DNA of 64,000 nt from positions 71,424,001 to 71,488,000 of the forward strand of contig CM097888.1 in NCBI GenBank assembly GCA_044892525.1, in the 5' to 3' direction. The stretch is from Schmidtea polychroa (Eukaryota). Below are positions 1 to 64,000 of this stretch, piece after piece. The position numbers were made by a program, and so were the translations under genes. Below the pieces are notes generated by a model. The model had not been told where the DNA came from. It was given only the letters and a program-made list of their open reading frames with translations, and did not search any database. Within the stretch, counting starts at the first letter, position 1, and every line of letters begins with the position of its first letter.

Positions 1-273
1 CCAAGCGGATTAAATAAATAATCAGTTTCATCGACATAGAATTTCTCTCACAAACAGTAATCTCTTCCTTTTCCTTGTGCGAAATCTGGGTTGATTGATT
101 TATCTTCTTATAATTAAAGCCCCGAAAGGGTACGAGAATCCATCGCGTAGTAGAACTTGTCCTGACTGGTAAACCCTTATTTTTGTCTATGATCAGTACA
201 GTATGAATGTAGTCAGGTGGTGACGCTCCCGCTGATTTAATTATTTTCATTTTCTTTTTCACAGTCGCTCAAA

Positions 274-1023
274 ATGTTGCCAAATTCCAAGCCCGTTCTT
301 CGACCTTGTTTTTCTTGCTCCGACAAGAATTCAATTATCAAAGAGCTCCAGGCCCAAATTGGCAAGCACAAAAGAAGGATAGATGAGTTAGAGGGGACAT
401 GGTTTAGTCCCACCCAGATGAAGGAGGCTCAGAAGAAGCTGCACCGAAGCGAGCACTGTAGAGACGCGTTGATTTCCGAGAGTCGGGCGCAGAGGAGCCT
501 GATAAAAGAGCAGTCGGAGGCGCTGCACAAATTGTACGTCCAGGCCGCAACTACAAGGAAGATCGCGAAGATCCCGATTAACGAAGCCAGTAACCTTTTC
601 CCAGCACATCATGATATCTCTGGCGGGTCTTCTCCTCCAGTCGGAAAGTCCTGCCATGGGTGCGTAGAGACCGAGCTCTCACCTAAAGGACCAGAAATCA
701 TCTTTACCGGAACCAGTAAAGTGCTACCTGCGATAGCATCCACCTCAGCAGCACCCTCGACCAACCAAACAGCATCGAAGCCAAAGCGTCGACAATTATC
801 GAGAGCAGAACGAAAGAAAAAACAGCGGGAACGCATAACCGCCAAACAGAACCAGCAATCGTCGGATCATCCAATCAAAGTCATCAACCCCCCTGCAGCA
901 ATCGATTTAGCACCAGTGATCTCAGGGCGAATCATCTCCGCCGCTGGTGTTACCTGGGAGGAAAACGCCTCTGAGTTTTTCGATTTGGAAGATCTATTGG
1001 CAGACTCGGAGTGGGAGAAATGA
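274..1023 (+). CDS. Uncharacterised 249-aa LTR-borne protein (CxxC, coiled coil, second CxxC, basic segment, acidic/aromatic C-terminus)
   Basis: Open frame with a homolog at 38322-39034 that differs mostly at synonymous sites. Predicted 5'UTR intron 169-264 (CTG|GTAAAC...TTTTTCACAG|); AATAAA about 135 nt after the stop. Confidence 0.8.
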   Translation: MLPNSKPVLRPCFSCSDKNSIIKELQAQIGKHKRRIDELEGTWFSPTQMKEAQKKLHRSEHCRDALISESRAQRSLIKEQSEALHKLYVQAATTRKIAKIPINEASNLFPAHHDISGGSSPPVGKSCHGCVETELSPKGPEIIFTGTSKVLPAIASTSAAPSTNQTASKPKRRQLSRAERKKKQRERITAKQNQQSSDHPIKVINPPAAIDLAPVISGRIISAAGVTWEENASEFFDLEDLLADSEWEK

Positions 1024-1314
1024 GAACTTCCCCGTAAAAAGTCTTCGTTCTCTGAATTGACCTGAACATTGTCTGATAACATTTTACCTTGTCTCTTTTC
1101 CCGTTGTCGTGAACTTTATTGTATAGGTGTTAGATATATTTGTGTGATAATCTTAATAATAAACCATTTTTGTCTGCATACGTTCTTTTTGTGTTCATCT
1201 TAAGACAGTTGAGTTGAAATTGGTAAATGGTATTGAGAGTCATAAAATTATGAGGAGCATTAGTCAGTTGGTAAACTCAGCTAGAAATATTGCGATGGGG
1301 CGACGGAATGAGTA

Positions 1315-1587
1315 GACGTAAGTCCTTCTATCGGCAGTCAGGGTTGGGAAGTCGAGGCCTCAGTAAGGAGTAGTCCGAAGGAGCTGGCTCACCTGCTTAC
1401 TGGCGTCTCGCCGGCATAGCACAGTTCCAACGTGAAGCAATTCACGGGTGCTATGTTGGAGTGTAAGTTATGTACGGGTCCCGCTCGGCGATGACCAAAT
1501 AAATGACGGGCGAAATCGAGGTGGGCATTCATCCTCTAGACTAAAGCTGCACTAGAAAGGGGTCATCCGAGTAGTGTACCCGCAACA
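1315..1587 (+). ncRNA. Conserved structured RNA motif, copy A (class unknown)
   Basis: GAC-GTAA-GTC hairpin; CAGTAAG/CTTACTG helix; CATAGCAC(1415-22)/GTGCTATG(1448-55) helix enclosing CGTGAA-GCAA-TTCACG. Covaries with copies B, C and D. Confidence 0.55.
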
Positions 1588-2401
1588 TACCTATTATAAT
1601 AGCTGGAGATGAATACATAGTTAACAATCTTAACATGAATATTATAATTATTATAGTAAGCTGTTTTGAATTCGGGTTTTAGGGGTACCAGATATATGAA
1701 CCGCACAGAGCGCAATAATGCCTTGTTACGGCCCTGCGTTCAAATAATATTTTAATGACTAATTCGTAAAAGCATCAGTAACTAATTAAAAAAATCCACA
1801 TAAAAATAATTTAAATAAATATTGGCTTTTACTTTTTTTATAACAAACATAAAGATTTGTTAATAGTGCTCTTTGTTCTATTATTTTTAGACTAAACTGA
1901 CAAGCTGAATTGCAGATGTTTATATTTACAAATCTTTAAAATTTATCAATAGCGGAATTATATACCAACTTTACCGTCATGAGACAGGTAAGTTTTACAC
2001 TACTATATAAAATGTCATTACAAAGGTAATTCTGCTCAGTACTATAGGAACGGTAGATTCAGATCACTGGTAAATATGGTTAATAGAAAGGTCATAAATA
2101 CGAAGCTACTAAATCCGAAAAATTAAAACCAAAACTTCTAAGATTGAATCTCGCCCAGACTTCAAGATAAAGAGGATAATGTGTTATTTAATGGCTCGTC
2201 CATTGGATGTGGCTTAGTCATAATAATATATTCGACATCTTCACCATTTTCGGTTTTACTGGTTAAAAGGAAAGGTTAGTAGAGTGAAAAATTATAGAGA
2301 TCCGTATTTATATAACCTCACAAAACAGAAATTTAAATATTCATTTTTCAAATATAGCAAATAATCAGTTAAAACAATCAAATTAAAATTTATATTTTTA
2401 A

Positions 2402-5400
2402 TTATAATTCACATCTGACTTCTGAAATCATTTTCGATAACATTTGGTTACACAGTGCAGCATATGGATTGTTGATTATTACAAGTCTCCTAGCAAATTG
2501 ACCACCCAATTTACTTGCTCTTCTAAAATATTAAATATAAATGCCTGGGAAAAGTTATTACTTACTCCCAATCTTCCATTGCAAGTTTATCTTCTCCGAG
2601 ATACTTATAAATAATACCTCTTTGGGTTAGAGCTTGGATTCCCACTTTTCCTAGACCACCATTCAACTCGATCGCTCTATTTAAATCATTCATTGCGTCT
2701 GAAATACATTTCAAAAATAAAATTCTACAATTTCAATTTATATCTGCTATTCTGATTTAACAAAAATAGTGCATAGTGCAAATTTATTTGTATTTATATA
2801 TTAAACATTTTGTTTTAAATTTAATACATTTTTATTTAATAAAAGAAACTTTCTTGAATTTTTAATTATTTTTTTTAGTTTCTAGACATAATTTTGATTA
2901 AAATATATTTTTTTAATTTCATATGAAAATTTGCACATTGTAGGGTTAATAATTTATTCATTCTTAAAATATTTGGCATCATACAAACTCAACTGTTAAT
3001 AATTAACATTTCAAAATTAAATAGCTAGTAATGAATTTTTCAGTTACGAGAAGTATTTGTGAGGTTGAATGATCCTTCTACTATATATAACTATAAATTA
3101 CTTTACAAAAATTAGCTCGACATTTTTAAAATTTCCCCAGGCCTGTTAGATTAGAGTTGCGGATCGGCGTTTGATGAACACTCTATTTCAGGGATGGAGA
3201 ACCTTTTTATTTCCATAGGCCACATTGACATTTGTCGCCTCCAAATTGGGCCGCAGTCAAAAAAATATAACTCGGTTGGAATTTATGGCACTACTAGTAT
3301 ACAATGTCAAAACAAAGAAATATTTAATTAATAATGAACTGATTGATAAACTTGACAGGTTATGCGACATATTTTAAAAAAAATGAGTAGTATTATATCT
3401 TCAATATTAAAAAATATCTAAAAAAAAACTCTAAATATGTTTGTTGGTGTGTTTGCCAATAAAATTCAAAGCGACTGATTCTAGAGTAATTACCATTAAT
3501 TGAAGTGTTCAGTTAGTGTTTATTTTTTCTTCAAATTGTACTGTGTTTTTTTTTGTGTTAGATTTTTTTATTAAAAATGGAAGTGGAGGAAGATGATTAT
3601 TTAAAAATTATTAACTATCTAAACTATAAAACTTTAAATGCAATAAAAGCAATTAAAAGCTTTAAAACCAATAAAACCCATATGTTTGTGGGTGGGTGTA
3701 TTTGTAGCTTTTTCTCTAAGCACATCCTAAACTGGCACATCTGGAACGTTAAGAATTTACAAGGACATATCTTTGATGCTAACGCCGCAAACTAAAAAGA
3801 TATTTTTTCTTGAATCTGCATATAAAAAGATAAATCCGATATATTCATTCATTCGTTCATCTATCACAGGGATGGCGAACCTATGGCACGCGTGCCCAAA
3901 GTGGCACGCAGATAAATTTTCGCTGGCACGTATAATATTTTTCATTTTCATACATATGTAATGTACTGACTAATCCAAATGCATTTTTGATATTGAAAAA
4001 ATTGTGAACTCAATTCAAATTTAATGCATAAATTTTGTTATTTAAAAACGAACTTCCAGATTTCTGGCGCCTTTATTCATAACGTTAAAATATAATTATA
4101 TTATTTGCGTATGTAGGTATAGGTATGTACAAGTATGAACATGTAATTTTAAATTTTCTATTCATGGAGTCTATGAAATTAATATAAATTTTTATAGCCA
4201 AGTTATAAGTGACATACAAAACAATTTTGCTAATAGATTTCAAGATTTCAAAAAATTTCAACCATTAATTAACTTTATTAAATATCCAGACAAGTTTGAT
4301 ATGGAAACTGCTAAAATTGATCAATTAGACTGGTTACAGTTGGAGAATTTAGAAATGCAGTTGGCAGAGTTTCAATCAAGTTCTATTTGGAAGCTGAAAT
4401 TTATAGAGTTAAGGCAAGAAATAGAAAATAATGAAAAAAAAGATTAAATGAAGAAGAATACGAAAACATGAATAATATGTTGTTGAAGACATGGTGTTCG
4501 CTCCCAGAAACATTTAATGCGATGAAGAAATTGTCTTTAGCTATTCTAACAATATTTTCATCAACGTATAGCTGTGAAAGTCTATTTTCGATTATGAATA
4601 ATATAAAATCTGATGTACGAAACAGACTTACCGATGAATGTGGGGAGGCTTGTATTTCATTAAAATTGTCAAACTATGATCCGGATATTGATGCATTATC
4701 GAGAAATATTCAGCAACAAAAATCCCATTAAAAACATGTCAGTATATTATAGAAATGAATCTATATATAATTTTTAAAAGCATGTATTTTCATTTAATAA
4801 AAATAATTTGTATTGGCACGCATGTATTTTCATTTTATAAAAATAATATTTATTGGCACGCAGTCAAAAAAGGTTCGCCATCCCTGATCTATCACAATAT
4901 CTCACAAACCATAGAGCACGTTCCTACAATGGTGTAGGGTCATTCAGGCTGTTGTGTCAGCTGTGCGGTTTTCAACTTTCCCATGCGAAGCCGTCAAATA
5001 AAAATAGTAGACCAATCCCTCGAATTACGCGGTCATAAAAAAATAATATTTTTTAATGAAATCAAACATATTTTGTAGCAAGTGTCTCTCAAATGCATAT
5101 ATTGCATAAGATTGCTCACATTTCAACAACAAAGATTTAAAAAAAAACAAAACACAAAAATCGGTTACAAACTATTTAATAAGACGAGAAGAAGAGCACG
5201 CTGCTGGATTTGAATCCGATAGCAGTAGCGAATTCGAGCCAACCAAAAGAAAAAATTGGTTGAATTAGAATATAGTAGTGAGGAGGCGGAATAATTAAAT
5301 TACAATTATTCCTTTTAATATACCTTTTAACTATGAACATGTTATAAATTTTACAATTTAAAATTTAAATTTCGATTTTTTAATTCTATTTCTAAATAAA

Positions 5401-7485
5401 ATTGTATTTTTTATGCCTCGTTTTACACGAGTTTCTGGAACCTATCCTCTTACTTTATATGAACTCGAAGTCTCGATTTACACAGATTTTTATTTTCTGG
5501 GACCTATCTATCATTTTTGTATGAATTTGAAGTCTCGATTTACGCGATTTTGATTTGCGATCTTTCACTTGACACTGAAAATAAATTCAACACTCTGCTT
5601 GATGACTATACAATGCTTATTACAACACTCGATGAGGAATAGCACTTTTGTAAAACACCAGATTAAAAGATCACAAATTACTGATTGGTTTCTAAACTGG
5701 GATTTTGAGCTGGTTGTTTTCTTTGACTTTCTTCACAACTTTATTCAAATAATCAAATAACTTCTTTTCGTTTTATTATTCAACTAATTCTTCAACTCTT
5801 TACAATTATTTTTGGCAATCGTTTGTCCAACAACGTTTCGTCCAACGTCTAATTTTCTCCAATAATTTTATCTCTCAAATCGTCTCTCAAATCGTTTCTC
5901 AAATTGTCTCTCAAATCGTTTCTCAAATTGTCTCTCAAATCGTCTTTCAAATTGTTTTCAATTTCGCGTCCCTTTTGTCTCTAATTTTCTTCTAATTTCA
6001 TGTCCACCAGTTTCCCTCATATAGTTCGCTTCTCTTGTGGCACTCCAGATAATCAAGTGTTTTTCCATTTTCCTTCTCCTGCTTTCCCCGACTGTCCCAT
6101 TTTTATCTCTGACAGCTGTCAAGTTGTTTTCATTTTCCCCTTTTTTGTTTGACCGCCTTCTACCATCAATTCTGTTATCACTGGCAAGCTGTCGAGATAA
6201 GGATATTGTTGTTTTCCTTTTTCCCCGATTTGTACTTTTCCTTTTTGTACTAATTAATTAGTACTGACCTTGGTTTTCATTTTCCTTTTTGATTCCTTTT
6301 ATTTCCTTTATCTTTCTCATTTTTAATTTCTTTTTACTTCCGTTTTCTTTTCTGAGTTCCAATAGATCGTCCCGTTTGTCATGGCGATCTTCCCCCCAGG
6401 TAATTTTATTTATTTCTTTATAAATTATTATTTAGGTATCCTCAACAGAACGTATCTACCGCATAAATCGAGGGATTGGTGTACTATCACAAGGAAGATT
6501 TAGTCTTGAATATTATTTTTATTGTTGATATTTTATATTTACCATTGTTTTAATTTTACTGGTTTTTTTTATTTGGTCCATTTTGCATTGTAATTGTTTG
6601 TGTACCAATATTTTACAATAACTTATTTTAATCGACAGCACTGAATTTTTATTTCGATGTTATCTGAAAATCTACTTGTATCTATTACATGATACACAAT
6701 ACGTCTGTCTTGATTACATTTCATTTTTTGATTTGAATATTTTCTATGTCAACGGCAACTAAATTTGAGAAATTGATTTTAATCTAATTCAATAACAAAT
6801 TAGGTTAATGTACTTAGAGTTTAATTGATTTAGTAAAATTATAGTAAAATTATTTAATAAAATTATAGTAACTGAAATAATTAAACATAGGTACCTCTTG
6901 CCGATACTTGACACATGTAAATTCTTCTATATTCATATAATTCCCTTTAAAATTGATACACTTTCCTAGCAATTCACTCTTAGAAAAACAAAATAATAAA
7001 ATAATAATAATAGTAATAATAATAATAAATATTTTTTAAATTTAAATTCTAATTGGGAAATATTTATAATAAATCACAAATCCGTCACATTTCAATAAAG
7101 ATTAATAATATCTGTGAAAATTTTTTATACAATAACCAACCTTCATTTTGTTTCAACAATTGATAAACTTGAGCGCGGTTATTAAAAGCTGAGGCGTAAT
7201 TGGGGTTTAAATGAATAATTTTCCCTAGGACTTCTAGAGCTTCGTCATATTTTTTCATTTCAGCCAGTTTAATAGCCTCTACTTCCTGCCTATAATATAT
7301 TTATGTTTCATTTTGAAAATCAAATTAAAAATTAATTAATAATTAAAATTCAACTTGACAATCTCTGGATCTAGTGGTTCCAAATTTGCCGATTCTATTG
7401 TTTCATCGTCGAAATCTCTCAAATCTTCTCCACTGAATATTCTTGTTAATATTTCTTTGTCGTGCGATGTTAAATTCTGATTCAT
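2402..7485 (-). CDS. TTC36: Tetratricopeptide repeat protein 36, 177 aa; exons 7485-7355, 7289-7141, 2698-2566, 2522-2402
   Basis: Hand-spliced GT-AG exons total 534 nt with consistent phases. Motifs SHDKEILTRIF, SAFNNRAQ, DLNRAIELNGG and NPYAALCNQML match the TTC36 family as recalled. Confidence 0.9.
3189..3260 (+). mobile_element. Orphan left end of a Buster-type hAT element
   Basis: CAGGGATGGAGAACC preceded by ctcTAttt; no matching right end found. Confidence 0.45.
3867..4886 (+). mobile_element. Internally deleted Buster-type hAT element (1020 bp) with transposase C-terminal remnant
   Basis: TIR CAGGGATGGCGAACCT / AGGTTCGCCATCCCTG and perfect 8-bp TSD ATCTATCA. ORF 4468-4731 has FSSTYSCESLFS..R.RL (hAT dimerisation domain). 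Confidence 0.92.
5005..5560. mobile_element. Degenerate Tc1/pogo-like non-autonomous remnant
   Basis: Repeated CTCG(A/T)TTTAC(A/G)C subterminal motifs and GG(A)ACCTATC boxes; no clean TIR pair. Confidence 0.3.
5871..5966. repeat. 12-bp tandem repeat, about 7-8 copies of TCTCTCAAATCG variants
   Basis: Units read directly at 5871, 5883, 5895, 5907, 5919, 5931 and 5943. Confidence 0.9.
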
Positions 7486-7970
7486 TATAAAAATTTTAAA
7501 TTATTAACAAAATTGTTGTTTGGACTTTGGATAAAGTAACATCAACGTAATCTGGTTAAACAAAATAATCAAATGAACGAATTCTTTAGAATTAAAAAAT
7601 GTTAATTTGAAAATGGGAAGTCTAGATATAATGAAATTCAGTTTTTATAAATCCGGGGGAGTTTAATTTAAAATACAACAGTACAAAATTGCAAAGATCA
7701 CTTAATTAATAAAAGTGTTAAATAATTTCAATCATATTTATTTACTATTAAGATAACATTTTGGAATCACTAGTCAAATTAGCCTTTCCCCTTTTAATTG
7801 AGTGATTACATAATATTTAATTATTTAATAATTTTTATTAAATTTTTTTATTATTTTATTATATATTATCATTTTTTTAAATTTATCTATTTTTATTTAA
7901 TTACTTTTGATGCCGCAAAAGTAACTAGCATCATAAACCAAAAAAATACATCACTGGTTGGGAAGCCCTG

Positions 7971-8162
7971 ATCTAGAACTTCTTGATACGCGTCTATAAT
8001 TTTAGTCGGGTGAATTTTCTGTTGTAAAAATGAAAGCACTTGACTTAATAATTCTCTGGCAATAATAATGAGAGATGTTGTGACATCACCAACGTCTTTA
8101 TCTTGTGTCCTCGCTGCTGGTCATTCAACAGTAATTTCTCTTATAATTGCATTTCCATCATT
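7971..8162 (-). pseudogene. CCT3: CCT3 (TCP1-gamma chaperonin) pseudogene fragment
   Basis: Translates NDGNAIIREITVE*PAARTQDKDVGDVTTSLIIIARELL...IHPTKIIDAYQEVLD, against recalled CCT3 [38 protein letters not shown]. It has an in-frame stop and a 7-aa deletion, and abuts a hAT right end (GGTTGGGAAGCCCTG, to 7970). Confidence 0.75.
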
Positions 8163-8747
8163 AATCAGTAGGACTCATTAGGATTTTAAATTTAACCACT
8201 AACAACCTTATTTTATTACCATGTGTATTAAACAATACAAATTCGCAATATAATAAAATTGTAGCACCAATTTATTCATCCAGGATTGACCATTGTCATT
8301 AATGTGGGAAATTTAAGTAAACTAAATAGGTACATAGATGGGAAATATATATCTTAAAGTAAATTCATAACTAACGATGGATTTTTCAATATTTTATATT
8401 TGCAAAATAATCTAAAAGTTCATCAAAGTCTAAGTCTAAAAATCTGTTGTTAAGTGTTGGATTAATATTACTTGCATAATATTCAGAGAAATGCTATTAA
8501 AGGAAATATTCTTAATTATGGAAACGCCACTCACTAGAAAAGATAAAGTCGCCATCAGTTCAACGAACAAAAATCAACGAATACCTTTTGGTTTCCAAAT
8601 TTAAATTTTAATTGTCCGCTTAATCCTAGGTCTATTTTATTTTGCAGCGACTTAGCCATTGTGTGCTTGAACCCCTATAGTCACGCCTTGAACTGACTCT
8701 ACTTATATGAATATAATATTAAAAAGCTTTTAAACTTTATATATAAT

Positions 8748-10238
8748 TGTTGGGCTGGAACCGAGAATTGAGAGTTTGTTTTAATGAATTGGAAATACAT
8801 AACATAAAAACCGCACCAAGTTAAATTAAAATTCACCAAATAATGCAAAATAAAGTACATAACACATTGAAGATAAATAAAACACGTATAATAAAATTAA
8901 GAACGCAAGAAGTTGGAATCACTAACACAGTTAAGAGAAAAATAAAGCATTAAAAAAAATCTATTAATTAGAAAAATAAAAAAATAATAAATAAATTTAA
9001 AATTGAAACTAAAAAATTTTCCAGTAAAACTGATAAGAATTAGAATAAAATTGGTTAAAATTATGTAAATCATGAAGTTGATAGAATTAAACGGTTGAAA
9101 TTAATAAAAAATTAAAATAAAACTACCTAAAAATATTTAAATTATAAATTTATAAAATTAAATTGTGAAAATTAATAAAAATTAAAAATTTTTGATTAAT
9201 TAAATTAATTAAATTAAAAAATAAATAATAACACACAATCATGTATGTGTGCAAAAGAAATTCAATGCTACTACATTTTAATTGGATATAGTAGCAGAGA
9301 ATGCGTAGGCGTACAATCAAAGTCGGTATAAATACCGATGGAAAATTCATTTAAAAGAACCAAAACTAACTACGACCACAAAAACAAGATCTTATTTTAT
9401 GCAGCTCTCAGTTTTTCGTTCTATGTCATCGTAGTAAGTTGGATTTGATTTTTAGTAATTTCATGTAAATTGTAATTTTATGTAGGTCATAATTTTATGT
9501 AATATCATGATTGAATAAAACTTTAAATTTAATTTAGTTTAGTTATTTTTTTTGTAATATTATTTTTTTTGTTTATTTCGTTCTTGAATTTTTAGTCATT
9601 TTATGAAATTTTGATGATTTATTGATGCCCCCAGATTGGAATACGTTTGTGGGCCGATGACACTCGTGCTCATGAACAGCGGATATTGACCAGTTTGGCA
9701 CATCATTTTTATGAAGTATAGTTAGAGATAGGATTGTTAATATTATAGAATCTACGAGTGGTTAGGATGTCAAATAGGTCAGAATTGGAAATATAGGCAG
9801 ATCCCTGCTCAAATTTTTTGAAATATAAGTTAAATATTCACAAATGTCACGGAAAATGCATAGTAACATTTATTAATAGGAAAATAAGGGCGGATACCTG
9901 CGAAAAATTTGAAGACAACGTTAGAAAACATCCAGTAAGGAGGACCATAATTACATGAATCAACAACAATAATCTAAGAAATAAATAGATAATGAATAAT
10001 GAATTAAGACCTTCTATCGGCAGTCCGGAACCCGAAAGGAAAATACAATGAGTAGTTTTAGCAATAAAGCTCACCTGCTCATTGATTTTCAACCATTGTG
10101 TACAGTACCAACATGGTCGTCGCCATGGGTACACAAATGGTAATAATCATGAAAGCGTTTAGGAAGGAATTGCGGAAAGATCCATAAATACCCCTAATCA
10201 TTTAAAAATAAAATGACACACCCTTAAGCGATCCAACA
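8748..10238 (+). mobile_element. Solo LTR, copy C (1491 bp), gypsy-like
   Basis: TGTTGG...CCAACA termini with 4-bp TSD TAAT on both sides. Order is A-rich block, TATAAATA at 9327, T-rich block, then the structured motif near the 3' end. Confidence 0.85.
10006..10141 (+). ncRNA. Conserved structured RNA motif, copy C
   Basis: CCTTCTATCGGCAGTC; CAATGAG/CTCATTG helix; AGTTTTA-GCAA-TAAAGCT hairpin; GCTCACCTG; GTGTAC/GTACAC helix with 8-nt bulge AGTACCAA and CATGG/CCATG hairpin. Confidence 0.5.
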
Positions 10239-10587
10239 TAATTATATTACTTTATTTTTAATAACATTCAATCAATCAGAATAGCTTATATGCTAAAACT
10301 AACCTTCATCACTCAATTATCTAATATATAAAAATGAAAGTATGTCCGGAAATATAAACTTCAAATTATTGGTAAAAGATAGACAAATGTATTCAACTTT
10401 TCAAGTTAAAAACGTAGAAAACCGAATGAACTTCTAATTCTAAATTTTTTTTAAATTTTTACCCGAAAAGATAACATGAAAGTTCATTTTTCTAACTGAT
10501 TTCAGAACGTTTATCATTTTTTTTTCATTATTGTCTCTTTTTTATTTCATTCTATCGGTATATCTGGATTGGATATTGTATGGCTGA

Positions 10588-12310
10588 CATGGCCCCATTA
10601 ACCATAGGGTTAATTGGGCTACAGCCCAGGGGCGCCATCGATCCGAGGGCGCTAAGAAAACAAGATAGTGAAATTTAATTACTTTTTTTTAATTTAAAAA
10701 AAAGTAATTTTCTTTATATTTAGCGTATCTGTGATTTACGTTAGTAATGTGTTCAATGTTATATTTTTTCTCATCCATATAAACCATGTATTTTTAAATT
10801 TTATTGAAAATGTTGGTCATAAAAGTGAAGAAATGGAAAAATGCGTAATAGGACTCTTAGAAAAATACGGAATTGATTTAGAAGATTAATGCTCAAATAT
10901 GTCAGGAATTTATAGCGGACTTCAGGCACGAATAAAGTTAAAAAATAATTTGGCTATTTATGTACCATGTGCACCCCATTCACTGAATTTAATAGGTGAG
11001 TGTGCTGCAGAAAGTTGTTTGGAAGCCACGAAGTTATTTTTTTTCGTTCAGAGTGTATATAATTTTTTCGCTGCTTCAACTGGGCGTTGGGAAATATTGA
11101 AACGTCGCTTATCTGTGAAATATAAGATGCCAAAATCACTGAGCAGCACTCGATGGTCTGCACGTGCCGAATCCGTTCATGCTTTAGTTCTCGGATATGA
11201 ATATTTTAAGCATGCTCTTAATGATATATTTACAGATTTAACACAGAAATGTTCCACTAGAATTGAAGCAGAAGGTTTGGAAAAGCAGTTCAATTCTCTC
11301 GAAACTGGTTTTATGCTTTCATTTTGGAATGATATTCTGGAAACCATGAATAAAATTAATGTTAGCCTCCAGAAAGTTGAAATCGAAATTGAAACAGTGG
11401 TTAAATTATACACTTCATTGGAAACATATATTGAAGAACGTCGAAATATAGATTCATTTAATTATTACAAAAAGAAAGGAGAAAATCTATCGGGTTGTTT
11501 TGAATTTAAAACTGCAGGAACTGTTAAAAGAAAAAAGCAGTTCGATAAAGGGACATCAGCCGACACACAATGTGATAAAAATAGTAATTTCTGTATAAAT
11601 ATTTTTTATGTAATTATTGATAAACTTTTGGCAGAAATAAAAAAACGGAAATCTGCATATGATCGCATTGCCACTAAATTTGGAATTTTAATGAATTTAA
11701 AACATTTCGACAAAAATATGATACGAGAAAAAGCAACTATTTTATATAAAGAATACCCAGATGATCTTGAAAATGGTCTAATCGAGGAATGTTTACATTT
11801 TAAACTTGTAAATTCAATATCGGATAACTTAGCAGCATTATCTAAATCTGAGCAAATTTTAAGAACAATAATTGAATCGCAAATTGAATGCACTTTTCCG
11901 AAAGTAACAACAGCTCTACGAATATATTTAAGTATCGTCTGTACAAATTGTAGCGGAGAAAGGTCGTTTTCAACTCTCAAGAGAATAAAAAATCATCTAA
12001 GATCATCTTTAGGACAATACAAATTAAATAATTTAAGTATTTTGTCAAAAGAAGCGGATATCCTTGAGAAACTGGATCACAAGAAAATTATAGATATATT
12101 TGCTATAAATAAATGCCGCAAAAGACATATTTAAATTAAAAATTAATATTTAATTCACATATTTATATAAATTTTTTGAATTTTGTTTTGCGTAAATACA
12201 TATTTAAGTTTTGAATTTTTGAAAATAAAATTGAATTTTTATAATAAAAGTATGTAGGGGTGCAAAATTTTATTTAGCCCAGGGCGCTCAAACTTATTAA
12301 TACGGCCATG
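10588..12310 (+). mobile_element. Internally deleted hAT element, Tip100/ZMYM1-like (1723 bp)
   Basis: CATGGCC / GGCCATG termini; perfect 8-bp TSD ATGGCTGA. Confidence 0.92.
10899..12134 (+). pseudogene. N-terminally truncated hAT transposase (411-aa open frame)
   Basis: YVPCAPHSLNL (CxxH), STRWSAR, and SGERSFSTLKRIKNHLRS (hAT dimerisation domain); zinc finger and first catalytic Asp region are absent. Confidence 0.88.
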
Positions 12311-13124
12311 ATGGCTGAATAGGGTGAGGTAAGGTGGGATTGTGATTTTTATATAGAAACGAAGAAAATAAAGATCTTTTAATATAATTTTATTTTGCTT
12401 TATTAGTTTAACATCACTACACGAACCGCCTGCAATGTTTTTTTATCTTCCAAATAGTTTCGGGTATCCCAGCTAGTAATACATAATTAAAGATTTTATA
12501 ATTTAAAATATATACATCCCCGCTCAGAAGAACAAAGTGATGTGCTCTGACTTAAATTAAGTAAAACTATTAAAAACGTTTCATTTATTTTATATTTTAA
12601 ATTTCAAAATTTCTTATTCGAGCGTAAAATTTATTCCTAAAACTCAGATGAAATTTCATTGAAAATTTTTCTTATAGAAATAAATTTGATACCGAAATAA
12701 TGTCTACTGAGAGCAAGCTAATTCACTGGCTAGCATTACATCCAAAATGAACAGAACTTTGTTCTAATTTCTAAAATATTAATTCAACAAATATTCGAAA
12801 TTCCATGACAACAATAACGGTATATTTTATTTAATAAAACAATTTCATATCAAGTGCAATTTGTTTGATATCAATTCAATAAATGTTCAACTGAAAATTT
12901 TCGATTTGTAGTTTGCTTGAAATCTAAATCAAATTAAAGAATTAATAATATATATTTTTGTTAAATAAGAATAGAATTTTATTATTTTTATTTCAAAAAT
13001 TGATTTGGATTGAAAAATTTCGAAAATTCCCATTTAAAGAATAAGGGAATATTCTAACTATAATTATAATTAGCTTGATTTATTAGTACAATAAATCAAA
13101 TAGTTAAATAAATTATTTCATTAA

Positions 13125-13345
13125 CCCTTAAACCACTGAAATAGAATTACGAGGAACCGAAGTTCTCAAAGAAACTGACCGTTACAAGCAAACTATGTGT
13201 TTGATCGTGTTGAAACCTACAAGTTATGGTCGGGAGATTTACAGACGAAAAACGGTCTTACTGGTTGGAACGCGAAAATATTTTGATTTGAATCAAATGT
13301 GGTTTTTATGATGACCGTCTGTGGACGGTTTTAGTGGTTAAAGGG
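13125..13345. mobile_element. piggyBac-like MITE (221 bp)
   Basis: TTAA on both sides; TIR CCCTTAAACCACT / AGTGGTTAAAGGG with 1 mismatch. Confidence 0.8.
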
Positions 13346-14271
13346 TTAATGTTTTTTTAATTCATTATTTATTTTCTACGATGTAAGAAATTATTTTGTT
13401 TTAAAGTATTAATGGCAGAAGGTTGAATATTAAATCATTTCAGTTTTTAACCTTTTCTTCAATTTAGTGCATGAAACAGTGAAGCTCACAAATGTGCATC
13501 TTTGAATCTTTGATTTTTCTTAATAAATTTCAAGTGATGCTAATGATTGTAATGTATCGAAAATATTTTTCATTCTCAAACTTATATCACAGTAAGGAAA
13601 TAAGGTGACAGAAAGTTAACATTTAATGAAGACACGTAACCATGGGATGCTTTGTGGGGGTTTGACCTCCCCTACTATAATAGTAATTTAGAAATACGTA
13701 ACTCACGACGATACAGTTCAGAAATTCAGTATTTTTAAAAATTCAATTATGAATTTATTGCCATTTTCGAACTTTTTACAATAAATCACGTGTAATCCAG
13801 TAGTGGTAAGACATTTCCTAGTATCCAAATGCTAAATTAGAGGTATAAAATACATAAAACAGGCGGACCTCGGAATAGCAATGCTGTTCATAATCCCATA
13901 TGATTATTATGAAACATTGAAAGGCTAACAATTATAATCATTTTTAGATTTATGTTCCTGAAAACATATTTACATTCTTCCTTTTAGTTAGGGACAGCGA
14001 ATGAAGGAGTTATCCACTTCATAAACCTATCATTTGGCGAATGAACGTATTCGTCATTGGATTATTTTTTATGTAGTCTTCACCCCAACAGGAGATTCTA
14101 GTATATATGATCTTTCAAATGACCAAAATTAGTTTTACTTCTTCTACTAGTTTCGTTATTTTCAGAAAAAGTTGTTAAAATATTGTAAAATTCCAAATAA
14201 ATATAATTATTGAACTTAACGAAAATTAAAAGCATTGAATCACTATTTCACATTCTCTCGTCAAATAAAAT

Positions 14272-17200
14272 CTACAAATTATTCTTACTTTTCATTCTCG
14301 TCGAAAAGGAATTCCTAAATTTCATATTGTATATCGCTAGAGAATTTACGCAATATTGTAAACTTCCAGGTAAATAACCAATTAATCCTTGTCTCACTTC
14401 TTGAATTGCCTTGACTATAATCTCTTTTCGACCCAAATCTGCGGTTAGTTTATTCATTGAAACTAATGTTATATTCGATGAAGTTAGATCTGAAGAACTC
14501 TAAAAAGGTTCCTTTAAGTTAACGAAAATAATTACTCAATATTTGAGAAGAAGTTAAAGTGTCAATGTTTATACTGACTCTACGAATATAGCCATTGAGT
14601 AAAGCATTCTGAAGGTCCTGAAATTCGAACAATTTTGGTGAGGAAATGTTAACAATGCATGATCCTAAAGATTGAATTTTCATAAAAACTTTATGTTCAA
14701 CCAAATTTACCAGATTTCATCCGTCTCAAGAATTTTGAATTAATTGACTTAAAATTGTTACAGGACGATTCCAAATGAACAGAAATACAGTCCGATGATT
14801 TCAGAAAATATTCCAAATTGTTAACTCTTGTAATATTTGGATCCTTGCCGTCAAATATCAAATTATTTGAGTCAAAACTGTTAACAGACAGACCATACAG
14901 TTTAGCTTTCCGAGCAACCGAAATTGCAACTGGGTCTTAATGAAAGAAAATTTATATTAACTATGATTAAATTGAATTTCTTCTTTTTTGTAAGCATCTT
15001 TCATTATTTACATTTCTTACACAACTGGTAACTGTAGAGTTGTAAAATTGGAATTATTTTAAAGTTAAATTGAATGGAAACCAAATGAAATAGCAGAAAT
15101 GTAAAGAAAAACTTTAATAGAAACATAATTAAAAAAAAATTTATACTTAAATATGAAAGGCACAATAATGCAAGTTTGTAGAAAATCAATGAATGATTAA
15201 TTCTTTGGATTTTAAGCAAAAAACGATCAGAGAAAGGAGAAATTGTGGCAAACAACAAGATCGAAATTATTTTGTCGGAAAATGCACGAAAAAGTATGAA
15301 AAGTACAAATTTGTTTAAAACACAATATAAATTAATTAATTAATTAATTTTAAAATTAAACTGGTCATTCACAACCAAAAAGGATTTTTTTTCAATTTGT
15401 TCATATTATGATTGAAAGTAAAATATTTAGTGTTTAATTTTTTTAAAGCTTGTCAATTAAATTAATTAATTCATTTAAAATCAAAAATTACATTTAAATC
15501 CATTTTAATTTAAAATTACAATTGTTGTAAAATTAATTTTAATATCAAAATTATAAAAAATAAAGTAAAATCAATTAGAATAAGAAGAGGTAATAAAATA
15601 AATATTAAAGAAAAATAAGATTAGTGTTAATCAATTGTTGTAACCATTGGAAAAATAATAAAAATAAAATAGGAAAAACGAATGACATGCTAAAATAATA
15701 AAGTACAAAATATCAAGGTATACTAAACAAATTTTCACATAAGAAATAAAGGGAGAATGATTCTTTCGGTAACTACACTGTTTGGTATAAGTCCAAGGAT
15801 CTGGAACGAATTTAGGATGTATTCCAAAGTACCATTGTATAATTATTTATAAAATAAGTGTTTGTCAATAAATATTTGCATTACAAAAATAGAAAACAAT
15901 AGAAAACAATAATGAAATCAAGTAAAGAGAATCGCATGGAGCTATTGTGCAAAATGCTATGTTGAAAACGATCAGAGATAATAAATATTTTCAATTCCTG
16001 GCGTTGTTTTAATGAACACCTGACTTGACAGTTTTTTGTTGATATGGAAAGTTGAAAAATTTTTAAAGTACAGTAATAATAAAATTTAATAAATTTTTGG
16101 GAATTAGTGGTTGACATAAAAGACAACCAGACACCCAAGGTATTAAATTAAGTTTAATCTGATTTTTATTAAAACTCGATTTATTTATTACTTTTTACAT
16201 TAAATATGATTTCAAAAATTATTAAAGAGCTTTTAATTGGTTTCAATATTTAATCTTCTATTTATCTTAACATTTTATCTGTTATTTCTCTGTCACTTAT
16301 ATTCATTCTTGCAGACTACAGTTTAATGTGCTTTCTTTTCTAACACAAATTTTATTTTAAAAGAATAAATAAATAAATATATAAATAAATAATTAATATT
16401 TATAATTGCATAAATAAATAATTTTTTTATTTAAAAGTGTATAAAATATATATGATAAATTCCATTAAGAATAATGATGTGTTTGCTTTTTAAAAATTTA
16501 TTAAATTCGTTTTTTTAAATTAAATTAAAACAATTATTTATTTTCTATTATGAACACAATAAATACTCGAATTATCATATAAAAGCTTATAAAAGTTTTC
16601 TCGAAATTCTCAATTATAAGTTTTATAATATTAAATTTTAATTTTCCAATGTTTATTTCTTCTACTCATATTTAATTTAGAGAATTTTGCTGAGTTTCAA
16701 GAATCTATGTGGGAATTTGTAATGATTTACTAATCGAAAAGAAGTGATGTTGGTGTCGTTAAGAAAGTGCAAACATTCGTGCCAAAATGAGTGGAAAGTG
16801 TTAAACTGGCAATTTATTATTCATAAATTTTAAAATATAAAATAATGATAGAATTTTAAATATTTCATATTTTATAACATATATTTTTCATCATTAATTT
16901 ATTATATATATTTCCATAAAAATTTAAAATACCGAGTCCGAATAATCCTATAGTTTTGCTTGCCAAAACGGTAGCAATGTGCGGAATATCAACGAAATCA
17001 GAAATAGTTTTGGAATCGGAGAATGGAATATTAGTAAGAAGACAGAATATGAGAACGAGAGTTATATTTGACATTTCATCAATCGACGAGGGGGGTATCA
17101 CTGACACGGATATACCTAAAATTGAATCATTTTCTTAACAATTAAAACCAAATTTTTACCGAATTCTGAAAACGTGTTAATAGTATCAATAGTTTGGAAA

Positions 17201-18121
17201 TTGTTTCCTAATTTGACAATATGTTTTAATGATGAAAAGCACCACAGTTTTGAAAAAAGTTTAGTAAAATTATTTTCAACAATTATTGCCGAAGGATTCC
17301 AGTTTTCCTAAAAGAATAAAAATTAATATTTATTTAAATATTTTTTTATTTAACTATCTCAAAACTATTTCGTAATCCTTCTTCTTTAACTACATGGATA
17401 TTTGAAAATTCTTCCAATCCATGGAAATTTTGAGTTTCTAATGTTGACAAGATTATTAGGACAGTTGGTCTTTTGTATAAAGATTGAATGTTAGCCATCA
17501 TCATAGAAGTAAACATCATTCCAGAAACTAAAACAAATAAATTTAAACTTCATAATTAAAACAAATAATTTCAATTACTCTGCATGATTTTCATACAGTT
17601 AGTCCAATAAATTTGTGAAATATAAATGTTTTCGTTTTCTAATGATGTATTGCCGATTAGCTTTTGCTTTACCGGGGGTAAATATTCAGATTTATTTTTA
17701 AAAGAATTATTAAAAGAAGTATTTTTAATTTTATTCATTGTTTTAGATGAGTTAATTTGGGATGTATATTTTAAGGATGTTTTTTTCAATATACCAAATT
17801 TTTTCGCCTGCCTAGAAGGAAGGTCAATACGAAGAGGGGGATTCGACTCGGGATCTGCTACAGGAACATCTCCGTCTTGTTTTTCGCCACCCAAAAAATG
17901 TCGACTACAAATACGTAACTAAAGAAAATTCGAATTCTATTTGCATAAGCTAATATAATTACTTGACCAACAATGTTATTTTCCGTCCTACCAATAGCTT
18001 CCAACCATTTACTTCTTAGAATATCGGGCTTTTTAGGAACTCGGTAAAAATGTCGATTATCAACTATTTCTTTATATCGTGCTCGGAATTTACAGTTGGG
18101 AAATCCACAAGTTGTAGGCAT
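14272..18121 (-). CDS. ctbp: THAP-domain/CtBP-like fusion protein, 524 aa; exons 18121-17963, 17918-17579, 17527-17355, 17307-17160, 17115-16933, 14935-14711, 14664-14536, 14489-14272
   Basis: Eight GT-AG exons total 1575 nt in frame; six introns are 44-51 nt and one is about 2 kb. The THAP C2CH domain is completed by splicing (MPTTCGFPNC...W...LRICSRHF). The C-terminal part is colinear with CtBP: RPTV, LKHIVKLG, SDCISVH, QEVRQGLIGYLPGSLQYCVN. Confidence 0.88.
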
Positions 18122-18746
18122 TGTTTTAATAATGTGTGAAAAAATGATAACAAAAACTTGTTGCAGACAAATTCAGATTCCACAATAACTGCAAATGGTT
18201 ATTTATATCAATTATGCGCAACACTTGACCACGATTGGATCCTTCATTTTAAGCTGAACAGAGTCAGCTCTTCAGTGATCACACCCATTTTTTGTGTACT
18301 GTCCACATGTCGCTTCTCAGTGGATGATGTTTCCGATAACTTTGAAGCCGGGCGTTGGACAATCGCATTTAATTATAGCATTATCCCTCTCTTCCCCTTC
18401 GTTTATCAAATGAACACTTTTATGTTGATGCAATTTACAATGACTCTAATAAGATGGGTTGGAATTTTACGTGGCGGAATCAGTGTAATGCATTTATCTT
18501 TTTTCTAAAAATTTCTACATAAACAATGAAATAGCAGTTTTTACTATTATTATTTATTACTATTATTAAAATTTATAATTTATAATAATTATTTTAAAAA
18601 ATAAAAGTTTTAAATTATAGTACTAATACTTTGATTGTAAGTAATATATCTTAATATAAAAATTAATTTAATTAATATTAATAATGAAAGAATGAAAGCA
18701 AATTTTTTATAATAGACAATCGCAAATTAAGTATATTAAAATATAA

Positions 18747-18791
18747 CATTACTATATATTTCGACCGTTTACCAGTCTTCTTCAGACTAAG
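18747..18791 (-). ncRNA. Probable minimal type I hammerhead ribozyme of the Penelope-like element, likely decayed
   Basis: Minus strand reads CUGAAGA-A-GACU(ggtaaac)GGUC-GAAA-UAUA-UA. Core and stem II are intact, stem III is a tiny palindrome as is typical of PLE hammerheads, and stem I is weak. Confidence 0.5.
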
Positions 18792-19976
18792 AATCGTATT
18801 AATGAAAACTAAATGAAAATAAGAATATTCAAAAAAAAGTAATCGTAATAATAATCGTAATCAAAATGTATCAAACTATAAGATATTTTAATAAAATTAA
18901 AAAAAATTTTTAATCATATAAAAATTATTTTAATTTCTAAAAAAGCATAAAATTGTTAAAATTCTCATACAAAACAATTTTGTTTTTTTAAAATTAATAT
19001 AAAAAATAAATTTAATTTAAATTTAAAAATTAAAAATTAAAAATTGTTTTTATACAAAAACTTTAACAAACAATATCAAACAATAACAAACAATATTAAA
19101 TATACAAGTTAAATTATTAAAATACATTCAAAATCCTTGTAGACTGGGACTTTGAATTACTCGTTCCCAGTAATTACTCAAACTCTTCGACAGGATCTTA
19201 AAATCAGAAAATCTTATTTTTTTACTGGTACACTTCCTAAAATGATCACTAATATGGGTCAATCCATTTTGTCGGCAATGCTCAAGACCTCGAGTGCAGA
19301 GATGACGGGTAGTCTCTCCAATGTATGTAGAATTACACCCATTACAGGAAAATTGATACACGAGTCCTGAACATAGACCAACTGGAGTTAGAGACTTATT
19401 AGTAAACATACTACTAACCTTGCAAGACGTTGAAACAATCCTAAATATAGTCTTATCTACATGTTTAAAGGTATTATGCTTGAATTCTCTGAAACCTTCA
19501 GAATAAGGTAATACCAACACATAGATATGATCAGTGTGCTTAGATCTGATTTTTTCACCTTCCTAACTTGACAACATATTAAATTCAACATAAAAAATGT
19601 GCAAGGATCATGAATATTCAACAACGGTCTCTTTTGTCATGCACTCAAGAAAAGATTTAGAATATCCATTTTTAAGAGACAACATAACCAGAGAATCAAT
19701 ACTTTTCACTGAATTGATAAACGTGGATGATAAAGACCATGCACGAAAAACTAATCTTCTTACCATATTTCGCTTGTATTTATATTCACAAAGGCTCTCA
19801 GGAGTAATATAAAAACCAGTATCAGTTGCTTCTCTGTATATTTCAGTCTGATAGTCTTTTCGTTCCATTGAATAAGCAGATCCAAAAACGGTATCATAGA
19901 CATTTTTTCTTCTTCACACGTAAATTTAATATTCATATGCAAATCATTCATATAATCTAAGAAAGGCCTTACATGC

Positions 19977-20404
19977 CAGAGACGTGCACGGGCCAGTAAA
20001 AAAATTACCCGACCCGACCCTGCCCGAAACTGAAATGACCCGATCCGACTCAAACCCAAGTCTTCATAATTTATTATAGTCCGAACCCAATCCGATACGG
20101 CGTTTATAACTCATTCATAAAGACCGTGTTAGACGGAATCATATTTATCAAGAATTCTGTACAAGATTTTCAGGTCCATGATATCGAAATGCTGTCATTT
20201 TTGCTAATTAAGATTAAATTTATGTAAGCAAGAAAATTTGCTCAAGTAAATTTTACTTTAATTCATTCATCATTGGAGCAAATAAAATTATATTAAAAAT
20301 TCATAAAGAAAAAAGTTTGATTATTTAAAAAAAATTAAGCCCGAGCGCAACCCGAACCCGAATGAAATAAAAAAAATATCGACCCGAGCCCGTGCAGTTC
20401 TCAA
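19977..20404. mobile_element. hAT (Ac-like) MITE inserted in the Penelope RT
   Basis: Imperfect TIR AGAGACGTGCACGGGC / GCCCGTGCAGTTCTC and many (A)CCCGA subterminal repeats. It splits the RT just after the YVD motif; no clean TSD. Confidence 0.7.
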
Positions 20405-22439
20405 ACAATCCTCAAACACTAACAAAATTTTATCAACATATCGTTTATACACAGTTGATTTAGATAAATTGTATGATCAAATTTTCTTTTCTGAATGTGA
20501 TATGAAAATAGATGCCATTGTTGGAGCCAAAGGGTAACCCATAGCAACACCATCAACCTGTTTATACCATTCATTGTTAAAAAGAAAATTCACATTCGAC
20601 GCTGCAAATTCAATTAATTTACGAAATGCAATTTCATCAACTTTCTCGTTCGATAACATTATTTTCCACATCTTGCAACATAAATCAATCGTTTCTAATA
20701 GTGGGACATTCGTAAATAAACTACACACATCGAATGAACTGTGCAATTAACTTTGAAAATTCAAAGCTGTCCTTACATTCAAAATCAGAAATCATTAAAG
20801 ATTTTAATAACCCATCCCAAGACTTTGCAATTTTGTATTGAGCAGTTCCTACCATCGACAAGACCGGTCTCATTGGTATACCCATTTTATGTACTTTAGG
20901 TAGTCCATAAATTTTTGCTGTTTGGGGGCCTTTCGGTTGAATAGACTTAGCCGACATCCACATGTTTTTTATCAGATAATTACTTCAACAGTTTTAACAA
21001 AACCAATTCATATTTCGTCGGTGGTAACTTCCCATTAATACGGGTTATCTCCACTTTCATAAACTTCGGAAATAATATAACATTATTTAATTTGCTAATG
21101 TAGACGTCACGATGTAGTTTATCCAACAAGATATTCTGTAACCCTATGGGTATTGGTCGCAAGAGTACTGGTCACACTTATTATTATTATTATTATTGTC
21201 TGACATTTTTATTATCTACAACATCCACAATACGAATCTAACAATGAAAGTCCCTGAAAGAAATGAAAAATTTTATTATAAGTGATAATTTGAAATCAGA
21301 TATTTTTTGTCAGTTTAAAGATATAAATATATGTGCTCCACTAATGACAAAATCTATAGAAATGCTATCTTTGTGGCACATTTTCAAAAAAATGTATAGA
21401 TAGAACTTAAATTTCGCCTTTTCCATATTCAATGTTCTAAAAACATGGAAATGTGTACACATCCTATGCATTCATATATAATTATTAGTAGTATGAAGCC
21501 AGAATTTTGAATTAATTGTAATTGAGTTAATTGTAATTGTAATAAATCTTCACAGTTATTATTCCATGCATAATTTCCACATATCGAAAGTTTACATGCG
21601 TATTTTATTACATGCTGTGTTTGTGTGTTAATATTTGTTTCTATCACTTTATTAATGTCTATATCAAATGTTATTATACACGAAACATTAAAATCTAACA
21701 CACAGTTAATTTTGTGTGTTTTTATAATATAATTTTTTTGATTTTTTTAAATATTATAGATGTTATTATTCCATACAAACAAGTGTATACAACCACAAAA
21801 AAAGGTCACGTAAGCGTGACCAATACATTTTGTGCTTATAACAAATTCATTTTGTAAAAATGATGTAAATGAGAATCTTTGTGATTAAAATAAAGATGTT
21901 GCATGAACTTACTTTTGGATGAAACACATTTTGGCTAATAAATCTTCACAGTTAAACCGTTTCAAAAAATTTCGGTTGAAGTTTGATGAATTATTTGTAT
22001 ACAAAATTGGATTTCGAACAATTTTCTACATTAAATAAAAAAATAACTCCATTATTAAAATATTTTATGAAATTTAATAAGAAAATTCATCTCACCTAAT
22101 CCCTCAAATTCTTCCGTCATTTCTACAACCGATAATTATCTTTTCTATAGCGCCAGATAATCACATATGAAATAAACAATTTTAAAAATACAAGTAGTTG
22201 GATTTTTTGTTTCTAAAGACAAAACGTTCTATGAAGAGGAAATTTACAAAATTGTGTTTCGTTGGGAAAAGGTTGCATATTATGGAAAGGATTTATTAAC
22301 GAGTAAAACTTTATGAAGATTTCTGTCCTTGATTGGTTTTATTCAGATACAAATCCATTTAAACATTATAACAAACAAGGCAGTCATCCACTGTGACTCT
22401 TAAAACTAGGTAAAAAATTATTTTAAAATACTTATTGCC

Positions 22440-22650
22440 ATAAATAGTTTGAAAATGAAAATTCAAAAATATAAAGACAATATGACTGAAATATGCCAAA
22501 CGCATTTCTCAGCACCAAAATGGTCCCGAGCTTTAAAAAATCTGTTTACAACATCTTTGAGAAATAAACCTTACAATGTTTTATTCATGCATAGATTACA
22601 TTAATGCACTATTCGGTCGATGTTGATAAGAACCCAACATTATAGGTCAA
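22440..22650 (-). mobile_element. Possible PIF/Harbinger nuclease remnant
   Basis: Broken frame with KAR....RNAFGIF resembling the SRAR..VENAFGIL motif; heavily decayed. Confidence 0.3.
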
Positions 22651-24044
22651 TGTGTTGAATAAAGATAAAAAGTGAAGATAAACGAAATCATAAATTATTA
22701 ATATAACCTAGAATTTAAATGATTTGAAAGTCTTTCGTGAATGATTCTATTAATTTTAAAATTTACATAAACTTTTATTTTTAAATACTTATTTAACTCT
22801 TATCTAATAATCAACTTTTAATTTCAATAAGTATTTGTCTTATAACAGTTATCAATCATTGCAAATGCAATATTTCAAAAATTCATTTGTTTAAATAATG
22901 TATTAATTATTTCATTTAATTATTTACTTAAATGCCAAATTCGTCAAAGAACTGGTATAAATATTTTTTATATATAAATTTTTCATTTATAAATATTTTA
23001 ATATTATAAATTAACTTATTTTAATATTAACTTAGAAATTAATTAATTGTCTAATAGAAATTTCAACTGTGGGAATAAGATAATTATAATTCTGTGTTAT
23101 CAGCAAAACAATTGACCTTGAATGAGGTGAAATTATCAAGTTGATGAAGATGAAAATCAAAAATGACATTAAAATAATTAAGTGTAATTAATTAAAATTA
23201 TTGGTACAAATTTGTTTTAACAGTCAATTTAGGATAAAGTTTCATTAAAATTCTTTTTGGTTGTAAAATGATTCGTGAATGGAAAAGTGAGGCTGTGAAA
23301 CTCTGTCTGTTATAAAAACAAATTTCAGTTTCACATAAACTCTATGAAGGTGCGCGCGATCTGTCCGTGACTGCACGGAATTCTCGTCTTACATTCAATT
23401 TATTTTTAAATAATTTAATATATAATTTCTAGATACTGTGGACTACAACTGCAAATGTTTTTGTGAGATTATTATTGCTATAAAAGTTAAAAAACACCTT
23501 TGAAATTTTAATAATTTATAAACCATTTTTAATTTAAAGTTTTAGTTTTCGATATAAATGAGCTTATTACACAAGGGATTCATTTTGCAAACGAGAGCCC
23601 CATATGCTTGAACATCCTAGACATCCAACAAAGATACTAATAAAAATTATTTTTACTGAGTTCTTAATATAGATGTGTTTTGAAAAAAGGAAATATTTTT
23701 TTTTGTTTTAATTACATTAGAAGCACTAAAGTAAATTATTTATTTAACCGTTGAAAATTAAAAAAATGTTATTACCCATAGAGGAAGAGGATAGAAGTTA
23801 GAATGATAATAAATAGCAATTAAATTTTAACTTTTACAAAATATATTGGCTTTATTTTTTTTGATAATATGCGAGGTCCTTGGTATTTCAGGATCTTTTA
23901 ATATAATTTATTACAAACTTTTAATTGTATATGTAGCAACGTCTTTTCATTTTCAGTTCATTGTTTATGTTGATTATTTATGAACTGATTACATTTACAA
24001 TTGGCATTGTATTAAAGTTTAAAAATTATTATGAAGTTAGAAAC

Positions 24045-24047
<3 letters not shown>

Positions 24048-24133
<86 letters not shown>
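24048..24133. repeat. (AT)43 microsatellite
   Basis: 86 nt of uninterrupted AT dinucleotide. Confidence 0.97.
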
Positions 24134-24136
<3 letters not shown>

Positions 24137-24251
24137 ATTATTCGAAATATAAAAATTTATCCATATATAAAATTTTTATTTTTACCAAACTAGGAGCGAG
24201 TCCTTTGTTAAAAAATGTATAGCTCACCACTGCTTAGAATCATATTGAGCG

Positions 24252-25260
24252 TGCCAAATGATGAATTCGTTTTTCTCAATTTAGGTAAAATAAGGTAAGA
24301 AAACATAATTCATCTTCCTGAATACCATTACATTTATATAAAAAAACTTAGATAGTACAGAAAATACAATGGCAAAGATATAATGCAGCGATACAATAAA
24401 TTAAATATCAATTAAATGAAAAGAGAAATAATAAATTTATGTTAAAAGGAAATATTATTTACACTAATCAAAAAGATATGTATATTAGAAACAAAAGGAC
24501 GATACATGATAAAGGAAAAACATATATTATTATGCCATGCAGGAGTGGAAAAAGTAATACATTTCCATTAATATTCATTAAATCTAACACGCTATTTCCA
24601 AATCATATATTTAATATAAAATCCGAAAATTTAAACAAAATAACAGTTTAAATATCGTCACTCTCCCCTTCTTTAAGAACTGTGATACTCTTTCAACCAT
24701 TCAATTCTTCTTCATCTTTTCCCATCTGGATATTCTAGCTCAACTTGGTACTCGATTGGAAAACCAAGAATCTTTCCAGGACATTCGAACAAATTATCAT
24801 GTTTTGATCTCTTATGTGGATCCATTTTTACTAGGACTCTTTGACACACCTCAAAATGCCGATAACGCTTCTTATCTACATCCCTTGATCTCATTTTATC
24901 TGCCACTACCATAATATTACTCTGTGCTATCAATAATACTAGTTCTCGATTAAGATCTATGAATGAATTCTTTTCATGTATATTTACCTTTCTTCCAAAT
25001 AGTATTTCCATTGGTGAAAATCTCATAGAATTCTGTGTTATTGAGTTTAGTGAATATTCAATTTTTGGCATAATGTCGTCCAAACACCCTCCAGTTCAAC
25101 CATCACTAAAAAATGTCACGATCATATTACGAACCCTTCATATTACCCGTTCTGCTAGACCATTAGACTAATGATCATATGGTGAAGTAAATATCCATTC
25201 GATGTAAAAATTATCAACTAACTTTTTGATTCGACTTCCCTCGAAAACCTTATATAAATT
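24252..25260 (-). mobile_element. 3' end of a gypsy element: integrase C-terminus, PPT and putative 3' LTR (about 24252-24660)
   Basis: FTSPYDH*SNGLAERV and SPMEILFGR integrase motifs; purine tract AAAGAAGGGGAGAG directly before TGACGA on the minus strand. Confidence 0.75.
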
Positions 25261-27222
25261 TGTATATTAAAATCTATATTAAATCATTTCATATTATATT
25301 TTAAATTATTTTAAATAAAAATAATTATATTTGTGATCAATATTAATAATTACCACGCCTCATTTGTTTAAATTTTCAGAAAAAAAAGAGAATCTAAAGT
25401 TATAATTAATAAATAAATGTTAGAGGAAGACTTGGATTTAATTGCATCTAATATGCGTAAATGAATATGTTCATTGATCATTTACCTGTTTTTTCATTTT
25501 CTATGGAATTTGGTAATGATTATGAACCTTTCAAATCTCATATTTACAATTACATAATTTAGTCTAAATTTGAGTGATGTGGTGAACTTTCAGAACAGAC
25601 CAATTCAATGACAAATGATAATAGGTAACGCCACTCCCCAATCTATCAAGTACTTTGGAATTATTAAGTCAATATTAGGGTACTTGTAAACAAATACTTC
25701 AATTGCCACTTTGAGTGACTTATTGATACTCATTGTGACAATTAGTCTATATTTCATTATCATAACTTAAATCTTCATAAATCTACTGTTTGATTTAAAT
25801 TGTACTCCGTCAACCTAACCCAAGATAAACCAATCCGTCAAAATTGTCCGTTCACAAAACAGCGCCGTAATTATATGAAACATTGTTACATATTTTTCAA
25901 TAAGATTGTTTTAATGACTGCATTAGAGTTCCTTCGAATCATTGTTCGAGATCTTGATATTTACTATGAATGATTTGTTGTCTATTTAATTGTCCCAGTC
26001 TGTTTTTAGTTAAATATTCAATATTAATTTAATATAAATATGGAACTGTTTCTACAGATCGACAAACATAATAATTTTGAACTGATTTGAAATACCATTA
26101 GGAATCACATTGATTATCCATTAAAATGATTTTTAAACCCTTCTCACCCCAACACCAGTGATTTTACGCAGAAAGAAATGAGGACGATAGAGAACTATAT
26201 AAATGCACCCATAAAAATAAATTGCAAAAGAATTGAATTAAGTTTTTCCTAGAAATAGAATTCCCTGTGAGTTATACAATTCAAAAAACAGTAATGTAAA
26301 TTCCAGGAAAACTAGCGCTTAGATTCAAAATTATTAGAGAATGGTAACAAAATTTCAAAATAAATTCATAGAAATACAATTATAAAGAAATTACAAGAAA
26401 AACAAGGATTTATCAAAAGTTAAAATAAAAACTAATCGTAAAAACATAGTTTTTTTAAATCTCTCGATATCTCATTCTTTTACATTCTTTCATAATTAAA
26501 ATTTCAATATGCATGCTCAATGGTATGAAATATTTAAAATGACTCAAAAACACCTAGTTAAAAAATTACTTTGAAAAGGAATATTTTAATATTTTGAATA
26601 AAATTTTGAAAATGTTTACAAAATTAAAAATCTTTAAAAAAGTTAACTATAATATCTTCGATCGATCTGAAATTTTGAAAGAATGCATTATTCCTGACGG
26701 CAAATCTATCTGCCAAATGTCAGCTTGATCCGATCACCGGAAGTGGGTTAATTTGTCGTCACAAAACATGCGTGAGTCATACAAACATACATACAAAGTG
26801 AAGTTAATATAGAGAGTAAAGATGATATACAGAGGAAATTAGAATTAATTGGAAAGTTTTGGTTAAAACGGATATTAGATCTAAATATGAAAAATTATAT
26901 TCAAAATCGTTTAAAATTACAAACAAAAAGCAAATATAAATTTTAAGGAGTTCCAAAAGTCCTATTTAAAAATAGTAGTTTTAATGTTAAAAAAGTAATT
27001 AGTTAGGTTAAATAACTATTTGTGGTTAATTTGTATATTAAAATTTATATTAGATTATATTAAAGTATTTTAAATTATTTTTTTAATATTTTTAAATAAA
27101 AGTAATTATATTTGTGATCAATAGTTGCATCAATATTAATAATTACCACGCCTCATTTGATTAAATTTTTATAAGAAACGAGAGAATTTAAAGTTATGAT
27201 TATTAAATAAATGTTGGAAGAC
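25261..27222 (-). mobile_element. Old repeat-flanked element with decayed RT-like sequence
   Basis: Diverged direct repeats at about 25261-25430 and 27032-27222, both starting TGTATATTAAAAT and sharing TAATTACCACGCCTCATTTG; only faint RT-like remnants between them. Confidence 0.4.
26645..26815 (+). mobile_element. Possible Helentron/HINE-like non-autonomous fragment
   Basis: GATCCGATCACCGGAAGTGGGT...CATACATACAAAGTGAAGTTAATA resembles such elements as recalled; termini not verified. Confidence 0.3.
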
Positions 27223-27633
27223 TAGTATCTATATCCAAGTCTTAGAAATATTGAATAGTTTAATATTTTTGAAGGGAAGGAATGTGAAAACCACAGTAAA
27301 ATTAAATAAATGAATATACGAAAGTAATTATTGATGACGTAAGAAATATTTTTTTTATTTATTATATTGTTTTAAATAATAAAACAACGACAAAATTTGT
27401 ATTTTCATTAATTTATAAAAGCTAGCTTTGCCTTATTCTAAACAGCTGTTCCTTGAAACTATAACTACCTTTTCTCAGGCCAAATATCATTTAAAAAAAA
27501 TCATCTGAACCCATCTTCAATAAATAAAATACCGAAATATTTATTTAAATTAAAAATAAATTTAATAATAAAACAATTTTAAAAATTCGAAAAAATTCTC
27601 TTTACAAATGGAAATAAAAAGTCTGGAAAAAAA

Positions 27634-30600
27634 TCAAAAAATGTTGCTTTCGAAAATTAACTCATTTTTGACAAATCTGTCATAGTGAAAACGCTCTAAA
27701 TTGATTGTCTGAAATTTCCCATAGAGAATTAATTCCATATTTGCTCTCCCAATAGCAAGAGCGTGCTGGATACCATGGCCACTGGAACCGTTGCACAAAT
27801 ATAAATTACCGATTGCCGGATGTTTTCCGACGATTAAATTCTGATCTTTCGTGTTGTAATCGTAATAACCAGCCCAAGCTGATTTCACTTTCAAAGCTTC
27901 CATTAGAGGAACACGAAAATATAATTTCGGCCAGATTTCTTGATCAAACCATTCATAATCAACATCAAGGTTATCACAGTTCGGTTCATTGTGCTAAATT
28001 TATAAGAAAATAATATTTTGAATTGATTCTCATCAATATGTACATCTTTAATCTAAACTCCGATATTTTTATTTATCTTGTTTGACGAGACATAATACTC
28101 TGTATATAAACTTACAGTAGGAGAGAAAATTGAACCAAATACTCACGGAGGAGTCAAATAAGAGTAGAATTCCACAAATATATAGGAGCTTTATGAAATT
28201 ATTTCTCCATGAAAATTTCTTTAATAAATATTATCGGAAGACTGCCAATGTTGAATAAAAAAATATTGTCATGAATAGGTTCCGTCGCAAGTAGCGTTAT
28301 TGTTTTTCCGAGCATTGCCCGAATATATTTAGTATGAACTGAATTCTTAAGTGGTTCTTAGAAAATTACCTGCCAGCTAAAATTTAACAATTGAAACATT
28401 AAGTTTTGTAATTTACATAAATTTATTAAGCTCTTGAAGTGGAAAATTTAAAAGTCCAATACGCCACAAAATTTTGTGAGAGGCTAAAATTGGAAATGAC
28501 GCAACAGTGAGTGAAAAAAAATTTTTTTTTGGGGGGGGTCTACAGTTGTGATGTGATATTAGATAAAACACTTCGAAAATTGTTCACGAAGTTTGATTCC
28601 AGAAAAATTATCCTTAAAAGGAACCAAGACTAGACTGTTTTCAGACTTTGATGACAATTTCTTAAAAGTTTTAATTGATCAAAATCATGGCAAACTATGA
28701 GGGATTTCATAAAGAACTTAAACAAAACCCAATAAACAGACAATAGTTACCTCCAAATATTATGCTACCCTGTCTTCCTGACATAAGGGAGAATTCTTTT
28801 TGGATAAAATTGTCACAGTAGACAAAAAATAGATCACGTAAGAAAACATTGTTCGAAAACAATGAGTTGACAAGGATCACAATTTTTAATATGGATCCCA
28901 ACCTAACTAACAGTCGTCAAATTCAAAAACATTACCACAAATCAGTGAACCATTTTTAATAAAAATAAGAACTTTACTTTTAATGTGAATATATTGTTCC
29001 TAATTCAGAGGAGAAAGTCTTTGAGCCAAATGGTAATTCAAACAAAAGCTACAGGTTAATTTTAAGGTTTGCAGGTAATGAAATATAACTCAAATTCTTA
29101 ATAAATTTTTATAAAATGTTGTTTCTGAAGTTTAATAAGTTTGTATATTTAACCTTTTTACAAAATTATGATTTTTCAATTTTTGGTGCGGAACCAGTTT
29201 TTTGTATTAATTGTATGCAGTTGTCTGAAAAAGTTGTTTTAGTTTGTGCAGCATTTATTTTAAAACCAATTGACAACTTATAGTCCGGTATAGGTGTGAA
29301 TACATAATTTTATGTATAAGAATTAAAAATGTAATCAAAACTTATTAAAAACAAAAAAACAGAGAAATTTCGACTATGGAATAAATCTCTTTAACACGTC
29401 AACTGCCGCTTCAAAAATTGTTGTGGGACCACACTACTTTTTTATGCTTATATGTTAGTTTAATGTTACTGAAATAGCGCTTAATCCCACTATATATGCG
29501 AGTTGCATTTAACTCGTGTAAAAGATAAAGTATAAATCAACAACTAATTTATTCCAATACAAATTAATTAATAAAATATGCGAGGATATTTCAACATGGT
29601 TACGTCATGTTCGCGAACTATCCTTACATAATAACTATTATAAATATGTCAACATGTGATGTCAATGTCAATCACGTGTTTGACGTCGTATATTACAACT
29701 CGCATGGCACTCAACGTGCCAATTTGCTTAAGAAAATATTTTAAATGTGAATTTGAAGATTTTGAAATTTTTTATTTGAGTTATGTTTTTTATTGAATTT
29801 AGATTTAATCTTGAAAAATAAAGTTTTCCGATATTTTTATAACCATTTCACCTTTGATTGTTTTCATTTATAATTTCCTTTATCTTTATCTAAGTTATCT
29901 AAGAATACTCTTATTTCTGACTATTTTATTTGTAAGATAGGATAATAACTAAAATAACCGTTTCAGGGGATAATCCAGAGAGAAACAGTCCGCTGCTTTC
30001 TTTTCGAAAATAAACACCTGTCGAATCAACTACCATTGGAGTAATAATAGTGGGTGGAAAATCGGCAACGTGGAAATTGTATACGTACCTTTTACTACTA
30101 GTGTAAGTTTGCTATTGCTAAATTAATACTAACGCTTTAGTGACATAAAGTGGGAAATCAGATCCAGATAATCCGATTGCGCGTTCGGCTAGAATAGCTA
30201 TATCACTTGCCCAACAACCGGAAGCATTAATAACGTTTAGGAAATTAATCTCAGCGTATTTTTCATCCTTTAATTGGATCTTAATTTAATTTATTAAAGA
30301 AATCATTGCTATTAATCTCACAACTGCGCTCTTTAAATTATTTCCCAAGCCTTGAAATTCAACTAATGAACCATTTACAGATATTACACCAAGTTGACGT
30401 GCCTTCTTTCGAATCACATTAAGAAGCAACCATGGGTCAAACCAACCTTCACAATCAATTCCTAAAGTACTGTTAATGGATTTCTTTCCAAACATTTTTA
30501 ACCATAAACTCCACATTCGATATCATCTGTATTTATCCATGGCCAGTTATTTCTTATCTCTGATTTGTTAAGTAAATTAAGTGCAGCACCCAATGATCTA

Positions 30601-33600
30601 ATAGTAAAACCTTGAAACAATGACTGGAAATATCATTCAAATACCTTTGTAAGTCAAAATTTCGAAGAAGGATTTTTTCTTGCTCTTTCTGGCTTAATAA
30701 TAAATACCCCCTCTTGAAGAACTGAATATCTACATTTTCTTCTTCTAAATTTACAAATTTATGTTTTACGAAGAATTGACGATGATTTTACACGAATAAC
30801 TTCTGTGGAAATTTAGAATTTAAAACATTTAGAAATAAATATTTTATAAAACAAATGAAACGGAATGTTTCAAGTAAAGTTTATAAAAAGAATAAACTTT
30901 AATGAAATTATCAGAACTTTTTTTTCAGATTTCACCACAGATTTCTTTTCCATTAACATTGTATTTATTAAAATGTTTGACTATGAATCAGTAAATATAT
31001 CGATATTTTTGATATTCACGAATTTTCGGCACCGCCTTTTTCAAATGAATTTGTAAATATCCCAAGTCAAAGCTAAATTTATAAAACTTAAAAATAATGT
31101 AAAAGATCCATTAAATTTATTTAAATCTTAGAAGGATTAAAATTAGTGAAAATAATTTAAAGTTTGATTGTCATTCATGTTGAAAATTGAATATTACAAT
31201 ATCTCGATTGAGTATCAAAATAATGATGCATTAAAAAGACAGTATTAGTAGCAGGGCCGGCCTTCTCCATGAATGGGCCCGGGTGCAAATATATTTTTTT
31301 GGGCCCCTCAACATAAAAAATAATAGTAATACCAACCAGAATTTCATTATATATGTTGGGTTATTTGCAATACATATATACAATGAAATTAAAATCTTTA
31401 TATCACATAAGATTAATAAAATCTTCTTACTTTTAGACTTATTTAAAATAAGTTATTTTTCTATTATTTCGCAACGTATTTCCATTTCAACCTAACAAAA
31501 TTTTTGTTTTCAAATTTATAATAATATAGAAAACATCTGATTGCGATGTCAGCTGCAAACTGACACTGACACTGAAAATGTTGCAAGATAGAACCCTCTA
31601 AGCCAGTGTTTCTCAAACTATGGGTCGCGAAAGAATTTTTGGTGGGTCGCGATGACTTATGGAAAGATCTACAAATATAAATTTTGGAAGTTTAAGCCTT
31701 TTAAATTTATTTATTCTTTGTCATGTGGGTCGCAATAAAATTTTTGGCATGAAATGTCAAAAATTTGGGTCGTGATCAAAAAAGTTTGAGAACCACTGCT
31801 CTAAGCAAGCATATTTAAAATGTTGCACACACGTAAATAAAATGACGTAAATAACGAATGAAATGCGTACAATAAAAAATATCTAATGATTTTTTATACG
31901 TTATTTCTTACTAATTAAAAAAATTTAAAAAAATAAAAAAAATTTAAATAATTTTTTTTGTAAAATATAAAATATAATTTTTTTTCTTATTGGGGGCCCC
32001 TTGTAAAAGTGGAATGAAAATAATTTCCAAATTTAATTCCAGACCAGCATAAAAATTGCCCCAGATATTTTTTCAAAAATTAATAATGTTCTCTGACAAA
32101 AATTTAATAGTTTGCCCGCCCCATTTTAAAATGCAAATTGCACCAATTTTTATTCATTGAGACTAGAAATCTGGTTGTTTTGTTTAACTTTTATTTGTTT
32201 ATTATGCAGCACATATGAAACTTTTGGCTCTCGTGTTATTAGATGTGTTATGGAGATTTCCAATCGTTAGAAACACAGATAAGAATCATCGTCTCTAAGC
32301 ATGGGAAATTAGTTAAAATGTTTTTCCTTTCTTTTTATTATTGTTGTCATTTTCAGAAAAATACATTATTTAGTGAATCTTTATTTTTATTACATATTTA
32401 AATAATTAGATTATTATAAATACCTATAGTATTTATAATAATTATTTAATTGATTTGGCTACATAGCCCTCCTCCGAGATCATGGAGTGATCTATTAGAT
32501 TCTTGGAGATGGGCTGCTTTGAGTTAACCTGCACCATTTTCGGATATATGCCCGCATCCGTGGCCATACGTATTTAGATGATATTAACCTAATCGTCGCG
32601 TTTGCTCCCGGGTGACATATATTTTGGAGCCGCTTAAATTCAATGAACTGGTGGCTCTCTGGCAGGACTATTTGTTGCTGTATTCAAAAGTCTGTAGTCT
32701 CCACAGGGTCGAATCGATCCGTCTTTCTTTCTTCCGATTACCAATGGGATGCCCAGTTGCTTTTACTTTTAACTCATTAAATTCCTTTTCCACCATTTCT
32801 AAATACTTCCCGCTTAGGCGTCAAGCTGATTGTGCAATTGGTGGGCATGCTGTCTCTATCTCCAATGCGTGCTCAAGAAGAACTGAGTTCATTTTTTCAG
32901 GAGCAGTCCTTCCTCTGGCTTCTGTCGTAATTTCAACAATGTAGATCTTTGCATTTCTACAGTCAATCACAAACTTATGGCTTGCTAGAAAATCTGCTCC
33001 TAGAATCGGGCGGTTTATATCTGCCACCACGAAGCTCCATCTAAAGTTGTGCTCTATGTTTGAAATCCTGAAATTTAGCGTCTTCGAACCATACGTTTTG
33101 ATGTTGCAGTTATTGACTGAAACAACCTTAATATGCACGTCTTTAGAATCAGGAGTAAATGCATTCGTTGGGATGACGCTGACATCAGCTCCAGAATCCA
33201 CAAAAATCGGCACAGTGAATATGGCTTGGATTTTTGTCGACTGCTGAGTATTGTCGCGGATCTCTGTCGTCAACATCAATGAGATCCTTGATCTTTTCCA
33301 GCATATGATGACATAGTCCAATGACATGGCTGTTCGCATTTTCGGCATCTTTTCCAAATCTTCTGTGGATTCATTGTTGACAGCTTGTTGTATTGACTGG
33401 ATTTGTTTTTTGATTTTATAGCATTGATTTGATTTTGGAGATTTTCTATTGCCCGTTGACACTGGATTTCGGCTTGTTGTCGATTTTCCACCTGAGATAT
33501 AACATGATTTTCAATGCCCACGTGCAAGTTTGCGATGTTTGCCAGCTCATCAATATCCGCTTCCTTTGACACAAATATCAGGATCTGGCTCGTTTGTGTG

Positions 33601-36600
33601 TTTCCATTCAGTTCCATTAGTTTACGCTTGAGTTCCCTGAGCAATTGAATTGGTTTTTGGTCACCAAATTCTTGTTTCTGCAGCAATTTGTTGGCAGCCT
33701 CTGTTGTCGAGCCTTTTGATTCCATGATTATTGCATCTTTTAACGTCGAATACGGCAGTTTGATTTATGAGTCCAATAAAACCGAGTATTCTTCGAGGAT
33801 TCTTGGTGGTAGACTGGTGGGGAGATGAAAATATTTTGATTTTTCATTTTTCATTGATGCCAGCTCGAGTGCAGCGTCAACTTGTTGGAACCACGCTACT
33901 ACGTTGTCGAAGAAAATCGGTATCTTCATCTGGATGTGACTACTTTCATGAGCCACACTTCTGACACCAATGTTGTCATTTTCAGAATACATTATTTAGA
34001 AACAACACATTTTTAGAATTTGTGAATCTTTATTTTTATTACATATTTAAACATATTTATTACCTAGTATTTATAATAATTATTTAATTGATTTGGCTAC
34101 AATTATTAATCAGATCTCATATGAATATTTGTAAATATCCTAATTTATATGTTCAAAAATTAACAAGAATAAACATAGACTTCTTAAAGTGCAAAAAAAT
34201 TTAAAAGGTTATTAAATTTATAAAATTAGTAAAATTCAATTAAATATAACAACGTTGACGTTACTCTCAGTGACCAGTGAGTCGTAACTCGGATCACACA
34301 AGGTATCTCAATTAGTAGTATAAACGCCTTATTAACCATTCGTACATCAAGAAGAATGGATTAAATTTTTTCGTCACGCACCAAATTTGCTGTCAATTGA
34401 TACATTTTGTAATTGTTCTATTAAATATAATTTTTTGATAAAGGTAAATTTTAAGACATAATTTAAATTATTAATCTATGGTCATTAAAAAAATAAAACA
34501 TGAAATAAAGGACATTGTTCAGATTCCTATGCGAACCTCTATACAAATAATTAAGATAGGATTTATTAGCCTTTTTGAATCCCAAATGAAGGACTATATA
34601 AATTCGATGCAAATAAGTTTTTCCCGGACCTAAGATATTACGCTACTAGCACCACAAACTGATTGCAATGGAACTATTGGAAATTAGAACAGATCAAAAT
34701 TAAGACGAGTTTCATTTTAATCCTCTTGTTTCAACATCTATATAATGAAAACAGTTCTAAACTGTAGTTTTTTTCTATGCAGCAAAAATATGATCCATTG
34801 AAAAATGCAATGTAAGGATTTTCTAAACCAATGATTAATTCAAATCTGTAGATCTGCATTTACATTGCCACCATTACTTTTATAATTTCCTGAAGTAAAT
34901 CAGTGGATTTAGTATCTTGTATAATAGCCATAATTTCTCAAGCAATATATTTAGATTGACAACTCTATGGGTCAACATGATCCTCATAAAATCCCTTCGG
35001 AGAAGTAATAATCACCCAATGAACTTTCTATCGAGCTCGTGACAGTCGTCCTTCACGCAATCGCACTTTGCATATTCTTCCATTAACACCAATGCGTTTA
35101 ATTTCTTTGTTTTTTGTTCAGTGACATGTGATAAAAGTATGTCTAAAAAGATTACGTTGCTTTCGTAATTTTACTGGTTTAAGTAAATATTCTTGTATGT
35201 ATTTTAGACAAGCATTAAATACTTTACAAGCACTGCAGTTTTCAATGGTTGAAAAGTGAGTTTTTCAACGATGTATTCATTTACTTTCATTACAATACTT
35301 ATTTTGTTTCTGTGCTTATCAGAAAAGCAGTTGCAGCTGCAAAATCAACACTTTAAAGGGTGTAATCCATGATTGGGAGCACATTTGATTAACTGTAAAA
35401 AAAGAAGTAATTTTCTGTCAGGATAATTTAAGACACGAAACAATTTTAATTTTTAAAGATTTTTTTATTAATATTAATTTAAGTTTAAAGTCCCTTCAAC
35501 TAAACGGATTTAGCACATCGAAAAGCTTAATTAAGGCCGCGAAATTAGTGCCACCACTATATTTGAATATATTTTATGTGTATTGAAAGTATTGGTAAAA
35601 TCTAACTAAGTCATTATTAAATGGTGCTTTTTATCTGCAAAAATTTATTAAAGCGCGTATAACACAGTATAGATGTGTTGGGCTGAGTCGAAGACTTAAT
35701 TGTTAAAAAATAGGAAAATAAGAAAGCAGGACGTTAAAGGAAAATAAAAATAAAATAAACGAAATTAAGAATAAAATAGAAATAAGAAATAAGAGAAACA
35801 ATAATTAGAACATAAGAATTAAAACAAAATAAAAATAAGAAAAATTAAAATAAGACAATAGAATGACGAACAAAATACTGAAAAATGCAACAAATAATGA
35901 GAAAATTAAAGAAATAAATAAAAAAAAATATAATAAAAATAAGAAAGGAAGAAAAAATAACCAGAAAACAGGAAAAAATAAATTAAATTAAGAAAATAAG
36001 CGGTACTCAATTCTGATTGGTCCGCATACATTCAAAAATACTATATAAGCAAACATAAAAATCATAAACATACCGTTAATTTCAATATTCAATAGGTAAG
36101 CAAATTTATTAGAAAGACCGTTAATTTCAACATTCAATAGTTAACTCAAACACTTTACCAACGACAACAACTACTTACAGAAAACTACGAGGAACCGAGA
36201 CAACATTTGAGAACTATCCAGATTTACAGCGAACAGCCTAATTTTCAGGAACATTCGATTTGAATTTTTGACTCAGCTCAGCATCTAGTATATTGGTAAG
36301 CCGAACTTTTATTTAGAATTTTAGTTTACATTAAAGTAATTATGAAGGCTGAATTATAGTAAATTCTTTATTAAACAACTCTTCATTTGATTCCACATTT
36401 AGTAATTTTTAATGTTTAACAAAATTTACATGTCTGAATATCACAGAATTAATAAATGATTTTTATCTAGATTTCTATGTTTTATTATTTGCATTAAATC
36501 TTTTATGAATTTTTATTTGTTGAGTAACGTGGAGTTGAGATACTCCATGTCATGGTGTGAGGTGCCTTCGGGAGCTCAGCCGGTGGACATGGAGTATTTC

Positions 36601-39600
36601 AATCACGCAGCTAGATTGGGCCGAAATGTGAAGGCTTCTTCACGGGTCCAATTGCTGAAGATGCGTCTAAATTATAGAAACCGAGTATTCTAGAAAAATG
36701 ATAGCCAGACAGTGATCGACAGGACAGATGTATAACTGAATGAAAGTATTTTTGAGGATTTGCGCAGTGATTGAGGGCGTCACATTACAACTTCATTTAG
36801 TCGTTTTCATGAGCTTTACAACATCTAGGTCAGCCGAAAGAAATCCATGCAACTATTCAGTAAATTCGTAAAAATTTAGTGTCGCCTCATAGTGTACATC
36901 ATCTGAAAAACATAGTTCTACCAAATTAAGCATTGCAACTTCTATTTTCCGAACTCCGTAACAATAGTTTAGAATAAAATTTTGTCGTCGTACACTCAAT
37001 TTCTATAAGTCTGTCCAGAATGTATATTATATTAAAACTCCAAAATATTATTAAATTCCAGAAAATTAACTAATTTAAAAAGAATTATAAAAATATAAAA
37101 TACCACAAAAATCCATCTGATGACATTTATTTTTCACAAAGAAAGCCAGCTCATCACCATGTCTACCCAAATTTCCGAATATATAATGTCTGGGGAAAAA
37201 ATTGTGAAAGGATAAGAGTAAATTTCATGGAGACATTATTCCATCTGAATAAGAAAATCTGAGTTTAGGGTAGCGTAGAGAGTAAATTTCCAATAAATTT
37301 CCAAACGATGGTGATGGTTCACACGAGTTGATGATGATAAAAATTCCACGATGAGACCTGACAGTAGCATGGATTATAATTCCGGTGAACCACTTTTCAG
37401 TAAAAACCATGCGACATCAGGAACGACAAAATCTCTGTGGAAATGGCACATACCAAGCAAATGAGATAAGATAGCAGTAACAGCACACGAGAGTCCGTAT
37501 GACGGACACACAGAATACTGGATAGGCATGCATAGTGACCACGAGTAATAGTATCTACAGAAGGTAGATAATGCAATCAATTAGTCATCATCCGTAGTAG
37601 CGAATTTTAACCTATGTCGTGCCCGATGAAATTTTCCGTCTCTGCGAGATAATGTAAAGTAAGCGTGTTAGGATAACAGCTGACGTGAGATCATTACACA
37701 TATGTTGAAAATTTTCCAGACGTTCTCTCAGATAAAGAGTAGTTATTGCAGATAACAAGATTAACTGTCAAATCAGCAGAGTACATTTACCAGTAAATCG
37801 CGAACTAAAATAGGTTGAAGGATAGTGATGGTTTCACACTAGTTATTTTAACGAAATGTATGTATTTTCGATAAATTAAAATAAATATTCTACCAAAATT
37901 CTGATTGAGTATCATAATATCATTGTTACTAAAGCGTTAGTATATTACATTATCAGTGTCATAACTATAATATTATTAACCATTACAAACCCTCAAGTGT
38001 AACATTAGACTAGTAGAATATAACAGGGGGAAGATTTTTTGAGAAAGTGATCAGCGCCGATATAGTGTAACGAGTGAGTGAAAGGGAATTCAGTGGAAAT
38101 CACATACCCTTATTTAAAGAATTTCGGGAACAAGAATCAATTGCATTCGTCAAGTCAATGACCTCTAATTAAACAAAATTTTTCTGTAAATAAGAACTGT
38201 AGTAGAACCGGACCGTAAAATGGGTTTTTCTTCTTTTCATCTGTCAAGTAGCCCGTTGGTCGTATTTAATTTGTTTTTAAACTTGCATATTCTACATTTC
38301 AATCTTACCGTTACAGTGATCATGATGCCAACTGCCAAGCCCGTGTTACGTCCTTGCTTCTCATGCTCGGATAAAAACGCCATTATCAAGGACCTGCAGA
38401 CCCAGGGACTTGGTTTAGCCCCGCTCAGATGAGAGAGACCCAGAAAAAGCTCTATCGCAGCGAACATTGTCGGGACGCTTTGATCTCCGAAAGCCGTTCC
38501 CAAAGAAGCCTGATAAAGGAGCAGTCCGAAGCACTGCATAAAGTTTATTTGCAGGCAGCGACCACTAGGAAAATAGTGAAAATCCCAATCAGTGACGCCG
38601 ATAACCTCTTTCCGGCACACCATGATACTTCCTCAGCATCGTCGCCTCCTGCTAAGAAGTCGTGTAGCGGGTGTGTAGAGACACAGCTCTCGCCAAAACA
38701 ACCCGACATCATCTTCGTGGGAACAAGTCAAGCGCCTCCTGTGATAGCTTCTGTATCCACTGCACCGCAATCTAGCGCATCGACATCAAAGCCAAAGCGT
38801 CGGCAGTTATCCCGAGCCGAACGCAAAAGGAAACAGCGTGAGCGAATGACCGCCAAGCAGAACGTACAACCAACGGAGCTCATAAATGAAGCCAGTGTTC
38901 CTTCGGCAACAACGGATCCAACGTCAGGGGTCTCCGGGCGGATTATTTCTGCTGCGGGAGTGACTTGGGAGGAGAATGCCTCCGAGTTTTTCGATTAAGA
39001 GGAGCTGTTAGCAGCTACAGAGTGGGAGAAATGAGAAGGCTCCCGTAGGATAGTCCTGTTGTATGGCAAACAGTTGAACTAAAAAAAAATCATCGAGTTT
39101 TTCTTAATTATCTTTCTCGTCTTGATGTTTTCTGTTGTATGTAACCCATAAATGTTGTATATGTTCAATACAAATAATAATATATAATCTTGAGTTTCTT
39201 CATTGTTTTATGTGTGATAGGTTTGGTATGACAATAATGATAAGGGTGGAAAGTTCTCGAGATTCTAGAAATATTAGTCAGCCGCATTTCAACCAAAGGT
39301 AGAAAGGTGAAGTCAGAGTTTGATTTAGACGTAAGTCCTTCTATCGGCAGTCGAGAGTGGGAAGTCGAGGCCTCAGTAAGGAGTAGTCCTAAGTAGGGGC
39401 TCACCTGCTTACTGGTGTCTCGCCAGCATGGTGCAGCACCAACGTGAAGCAATTCACGGGTACCATGTTGGATGGCAGGTTATGTGGGGTTCTGCTCAGG
39501 GTTGACAAAGCAACGGCAAGTATAATCGTAATGGACACTCATCTCCTAGACTGAAGTGGGATTATTGGTAGTCAACCGAGTAACACCCCAGCAGATGCAA

Positions 39601-41040
39601 TAAAGAAACTCTAATGCATAGTGTTGCATAAGTGTAACAAAACGCCGAGCCATTGTGTCTTCATATTATTCTCATAGATATACACTTGATATTGACATTT
39701 AAAAATCATTTTTGAATTTGGAAAAATCATGCATTTAAGTGTTAATAAATTTTTATTGTTATTGTCGACATTTTAAAATTTTTCAGTGAATATTTGCATC
39801 TTTACAGTTTGTGATAATTTTTAACCGTTTAAATTGCTTATGCGGTTGCGGACGGTAGGCTAGCACTGCTGGCCATGAATTTTGTTCCAGACGTTCAACA
39901 ATGTGCTGGCCAAACTTCAAGATAATCATACCACAATATCATGCATTCGTATACTAAAATATTTTATGCTAAAAAATAATATATATTAAAATTAATTTCG
40001 TTCGCAAACGGTTAATAATTTTTCAATTCAGACAATGCAATGAAAATAATACAGTTGAAGAAATCGTTAACTCTCACTAAAACAAATACTTAAATTGTCA
40101 TTCGAAGTACATATGTCATGAAATTTACAAAGGATTTCCCATTTGAAATTTCTAAATTTCCATAAGTCGCAATATGACTTGTTATGACTTCATTGATGTT
40201 ACAGATTTTCTTATTTTGAAAGCATCAAGTCTGTTCAGCAATTTTAAAGAAATGTAAATGAATATGAAATAAATTGACAAAAGAAACCAAAAGTTGGCAA
40301 GTAGTAAGCTAGTACATATATCTAAAAATTTATAGTACATATATATAAAGGGTATCCATAAAGTTCCTGTGTAATTAAAATACATGTAACTATGTAATAA
40401 CGTTATAGAAAGGATCTGTAAAAACCCAAAAAAAGAAAACACTTAACATTTTCATAAATGTCAGCAATCACATCAGTTATCCTATTTTGCAAATCAAAAC
40501 TAAATACTTCAAGCTTTCTAAACCTTTTTACAGATTCTTTCTATCTAATATGGTTACTTTTTCATTGATAAAAAAAATATAAAGATTCATTCACAAATCA
40601 GTCTCCCACTTAACTGAAATAAATTCAATCAATTAATTAAGTTTATAAATTATTTACTCTTTATAATAATATACTAAGTACAATTAATAGAAAAATCAAA
40701 TATCACCTCCAATGGAAAAATATTTCCCCAAATTTGAAATGACTTCAGTGGCGAAGAGGGACATCTGAATGTTTTCTTGAACTGAGAATTGCAATCGAAG
40801 GCCGCCAACACTGAGAACAGTTGAGCACTGTTTATAATAAAGATCTTTCTCAACAACTAAAATCTTTAATTTTGGATTCTCTTTTTTCAACCAATATGCT
40901 GACGAATACCCAATGATTCCTCCGCCAATTATAGCGATGTCGGATTCTACATCGACTGTTGTCGACATGGAGCACAATAGTTTAGAATTGACATATTTGT
41001 TCAAATTTTGAGATAAAATCTTAAAACTTCTTGTTAGCAT
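27634..41040 (-). CDS. FOXRED1: FAD-dependent oxidoreductase / complex I assembly factor, 436 aa; exons 41040-40707, 30744-30645, 30597-30503, 30461-30322, 30279-30134, 30094-29959, 27993-27634
   Basis: Exons total 1311 nt in frame. Motifs IIGGGIIG, STVLSVGGLRLQFS, EGWFDPW, VINASGCW, KRYVY, SAWAGYYDYNT.DQN and GSSGHGIQ. Intron 1 is 9962 bp. Confidence 0.93.
28590..28880 (+). mobile_element. Mariner transposase remnant in FOXRED1 intron 6
   Basis: FDDNFLKVLIDQN and FLDKIVTVDKK*IT resemble the mariner FL.RIVTGDEKW motif; many stops. Confidence 0.5.
30950..31055. repeat. Dispersed hairpin-MITE family, copy 1
   Basis: Shares GACTATGAATCAGTAA / TTCACGAATTTTCGGCAC with 50278-50395 and 53861-53982. 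Confidence 0.6.
31252..32010 (+). mobile_element. Tip100-like hAT non-autonomous fragment
   Basis: CAGGGCCGGCC left end with GGGCCC subterminal boxes; right TIR not found. Confidence 0.4.
31604..31798. mobile_element. Buster-type hAT MITE (195 bp)
   Basis: CAGTGTTTCTCAAACT / AGTTTGAGAACCACTG; perfect TSD CTCTAAGC. Confidence 0.92.
32342..34101 (-). mobile_element. Miniature internally deleted gypsy LTR retrotransposon (1760 bp) in FOXRED1 intron 1
   Basis: LTRs 33971-34101 and 32342-32463 (TGTAGCC...GACAACA) with 5-bp TSD ATTAT. PPT GGAGGAGGG, gag fragments, protease FVDSGADVSVIP, RT start KKDGSIRPCGDYRLLN and integrase zinc finger HPG..T....YVWP.M. Confidence 0.92.
33956..33969 (-). promoter_or_regulatory. 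Primer-binding site complementary to the tRNA-Leu 3' end
   Basis: TGGTGTCAGAAGTG 1 nt after the 5' LTR; complementary to CACUUCUGACACCA (tRNA-Leu end as recalled). Confidence 0.8.
36534..36666 (+). ncRNA. Second structured domain (E) in unit B
   Basis: 18-bp helix 36534-36551/36586-36603 enclosing a CC-TTCG-GG hairpin, then ATTGGGCC/GGTCCAAT around GTGAAG-GCTT-CTTCAC. Confidence 0.45.
38322..39034 (+). pseudogene. Disrupted paralog of the 249-aa LTR-borne ORF
   Basis: KPVLRPCFSCSDKN, RSEHCRDALISESR, KPKRRQLSRAERK and GRIISAAGVTWEENASEFFD are conserved. A 37-nt deletion causes a frameshift near 38405, and there is a premature TAA at 38996-38998. Predicted 5'UTR intron 38215-38316. Confidence 0.88.
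39328..39593 (+). ncRNA. Conserved structured RNA motif, copy B
   Basis: Same layout as copy A, with CATGGTGC(39427-34)/GTACCATG(39460-67) replacing CATAGCAC/GTGCTATG. Confidence 0.55.
39825..40011. mobile_element. piggyBac-like MITE (187 bp)
   Basis: TTAA-CCGTTT...AAACGG-TTAA; internal homology to 55562-55693. Confidence 0.72.
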
Positions 41041-41558
41041 TTCTCTGAAACTGTACTGAAAATTTATGCAAATTACTAGATAATAAAATTAACCGCTATT
41101 TATATTGAAGTATTAACTGACAAAAATGTTAACAATGTGTCATGACCTTGAAATATAAAACCGATACATTTTAACACATAAAATAGAATTTTTACCATTA
41201 CTAATTATATTAATTTTTATATAATTTTGACAATATTTTTTAAAGATTAATATATCTATTTTATAAACTTTCTGCTATTGTTTAATTTTAAATATACTTA
41301 AAATTTGAGGTTATTGCATCTAAATGGTTCGTTTTAGAAATATAGAAAAATTTTTACCATTTATAAATTTTCGTTTAATATTTATTTTTATCTTGATATT
41401 AAACAATAAATAAAATTTAACATGAATTTTTAACACGTATTATGAAATCCTAGTGGTACTGTTGGCATTTAAAGGGTGTGTCGTTTAAATGTTCTAGGGT
41501 TATTTATGAATTTTGAATCGACTCTTTCCTAAACGCTTTCATAACTATTTTACTTTAT

Positions 41559-41704
41559 ACCATTTGCATACTCATGGCAACAACCATGTTGATGATTGTA
41601 CATAATGGCTGATGACCAATGACCAGGTGAGCTTTACTACTAGAACTACTCCTCATTGAATTTTAATTTTCAGGTTCTGTACTACCGATAGAAGGACTTA
41701 CGTC
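41559..41704 (-). ncRNA. Conserved structured RNA motif, copy D
   Basis: GACGTAAGTCCTTCTATCGGTAGT, CAATGA/TCATTG helix, GCTCACCTG, and a CATGG-TTGTTG-CCATG hairpin in a bulged helix. Confidence 0.5.
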
Positions 41705-42193
41705 ACTGTCCATTATTTATCCCTTTCTTAGATTATTGTCCTTCTTTATTTATTTAATTATAGTCCTCATTACTGGATGTTATTCAATCTTACCTTCAAA
41801 AATTTTGCGCAGCAATCCGCCCTTATTTTCCAGTTCATAAATGTTGTTCTATATTTTCTGTGCTGTTTTGTGAAATCTTTCTGCCACATTCTCCGCTTGC
41901 TTTTATAACCCTCTGCAACTACTGAGATTCATTCAATTATACAAAATCTCTAGATTCTATTTCCATTCTAGTCTTTCACATGTTTACATTTGATTTTTTT
42001 TATATTACGATTCGAAAATAAAACTCACGCCTATCACTAATTTGATAGAAATAGCTCTATCTAATTCTACTTCGCTAAATCGACAGAAATTGTGTCAGCA
42101 ATTGACCCAGTAGGCCATGATAAGCACTGCCCCGAATCAAGCTTACGGATGATTGAAGTATCACCTGATCCATTGGGTAAGAGGAAATGTAAC

Positions 42194-45100
42194 CAGTGGC
42201 GTATCTAGGGTTCACGGCGCCCGGGATAAAACTTAATTTTTTCTTTTCCTTATTATTGGTATATTATTTTTGCACTAAAGTGACATTTCTTTTTTAAGAA
42301 AAAAAAATTATTATTTAAAAAAAATCAAAAATTTTCACTCTTTAAAATTGATTTGCAGCAGTTTTAAAAAAAATTAATTTAATTTTGCAACAAGTTAGTT
42401 TTAAACTTTATTTATTGTAATAATTTACAAACAAATTTTTCGTGCTTTAACACTTGCGAACTTGTCAATGACATCATCAAAGTTAATTTTGTTCACAGTG
42501 TTTTTCTCAATACTTAATAATGCCAAATTATTTAAACGTTCTTCACTCATTGTTGCTCGAAGATATGACAAAATTAATTTTAATTTGCTAAAGGAACGCT
42601 CGCATGTTGAAACAGAAATACCAATTGTCAAAAGAATTTGCAATGAAATTCTTAAATTTGGGAAAACATCTTCACCATAAGATATTAAAAATTTTAAAAG
42701 ATCTATGTGATTTTGGAATTTCATCTTTTCGAGCATTAAGAAGCATTTTACAGTCAGTAACTTCATTGCATAGTTCGTTTTCATCAATATCTGAATTGTA
42801 AAATTTTCCCAAATTTGAACATTTTTCTTTTAATTTAGCAGGATCATGGCAATTTAGAAAATTTTCAGTGTCAAGGAAATATCCAAAATTTTCATTCAAT
42901 GAATTAAGGCCAGTAAATCGAGTTTTTAATTCTTGAATTAATCTATCAACTGAGCATTTCAACACACAATCTAACTCTTGTTCAGCAGTCAAACCAGAAT
43001 CAGTCATTTTTTCACCTAATCTAATTTTTATACGTCGCACTCTTTTCTTTATTTCAACGCCCCATTCAAAACACTTTTTTTTACCTGCTTCAATTGATTG
43101 AATGCATAGATCTTCAAGAAATTGCTGCATATGTATGCTTAATCCTTGTAAATCATCGGAGGCATCTTTAAAATTAATTTTTGGATCTTGCATTCGTTTT
43201 TGTACACGATCAATTTTCTCGAGAACGTGATGCCAAAAATTTATCAAAACCAGAAAATTAAAATTCAATATATTTTGCAATAAATTGTATGATTCGCTTC
43301 TTGTGTCAGATGTTTGATTGAAATCATCAGAAAGATCTTCAATTAATTTCACAAGATTGTCGATTCCAATAAAAATTTCTTTTACAGCTTCTGCTCGTGC
43401 ACTCCATCGTGTGGTTGATTCACGTTTTACAGTCAAAGGAATGACATCGGTTAATTTTTGCCAACGATTGGTTGATCTTGAAAAAAATAAATAAATTTGT
43501 TCAATTACACCAAAAAATGTTAGCATTATGGGATTAGTTTGAACAGAATGTAATCCTGCAAGATTTAAACTATGATTATCGCAGTTAATAAACACTGCGC
43601 GAGGGTTCAATTTGGTAATTCTTTGTTGCAATCCAGAAACATGACCAGCCATAACTGCCGCATTATCATAACATTGCGATCGACAGTCCGAGAGTTGTAA
43701 TCCATCAGTTTGTAATAATTTGAGTATAGTATTTTTAAGAGCTTCGGCATCTTTTTCAGCTAGCTCAATAAATCCCAGAAATGATTCCTTAATTTCCACT
43801 GTTTTTTTTATCAAAATCTATTTCAACGTGACAAATAACTTCTGAAAATTGTTCACGATGTTGTAAATCTGGAGTAGAATCAAATATCATGCCAAAGTAT
43901 TTGCTTTTTTTAATATTTTCAATCAAAACATTTCGAACTATTAAAGCTAAAAGGTGAATAAACTCATTTTGTATGCCTGGTGATAAATAAGATGTTGTTC
44001 CTGGATGTAAACGAGAATGTTCCATGTGACTTGCCAAAAGTGGATCATATTGCGCAATCAATTGTAAGAGACCCAGAAAATTACCTGGATTGCCTTCTGT
44101 ATTCAACAAATTTTCATTATAACCACGTAATGCTAAATTATGAAATGCTAAGAATTTTATGCATGAAAGAAATCTTTTTAAAATTTCTCTCCATCGATCT
44201 TTTTCCAACAATATTTGAGCTTGAACTTCCATATCGAATCCAGCACCTTGAGACAATCTTCGTTCAGTTTCTTTCCATGTTGTAAAATTCTGACGGTGTA
44301 TAATATTATTTTCATGATCATTTACTCCTTCTGAATGCTTAAAATCTCTAAAACCAGCCGGTGAAAAAAATGCAGTTTTACAAAAATCATTATAAAATAA
44401 CAAACAACAAAAGCAGAAAAGTGTTTCTTTATGAGGCGAATAAATTAACCAAGATCGATTAACATATATACCAAGGGTGGGCACGCATGGGTTCAATAAG
44501 AGCCATTTTCCGAAAATTTATTTTTTACAGAGCCACCATAGTAAAGTACATATTTTTTTTTATTTCATTAATTTGATTAAAGAGACTTAAACGCTATTAA
44601 AAAAAACAAAATAATTATTTCAAACATTAAGTAACAAACATAAAAATCCATTAATAAAAAGTAATAAAATTTCTTGAATTAACGAAGACTTTTGGTCAAA
44701 TCTTTGAAATTTGGTGTATACTTTGTTAAAGCTGTTCGCAGCAATTCTGTAAGATGCTGATTGGTCAACTATGAACGATATTTCGACTTTACGAACTTCA
44801 TTGTGGAGTACAAAGATTCACAACAATATGTTGTACAAAAAATTGAAATTAGACGGCAAGCAGCTTGTTTTAAGTGTGGATATTTTGCCTCTGGTACGAG
44901 TTTCCAAAATTCAACTATAGAAGTAGATTTATGGTGCATTTGCAAAGCCTGGTCCTCTTTCATATCTAATAACTCCAATTCCCCAACCGCTTTTTTAACA
45001 AGTATTACTTCAGAAATTGGAAATCCATCTTCAATAATATCACAAATAAATGGGTTCACAAAAAATGCAAATGTAGATTTATAACTTTTCAAATCTTCAA

Positions 45101-47799
45101 ACCTACATTTGAAATCCGCTTGCAATTCTTCCAATTTTTCACTGTATTCGTTTACTTTTTCTTCTGTAATATCAATTATATTAGCTTTTATTCGTTGAAA
45201 ATGATTAAATATTTTCGACCTAAGATCGTTCACAAAAAGCCGAAGTTTAGCTTCAAAACTAAATAACGTTTGTGACAAATCAATAATTATCTTTTCTTTT
45301 CCTTGTAAAGCCAAATTTAATGTTTGCAAATGTTCCATAATGTCTGTAAGGAACATTAAGTCAGAAAGCCAAGTTTCATTTTCTAATTCTGGGTATGCTA
45401 TTCCGTTTTATATTATGATAGGATTTAGGAGTTCCACAAAACGGTTCAAAACATTGTAAGTTGACAGCCATCTAACAATACACCATAAGGAGACATCATT
45501 AGGCAAATCATCTGTTTCGTCATTTAATCTTAATTCTTCCAAAAAGTTTTTAAATTGACGATGTGTTTTGGCATTTGTTCTAATTAAATTCACAATCTTC
45601 AAAACAATCTTCCACACATTTTCGTATTTAAAGTACTTCGCTATGAGATGCTCGCGATGAATTATGCAGTGAAGAGATAAAAAGTGAGGAATATTAGGAT
45701 CTCTGTTTAAAAGACCAATGAGACCTTGATTTTTCCCCATCATTGCAGGCGCTCCGTCTGTCGCAACACTTACAAGTTTGTCACGAGCCAATTCGAACCT
45801 GTCCATAACTACATCAAGCGCAGTTTTGACATCGATACCGCGAGTTGTTTCGAGAAGAGCTACTAGGTCTAACATTTCTTCCTTCACTTTTACGTCAGAA
45901 GATACAAAGCGGACAAAAACGGCTAATTGTGGAACATCCTGAATGTCAGTAGACTCGTCGAGAGCTAAACTGAATGCTGTACAATTTTTTAAATCACACA
46001 TCAAATTATTTTCAACATTTTCGCTAATTTGGCCAATTCGACGCTCAGTTGTACGACGTGAAATAGGAATACGTGAGATCAATTTATGTAGTTTTGAGTT
46101 GTCCGGATCCAAAACTTTAATCACTTCTTCCAAGTTTCTCTTAATAAATTCACCTTCTCCATATGGACGTTTAGCACGAGCTATATTCCAAGCTATCAAA
46201 AAACTAGCTTCGTAGGCACTGTCATCTTCTCGACTAAAAGTAGATAATAGTCCTTGTTATGCTTGAAGCCCTGATTGCAATGACTTATGTTTTTCTGTCC
46301 GCAAGTTTGAATTGAGTGGATATTGAATTGATAAGTGTGGATGACTTACTTCATAGTGTCGACGTAAATTGGTTACTTTGTAGTTGGAAATTGTACCTTT
46401 ACAAATAAGAAAAAAACTTTTCTGTCCATTCTTCTTGAAAAGTTCTATTTTCTTGTCTGTATTTTCGTTTTTTGATGTTTTCTGATGTCATTATAATAAT
46501 AAATTTAAATAACTATATCGCTGAAATTTAAACAAAATAATAAAAAGACATTAATTTAATTTTAATTAGTTTAAAATTTTAAAATGCTTCATAAAAAAAT
46601 CTTCTTACCAAATTTTTCAAAAAACACGAATAGAAAACTATACTAAAATATACAAACGACCGCAATCTTGTACAAACAAAATAATAACCAATCAAAATTC
46701 ACTAAATTTATTTTTGATGCTTCTCTCTCGTTGTTATAACAAAGCCCCGCCTACTACAAAATAATTTTAAAAAGCAGTAAAATGTGAAAAACAATGTTTC
46801 GTTAATTTTTGACATTTATGAAAATACAATTGCAACAAAAAATTTTTTCTCAAAACATTTAGTGAAAAATTTCAAAATAAAAAATCGAATTCGATTATCA
46901 AGAATTCAATTATCAATGAGCCGCAGTTTACTCAACGAAGAGCCGCATTTGCCCACCGTTGATATATACCGTTTGCCAACTTCTTCTTAAACCATGATGA
47001 TGTAATTGAACGTCCATTATGCACTGCAAAGCTTCCTTTATTATTTTGAAATAAACTCGGGCCACGTAAAATGACTTCAGTTCTTAGTTTTTGTGAAACT
47101 ATTGGACTGAATTAATGAAAACTTTCTTGAAATTCCAAATATACAAAATCATTGAACAAAAGCAGATTCGGAATATTTTCTGAAATTGTTGAAAGACATG
47201 ATCTATTGTTGGATTCAGTCATTTCATAATCAAAATCCGACTCTTCATTGTTTTGTGAGGCATCAAAATCAAAAAATTCATAATCTGACTGCGGCATATG
47301 TTTGTCTTCTTTAATATCCTCTATCTGGTCATTTTCTTCAACTTTTTCCTTTTTTAAATAATTTTGCAACATTTGACTTGACTTTTTAGCTTCATTTCGG
47401 AATATTCTGGCCTTTTTACGATTTTGTGCGCCACTTAATTTCGGTTTCGGCATCTTTGATATTCTAAAGTTTGAAAGTTTTTTCAAATAATTTTGAGCTT
47501 AACAAATAATTCTATAAATCTTACGATTGAGTTCTGGATATAACTCAAATTTCATGTATTTTGGAAAGGCTTTGAAATATATAAACAAAGTTCACCATAA
47601 AATTTAAATTAAATTTAAATTTTATGGTGAACTTTGTTTATATATTTCAAATAATCAAAATTCGTTATTTTAATGTTGGTTAAATTTCAAAATCGAAAAT
47701 CTTTAAATAAAGTTTAGGTTTCAAAAATCAATTTGGCGCCCCTAAAATCGTGGCGCCCGGGGCAAATGCCCCGCTTGCCCGGCCCTAGATACGCTACTG
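42194..47799 (-). mobile_element. hAT element, Tip100/ZMYM1-like, near full length but frameshifted and interrupted
   Basis: 17-bp TIR CAGT(G/A)GCGTATCTAGGG and perfect TSD AATGTAAC. Transposase pieces at 47112-47486, ~46970-47100, 43789-44471, 42672-43814 and 42425-42787: FCFCC, DSTPD, YDNAAVMAG, CDNHSLNL, TRWSAR, CERSFSKLK. Confidence 0.93.
44472..46961 (-). mobile_element. Buster/SPIN (GTF2IRD2-like) hAT element (2490 bp) nested in the Tip100-like element
   Basis: TIR CAA(G/C)GGTGGGCA and perfect TSD ATATATAC. ORFs 45408-46199 (FSLALDESTD, TDGAPAM, HCIIHRE, VRWLS) and 44769-45356 (TTYCCESLYS). Confidence 0.92.
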
Positions 47800-50277
47800 A
47801 ATGTAACCCCTTTGCCCTTGACCAACGTAACCCTCAGTTCATCAATATTTATTAATGTTACTCAATACAAATTAAAATTTAAACTGGAAACGAATAAAAA
47901 AAACAAAAAAAAGTAAATCGAACGTGAAAATTTATTAACTTAAAAATTACTTCATGATTAAAAATTATTTCATACAAAACAAACTTACCACAAGTGCATA
48001 AAATTCATAAGAACCAAAAAAACTGAGAGCAAGTTAGCAATGAATTTTCAGTCGGTATTTATACTGATTTTAGTTGTCTGCCTATGCATTTTCTCTGCCA
48101 CTCTATCCAATTGGAATGCGTGCAATTTTGATTTACTATACACACATACACGAGTGCATGCATTTCACATTTAATTGATTGATATAATAAAATAAAATCA
48201 ATGGGGGTCTATAGAAGGAATTAATCATAAAAAACTAAAATTAATTAAAAATTAATTAGCTAATGGAGAACTCGAGCTAATGGAAAACCGGAGACAATAG
48301 AAACCCGAGCGATGTGTGAGAGAACCTGAATCAAATCAGTAGAGGCAATTAAATTAGCCGACAAAAAATTAAATTGGGAGAAGCTGTCAGAGGAGACGAG
48401 CAAATTCCTCAAAGTAATTAGAGCGAAAAAAGGAAGCCCGAAGAAAATTGGATCCGAAATAATTTAACACAGTAAAATCAAATTACGAGATGGGTATAAA
48501 AGCGACCGGTAAGTAAACAGAATTTCTAGTGGGTTAAAAAAAGTTAAACGAACAATTTAGGGAGAGTAAACAAAGAAAACTTTGGACTTAGTGTTAACCG
48601 AATATTTTCAAATCGAGAAAACCAGAAAGGGACATCTCCCTTGGAAGATTAATCCCTACGCAAGATTTACATTGGTATTGAAAAGTGCAGAGCAAAAAGA
48701 GTTGTTTTAGGTGTGGTTGTGTAAATAAAAATTGTAATAAAAGTGTAATTGTATTAGATTTTTGTGTTTGATTGTTTAACTTACTTTCAAAGGACACCAA
48801 GAAGTCAGATCGTGATACCGACTTGCACAAAATACCCAACATTATTAATTTTTTTTTTATTTATTATTCTTTTGTTTTCGAGTTGACAGATTTTTTAATG
48901 CGTTATTATTCTCTTAACTGTGTTGGTGATTGCAACTTCCTGCATTCCTTCAATTTTTTACTCGTGTTTTATTTATTCTCAATGTGTTGTGTACTTTACT
49001 TTATATTATTTGGTGTATAATCATAGATTTTAACTCAACTTAGTGCGATTTTTATACTATGTATTTCCGACTCATTAAAGCAAGCTCTCAATTTTTGGCT
49101 CTAGCCCAACAGTATAAATTGTTCGCATTTATGCGCATTTATGATAGGAGCATCGACCTCAAAAACCTGGAACCTCATCACATCCGTCGTTAAATGGCCG
49201 AATGGACAATTAGTATTTATGATATGTTGGATGATGTGTATAGGCTCATCACCACATTTTTCCTAGAAAATTATTACAGGATGGAGCCAAATAAATATCG
49301 AATTAACATACATACTGAAGGGCGCTAATAAACAGAACAGTTATTCCCCAAGCCAACAACAATTCGATTAGATGATAATTCAATGATCCAATCGAACAAT
49401 TATCTATCGTGAATTGATTTGTAAATAATGACTCTTAGGACATTTATTTGAGATTTTATTATTTGTAATAATATACAATCTATTTATTATTTGTTATCTT
49501 TACTTTTTTCAAGAAACTTTATTTATATTATTCGTTGATAAAAAAACTAACTAAGTAAATTTTTAAAAAAATAATCAAGAAAGGTAGATTAATTAAGGCA
49601 ATTAAGGAAATCAGCTATTAAGTATATTAGGTTAATTAAGTAAAATTTTAGTAAATCAGTCAAGAAATCATCTATTGATAAGCGAGTAACTAAAATAAAG
49701 ACATAAGCATAATAATAATAATAATTCTTAATGAATCTAACTCTTGAAATGAGCATTTCTATAATAATCTGTAATAATAAATGATTAAAATTAACTCTCG
49801 AAATAATTTAATAAGCGCAATTAAAAATATTCTTGAAATAAAATAATAAAATTCTTTCTTGATATAATATAATTCTTTTCCTGATATAGGAATACAACAC
49901 TTGGAAATAACATAATTCTTTTCTTATACTAACAGCTGTACAAAATTTGTATAAATAGAGACACGAAATCAGTATTGTTCGTCCAAAAATCTTTACATTG
50001 ATTCCTGAGTCTTGCAGAGTTCAACTACACGAAATTTTAAACATTTAAAGTGCCAAAGAAAAATGTCTTACACATAGTATTTGCATGCAGAAATAAAGTA
50101 AGAATAACACAACATATACCAATTTACATAACACTCACGATCGTTGTAAATTTTGAATTTGAAAAGATAAATCGAAAGTTTGAAAAGTATTCGTGGGTGT
50201 CAATTTGCTCGGTAAATTTTTAATATTAATAATATTAATATTAACTTTTTCAATTTTCACCACTGATTTCTTTTCAA

Positions 50278-50395
50278 TTGACATTGTATTTATTAGAATT
50301 TTTTTGATTATGAATCAGTAAAGATATCGATGTCTTTTTGATACATTTACTGATTCATAGTCAAGTTTTTAATAAATACAATGTTATTATTAATA
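50278..50395. repeat. Dispersed hairpin-MITE family, copy 2 (inverted repeat)
   Basis: ACATTGTATTTATTA..TATGAATCAGTAAA mirrored by TTTACTGATTCATAG..TAATAAATACAATGT. Confidence 0.6.
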
Positions 50396-51133
50396 AATAT
50401 TTCTAAACTAACTTCTTTTGTGTCTTTATGGAAATCGCCAGTGAAAGTTGGGTTTTCAAGTAAAAGTCAGAGTCGGTATATTGAATTTCTCTAACATTAG
50501 ATTTCGTTAATAATTAAAAACTTATAATTTTATTAGTAAATTGTAGAATGATAGACTATAGATATAGATGGTTCTCCAATGAGCAATCACGCATTTCGAA
50601 AAATTTAGAAGAGAAGATATATTTGAGGGATTGTCTTCTACAGACACCTTTTATCAAAGGAATTCGTGAACCTAGTGCAAGGGGTTCACACCTAGTAGCA
50701 TACGCCAAAGCATATTTTGATTTGTCCACTATTTTTCAATATTTGAAAGTGTATATTAGAATTGATATGCTGCAAATAGAAGATATAAAATTTACATTAA
50801 AATTTCATTTTACAATAATTTAAATTTTTTCCTATATAAAAACTTCAAATGTAATCTAAAATTCAAGAATTAACCTTTACTTTTCAACAGTTTTAATAAA
50901 GATTTAAATTTAAATTCACAATTCCTATACAATGCATTTTGATCAAAAAAATTTGTATCATTTATATATTTCACATTTTAAATGAATATATTTTATTGTT
51001 TTATTTGAATTTAAAGATCTTTTAAAAAATTATTACTTTTTGTATTTTAATGTATTATAATATCAACTTAAATTGGCGTAAATTTAAAATTAATTTTTTT
51101 GTCATCTCTTAAGTATTTTATAATTTATGCAAA

Positions 51134-54100
51134 ATGAATTCATCCAATTATGGAAAATCTCCCAAAGTCAAAAGAAATAAAACTGAATTAGATATCGAAC
51201 GATTTAGAGCAGAAGGGAAATGGTTTAAATCTCGAGATTTAGCACTTCAGTTTCGAAATGAAAAACCATCTTCACCGTTAGGCTCATTATATGCTATAGT
51301 GATGGCAGAAGTGAAATTAGAAGTGACTACTAATGATAAAGATATTATACCAATTGATGATGCTCGAGAAATTAAAACTTATATTGATGATGCTATCAAT
51401 TCAATTGATGATGGATATAAATTAGAAGCAAAATTATTGTTATCTAAATGGAAATATACTCAAAGAAAATATGTAGATGCAATTAATGACTTAGAAGCTT
51501 TAAATTTAAAAAATATAAAAATTGAACAGGGTAGTTCTCGGTTAACAAAACTGATTGCTGAAGGATTCGCAATAATTGGTTTATCTATGGAAGAAAGGAT
51601 TGACTCAGACAAAAACAAAATTTTAACCAAGGATAATTATGATAAAATTATGGACAATCTTGAAATGGCTGGGGATTTATGTATCTATCATTTACAAGAA
51701 TTAGACAAATCTATTGGTACAACTTCGATCGCTATTGGAGCAAATGACGATATAGATTATCGAGGACTAGTTTCAAAGCTTATAAGTAAAGCTATTCAAA
51801 GATCACCAATAATTGCTATTAAAAATAATAACTTACAAAAAGCTGTTGATCGATACCGCCAGTTATTGAGATATTGCGAAACTGATAGTACAAAATCTTT
51901 ACGGCAAACTCTCAGTAGACAATTAGCGGAAGTATTATTAAGAGGTGTATGTTTGAGTAATTATGTGAAATATGAAGTCGAAACGGAAAGAAATCCAAAT
52001 CAATCCAGCATGATTCCGAGCACCGCAGCAATGTGGAAACAACCAATGAAATACCCAAGCGAAAGATTTTGCCCATCAGATCATAATCAAGAAGTCGTCC
52101 TATTGTTACTTATCAGTGAATTTCTTGCTAACCAAGAAGCTGTTCTTAATAGATCTAGTGAATTGAAAGAAGCAAGAATATCGACATTATATAATTCCCA
52201 AGCTGTTTACGATTTATTGGCAATAGCACTAGCAAGGAGGCATTGTTTTTCTTACTTATCCCAATTGCAGCAACACGCATTGAAATTTTCATATAAAGAG
52301 TTTCATAGTTGGTTTCAATTGGCATTGTCATTAATGAGTGGCGGACAACATTATAGGGCTTATTTGGTGTTGAAAGAATGCCAAAGAATCGATGATAATA
52401 AACCAATGGTATTTATTCTCGGGGCAGCTTTGTGTTTGGAACGACTGCAGAAAATCGAAGAAGGAATCCAAATGGCCCAGCGGGCCCAAGAACTATATGT
52501 GAATGCCGGTTGTGCAAATATGTTATCCCGGGCTCGTTTGTTGATAGGAAGGGGAATTTCCCAATTAGCCATGAAAACGAGAGTTGTAGAAGAACGAAGA
52601 TCACTTCAACAGAAAGCCATAAAACAATTTGAAGTAGCTGCACAAGATGATCCGTTAGATTACCAGAGCCGATATCAGTTGGCTGTAGAACAGGCTTGTG
52701 CAAGGCAAATAAAATCGGCATTGGAATCTTGTCTGGCAGCAATCCGTTTGACGGGAAATCATTGTGCATCGCTTCATTTGTTGGCGTTGTTATACAGTGC
52801 AACATCACGATTACAGGACGCTTGTAAAGTAATTGAAGGAGCAATTATGGAGCATCCGACTGATATTTCGTTGCATAAAACCCACTCTCGACTTAAGCTA
52901 GCATTAAACGGACCGGAAGCAGCATTAAAAGCCTATCGGGGTGTTTTGGAGGCGACTAAAGACCAGGAAAATGATGCAGGCCCACCGAGCGCGATTGTTA
53001 ACGGGTCAATAACGGCGAGTAAATTCGAAACCAATTCATCGGTAATGGGTATATCCGGTCAAATGGAAGATAGTAAACAATGCCATATGGAATCTTTATT
53101 GGGATTGGCTGAACTTTATTTGGACTGTAACATGGTCAGTGAGTGCATATCGTTTCTTGATAATGTCTCGACTATGGGTGGGCATAATCAACTTTTATAT
53201 TTGCGAGCAAGAGTACTAGAAGAACAAAATCAGCTTAAAGAGGCAAGGACAATGTACGAAAACGCATTATCAGTAAATGGCTGCCATCTAAAGGCCCAAC
53301 AAAGACTGGTAAATTTTAAAATATTTATTATTTACAGCAATTTTTTTATCGGTAAAATCTTTAATTTTTGTATTTTATCCTTCATGATCAATTTTATGGT
53401 GTTCTAGTTCAATAGTATCAATTTTTAATTATATATATATATTTATCGATAAATAAATTTCTAGTTCAATAGTATCAATTTTTAATTATATATATATTTA
53501 TCGATAAATAAATTTCTAGTTCAATAGTATCAATTTTTAATTATATATATATTTATCGATAAATTTGTGATTACGTTTAATTTATTGATCTATTGTGATT
53601 AAATTTAAATTAATTTACAAAAAATGAAATTTCTTTATACTCTACTTGGTAACTGTTCTCTCAAAATATAATAAGTTTAAAAAAAATTCTAATATAGCTA
53701 ATTAATTAAATTAATTTTTAAACTATACCGAGTTTCCGCATTTTGATTGGTTCATTTGATTATAGGTAACAGACTTATTTTAAAATATTAGTAACTAAAA
53801 CGGTTGTTTTGTAGTGTAAAAATATAATTTTTAAGCACTGATTTTTTCCATTGAATTTATTAAAAAGAGAGCTTGAAGACTATAAATCAGTGCAATTCAC
53901 TTGAAAAGGGCAGTGCCGAAAATTCGTGAGTATCAAAAACATCGACATATTACTGATTTATAGTCTTCAAGCTCTCTTTTTATAATATTAATTATCTAGC
54001 ACTTTATTATATATAAAACAAAAATCTATTAAAAATCTGTTTTGTGGAAAAAACATGACTACAATAACCCATAGATTGAATCGGATGTTCGCCTTAAACT

Positions 54101-54586
54101 AGCAGACATTGAGCCCGATATTTCTTCTTCAGTTAATAATAAACAGGCCCAACCTTTTCACTAACTATTTTTTAAGTCATAAATTAGTTTAGCTTTGGAG
54201 TCGGAGTCGTACTCTGAAAATTTCGACGGTTGGAGTCGGAGTTGGTACTTTTTTTACGACTCACACCCCTGGTCATAATTATATTTTATTTATATGATTA
54301 GCAGTTACTTGTATTTATTACAAATCTCCATTGCATTTTATACCCCATTAAAAAAATTAGGTTTACCGGTACGCCATCAAATTGTTTACAACGTTCAGGT
54401 ACGGTACTATGGAAAGGTTGGGAACCCCTGATCTAGCATGTAATTTTAAGTTTTATGATTATCCAAAATTTAGTTACGTGACTGCAAATTTTAGGGCTTC
54501 AAACTAAATTTATTTTGAGAACTTCTTGGATGCTGAACATTTTGAACGAATGAAATACGTTACGAAATAATTTGAGAAATTATATA

Positions 54587-54624
<38 letters not shown>

Positions 54625-57437
54625 AATATAATTTAAACTTAGATATAAAATAAATCAACGTAATATTTAATTCTAGTCTACCGTGTTGTATCGAAACCTT
54701 GTTCGTGTTATATCGAAACCGTGTTATACGAAACTTTGAAATAATATTAATCAAGGTAATGTGTACCGTGTTATATCGAAATCAAGTCTTAAGGTGTAAA
54801 ATTTTATTATAGCTGAAATTTCGGATTTTTTTATCTAAACAATCTTCTATCCATATAATAAGAGCATATTCCATTTTTACGATATTTATATCTTGTTTGT
54901 GGGATATACGTTTAGCACCACAAACATTTTTTCTAATTTCTTTTTCATTTTTTAATATAGTTCGAATAGTAGTTTCGTTTAAATTTAATGATTTTCCAAT
55001 CGATGAAGGTTTTTCTCCACATTTTATACGATCTAAAATTCCTATTTTTTCTTCGAGTGAAATAAATTTTCGTTTAAATTTTTGCTTGTTAATTTTGTCA
55101 GACATTATCTAAATTTAGGAAACAAAATTAGCTTTACTATAAACATTACAACTTAATTTTTGACATACCTGATATAACAATTATTATGAACTTAAAGACT
55201 TTCAAAAGATGGCTATTATTATTTACTATGTATGTACTTTATTTCTATTTACTTTCCAAAATATTAAAAACAATGCAAGCAAAAACTTTATCAACTTCAT
55301 TTACAAAGAACAAAGCGATACTGATTTTTCTGCTATTCGCCCTATTAAACGCAATTTAAAAAATACAACGAAATATATACATAACATATTCAATTTTTTG
55401 AAAACGTTATGTTATAAATTTCAAGTCTTATACCGTGTAATATCGAAACCGTGTTATACAAATACCGTGTTTTACGAGGGACTACTGTACAAATTAAAAT
55501 TTGTTTTTACTTCGTTCAACCCAGAAAATATTTAATTTTTTACTTATATTTGTTGAATTAACCGTTTGTTCCAGACTTTCAGCAATGTATAATGGCCATT
55601 GAAAAGTCATACCACGATATCGGACATTCGTATACTAAAAAATTTTATGCTAAAAAATTATAACTTATTAAAATTAATTCCGTCTGCAAACGGTTAATAT
55701 TATTGTTCGGTGGGTTAAAACTTATCATTTGACTCTTAGTGTTCTCGATCAAAATAAGAACTCAACATATTACATTCTATTTAAACCACAAAAAATATTC
55801 CAATTTCCACTGATAATATAAAACTTTTTGCTTGATATGGGCAGTTGAAAAAACAGCAGTTCGCTTGAAAATTATTACTTGAACAATTGCTATCAATTAT
55901 TAAGCTTCAATAAGACAATGTGTAAAAATGCATACTTTTTATCCCATTAAAAATTGACATTCTACTACTTTTAAACAAGTTAGTCACTGCCAATGATATT
56001 TGACCCATTCACGGGCCAAAGTAATTAGCTCTACTTTTTGAATGTTTTTTTAAATTTTAATACCCAAAGATTCAATCTTTACTTTTTATATTTAAATACA
56101 CTTCTTTAATAATTATAATTAGGTTTAATGCTAATAGATGCACATTTGAATATAAATGTTAAAATGAATTTAAAAAGCAAAGCAAAAAAAATTAGTTTCA
56201 TCTACTTTTCCTTTGTTGACTTAATCGATTTGGCAAATAAGCGGTTTCTTTATTTTTATAACTTACCGTCAATATGTTTGTCGTAGAAATATTTATTAAT
56301 CTAAATCATGGTTTTCCAAAGTTTAAAGTATTCTTCAGGAAAGTTTTGATTTTCAAGTAAACACATGAGAAATCGGTAAAGGGTTTACTTAGAAAGTGAG
56401 ACAACATGATATTTACTTTAAATAATAAATTTTTAGAAGAACAGTTTGTGTGGGAATCGCTACAACCTATAAAATTTTGACCTTTTAATATTCATTTAGC
56501 GACAGCATTTCAAATATTTAGAACTGGGGTTTCCAAAGTTTTGTTTAGGAGGACCAAATTCAAAATATTTGACGGAACAAAATACAAAAATGTTTTTAAA
56601 AAAGTAATAATAGACTTCCTCACAAAAGAATGCTGCCTTTACTGATAAATTATATTTTTTATTGTTTGAAATTTGTTTTTATATGAATCTTTGAAGTCGC
56701 AAGTATAAATAGTTTTGCATTTAGTCTGAATTCGCTTGAACTGAACTTTTTTTAAATAAAAATACAAAATATTTTTTAAAATTAAGATCTCCTACATTTG
56801 GCAGTTTGTGGGCTGCATTTCAACAGTTCGAGGACCGCAATTTGGGAACCCCCGATTTAGAAGATTTAAATACTTTTTCCATATATTCTTTTTCTAATAA
56901 TTATATACATCTATATAAAATAACTAAGTATACCAATAATTATTTCCATTTATTAGTTATGGTAAATATTCATTATTAACAAACAAATATTTTTCATCCT
57001 AATGATTACAACATTTTCAGGGAAAATTACTTCAAAAATTAACTCAGTATCAATTCGCAGAAAAAGTGCTGAGAGATGCACTGAGTCTTGATCCAAATAA
57101 CAGTTTGACTTGGCAGTTGTTAGGTGAATTGTTTACTGAAATGTGTTCTTTGAGTAATTTTGTTGAACTCACTGATCTATCTGATGAAGACTCGGAAAGA
57201 AATCTACAATTTAAAGATGTAAATGACAGAGAAGAAAGTCTTGGAAGTTTTGATCTATCTTTTAATTATCCACAAGACTACGAAAACTCGTACTCAAGAT
57301 TGTCATTAAATGCTCACAGTCATCAGGAAATGGTTGCATACGCCACTAAATGTTTGACCGTTGCTGCTGATCTCGAATTAACTGAGCCCATAGAATCATT
57401 TTATATCCTCCCAAGAGCAATAAAGCAACTATGGTAA
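51134..57437 (+). CDS. TTC7: Tetratricopeptide repeat protein 7 (PI4KA scaffold), 863 aa; exons 51134-53308 and 57021-57437
   Basis: Phase-0 intron CTG|GTAAAT...TTTTCAG|GGA. Motifs ELDIERFRAEGKW, LAEVLLRG, FCP....EEVVLLLLISE-like, VYDLLAIAL, AEKVLRDAL and PIESFYILPR. The listed ORF end at 53407 is read-through into the intron. Confidence 0.92.
53402..53563. repeat. Tandem repeat, 3 copies of a 55-57 bp unit
   Basis: TTCTAGTTCAATAGTATCAATTTTTAAT(TA)nTTTATCGATAAAT at 53402, 53459 and 53514. Confidence 0.92.
53861..53982. repeat. Dispersed hairpin-MITE family, copy 3: 31-bp perfect inverted repeat
   Basis: 53861-53891 is the exact reverse complement of 53952-53982. Confidence 0.85.
54678..55487 (-). 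mobile_element. Truncated Tigger/pogo element (CENP-B-like HTH only)
   Basis: TA-CAGTAGTCCCTCG end at 55487 and ACCGTGTTATATCGAA subterminal repeats at both ends. ORF 54782-55105 reads KRKFISLEEKIGILDRI...TIRTILKN...ME.AL..WI. Confidence 0.85.
55562..55693. mobile_element. piggyBac-like MITE (132 bp), same family as 39825-40011
   Basis: TTAA-CCGTTTG...CAAACGG-TTAA. Confidence 0.72.
56524..56854. mobile_element. Buster-type hAT MITE (331 bp)
   Basis: C(T/G)GGGGTT(T/C)CCAAA termini; perfect TSD ATTTAGAA. Confidence 0.85.
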
Positions 57438-58044
57438 CAAGAGATTATCACTCACAAAATCATCCATAGATTACATAATATATTTTGTGATTAGAGTTTA
57501 CAATAGATGATTTTTCTTTTTTATTATTGAAATATTTTCACTGCTAGGGATAAACGTCATAATACGGACTAGATTAATAATTTCAAATGGGGGAATTTCT
57601 TAAATAAAAATTTAAGAAAAAACAAATACAATTTTTTTCTTTGACTTTTAATAAATAATTGAAGTCGCTAAACTATTGACTCTGTTCTTTTTATATCGAA
57701 TAAATAACGAAATCAACTAACGTACACTCATCCCCTGATTCGCGCGGTAGATACATTCTTACGCTTAAATAGAAACCGCGTAAAAAGGCAAGGAATTCAT
57801 ACAAAAATATAATATAGGTTCCATTATATAGAAAATTGCGTAAATGAACTCTTTGATTTTATATAAAATTTGAAGATTCGTTCCGAAAAATCCCCACTGA
57901 ACGTTACAAAATGTATCAAAACAAAAAATGTATTTTCTCGATTGCTTTAAAGTGAAACCGCGTAAATCGGGGGATGAGTGTATATTAATACTGAATTAAT
58001 TGCTACTGATTCACACGATTGACAATTTTCAATAATGTTAGAAG

Positions 58045-59980
58045 TGTTGGGCTAGATTCTGAACTGAATTCTAGATTCAAAAATCTTGAAAATGTAACGA
58101 AATGTGGTGGTACATTACACGCACACCTAACATTAAGTTTATTCAAATAAACTACATACAACACCAAATAAACAACTATAATAATGAGTAAAAATAACAG
58201 AGAATAAAAACATCTAAATTAAGAAATAAAACGAAACAAATGCAAAAATTATCACATGAAAATTGACTCAAATAAAACAGAACAGCACAAATTACAAAAA
58301 CAAACTCGAATGAAGTTGAAAAAACTGTAGAAAACCCAAAATAAAAGAAAATCTTAGACAAAAACCCAGAACAATCCATAAAAATGGCGAAATCCATCAT
58401 GGATGCCATTTAATACAATACAAGTTATCCAAAATAAATAATTTAAAAATAAAAATCCTAAAAAAGAATCCATAAAAAATGATTCTAAAATAAAAATTAA
58501 AATAAATTTGATATGGAAGGTTCTGGAAATGCCCAAATCCATCACGGAGGCAAATTTAATAAAAAATAAATCAAAAATAAAATTTTAAAAATGAAAACAA
58601 AAATTATGGCACAAAAATCGAGATCAAAATCGTTAAAAATCAAAAATAGAATGTTCTAGAATTAAAAAGAATTTGAATTTGTTTTACTCCATCAATGCAC
58701 ACACACTTACTCGACCCTACATGCAGTAAAATGATTTTAACTACCAGAGGTCGGCACGAACAAAAGGTCAACCAAAGAGTAGGGCGTATACCAATATACC
58801 AAGCCAGCCAATCACCGAAGGTTATAAAAGAAATTCTCATTTCGTCATGCCTCCGCGGGACGACATCTACCCAAATCTAAACCCACCACGGACAATAAAT
58901 CCCAGCTTGCCTGGGGCAATCCTTAGCTTAAGTCCGCATGCGACACCCTTGTGACCCATGAAGGAGTTCAACTACTACATGCTTATCACCTAAAACACTT
59001 TAAAGATGAAAAGCGAAATTAAAACTGAAACAAATAAAACTCCACTTAACATTCAGTATTAAACCACACCCGACCCTCCAAACTAGTGGAAAATCAAAAT
59101 ATCCATAGGCTATGTATAGAATCTATAGATATGTTTGGGTCATGATCGATTGAGCAAATTTCATACTACGTATTTTTTGTTATGGAAGATAAATTAAGAA
59201 TAAATCATTCAATGAATATTGTTTATATAGAACTCATTTCGTATCGCCACCACAATAAGGAGGTTCTAGAATACGCGAAACAGCCCAAGTGGAGGTCGAT
59301 GGTCAAGTCAGTCTCGACGAGGATGACGAACTGAATCGTCTGCGAACGCGATAGATATTGTATTGTATCCATGACTGGACATACCAGAACGAAGTCCCGG
59401 TGGAACCCTACATCAACTATACGAAGCAGGCGTTGATGGGGGCTTTCAACGACGTCAAAAGCGGTCCTGGATCGGCTACAAAGACTGGATGCCGAAACCT
59501 TAGCCGGCGAGTTAGAGGACCCAGGTGGGTTCGCCAGGTCTCAATGTTATCCCGACAGGCGTGCGTGGATCGCCCCAGAAGTCTGCAACGTGAGAGGCCC
59601 GGAGTCACGACGAATGCTCCCAGGAGATGGGGACGCCCCCGGAAAAAATCAGCTCAACAACTCAGCCTCATTGTGATCAGTTGTATATTTAAGACGGCTC
59701 TGACACCGTTGTTATATGAGTTTAACCGACTTGTTTTTGACAATTTACTTTGTTCAATTCGTTTACAATTTACTTTGTTCAATTTTGTTTATGTTTTTGA
59801 ATTTTGATGTGCATGCATTCGACTGAATTTGGAGATTAACAGTGCACTGGTACAAGGTCGTAGAGTTGAGTCTACGTACAATACGACATAAATTATAAGG
59901 GCTGGGTGCGACTGATGGACCAAATTGATAAGACAGAGTATCATTAACTAGTTCATCTCTTCAGTGCTAGTGGTGAGCTG
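58045..59980 (+). mobile_element. LTR-like unit, copy F; 3' end not resolved (end coordinate approximate)
   Basis: TGTTGGGCT start, A-rich block, CCAAT at 58808, TATAAAA at 58823, hairpin-rich block, GC-rich coding-like block 59260-59680, then T-rich block. No matching GAAG TSD found. Confidence 0.55.
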
Positions 59981-60776
59981 TGAAAAAAACAACAAAGAGC
60001 TCGCAAAAAAGAATTTAGGTGTTTTTCGCCCAGAAAAAATGCTTTTTCCGAATTTGCTTTTTTAGTAAAATATAAAAGCGTCCAGAAAAATTTCTTTTGA
60101 TATACAAATGCGGTAAAATTGTTTTAAAAATGTTTACTACCAAAACAATAGACATTTTAATTTAAAGTGAAGCGCAAAATCACAGTTGAAAAAACAACAA
60201 GGGCTCGCAAAATTTGTAAAAAGTTATCAAGGGGCTCTGCCGAGTCCCCAGTGGGTCATACCAAATTTTATCTTGTCCATTGACAAGGATTATCTTATAG
60301 TCAAAAATTTTTTCATTTTTAATAACTATATTATTAGCAGCAAAAGACTTAAATTATCATTTAATTGTTTAATACTATTATTATATTTTATTAATATTAT
60401 TATTAATTCACAAAGACTTACTGAAGTAAATAAGATAATACTTATATTATCTGAAATTCAAAGTGGTTCTAAAGTCTCTTAAACCAAAAAATTCCTACTA
60501 CAAAAAATTTAAGATAATTACAAAAGTTCATAAATTTAAAATAAAATTTTAAAAATAAGTTAATAAATTAATTTGTGGTAAGGAAGAGTATGAATATAAA
60601 TTTATATAAATTCCTAAAAATGTATTGAATAAAAATAAAAACATATATGAAACATTAAATACATTTTCATTCGACCCTTTATTAGTTTTGTTTTAGCTAA
60701 TCAAAAAGTACATGCGTAATTTTAAATTGAAGTATCATTTTTTAATTTAAATTTAATTAAATGAAATAAATATCAA

Positions 60777-63700
60777 ATGGTTTTTGAATCGTTAGTTGTA
60801 GAGTTAATAAACAAATATCTAGGAGATTATGTTGTCAAACTTGACAAATCTCAATTAAAGTTGGGTCTTTTAGGAGGTTATACCATATTAAATTATTACT
60901 AAATCTAATGACATATTAGGCAATGCAACACTGGAAAACCTTGATATAAAAGAAAATGCGTTTGATGATTTTGATCTTCCGGTTAAGGTTCGACAGGGAC
61001 ATATAAGTTAGTTTTTTCAAAATTTTTTTCATGCTTATTAATTTTAATTTGAGTAAAAATTAAAATTTTTATTTAAATTTACTTTATTTTTTAATACAAA
61101 AATAATGAAATGATATCTATTACAATCGTATATCACTATTTTCGTTCCTGCTTTTTTGAGCAGCTATATTTTCTAATCTTTGTTCACAGGGAAACTATTG
61201 TTTGGATAGGATTATGATTTCGCTTAAAATTTATTAGCATTAAAATTGTGAAATTAGTTTGGTAATACAATGATTATTCTGAAAATCATTTTACATAATT
61301 ATGATACAAAGTTTAAAATTTAATCAATGAATAGTAAAAGTCATAAATTAAGTAACACTTTTAATATTTACTAAAATTTTAACTATTTTTCATTAATTTT
61401 CCAATTCTCTAATTAGTTTCTAATTGTCAGATTTGAAATAAGTTTTGTCTTTAAATTTATAAATTTGAAATTTAAATTTCGAGTTTTAAAGTAACTGAAA
61501 AATTTAAATTAATAATTCAAAACTTTGAATAATCAAAAATGTTTTGAATTGCTTTAAACCTTCAACTCTCAAAATTAAAGCAGGATTCATAGACATCGTA
61601 TTCTTCATCTATTTATCTTCATCACGTTTCCTGACATTTATTTTTAAAGAACGAACCACTTATATCAGGGCTTCTTAAACTTTTTTCATTCACGACCCCA
61701 TTTATGACTGTAAACCTTTTTTGTGACCCCTTATAATTTAAAATAAAGATATATAAATTTTTTGTGAAGATTTATTAATTAGGTAATAATATAGCGCAAA
61801 AATTGACTTTTCAGAGTTTAATTATAAACACAAGGATATGAAATTACAAATTCCACAAAAGTTGCAAAATTATATTTAATATAATTTCAAAAGTTATATT
61901 TTTCATCAAAACTGCATTTTTTTCATAAATACAATTACAAAAACATAAATATATAAAAATGAAAGAAAATTTAGCAAACTATTAGTCGCTGGTATATATT
62001 TGAATATCCAAATCCGTCTTATTTCATTCAAAAATATAAGTCCAGTGGTTAAGAATATAAAAAAAGGAAAAATTGTTTTTTAATGAGACGGGTGTGTTTG
62101 TTTATTACTACATAATAATTTCAATCTTGGTGCAATTTTTGACACTGCTGGACGTAAAATCTCTTCAACATTCTTAAGCGATAAACGATATTGGGATTTA
62201 ATATGTGTTAAGGCTGAAAAAAGAAGTTCACATAAATAGGTGGTGTTGAATGGCAGAAGAAGACTCATCATATTATCTTTTTCTCAGATTAGATACCTGT
62301 TTGTCAACGCTAAGTCCTGCTTTGAGAAACTTTATAGCATTGTCATCCGCGTCATCTCCTTTCTTACTTATTTTCAGCCATTTATCCATGGTCAAAATTA
62401 TTTAAATCCTAAATATTAATAAATATATAAAACTAACATTTTTCATCTAATAATTAATTTATTATTGACTACCTAAATTATTTTTGCGATTTCACTCCTG
62501 CGATGCTGTTTAAATGAGAAAATGACTAGTGAAATAGCAAAAACACTACAGTAGTTCAAACAATAAAAATGCAAAATATCAGTGCCTCCTAAATTCAATG
62601 ATATGAGACAAACTAGACTGTTACGCAACAATGAACATGTAAATAAATTTTAATCTGTTTGAAAGTATTGTTATATTTTAATGAAATTTAAGTACTGCAA
62701 ATCGCTAAATAGATCGTTAAAACATTCTACAATTATGCAATTTTATGTATTTGGATATTTTATATAAAATTTTCGTGACCCCAATATTTCGCAAGGCGAC
62801 CCCATTTGGGGTCGCGACCCATAGTTTAAGAAGCCCTGACTTATATGATATCTCTTGGGCGCTTTGCAGTATCTCTGTTGGGAAACGTCCATTCATTTAT
62901 TGCAATTTTACTACTTTCAGAATAAGAATATAAACAGGCAGTTTTGATATTTGTATATATTGAAATTATTATCATATTGTACTTTTTCACTAATACTTTT
63001 TCAGCACGTTAGTAAAATTGTATATTTTGACAAACAATAAGCATCCATTTATATGTTTAATGTTAAATTCCTCTGACGATAAAAATGTGTTTTATAAACA
63101 AATTAAATCAGAATTATATGAGCTAGGGATCCTTTTTCAGGTCTCACCATATGCAGCATGATTCTATTTTGATGGACAATAATTAACTCTTCCGTGTACA
63201 TTACGCTATCCATACAAAATGAGCGTATACACGCGTTTGACTGTATATTGATTTTACTAACTAAAATTAAGTGTTTAGTGTGACATAAAATGTTTTTAGA
63301 TTTTTGTTTTACTAGAAATTTCTCAGTCTGTAGTACAAATGATTTGCAGCGTTTAGAAGGTTAAACATGAATTTACATGGATTTTGTTTACTATATTTAA
63401 TGTCTTTAAAAACATTCATTGTCACGTATTTTTACACGACTTTTTGGACTGATCAGATTTCTCTATATCTCAATTTATTTGTAATGGATTGTTCTGATTT
63501 TTAGTTAAGGAATGAATTATGAATTCTGTACTGTCAGTTACTAAAATAATTTAAAGAACTCCAGTATTGAAATGTCCCCTAAAATTGGAATTTCTTTAAT
63601 TTTGTATACAAAAAAGTTTTACTTCATTCTTATTTAATTATAATTTATTTTCAAAGGTAAACTCACTTTAAAAATTCCCTGGAAACATCTATATTCAGAG

Positions 63701-64000
63701 CCAGTTATTGCAGAACTGGACGGATTATATGTTCTAATAATACCTAATTCTGGTAGAATATTTCTCATTTGATTTTCCATTTGAAATAGGAGTTAATTTT
63801 ATATAGAAATGAAATATGATCCTGATAAAGAACGATCATATATTTTTGAAACCAAACAGAAAGAATTAAACCGTATTGAAGAAAATAAACTAAAAAGAAA
63901 TGAGCCAAGTAATTTACTATTTTTCCTTTATTGAGTTAAATCCCCTCAGAGAAAGAAGCAGAAACCAAAGACTCATTTGGTGAAAAATTAGCGGCACAAA
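60777..64000 (+). CDS. VPS13: VPS13A/C-like lipid transfer protein, 5' part; exons 60777-60876, 60920-61006, 63657-63752, 63807-63908, 63950 to beyond 64000
   Basis: [19 protein letters not shown]...[48 protein letters not shown] and [10 protein letters not shown] match the chorein N-terminus; all introns are GT-AG and in frame. Confidence 0.93.
61666..62838 (-). mobile_element. Internally deleted Buster/Charlie hAT element (1173 bp) in VPS13 intron 2
   Basis: TIR CAGGGCTTCTTAAACT / AGTTTAAGAAGCCCTG and perfect TSD ACTTATAT. The MDKWLK start at 62389 is fused out of frame to LLPF.TTYLCE..FS...IK...R..HPSH. Confidence 0.93.

Follow-up and report, generated by a model that had tools for sequence, protein, structure and literature searches.

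Near the start of the 64,000-nt window (the whole stretch of DNA that was analyzed), an open reading frame (ORF) lies inside a long terminal repeat (LTR), and a second copy of this LTR lies further along the same strand. This raises the question of what such a gene encodes, how it is expressed from within a repeat, and what it does for the element that carries it. A sequence-only reading had taken it for an accessory gene of an invertebrate LTR element, and our results agree, as the ORF is under selection and has no gag, pol, env, or host match. The two LTR copies and their ORFs are as follows.

1..1587 (+): 3′-terminal 1,587 nt of the 3′ LTR (copy A; 4,146 nt in full), ending in CA, delimited by comparing the LTR pair
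1588..1591 (+): target-site duplication (TSD) TACC (4 bp), from flank comparison and empty-site contigs
274..1023 (+): ORF of 249 aa in the 3′ LTR of copy A, with a CxxC, a predicted coiled-coil dimer, a linker with a second CxxC, a basic segment, and an acidic tail
35676..39593 (+): copy B, a solo LTR of 3,918 nt with TG..CA ends and GATG on both sides, from LTR ends and flank comparison
38322..39034 (+): ORF of copy B, broken, with a 37-nt gap relative to copy A near its start and a stop at 38996–38998

The host element

Copy A belongs to a full-length element of 30,338 bp (G000:C4:71395250-71425587), of which it forms the 3′ LTR. The 5′ and 3′ LTRs of this element, ~4,146 nt each, are 99.98% identical, have TG..CA ends, and are bordered by TACC on both sides; the host element is young. 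TG..CA ends with TSDs had been expected for both copies and were found for both, with TSDs of 4 bp (TACC for A, GATG for B). The earlier placement of the gene in solo LTRs holds for copy B but not for copy A. Six of 10 further elements also had 4-bp TSDs. A primer-binding site (TGGGGGCTCAGCCGGGAT), which we take to resemble tRNA-Pro, lies 7 nt 3′ of the 5′ LTR, and the polypurine-tract position before the 3′ LTR holds a conserved 16-mer that is not purine-rich.

The interior contains a 4,732-codon frame encoding gag, CCHC knuckles, a viral fusion-glycoprotein domain (PF24664, E 6.5e-70, in frame between gag and protease), protease, reverse transcriptase (RT), RNase H, integrase, and ankyrin repeats (Ank_2 was also matched in Pfam). 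The order of protease, RT, RNase H, and integrase is that of Gypsy/Ty3 elements. A MATH/TRAF domain (PF21355, Pfam) lies in an ORF separate from the polyprotein.

As far as the passages seen of PMC6431247 describe them, planarian Burro elements have this layout, with a total length above 30 kb and a single polyprotein frame of ~4,900–5,100 aa. Our element resembles these Burro/GYPSM1 giant gypsy elements of dugesiid planarians in its length of >30 kb, LTRs, ~4,700-aa frame, gag, CCHC knuckles, env-like fusion domain before the protease, protease-RT-RNase H-integrase order, ankyrin repeats, and accessory ORFs. Unlike in that description, RING and MATH here form their own ORF after pol, and a Pfam search of the element’s 8 frames gave no BIR or BCL2 match at E ≤ 0.01.

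Several smaller ORFs accompany the polyprotein. A RING ORF (167 aa) lies 5′ of gag (G000:C4:71399704-71400204), and the region 3′ of pol (G000:C4:71416947-71421206) holds the RING+MATH ORF (478 aa) along with unknown ORFs of 368, 253, and 219 aa, two of them coiled-coil-like and one with two hydrophobic stretches. An AG closely precedes the starts of the RING and TRAF ORFs, a hint of spliced subgenomic RNAs. At three places in the genome (G000:C4:69859134-69912450, C4:46237401-46290506, and C2:37328963-37384126), three LTR copies follow each other at ~26–27 kb steps, representing either tandem LTR-sharing elements or assembly duplicates.

Copies, selection, and allele structure

Searching the genome with the ORF gave 7,178 first-look candidates, many of them same-strand pairs ~26 kb apart; the 150 that were scored had 72–100% identity and were mostly stop-free. 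For unbiased sampling, elements were instead chosen by their RT (104 scored matches, 99–100% identical), and the expected 3′ LTR region was taken for 60 of them. The ORF was present in 57 of these 60 elements and open to the tail in 50, with 7 broken and 3 without a match. The open copies fall into five allele classes with 64–81% protein identity.

Pairwise pN was 0.10–0.24 and pS 0.48–0.91. Omega was 0.09–0.15 for the three unsaturated pairs and 0.156 in a codon model of 48 distinct sequences. In the other reading frames, the omega-type ratio was 0.9–3.0, with the exception of the antisense frame that shares third positions (0.10–0.26). The LTR ORF is under strong purifying selection across many copies, as had been claimed from the two copies in the window, and its omega of 0.16 is far from a dN/dS of 1. 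The count behind that claim, 9 of 14 codons silently different between A and B in RSEHCRDALISESR, was also right. It is hardly credible, then, that the ORF is non-functional: this reading is contradicted by an omega of 0.16 with frame controls and by the 50 of 60 open frames, as well as by the conserved acceptor, start, and stop and the exact intron-less copy described below.

Solo LTRs with a matching TSD were found at 8 of 20 loci, and all 8 were stop-free, although these were top tblastn matches and hence biased toward intact copies. The earlier idea that the gene survives in solo LTRs is borne out by these eight TSD-bounded copies but not by copy B, where the 37-nt gap near the start breaks the frame and a stop follows. 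Across 14 copies, private changes numbered 31 silent and 32 replacement vs. 51 and 23 for shared changes, with changes before and after insertion mixed. Older copies have decayed by stops and frameshifts.

These observations bear on the idea that the protein targets the host cell or other elements residing in it, affecting survival, stem-cell state, or exclusion, and sits in the LTR only for high expression. The RING, RING+MATH, and ankyrin cargo of the same element and the open frames kept in solo LTRs would suit such a role, as would a report, as cited in the part of PMC13465017 seen, that a Burro1 IAP protects stem cells. Still, we find this role improbable, as the protein has no host-like domain and the decay of older copies is what would be expected if selection acted only during element replication.

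The same genome contains a second family of LTR genes (L141–L154), with ~35–45% identity, the ORF at the same LTR position, and the same LTR layout. Two of its members, L148 and L149, form a pair 26.5 kb apart with a primer-binding site. Many copies in this family are broken, and the second CxxC is often CxxH.

Within the main family, the LTRs and the backbone differ in apparent age. Between copy A and L037 or L043, 70% or 75% of four-fold sites differ in the ORF, respectively, vs. 3% or 5% in RT-RNase H. Meanwhile, the 5′ and 3′ LTRs of a single element are 99.8–100% identical in 9 of 10 elements, one giving no match. Saturated ORF sites, low RT divergence, and near-identical LTR pairs together indicate that old LTR alleles ride on young, near-identical backbones. 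U3 identity between alleles is 74–85%, with the CCAAT and TATA boxes fixed. Some LTRs are mosaics (L037 vs. L040 and L075 vs. L079), with ends that are 96–98% identical and a mid intron 2 that is unalignable. Deliberate synonymous recoding was ruled out, because four-fold differences were not above the saturation expectation.

The protein could also be an anti-silencing factor that counters PIWI/piRNA or chromatin repression, with divergent alleles persisting by escaping small-RNA recognition. This would fit the saturated, mosaic LTR alleles on near-identical pol, and the part of PMC8532177 seen describes BURRO1 as de-repressed upon SMEDWI-2 loss. However, selection is purifying (omega 0.16) rather than diversifying, four-fold divergence stays within the saturation expectation, and pol, a possible piRNA target too, is homogeneous. 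We therefore regard an anti-silencing role as unlikely.

Gene layout within the LTR

The features that define the gene and its surroundings are listed below, first for copy A and then for copy B.

1..264 (+): 3′ end of the ~2.2-kb intron 2, with a pyrimidine tract and acceptor AG at 263–264 (57 of 57 copies; exact junction in L161)
1158..1163 (+): poly(A) signal AATAAA, with a U/GU-rich tract behind it and the putative end of R near 1180
1318..1323 (+): donor-like GTAAGT (D3) at the start of a conserved block in the putative U5; 56 of 60 loci have GTAAG here
1353..1459 (+): structured block 2, a predicted pair of neighboring hairpins in the putative U5 (7 of 36 pairs compensatory; z −2.4)
36019..36049 (+): copy B promoter, ATTGG (inverted CCAAT) and TATATAA
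36096..36140 (+): copy B intron 1, 45 nt, GT..AG, its 3′ end repeating exon 1
36296..38316 (+): copy B intron 2, with donor GTAAGC and acceptor CAG
36528..36660 (+): structured block 1 of copy B, the double hairpin within intron 2

An inverted CCAAT box and a TATA box are common to all classes at LTR ~340–365 (TATA at ~357), and the ORF is at LTR 2833. Two donors are likewise common to all allele classes, D1 at TATA+54..57 and D2 at LTR ~550–690. In copy A, D2 lies at LTR ~626, which is 2.2 kb 5′ of the acceptor and outside the window. A pyrimidine tract and a YAG acceptor occur 1–10 nt before the ATG in 57 of 57 copies, even though the upstream sequence is unalignable. The 5′UTR intron proposed earlier for both copies was thus right in its acceptor (AG at 263–264) but not in its ~100-nt length or its donor at 168/169, where GTAAG occurs in 0 of 57 copies and 35 of 57 lack even GTRAR. 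Across allele classes, AATAAA follows the stop by ~125–180 nt, and the poly(A) site suggested near 1180 is consistent with AATAAA at 1158 and the U/GU-rich tract after it.

From these motifs, we infer that transcription starts ~30 nt past the TATA box and ends after AATAAA. The LTR would then comprise a U3 of ~385 nt, an R of ~3.3 kb, and a U5 of ~400 nt, with the whole gene placed in R because it lies 3′ of the LTR’s own TATA box and 5′ of its poly(A) signal; this assignment draws on motif conservation and one intron-less copy (L161). Each LTR, solo LTRs included, would form a three-exon unit with a short spliced mRNA as its default product. The predicted leader is ATG-free in 43 of 58 LTRs vs. 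3 of 63 intron windows of similar length. Leaders with an ATG belong mostly to one allele class, in which the ATG falls a few bases past the predicted start.

MMTV sag, HIV nef, and foamy virus bet have coding sequence in or overlapping the U3 of the 3′ LTR. The sequence-only reading had drawn a positional analogy to these genes, and the coding sequence here does lie within the LTR. However, the ORF (LTR 2833) is far downstream of the TATA box (LTR ~357) and 5′ of the poly(A) signal, and would therefore belong to R rather than U3. Unlike in sag, nef, and bet, the promoter, both introns, and the poly(A) signal are all inside one LTR. For comparison, the engineered Tto1 redundancy spans nt 172–568 of its LTR in the part of PMC3061985 seen, vs. 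the ~3.3-kb R estimated here.

Two genome-wide patterns for exon 2 adjoining the ORF gave 2 matches and 1 match, with 0 for reversed controls. They identified L161 (G000:C3:38414787-38416660, minus strand), a 1,874-nt LTR with both ends kept and an open ORF (247 aa). This copy is without intron 1, and its intron 2 is missing exactly from GT to AG relative to the closest unspliced allele. The exon–intron boundaries are supported by conservation together with this exactly intron-less copy. The simplest reading of L161 is a single event in which a spliced R was reverse transcribed. One intron-less LTR against the 7,178 first-look candidates suggests that spliced RNA is almost never copied. A further pattern match, L162, was a false positive caused by an inverted LTR start.

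L161 itself is preceded by a short duplicated piece of normal pre-3′-LTR sequence and has TTTG on both sides; no internal element region was found within ~30 kb upstream. Contigs of six runs, which are unrecorded as RNA and contain mostly divergent copies, showed no GT..AG joint when compared with two alleles, an outcome that counts neither for nor against splicing. Defined transcripts from Burro LTRs are said to have been described by Grohme et al. in 2018.

Intron 1 (45–53 nt, GT..AG) lies at LTR ~385–460, corresponding to ~5826–5900 in L036 and to window positions 36070–36140 in copy B. Its 3′ end copies sequence beginning at TATA+23..34 (mostly +27..31) or only slightly past it. Of 58 LTRs, 47 have an exact terminal repeat of 22–33 nt, 2 have an imperfect one, and 9 have none; the repeat unit varies between alleles and families, but its two copies agree inside any one LTR. 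Intron 1 would be regenerated if a strand copied from a spliced 5′ end were transferred onto the second repeat copy; alternatively, slippage between the intron 1 repeats would give the same losses.

Intron 2 contains the candidate structured block 1, two adjacent hairpins at LTR ~844–973 in copy A’s LTR (z −6.0). Its identity between alleles is 72–93% vs. 37–68% for its surroundings; its apical part is nearly invariant, and the intron around it is ~40% identical. Ten of 51 pairs are compensatory, in ten related sequences with non-independent events, and at least as many such pairs arose in 41 of 500 shuffles. Across the alignment, 98% of cells are paired vs. 36–46% when the structure is slid. 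Block 2 sits 3′ of the donor-like GTAAG and is recognizable in the second family. By contrast, block 1 was not found beside a second-family ORF: the four matches of its model among 20 loci all fell in three loci without that ORF, and L149 had no window with z < −2.5. Treating blocks 1 and 2 as one motif was ruled out, since the block-1 model did not find block 2. An Rfam search gave a sub-threshold Xist match only, in an AT-rich stretch, and this was rejected. Foamy viruses are known to control their 5′ poly(A) site in a U1-dependent manner (PMC3694450, seen in part), which offers a lead for D2 or D3.

The protein and its possible role

The motifs named earlier (CxxC, coiled coil, basic segment, and acidic tail) are all present in the 249-aa product of ORF 274–1023. 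A predicted coiled coil spans residues 12–91, a basic segment with 11 K/R in 20 residues spans 168–187, and the protein ends in an acidic ΦxxΦΦ tail. The basic segment is nearly invariant across the five allele classes, and both it and the tail are kept in the distant second family. Seven of eight proteins scanned, from both families, have the ΦxxΦΦ motif, with a tail net charge of −4 to −8, and the eight share no leucine-rich pattern of a CRM1 export signal. AlphaFold places helices at residues 13–40, 46–98, 177–195, and 239–243 with disorder between them (mean pLDDT 64, pTM 0.36).

A homodimer model of residues 8–118 scored 0.52 vs. 0.00 for the best of three controls, with a parallel coiled coil over residues 12–91; runs agreed in at least 77% of contacts, and pLDDT was 79. 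Of 30 solved pairs, 21 reached the dimer mark; none of 23 single chains did (in eukaryotes, 17 of 29 pairs and 0 of 30 single chains; in animals, 7 of 16 pairs), although coiled coils may pass through likeness to solved ones. The protein is predicted to self-associate as a parallel coiled-coil dimer. C12 and C15 fall within the modeled interface, so the two CxxC motifs could share a zinc ion.

Homology searches placed the protein in no known family. There was no match to a captured host gene or to gag, pol, or env in sequence, Pfam, or fold searches, as had been anticipated, and the sequence and fold searches likewise gave no host-family or retroviral-transactivator (Tas, Tax, Tat) homology. 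In Pfam, no family matched the ORF protein at E ≤ 0.05; a weak low-complexity match to REV (E = 0.0013), below the cut-off, appeared in 1 of 26 sequences. In a set of 5.8 billion proteins, 0 of 1,031 candidates passed E ≤ 0.01 among proteins of 136–436 aa. The best ESM Atlas match (0.83) is unnamed, and Foldseek with the pTM 0.36 model found nothing at E ≤ 0.001 in BFVD or PDB. Ten weak homologs (P0001–P0010, E 4e-8 to 6e-4) turned up, all of them gene models without a name, and 9 of these are fusions with unrelated host domains. These distant homologs keep a W-x-x-P kink, the second helix, a P-x-H-H-like motif, and an Arg-rich segment, with the cysteines absent.

We tentatively favor, at somewhat less than even confidence, an RNA-targeted early-to-late switch, Rev/Rex/CERV- or Tat-like, that would enable unspliced full-length RNA. 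By default, the LTR promoter, introns, and poly(A) signal would yield the short spliced mRNA, whereas full-length RNA would need intron retention and read-through of the 5′ poly(A) site. The protein would dimerize via its coiled coil, enter the nucleus, and grip block 1 RNA with its basic helices, while the acidic tail would recruit a host factor favoring intron retention, 5′ poly(A) read-through, or export. The protein’s own mRNA would be without block 1, allowing an early-to-late feedback as with Rev and Rex. What suggests Rev/Rex logic is that the default mRNA would encode a basic, predicted dimeric protein and that the intron removed from it holds a conserved hairpin.

HIV Rev, HTLV Rex, and HERV-K Rec are made from fully spliced RNA, carry a basic motif, and self-associate. 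Judging from L161, the LTR protein would likewise come from a fully spliced mRNA, and it shares the basic motif, predicted self-association, and a candidate structured element in the removed intron. Unlike these proteins, it is without homology and without a conserved export signal, and its gene lies within the putative R. The proposed switch is supported by the rarity of intron-less LTRs, block 1 covariation, the conserved basic segment with its Arg-rich counterpart in the distant homologs, the dimer model, and the CERV precedent. Against it stand the absence of a conserved export signal and the failure to find block 1 by the second-family ORF, despite the kept basic segment and tail. Moreover, block 1 could be a packaging or dimerization signal, and this would be enough to account for how seldom spliced copies occur; the basic segment may be a mere nuclear localization signal.

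The acidic tail would fit a DNA-bound activator equally well. Foamy Tas, HTLV Tax/HBZ, and lentiviral Tat combine a basic segment with an acidic or LxxLL-like activation tail, and the LTR protein resembles them in motif. The transactivator-like nuclear protein proposed earlier therefore fits the basic segment and tail. In this alternative, a DNA-directed transactivator like foamy Tas or HTLV Tax, the dimer would act on U3 or on a host factor there, and the tail would recruit co-activators in positive feedback. The tail motif shared by 7 of 8 scanned proteins from the two families, the predicted coiled-coil dimer plus basic helix, and the 74–85% identical U3 with fixed CCAAT and TATA boxes are consistent with this. 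However, ~75 disordered residues separate the basic helix from the coiled coil, unlike in bZIP proteins. In addition, Foldseek matched no DNA-binding fold in BFVD or PDB, and the distant homologs have an Arg-rich motif of the kind typically used in RNA binding. A DNA-directed transactivator is thus a serious but rather doubtful alternative. There is no homology to Tas, Tax/HBZ, or Tat, and block 1 lies ~460 nt from the predicted transcription start, not at +1 as TAR does in the Tat system.

We give little credence to a structural or packaging helper, a nucleocapsid-like chaperone bridging the blocks in packaging or in a long first strand transfer. It would suit a predicted dimer that tethers a pair of basic helices, the presence of two structured blocks, and a multi-kilobase R that needs copying, but Gag already has CCHC knuckles and the acidic tail would be left unexplained.

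Returning to the RNA-targeted switch, the nearest precedent is CERV of the C. elegans element Cer1, a spliced accessory gene in an LTR element. By the description in the part of PMC10309623 seen, both are spliced accessory genes of gypsy-type elements with no homologs beyond their lineage, and both proteins are predicted multimers with cysteines and a basic NLS. At best, the LTR protein would work like a complex-retrovirus regulator; by the tests run, it is not a member of the Rev, Tas, or sag/nef groups.

A fuller reading is possible but more speculative. The ~3.3-kb R would be a three-exon gene for a dimeric RNA-binding regulator that licenses genomic RNA via a hairpin in its own intron. Saturated alleles would be strand-transferred onto near-clonal pol, intron 1 would be regenerated in reverse transcription via the exon-1 copy, and solo LTRs would be self-contained expression units.

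The element family is already known, and there is a real, if minority, chance that the ORF is already drawn in primary Burro papers. The Burro passages seen (PMC6431247, PMC8532177, PMC11410931, PMC13238120, PMC13465017) describe no LTR-internal gene, though primary Burro figures or supplements may show the ORF; the Burro section text of PMC6431247 mentions neither an ORF nor an intron or structured RNA within the LTR. At the level of titles and listings, the literature on LTR-encoded ORFs and long R regions yielded no whole spliced gene in R. A spliced gene in R would therefore be an LTR layout without a description in the literature searched. Very few regulators resembling Rev or Tat are known from LTR retrotransposons, with CERV the one case found in that literature. 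The gene offers a way to study how a young and very abundant element, reported to benefit stem cells, controls itself. Many solo LTRs may also express the protein or trap host splicing, and 9 of 10 distant homologs are fused to host domains.

The remainder of the window holds other coding remnants. ORFs at 10899–12134, 42425–46001, 47112–47453, and 54782–55105 presumably derive from hAT-type or other DNA transposons, and fragments at 32821–33725 (−) and 24712–25071 (−) are, we assume, gag/protease and integrase C-termini of other LTR elements. We take 51134–53407 to be a long host exon resembling a TPR protein (TTC7-like) and 40696–41040 to be an exon of an FAD-dependent oxidoreductase-like gene.

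Follow-up and report, generated by a model that had tools for sequence, protein, structure and literature searches.

A conserved three-helix RNA in the LTRs of giant Burro1-like retroelements of Schmidtea polychroa, a candidate 5'-leader element upstream of a tRNA-Pro primer-binding site

Introduction

Burro1, or GYPSM1, of Schmidtea mediterranea is an LTR element of more than 30 kb that encodes a single polyprotein of about 4,700–4,900 residues, in which Gag and its CCHC knuckles are separated from the PR-RT-RH-IN region by an envelope domain, and in which ankyrin repeats are also present (PMC6431247). The accessible part of that report describes the element by its proteins only and gives no RNA structure for the LTR.

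Contacts between a primer tRNA and its template beyond the primer-binding site (PBS) are described for other retroelements. In HIV-1, the available sections of one source list extended contacts between an A-rich loop and the anticodon, and between the PAS and the TpsiC arm (PMC11251516). In Ty1, pairing with the primer outside the PBS is attributed to boxes 0, 1, and 2.1, of which box 2.1 is given as unconfirmed in particles in the accessible text (PMC3592414).

Here we describe a structured RNA motif in the LTRs of Burro1-like elements of Schmidtea polychroa. The analyzed window is a 64-kb stretch of contig CM097888.1 (positions 71,424,001 to 71,488,000), and all coordinates refer to this window unless the contig is named. 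An earlier note on the same DNA had proposed a multi-hairpin RNA in four copies, A to D, at the 3' end of LTR-like units.

Results

Copy A lies in the 3' LTR of a gypsy element of 30.3 kb that is Burro1-like, carries env, and occupies contig positions ~71,395,250–71,425,587. The two LTRs of this element are 99.98% identical, their ends read TG...CA, and the insertion is flanked by a 4-bp target duplication. A 4,732-aa open reading frame encodes, in order, gag, zinc knuckles, env (a fusion glycoprotein), PR, RT-RNase H, IN, and ankyrin repeats. Size class, domain order, and the presence of a MATH/TRAF accessory frame are like those of Burro1/GYPSM1 as far as that element is described in the accessible text (PMC6431247), a likeness of architecture. 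The long frame starts 2.8 kb past the PBS, behind a short RING-type frame. This RING-finger-like frame, read by eye, lies immediately 3' of the PBS and 2 kb ahead of the long ORF.

The 3' LTR is 4,147 bp long, starts 2.56 kb left of the window, and ends within it (1–1587, plus strand). It contains an ORF of 249 aa (274–1023, plus strand) with an Arg/Lys-rich stretch and an acidic C terminus. No Pfam family matched the protein, and a protein atlas gave no lead (best 0.83); we regard it as a candidate accessory regulator. The ORF sits behind a splice-acceptor-like site. An AATAAA at 1158–1163 (plus strand) is followed by U/GU-rich sequence and is a likely poly(A) signal. An AATAAA also lies 90–185 nt upstream of the motif in 10 of the 26 copies listed, and another is found at LTR position 725–860 in groups I, II, and IV of the LTR classification given below. 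Directly after this conserved AATAAA, at LTR position ~860–1000 (window ~36,540–36,680 in LTR B), there is a second conserved stretch with two hairpins. Group I LTRs and one LTR of group II share it at 80–91% identity. It folds at -44 to -52 kcal/mol and is possibly another RNA element.

The four copies were found where the earlier note had placed them. A 14-mer matches at 1325, 10011, and 39338 on the plus strand and at 41681 on the minus strand; when up to two mismatches are allowed, these are four matches in the 64-kb window against 0.46 expected, and none of 100 shuffles reaches four. A covariance model recovers exactly copies A to D at 107–143 bits, with the next best match at 9.4 bits or less, a scan in which three of the copies are training rows of the model and A is near-identical to a fourth. 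The units that carry the copies, described before as LTR-like, are all true LTRs. Copy A belongs to group I. LTR B, a solo LTR of the same group (35676–39593, plus strand), ends with a GATG duplication and has its core at 39324–39474 (143 bits). Solo LTR C (8748–10238, plus strand; core 9997–10143, 124.7 bits) has TG...CA ends and a TAAT duplication and belongs to group II, a non-autonomous lineage. Solo LTR D, also of group II (41460–49111, minus strand; core 41557–41708, 107 bits), has ATAC/GTAC as the duplication at its ends and is interrupted by nested DNA transposons; its 5' part (48039–49111) mirrors C, with transposase-like frames between the parts. Several such frames, which we take to be hAT-like, are nested in LTR D between 42,200 and 48,000. 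Copies C and D are partly decayed.

The arms of helices H1 and H2, GCTCACCTG, the 8–9-nt bulge, and the single purine opposite it were read as described earlier. The claim that GCTCACCTG is invariant does not extend to all groups; the part common to all of them is GCTCAC. Likewise, the flanks are unalignable between groups as stated before but not within them, since A and B are 71–81% identical over several blocks and C is 67–73% identical to its own group. The proposed GNRA loops did not hold up as conserved features. GCAA caps H2 in 6 of 29 non-redundant copies. Of 69 distinct 5' strings, only 14 form the GUAA hairpin (GAC-GUAA-GUC) with its three pairs, so that this hairpin was rejected. 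Folding energy is weak for copy A (z -0.73 for 1313–1587 and -1.77 for the core) and for D (z -0.64), and is not convincing on its own for these two copies. It is strong for B (z -4.56) and C (z -4.31), and the opposite strand of C also reaches -3.4.

In the 781-Mb genome, the 14-mer has 3,382 exact matches compared with one for a reversed control, and for another word, taken from the loop of H2, the numbers are 4,839 and 14; as counts of exact patterns, these copy numbers are lower bounds. There are four main LTR groups (I–IV), whose LTRs are mostly alignable nowhere but at the motif. Among eight LTRs, that of group IV could be aligned with the rest at the motif only, through one 32-nt match, and that of group III aligned nowhere. 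The group I reverse transcriptase has 98% identity to its group IV counterpart and 86.5% to that of group III. In groups I and IV, near-identical internal genes are paired with very different LTRs, which suggests LTR exchange or fast LTR turnover. Homologues of the LTR ORF are 38–39% identical in group IV and are reduced to a 27-aa patch in group III.

Group II appears to be a young non-autonomous lineage of 15–20 kb with LTRs of ~1.6 kb and no pol or env. In three of three group II elements, RT, integrase, env, and any homologue of the LTR ORF were absent, while the motif and the PBS were kept; the LTRs of these elements are 99.3–99.7% identical over their main blocks, and target duplications are present. 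Because these non-coding, mobile elements retain the motif and the PBS, the motif would be needed in cis for mobility and not for the translation of pol.

The genome also contains a second abundant env-bearing gypsy family, a sister family of ~13.5 kb, with a 3,050-aa ORF, a tRNA-Phe PBS, and an RT that is 47% identical. Its LTRs gave no match to the motif model in eight regions, in four of which both LTRs were seen. This family has a short conserved U5 end with GAACC ~45 nt upstream of the PBS. Judged by these sequences, the motif fold appears to be specific to the tRNA-Pro-primed Burro clade and is apparently undescribed.

The core of the motif is predicted to comprise 145–150 nt in three helices of fixed order, P0-H1-H2, with narrow helix lengths and near-fixed loops. 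P0 was absent from the earlier structure. In copy A, the 5' part forms one hairpin with a 7-nt loop in place of the GUAA hairpin (1315–1339, plus strand), consisting of a 3-bp outer stem, a 4x1 internal loop, and a 3-bp inner stem with one bulged variable base. The third pair of the inner stem is formed in 67 of 69 distinct strings. In the outer stem, both sides change between groups I and IV, and a C-G pair becomes U-A in group III variants.

A T-loop is defined as a 5-nt loop from U to A on a stem, followed by one to three variable, extruded bases. The loop of P0 (1326–1332 in copy A) carries this signature, a fixed 5-mer followed by one or two variable bases, and is T-loop-like by sequence. 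The arrangement is 5+2 in groups I–III and 5+1, with any base, in group IV. The middle of the 5-mer is fixed in 63 of the 69 strings, whereas U at the first and A at the fifth position were requirements of the parse. Position 4 is U, unlike the purine found there in the T-loop of tRNA. The gap of a T-loop is reported, in the accessible portion of one study, to accept an intercalating base (PMC3764141).

A linker (1340–1352, plus strand), purine-rich in group I and containing GAACCC in groups II–IV including copies C and D, leads to helix H1 (1353–1410, plus strand). H1 has a 1x3 loop 16–18 nt from its base, in which U1371 faces C1390-A1391-C1392. The closing pairs A-U, G-C, and U-G are fixed, and the next pair varies among C-G, G-C, U-A, and A-U. 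Helix H2 (1411–1459, plus strand) has an 8x1 loop 11–12 bp from its base, in which 1423–1430, ending in CCAA, faces G1447. The apical loops vary freely.

Pairing was assessed on an alignment of 104 copies, reduced to 46 clusters and then to 36 representatives after ten truncated or decayed ones were dropped. In the proposed structure, 86.1% of 1,581 cells pair, compared with 73.0% for shuffled partners and 37–41% for slid partners. Both sides change in 29 of 45 pairs, a count that is not above shuffles (88/500). Relatedness was controlled by arranging 29 non-redundant natural copies into 14 disjoint nearest pairs, scored at 24 loop-anchored helix positions. These independent pairs contain 30 double changes against 16.6 ± 2.3 expected, a number reached in none of 5,000 permutations, and pairing is kept in 22 of the 30. 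Among 1,096 helix cells there are 98 G-U and 8 A-C combinations. The large excess of G-U over A-C points to sense-strand RNA, and not to minus-strand DNA or double-stranded DNA. The earlier proposal is supported in that the motif, located at the LTR 3' end, behaves as a functional RNA whose structure is under selection on this strand.

The parse behind the double-change and G-U counts demanded intact loops. For this reason, loop constancy was judged on PBS-adjacent copies, which were chosen without regard to the motif; GCTCAC is present in 53 and CCAA in 52 of these 54 copies. Covariation between loops was not seen in 21 feature pairs. An apparent covariation in group II between the extruded base of the T-loop and the H2 loop disappeared in independent pairs (one joint change in 35, p 0.84) and was discarded.

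In 5' LTRs, an 18-nt PBS lies 200–275 nt past the start of the motif and is the exact complement of the 3' end of host tRNA-Pro(UGG). There are 1,063 such sites in the genome, and each of the 30 that come first by position is preceded by the motif (90–148 bits), including seven group IV loci from outside the training set of the model. Among 19 candidates, no motif-bearing LTR with a non-Pro PBS was found. The last (18th) base of the PBS, which can record which tRNA-Pro isoacceptor primed, is of the tRNA-Pro(CGG) type in 19 of the 1,063 sites; these are spread over all groups, with CCAA kept wherever it could be parsed. Gene matches number 616 for tRNA-Pro(CGG) compared with at most 1,676 for the UGG type, and the bias of the PBS toward UGG may stem from tRNA abundance or from self-reinforcement. 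The genes for tRNA-Pro(UGG), tRNA-Pro(CGG), and tRNA-Phe form long tandem arrays of hundreds of copies; an exact pattern found no tRNA-Pro(AGG) gene.

Complementarity beyond the PBS was scored for five parts of host tRNA-Pro in 41 representatives, under rule-based group labels of which at least three are misassigned. Group I has a box that complements the D-arm (1528–1541, plus strand, 36–50 nt before the LTR end); the box is weaker in group II and absent from groups III and IV. The duplex reaches p ≤ 0.05 in 8 of 21 copies labeled group I and in none of the 20 others, a post hoc result obtained after five arms were tried and on related copies. Column conservation peaks at the box, at 0.84 compared with 0.60 and 0.57 in the flanks (17 copies). 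The GAACCC of the linker is the complement of nucleotides 49–56 in the T-arm and is the best T-arm site in 18 of 20 representatives of groups II–IV; T-arm duplexes are significant in none of the 41 copies, and the box is missing in group I. Duplexes with the anticodon loop and with the acceptor strand are each significant in 1 of 41 copies. The tRNA-complementary boxes are thus not universal, and they lie outside the fixed loops. The CCAA of the H2 loop is only 4 nt long and could equally pair with UUGG at the junction of spacer and PBS.

As in the HIV-1 U5/PBS region, candidate boxes upstream of the PBS complement the T-arm and possibly the anticodon loop of the primer, and one isoacceptor is favored (PMC11251516, as far as its accessible text describes the region). 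Unlike in HIV-1, the boxes lie 40–230 nt from the PBS, vary by group, and border a larger fixed core of three helices that includes a T-loop-like hairpin. Ty1 offers the same likeness of an LTR-retrotransposon RNA complementary to its primer beyond the PBS, but the Ty1 boxes are placed in the GAG region and accompany a 10-nt PBS (accessible sections of PMC3592414), whereas here the candidate boxes are inside the LTR and the PBS has 18 nt.

A search of the 64-kb window against Rfam gave no match at the gathering thresholds, and at E ≤ 10 none fell over the motif in 16 loci, copy A, or copy C. Copy A gave three chance snoRNA matches, all 3' of the core. The earlier note had likewise not matched the motif to hammerhead, HDV, twister, pistol, or group I/II cores. 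Presumed resemblances of words in the motif to HCV IRES, CTE, VS, lariat-capping, U1/U6, and group I elements were discarded, the words occurring in a single group.

A scan with the motif pattern gave no match in viral contigs or in metagenome contigs. Relatives of the RT were found in none of the viral contigs and in the metagenomes at 19 loci of 1.1–8.1 kb, where the best model score was 11.8 bits; these loci are uninformative about the motif, since most could not accommodate an LTR at their length. Nothing similar was thus found beyond this genome, in searches of weak power. Four public contig sets on the 5' LTR contained no ends and no interpretable splice joint and are uninformative either way. 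No published description of this RNA was found in the literature searched.

Discussion

The motif is probably a cis-element of the retroelement 5' leader. An AATAAA lies upstream of it in the same LTR, and the motif is therefore probably in U5, which would restrict it to the 5' leader of the genomic RNA. A cis-acting replication signal is suggested by the context of the motif, with a tRNA-Pro PBS downstream, and by its persistence in non-coding derivatives.

We tentatively favor, with a probability of about 0.4, a platform that would place the primer tRNA and the reverse transcriptase for the start of minus-strand synthesis. The leader with the motif would be the first RNA copied by RT. Annealing of the 18 3'-terminal nucleotides of the tRNA to the PBS would free the strand of the T-arm, which may then pair with the linker in groups II–IV, and the D-arm may pair with the downstream box in group I and partly in group II. 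A tertiary scaffold could be built from the two internal loops together with the T-loop-like hairpin, with the CCAA loop as a speculative partner of the UGG anticodon loop. Between groups I and III the loops are the same, the tRNA is common, and the RT is 86.5% identical, whereas identity is 47% in the zinc-knuckle region of the nucleocapsid and the LTR ORFs can scarcely be aligned. Because the loops are constant while the zinc-knuckle region and the LTR ORF diverge, the partner of the motif is probably a slow-changing one.

An alternative is a packaging or dimerization signal, with helices bound by Gag or nucleocapsid or paired between two genomes. Its position in the 5' leader and its retention in non-autonomous elements fit packaging equally well, and the H1 stem of some group I and III copies contains 8-nt palindromes. 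Packaging signals usually expose G-rich loops. Here the loops that stay fixed are rich in C and A and do not differ, whereas the groups have 36–47% identity in the zinc-knuckle region; the palindromes lie in stems and differ by group, and the apical loops vary freely. We consider a packaging or dimerization role unlikely.

A response element of the TAR, RxRE, or CTE kind would be recognized by the basic LTR protein or by a host factor and would promote poly(A) read-through, elongation, or nuclear export. The LTR protein of groups I and IV indeed has an Arg/Lys-rich stretch and an acidic tail, one or two AATAAA signals upstream in the LTR must be passed in the 5' LTR, and a splice-donor-like GTAAG occurs in P0 of groups I, II, and IV. 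However, the loops are unchanged although the LTR protein of group I has 38% identity to that of group IV and can hardly be aligned with that of group III; the donor-like word is absent in group III (27 of 69 strings are without GTAA), and Rfam gave no match to such elements. This makes the response element doubtful.

Catalysis appears less probable still. A self-cleaving ribozyme, either new or related to twister-sister, would cleave the H1 loop at its C-A step while the T-loop hairpin docks on that loop; as in retrozymes, cleavage in both LTRs would be followed by copying of the genome as a circle. The fixed small loops, the free stem sequences, and the narrow range of helix lengths are what a tertiary core typically shows, and ribozymes in LTRs are known (PMC4918200, available part). 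The long strand G-C-U-C-A and the short-strand Y-A-G match the lantern/twister-sister loop as given in the accessible text (PMC11620745), and a T-loop hairpin of twister-sister takes an A from that loop (bioRxiv 2020.11.26.399451, in part). The motif thus shares with these ribozymes the G-C-U-C-A strand opposite Y-A-G, seen as GCTCAC in 53 of the 54 PBS-adjacent copies, and a 7-nt hairpin of the T-loop type. It differs from them in its 1x3 loop, which follows from a pair below the H1 loop that covaries between G-C and A-U, in its topology, with the T-loop hairpin on the other side of the H1 loop, and in its extra 8x1 loop. None of 70 copies has the short-strand G-C (G36 and C37 of the LINE-1 ribozyme), and at position 12 there is a C, which is reported in the accessible text to leave the ribozyme almost inactive (PMC11620745). 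The Rfam models of twister-sister and all other ribozymes, among them hammerhead, hairpin, HDV-like, twister, pistol, hatchet, and group I/II, gave no match. Membership in the twister-sister family was rejected, as the short strand G-C-N-A-G together with A or U at position 12 occurs in none of the 70 copies.

A cut between R and PBS would, by an established mechanism, block ordinary first-strand transfer. A core scan was run with words for the hammerhead, hairpin, and HDV ribozymes. Hammerhead and hairpin words were absent from all 70 copies on both strands, and the HDV-loop word was present in 1 of 70 on the sense and 12 of 70 on the antisense strand. The motif is like retrozymes in being a conserved structured RNA in LTRs that non-autonomous elements keep (PMC4918200, available part), but it has no hammerhead core on either strand and is carried by autonomous 30-kb elements; identity with retrozymes was rejected on the absence of the hammerhead and hairpin core words. 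If the ribozyme proposal were true, a 30-kb env-bearing, retrovirus-like element would set its genome ends by RNA catalysis and be copied from a circle.

A second bold proposal is a eukaryotic T-box-like RNA that would select its primer through the UGG anticodon and lend the unwound tRNA a replacement T-loop. A translation (IRES-like) element for the downstream frames, or a DNA-level signal, is very improbable: the long ORF does start 2.8 kb past the PBS behind the RING-type frame, but non-coding mobile group II elements keep the motif, which argues for a cis replication signal and against an IRES, and the G-U to A-C ratio of 98 to 8 fits sense RNA rather than DNA.

The ends of gypsy LTRs are usually short and fast-diverging. 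In S. polychroa, about 5,000 copies, from LTR groups with little else in common, preserve a fold of ~150 nt whose three loops are near-invariant. Its model provides a single marker for the whole Burro clade, including its non-coding parasites, and the motif is a cheap candidate for a new ribozyme assay. The Burro lineage is reported, in the accessible part of one source, to be highly active in a regeneration model animal (PMC8532177). The motif offers a small, testable RNA for asking how retrovirus-like elements of invertebrates select a primer and position it.

Follow-up and report, generated by a model that had tools for sequence, protein, structure and literature searches.

The window analyzed here, the whole stretch of 64,000 nucleotides of Schmidtea polychroa DNA, carries on its minus strand a real, expressed protein-coding gene that comprises at least 9 exons and encodes a protein of 536 residues. 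No single open reading frame at the locus is longer than 107 residues and, as the initial annotation had remarked, the gene is invisible in an open-reading-frame track. That annotation had proposed a frame of 8 exons and 524 residues, with the coding start at 18121 in exon 1 and an exon 8 at 14489-14272. Splice-model reconstruction recovered all 8 of these exons (summed coding length 1575 nt) together with their introns, all of which are GT-AG, six of them being 44-51 nt and one 1997 nt long; only the 3' end of the model had to be revised. Introns of about 45 nt, a genome size of 781 Mb, four large chromosomes and approximately 27% GC together make for a planarian-like genome architecture.

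The first two exons encode a THAP domain and a linker. Exon 1 (17963..18162) comprises the 5'UTR, which extends at least to 18162, the ATG at 18121 and codons 1-53 with the N-terminal half of the zinc finger (C5, C10); its assignment draws on the model, a match to 2JM3, the Pfam family PF05485 and an RNA-like contig that covers 17963-18162 and is joined to exon 2. Exon 2 (17579..17918), which lies entirely within one RNA-like contig from which 17962..17919 is spliced out, encodes the second half of the finger (C57, H60, GDVPVADP; 2JM3 chain 56-90), followed by an N/S/K-rich linker of about 75 residues. The CtBP-like domain begins in exon 3 (17355..17527; model, alignment and contig depth arithmetic), where KRPTVLI aligns with RPLVALL and 11 residues are deleted relative to CtBP. 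The rest of the substrate-domain homolog lies in exon 4 (17160..17307), in which LKHIVKLGNNFQTID aligns with LRIIVRIGSGFDNID, and which is joined by an RNA-like contig to exon 5 (16933..17115). The latter, identified by the model, alignment and the contig, encodes the helix and strand preceding the Rossmann loop, and ends in KTIGLFGL and the G of a split codon. Beyond the 1997-nt, phase 1 intron 5 (14936..16932), which interrupts the codon for the second glycine of the GxGxxG motif, the Rossmann β-α-β unit continues in exon 6 (14711..14935) with DPVAISVARKAKLYGLSVNSFD; an RNA-like contig connects it to exon 7 (14536..14664), which was delineated by model, alignment and that contig. Exon 8 (14289..14489) ends in the last helix (...LQYCVNS), and its true donor follows 14289, as indicated by the model, alignment, RNA-like contigs and loose contig ends at 14289 in two runs.

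In both of these RNA-like runs the contigs diverge from the genome at 14289, at a GTAAGA donor, and continue into an exon starting at 12923: 30 loose contig letters match 12894-12923 exactly, and the matched segment is preceded by AG. Hence the 17 nt at 14288-14272 that had been included in the 8-exon frame are intronic, and the protein terminates not in ...STRMKSKNNL but in ...STRMKNFKQTTNRKFSVEHLLN. The coding part of exon 9 (12871..12923) specifies NFKQTTNRKFSVEHLLN and a TGA stop at 12873-12871; the 3'UTR runs on, with an ATTAAA/AATAAA-like signal near 12835-12826. Spliced RNA-like contigs confirm five junctions in all. Four of these (exons 1-2, 4-5, 6-7 and 8-9) are seen directly, while that of exons 2-3 follows from depth arithmetic, which places the last 67 nt of a 607-nt contig on 17527-17461. 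The check on splicing that had been recommended is thus partly realized, as the junctions of exons 3-4, 5-6 (the one creating the aspartate of the Rossmann loop) and 7-8 were not seen among the listed RNA-like contigs; for these three the support comes from GT-AG boundaries, from the reading frame, from the protein of the ortholog and from intron positions that are conserved.

Two further loose contig ends were considered and set aside. The one at 18127 was rejected as a trans-spliced leader, there being no AG before the junction, and the one at 18087, a candidate alternative exon, proved to be an exact 30/30 match to the mRNA of a paralog (paralog B below). Whether the THAP and CtBP-like exons might be two adjacent genes wrongly joined is answered largely by the 607-nt contig, which runs from the 5'UTR through exons 1 and 2 into the start of exon 3. 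Although no single RNA-like contig spans all the exons, the exon phases are compatible throughout, the frame is continuous, and the same order of domains recurs within individual proteins from over 20 species. We accordingly regard a false fusion as highly improbable, and the fusion that the initial annotation had recognized stands.

The THAP domain is the best-preserved part of the protein. Residues 1-53, from exon 1, match chain 3-55 of 2JM3, the THAP domain of C. elegans CTBP-1, with an E-value of 1e-24, and exon 2 picks up the same structure at the very next residue (chain 56-90, E 9e-8), in agreement with the earlier observation that the N-terminus resembles CTBP-1. Over 88 residues the two domains are approximately 75% identical, including MPTTCGFPNCKFR and the C2CH zinc ligands, which in the spliced product are C5, C10, C57 and H60 with the usual spacing (C-x4-C ... 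C-x2-H). As an intron splits the domain, exon 1 alone scores just below the PF05485 cut-off (23.4 against 23.9 bits), while P0001, the ortholog from a related species whose THAP domain is 97-98% identical, scores 33.6 bits. A search with this domain yielded only about 60 matches among 1.8 billion representatives, and it therefore belongs to a distinct, CtBP-type version of the THAP domain; residues 1-90 are classified as a CtBP-type C2CH zinc finger. The C. elegans relative binds DNA in a sequence-specific manner, and by analogy the planarian domain may be expected to do likewise.

Several lines of evidence converge on a CtBP ancestry for the remainder of the protein. Exon 6 hits PF02826 with 26.2 bits, its best PDB matches are CtBP2 and CtBP1, and it shares about 33% identity with canonical CtBP. 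P0001 reaches 48 bits against the same family, compared with 183 bits for a canonical form, and the top Foldseek matches of its AlphaFold model are CtBP1/2 structures (E 1e-13), its Rossmann part being predicted with a pLDDT of 76-94. In a phylogenetic tree the window protein falls inside the CtBPs, and the PHGDH, GRHPR-like and AHCY genes occupy separate loci in the genome. Residues ~185-500 are accordingly assigned to a CtBP-derived D-2-hydroxyacid-dehydrogenase fold that, to judge from its motifs, has turned into a pseudoenzyme.

The extent of this degeneration is apparent from an alignment of 35 sequences, in which every substitution originally reported was reproduced. The dinucleotide-binding loop GLGRVG reads GLDPVA (G183 to D, G186 to A), with loss of the GxGxxG motif; NTARG, DVHESE and TPH are replaced by NISSP, NIDTLT and VSM, the second of these changes including D290 to N; the catalytic triad R266/E295/H315 corresponds to S418 and T447, both in exon 7, and M464 in exon 8; and W318, likewise in exon 8, is replaced by L. 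With the triad and the GxGxxG motif gone, the protein is, as had been proposed, predicted to be catalytically dead. No splice variant that would restore the loop was found. Six CtBP queries in tblastn searches detected no hidden exon encoding GRVG within intron 5, which contains repeated DNA (the DNA depth being very high across 15039-15090 and 16537-16858) and has the same position and phase in the two THAP-bearing paralogs described below, and use of an alternative CAG acceptor 6 nt downstream at exon 6 would give GLFGLVAIS, which likewise lacks GxGxxG.

It is conceivable that binding of NAD(H) or of some other nucleotide persists and that the domain senses redox state without catalysis, as G181, D204 and the 17-residue spacing (G-x17-D) of the β-α-β unit are kept in the window protein and in the majority of its flatworm clade, and paralog A has a complete GLGQTG. 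Nevertheless, the second glycine, which must have no side chain beside the pyrophosphate, is an aspartate, and the third is an alanine. The numbering of CtBP1-L and BARS differs by 11, such that G172 of BARS is the second glycine of the loop. An offset of this size agrees with the L182/V185 named in the PDB 7kwm title. The analogous G172E mutant of CtBP1/BARS is reported to be defective in NADH binding (PMC6731274). Continued nucleotide sensing thus appears unlikely, and insensitivity to NADH, as suggested in the initial annotation, is the likely condition of the window protein.

The same annotation had also termed the protein a corepressor, and for this designation we find no support. The positions of the PXDLS-binding cleft corresponding to A52 and V66 read N and G, a tentative assignment given that this subdomain aligns at about 20% identity and with the 11-residue deletion, and R141, R142, R163 and R171 of the NADH-promoted dimer/tetramer interface, to which W318 also belongs, align, with less certainty, with T, N, a gap and V. 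Because these residues too are replaced, it cannot be demonstrated that the properties on which corepression by CtBP depends have been kept. The canonical C-terminal tail is absent, in accordance with the initial description: only 34 residues, unlike any CtBP tail, follow CVNS, and the long disordered C-terminal domain is missing. The canonical CtBPs of flatworms carry tails of 150-550 residues (PMC9907507).

These replacements also bear on the idea that the protein is a DNA-tethering adaptor, whose degenerate domain would heterodimerize with the canonical CtBP encoded on chromosome 2 and bring the corepressor complex to THAP sites. Such a role would find a precedent in other phyla, in which THAP and THAP-less isoforms share one dimerizing core and the THAP isoform does the tethering; furthermore, the fold is predicted to be retained and a canonical partner is present in the genome. 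The four arginines of the interface, however, are replaced according to the alignment, and the title of PDB 3ga0 describes a change of the type seen at the second loop glycine, G172E, as impairing dimerization. A two-copy homodimer prediction for residues 222-444 of P0001 gave a score of 0.06, which carries no weight in either direction. On balance, we consider the adaptor model fairly unlikely.

The conservation of the gene between the two related species is uneven. P0001 (444 residues) is 97-98% identical to the window protein in the THAP domain, as noted above, 83% in the linker and 83-90% in the CtBP-like domain; since the latter is conserved no better than a presumably disordered linker, the constraint upon it is weak or diffuse. 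Relative to run X1, the window gene displays six differences, three synonymous and three non-synonymous, a number too small to carry weight. Taken with the weak Pfam signal and the longest branch in the tree (3.43), the low conservation of the CtBP-like exons could be that of a decaying duplicate, i.e. a transcribed pseudogene or a protein under selection for its THAP domain alone, with a drifting CtBP-like tail. Yet the nine-exon frame is open with correct splice sites, the frames of the ortholog and of two paralogs are likewise open, cestodes and trematodes have kept the same domain ever since they diverged from planarians, and the predicted confidence for the Rossmann part of P0001 is high. 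Decay of either kind is quite improbable.

The initial annotation had recommended a search for a canonical CtBP elsewhere in the genome, and such a gene indeed exists on another chromosome (C2:30.30 Mb), with intact GFGRVG, NTARG and TPH motifs; no THAP exon was found on the chromosome that bears it. In addition, there are two further intact, degenerate THAP paralogs, A and B, whose intron phases are identical to those of the window gene, and paralog B is expressed. Beyond planarians, the nearest named relatives are those of cestodes and trematodes, whose orthologs form a single clade with the window protein (support 100/99), within which the topology agrees with flatworm phylogeny; this placement and the genome architecture identify the host as a flatworm. 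The branches of this clade are very long, and long-branch attraction may have introduced artefacts here.

The suggestion that a flatworm copy would establish the fusion outside nematodes has been overtaken by existing annotations, and offers nothing new. Annotated CtBP isoforms with a THAP domain occur in hemichordates, echinoderms, amphioxus, an annelid and a fish, those of echinoderms, amphioxus and the annelid with intact motifs, and in the hemichordate Glandiceps one gene gives rise to both THAP and non-THAP isoforms. The abstract of Nicholas et al. 2008 (J Mol Biol) reportedly lists nematode, echinoderm and cephalochordate THAP-CtBPs. Flatworm THAP-CtBP proteins are themselves already present in public databases, some of the cestode entries under the name 'C-terminal-binding protein 1', and our literature search found no paper describing a flatworm or planarian THAP-CtBP. 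The window gene is thus a variant within a flatworm-wide family already in the databases, and the THAP-CtBP fusion itself was previously known.

The reading that we favor, and hold to be probable, is that of a THAP-tethered pseudo-dehydrogenase that arose by gene duplication and division of labor in flatworms. The ancestral state would be the single CtBP gene of most bilaterians, yielding THAP-bearing and THAP-less isoforms. This gene would have been duplicated in the line of flatworms from which planarians and the parasitic classes descend, whereupon one copy remained a canonical CtBP but lost the THAP exon, and the other kept that exon while its enzymatic, NADH-binding and partner-binding features decayed and its fold was kept. 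In planarians the THAP copy would then have expanded to three genes. Its product would probably regulate transcription while tethered to DNA and would have ceased to sense NAD(H), with the CtBP-shaped domain serving as a structural or protein-binding module. What the analysis establishes is the structure, expression and homology of the gene, its residue losses, its paralogs and its clade; that the window protein binds DNA, has lost NADH binding and plays any regulatory role is inferred. The more far-reaching proposition, to which we give somewhat less than an even chance, is that flatworms split a two-isoform CtBP gene and have maintained the THAP copy, over several hundred million years, as a pseudoenzyme that neither catalyzes nor senses NADH and lacks both the PXDLS cleft and the known dimer interface, amounting to a new DNA-bound function of the CtBP fold that is represented by three genes in planarians.

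CtBP serves in textbooks to show how the fold of a metabolic enzyme was turned into an NADH-sensing transcriptional corepressor. The flatworm lineage, in which this fold is apparently stripped of every known activity and still fused to a nearly unchanged THAP finger, allows one to ask what the scaffold does beyond NADH sensing and PXDLS recruitment. It would also show clearly how an isoform made from an alternative promoter can become a gene of its own after duplication. Planarians are amenable to RNAi and single-cell expression tests, and the parasite orthologs (Echinococcus, Taenia, Schistosoma) lend the family some applied interest.

Among known systems, C. elegans CTBP-1a, for which PMC9907507 cites Nicholas et al. 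2008, shares with the window protein its order of domains, with a CtBP-derived core following a linker in both. Nematode proteins of this type keep GxGxxG, H315, A52, V66 and a long C-terminal tail, and nematodes produce both CtBP forms from one gene, whereas the planarian has a canonical CtBP and, apart from it, a degenerate gene for the THAP form. R266 and E295 are missing from one Caenorhabditis protein as well, and catalytic decay by itself is therefore not peculiar to the window protein. The THAP-CtBP-like proteins of cestodes and trematodes are closer, with THAP domains 73-83% identical to that of the window protein, the triad lost and D204 kept, and cestodes share G-L-D-P at the dinucleotide loop. 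These proteins are, however, longer (~610-1060 residues) and have other linkers, and those of cestodes retain the third glycine and A52/V66-like residues. Examples include Echinococcus granulosus CDS15753.1 ('Zinc finger C2CH type'), the Taenia solium entry bearing the CtBP1 name, and unnamed Schistosoma and Clonorchis proteins, the annotation being automatic throughout. With canonical CtBPs, i.e. human CtBP1/2 and the planarian's own copy on chromosome 2, the window protein shares common descent and the same fold, but it lacks their NAD(H) loop, their triad, W318 and the proline/alanine-rich tail, apparently also the PXDLS cleft and the arginines of the dimer interface, and it carries an additional THAP domain at its N-terminus. 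Finally, in the engineered CtBP1/BARS G172E (PDB 3ga0) an acidic residue likewise takes the place of the second GxGxxG glycine, the position of D335 here; the former was made in the laboratory and leaves CtBP intact in other respects, whereas D335 is natural, occurs in cestodes too, and is found alongside many other losses.

The coding frame that was rebuilt from the minus strand, in AT-rich DNA (about 26% GC around the gene), comprises 8 exons, 1575 nt and 524 aa, and every intron is bounded by GT-AG; six introns measure 44–51 nt and one 1997 nt. The initial annotation had described this frame as invisible in the ORF track, and the mechanical ORF list indeed gives only fragments of at most 107 aa. 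Its exons and introns could be recovered, but its final 17 nt proved to be intronic and a ninth exon exists. Transcript evidence came from run X1 (labelled 'RNA?'), in which 18% of the sampled words were present, against all words in the DNA-like runs; across 13800–18600 it yielded spliced contigs. One of 607 nt joins 18162–17963 to 17918–17579, the exon 1–exon 2 splice, and its other 67 letters are placed on 17527–17461 by an exact depth match (bins 17503–17663 and 17342–17502); therefore a single RNA contig spans the 5'UTR and exons 1, 2 and 3. A second contig represents the exon 4–exon 5 splice and a third the exon 6–exon 7 splice. Contigs from X1 and another RNA-like run, X6, both depart from the genome at 14289 (minus-strand sequence AAAA/GTAAGA), and their loose letters exactly match 12923–12894, preceded by a TTTAG acceptor; therefore the transcript carries a ninth exon. 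The resulting protein has 536 aa and ends in ...STRMKNFKQTTNRKFSVEHLLN, with the stop codon at 12873–12871 (minus strand) and a poly(A)-like signal near 12830. Junctions 1–2, 2–3 (via depth), 4–5, 6–7 and the new 8–9 are thereby seen in RNA, while 3–4, 5–6 and 7–8 are absent from the contigs shown. Three observations support junction 5–6: an orthologous protein of a related planarian, P0001, reads GLFGLDQVAIS across it, two paralogous genes (A and B) of the same genome have an intron at the identical codon and phase, and no CtBP-like exon lies within intron 5.

Intron 5 contains repeats at 15039–15090 and 16537–16858, where the depth of the DNA-like run X2 is very high; a contig of 1652 nt from X1 aligns to 16638–16715 with 7 mismatches, so a related copy of the repeat is transcribed somewhere. 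Just upstream of the gene, about 31 nt (18538–18569) reach an X2 depth of about 56,000, marking a highly repeated element. Just downstream, on the opposite strand, lies an ORF of 411 aa (10899–12134, plus strand) whose C-terminus, judged by eye, resembles the dimerisation region of hAT transposases (...SGERSFSTLKRIKNHLRS...).

Exon 1 matches the THAP structure of C. elegans CTBP-1 (PDB: 2JM3) with E 1e-24 and about three quarters of residues identical, and the match of exon 2 (E 9e-8) starts at the very next residue; thus splicing rebuilds an 88-residue THAP domain with C5, C10, C57 and H60. Among 1.8 billion representative proteins exon 1 retrieved just 60 matches, nearly all beginning MPTTCGFPNC, which marks the domain as a distinct THAP of the CtBP type. 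As to the remainder, exon 6 reaches the cut-off of Pfam 2-Hacid_dh_C (26.2 bits), and among PDB sequences it matches human CtBP2 and CtBP1 best. P0001 (444 aa, exon 4 missing and one intron retained) scores 48 bits against PF02826, versus 183 bits for a canonical-type protein. Its AlphaFold model has a mean pLDDT of 65, with 76–94 in the Rossmann half, and its top structural matches are CtBP1/2 crystal structures (E 1e-13). P0001 and the window protein are 98% identical in the THAP domain and 83–90% elsewhere. Between these two species the CtBP-like domain is conserved no better than the linker, a sign of weak constraint, as would be expected if it were a drifting tail; its retention throughout the phylum speaks against neutrality.

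That retention is seen in cestodes and trematodes, where a THAP domain with a degenerate core occurs in Echinococcus, Taenia, Hymenolepis, Mesocestoides, Schistosoma, Heterobilharzia, Clonorchis, Calicophoron and Echinostoma; in Macrostomum, a THAP protein retains a canonical-like CtBP part. A maximum-likelihood tree groups the flatworm THAP proteins in a single clade (100/99), split into planarian paralogs versus trematodes plus cestodes. The window gene sits on the longest branch, and the tree carries the caveat of long-branch effects. These flatworm members are already in public databases under automatic names. Literature searches found no paper on flatworm THAP-CtBPs or their degeneracy, and a study of CtBP evolution is confined, for flatworms, to the canonical CtBPs and their tails (PMC9907507).

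The same 781-Mb genome, in which the window lies on contig C4, also possesses a canonical CtBP: a whole-genome Pfam search located it at C2:30.30 Mb, with GFGRVG, NTARG and TPH intact. This protein (L018:7569-7916) reads DVVENEP versus DVHESEP of other animals (H292 to V), with R266, E295 and H315 intact. The search likewise recovered PHGDH, GRHPR-like and AHCY genes. Two PHGDH-like copies, intronless and in tandem, lie about 11 kb apart at C2:18689868 (L001) and 18678204 (L002), one fully open (525-aa frame) and the other broken by an in-frame TAA. Elsewhere in the genome the THAP exon recurs only twice, both times on C3, with a weak dehydrogenase match about 4 kb downstream of each copy; the genome search gave none on C2. 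Paralog A (C3:90263667-90269977; L016 and L019) was modelled with at least 7 exons and about 551 aa, its C-terminus being uncertain, and keeps the full GLGQTG loop and E295; paralog B (C3:91938766-91944847; L017:3767-9848) is intact, with 8 exons and 544 aa modelled, and its loop is GGGPLS. Both have lost R266 and H315, have open frames and share intron phases with the window gene. Of the three planarian copies, paralog A shows the least decay. Paralog B is expressed too, since its exon 1 gives an exact 30/30 match to the loose end of an X1 contig at window 18087.

The initial annotation had read GLDPVA, NISSP, NIDTLT and VSM in place of the canonical motifs, and a 35-sequence alignment (human CtBP1 numbering) agrees on every one. 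The window protein keeps G181, and D204 with a 17-residue spacing; it has D at G183, A at G186, S at R266, N at D290, T at E295, M at H315 and L at W318. R141, R142, R163 and R171 correspond to T, N, a gap and V, and A52 and V66 to N and G, where the alignment is least certain. With a numbering offset of 11 residues, G183 is the position altered in the CtBP1/BARS G172E mutant, and this position is D in the window protein. PDB 7kwm, whose title names L182/V185, fits this offset. The title of PDB 3ga0, the G172E structure, reads 'impairing NAD(H) binding and dimerization', and the mutant is described as NADH-insensitive and defective in NADH binding (PMC6731274). The proposed 'catalytically dead' state is borne out at the sequence level by the change of R266/E295/H315 to S/T/M, and the proposed NADH insensitivity is a well-founded inference from G183 to D. 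The label 'corepressor' is unsupported, because the cleft (A52, V66) and the interface, the defining features of CtBP corepression, have changed as well. Most likely, the protein would be a regulator bound to DNA through its THAP domain, with the CtBP-shaped domain serving as a structural module that is catalytically dead and blind to NAD(H). Rival readings would be an adaptor that recruits canonical CtBP, a residual nucleotide sensor, or a drifting tail.

Fully intact-core THAP-CtBPs beyond flatworms are found in nematodes, the hemichordate Glandiceps, echinoderms, amphioxus and the annelid Lamellibrachia; Glandiceps makes both CtBP forms, with and without THAP, as isoforms of a single gene. 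In a Caenorhabditis remanei THAP-CtBP (P0078), R266 is replaced by H and E295 by V, so nematode members also show partial catalytic decay. CtBP1 isoform X1 of the fish Lampris incognitus (P0158) is annotated with a THAP domain. The simplest history is that an ancestral dual-isoform CtBP gene was duplicated in flatworms, whereupon one copy would have become a specialised canonical CtBP and the other would have retained the THAP finger as its core decayed. According to the initial annotation, a flatworm host would show that the fusion is not confined to nematodes; the hemichordate, echinoderm, amphioxus and annelid proteins already place it outside that group. The window gene shares with C. elegans CTBP-1a a THAP-CtBP fusion that was already known there.
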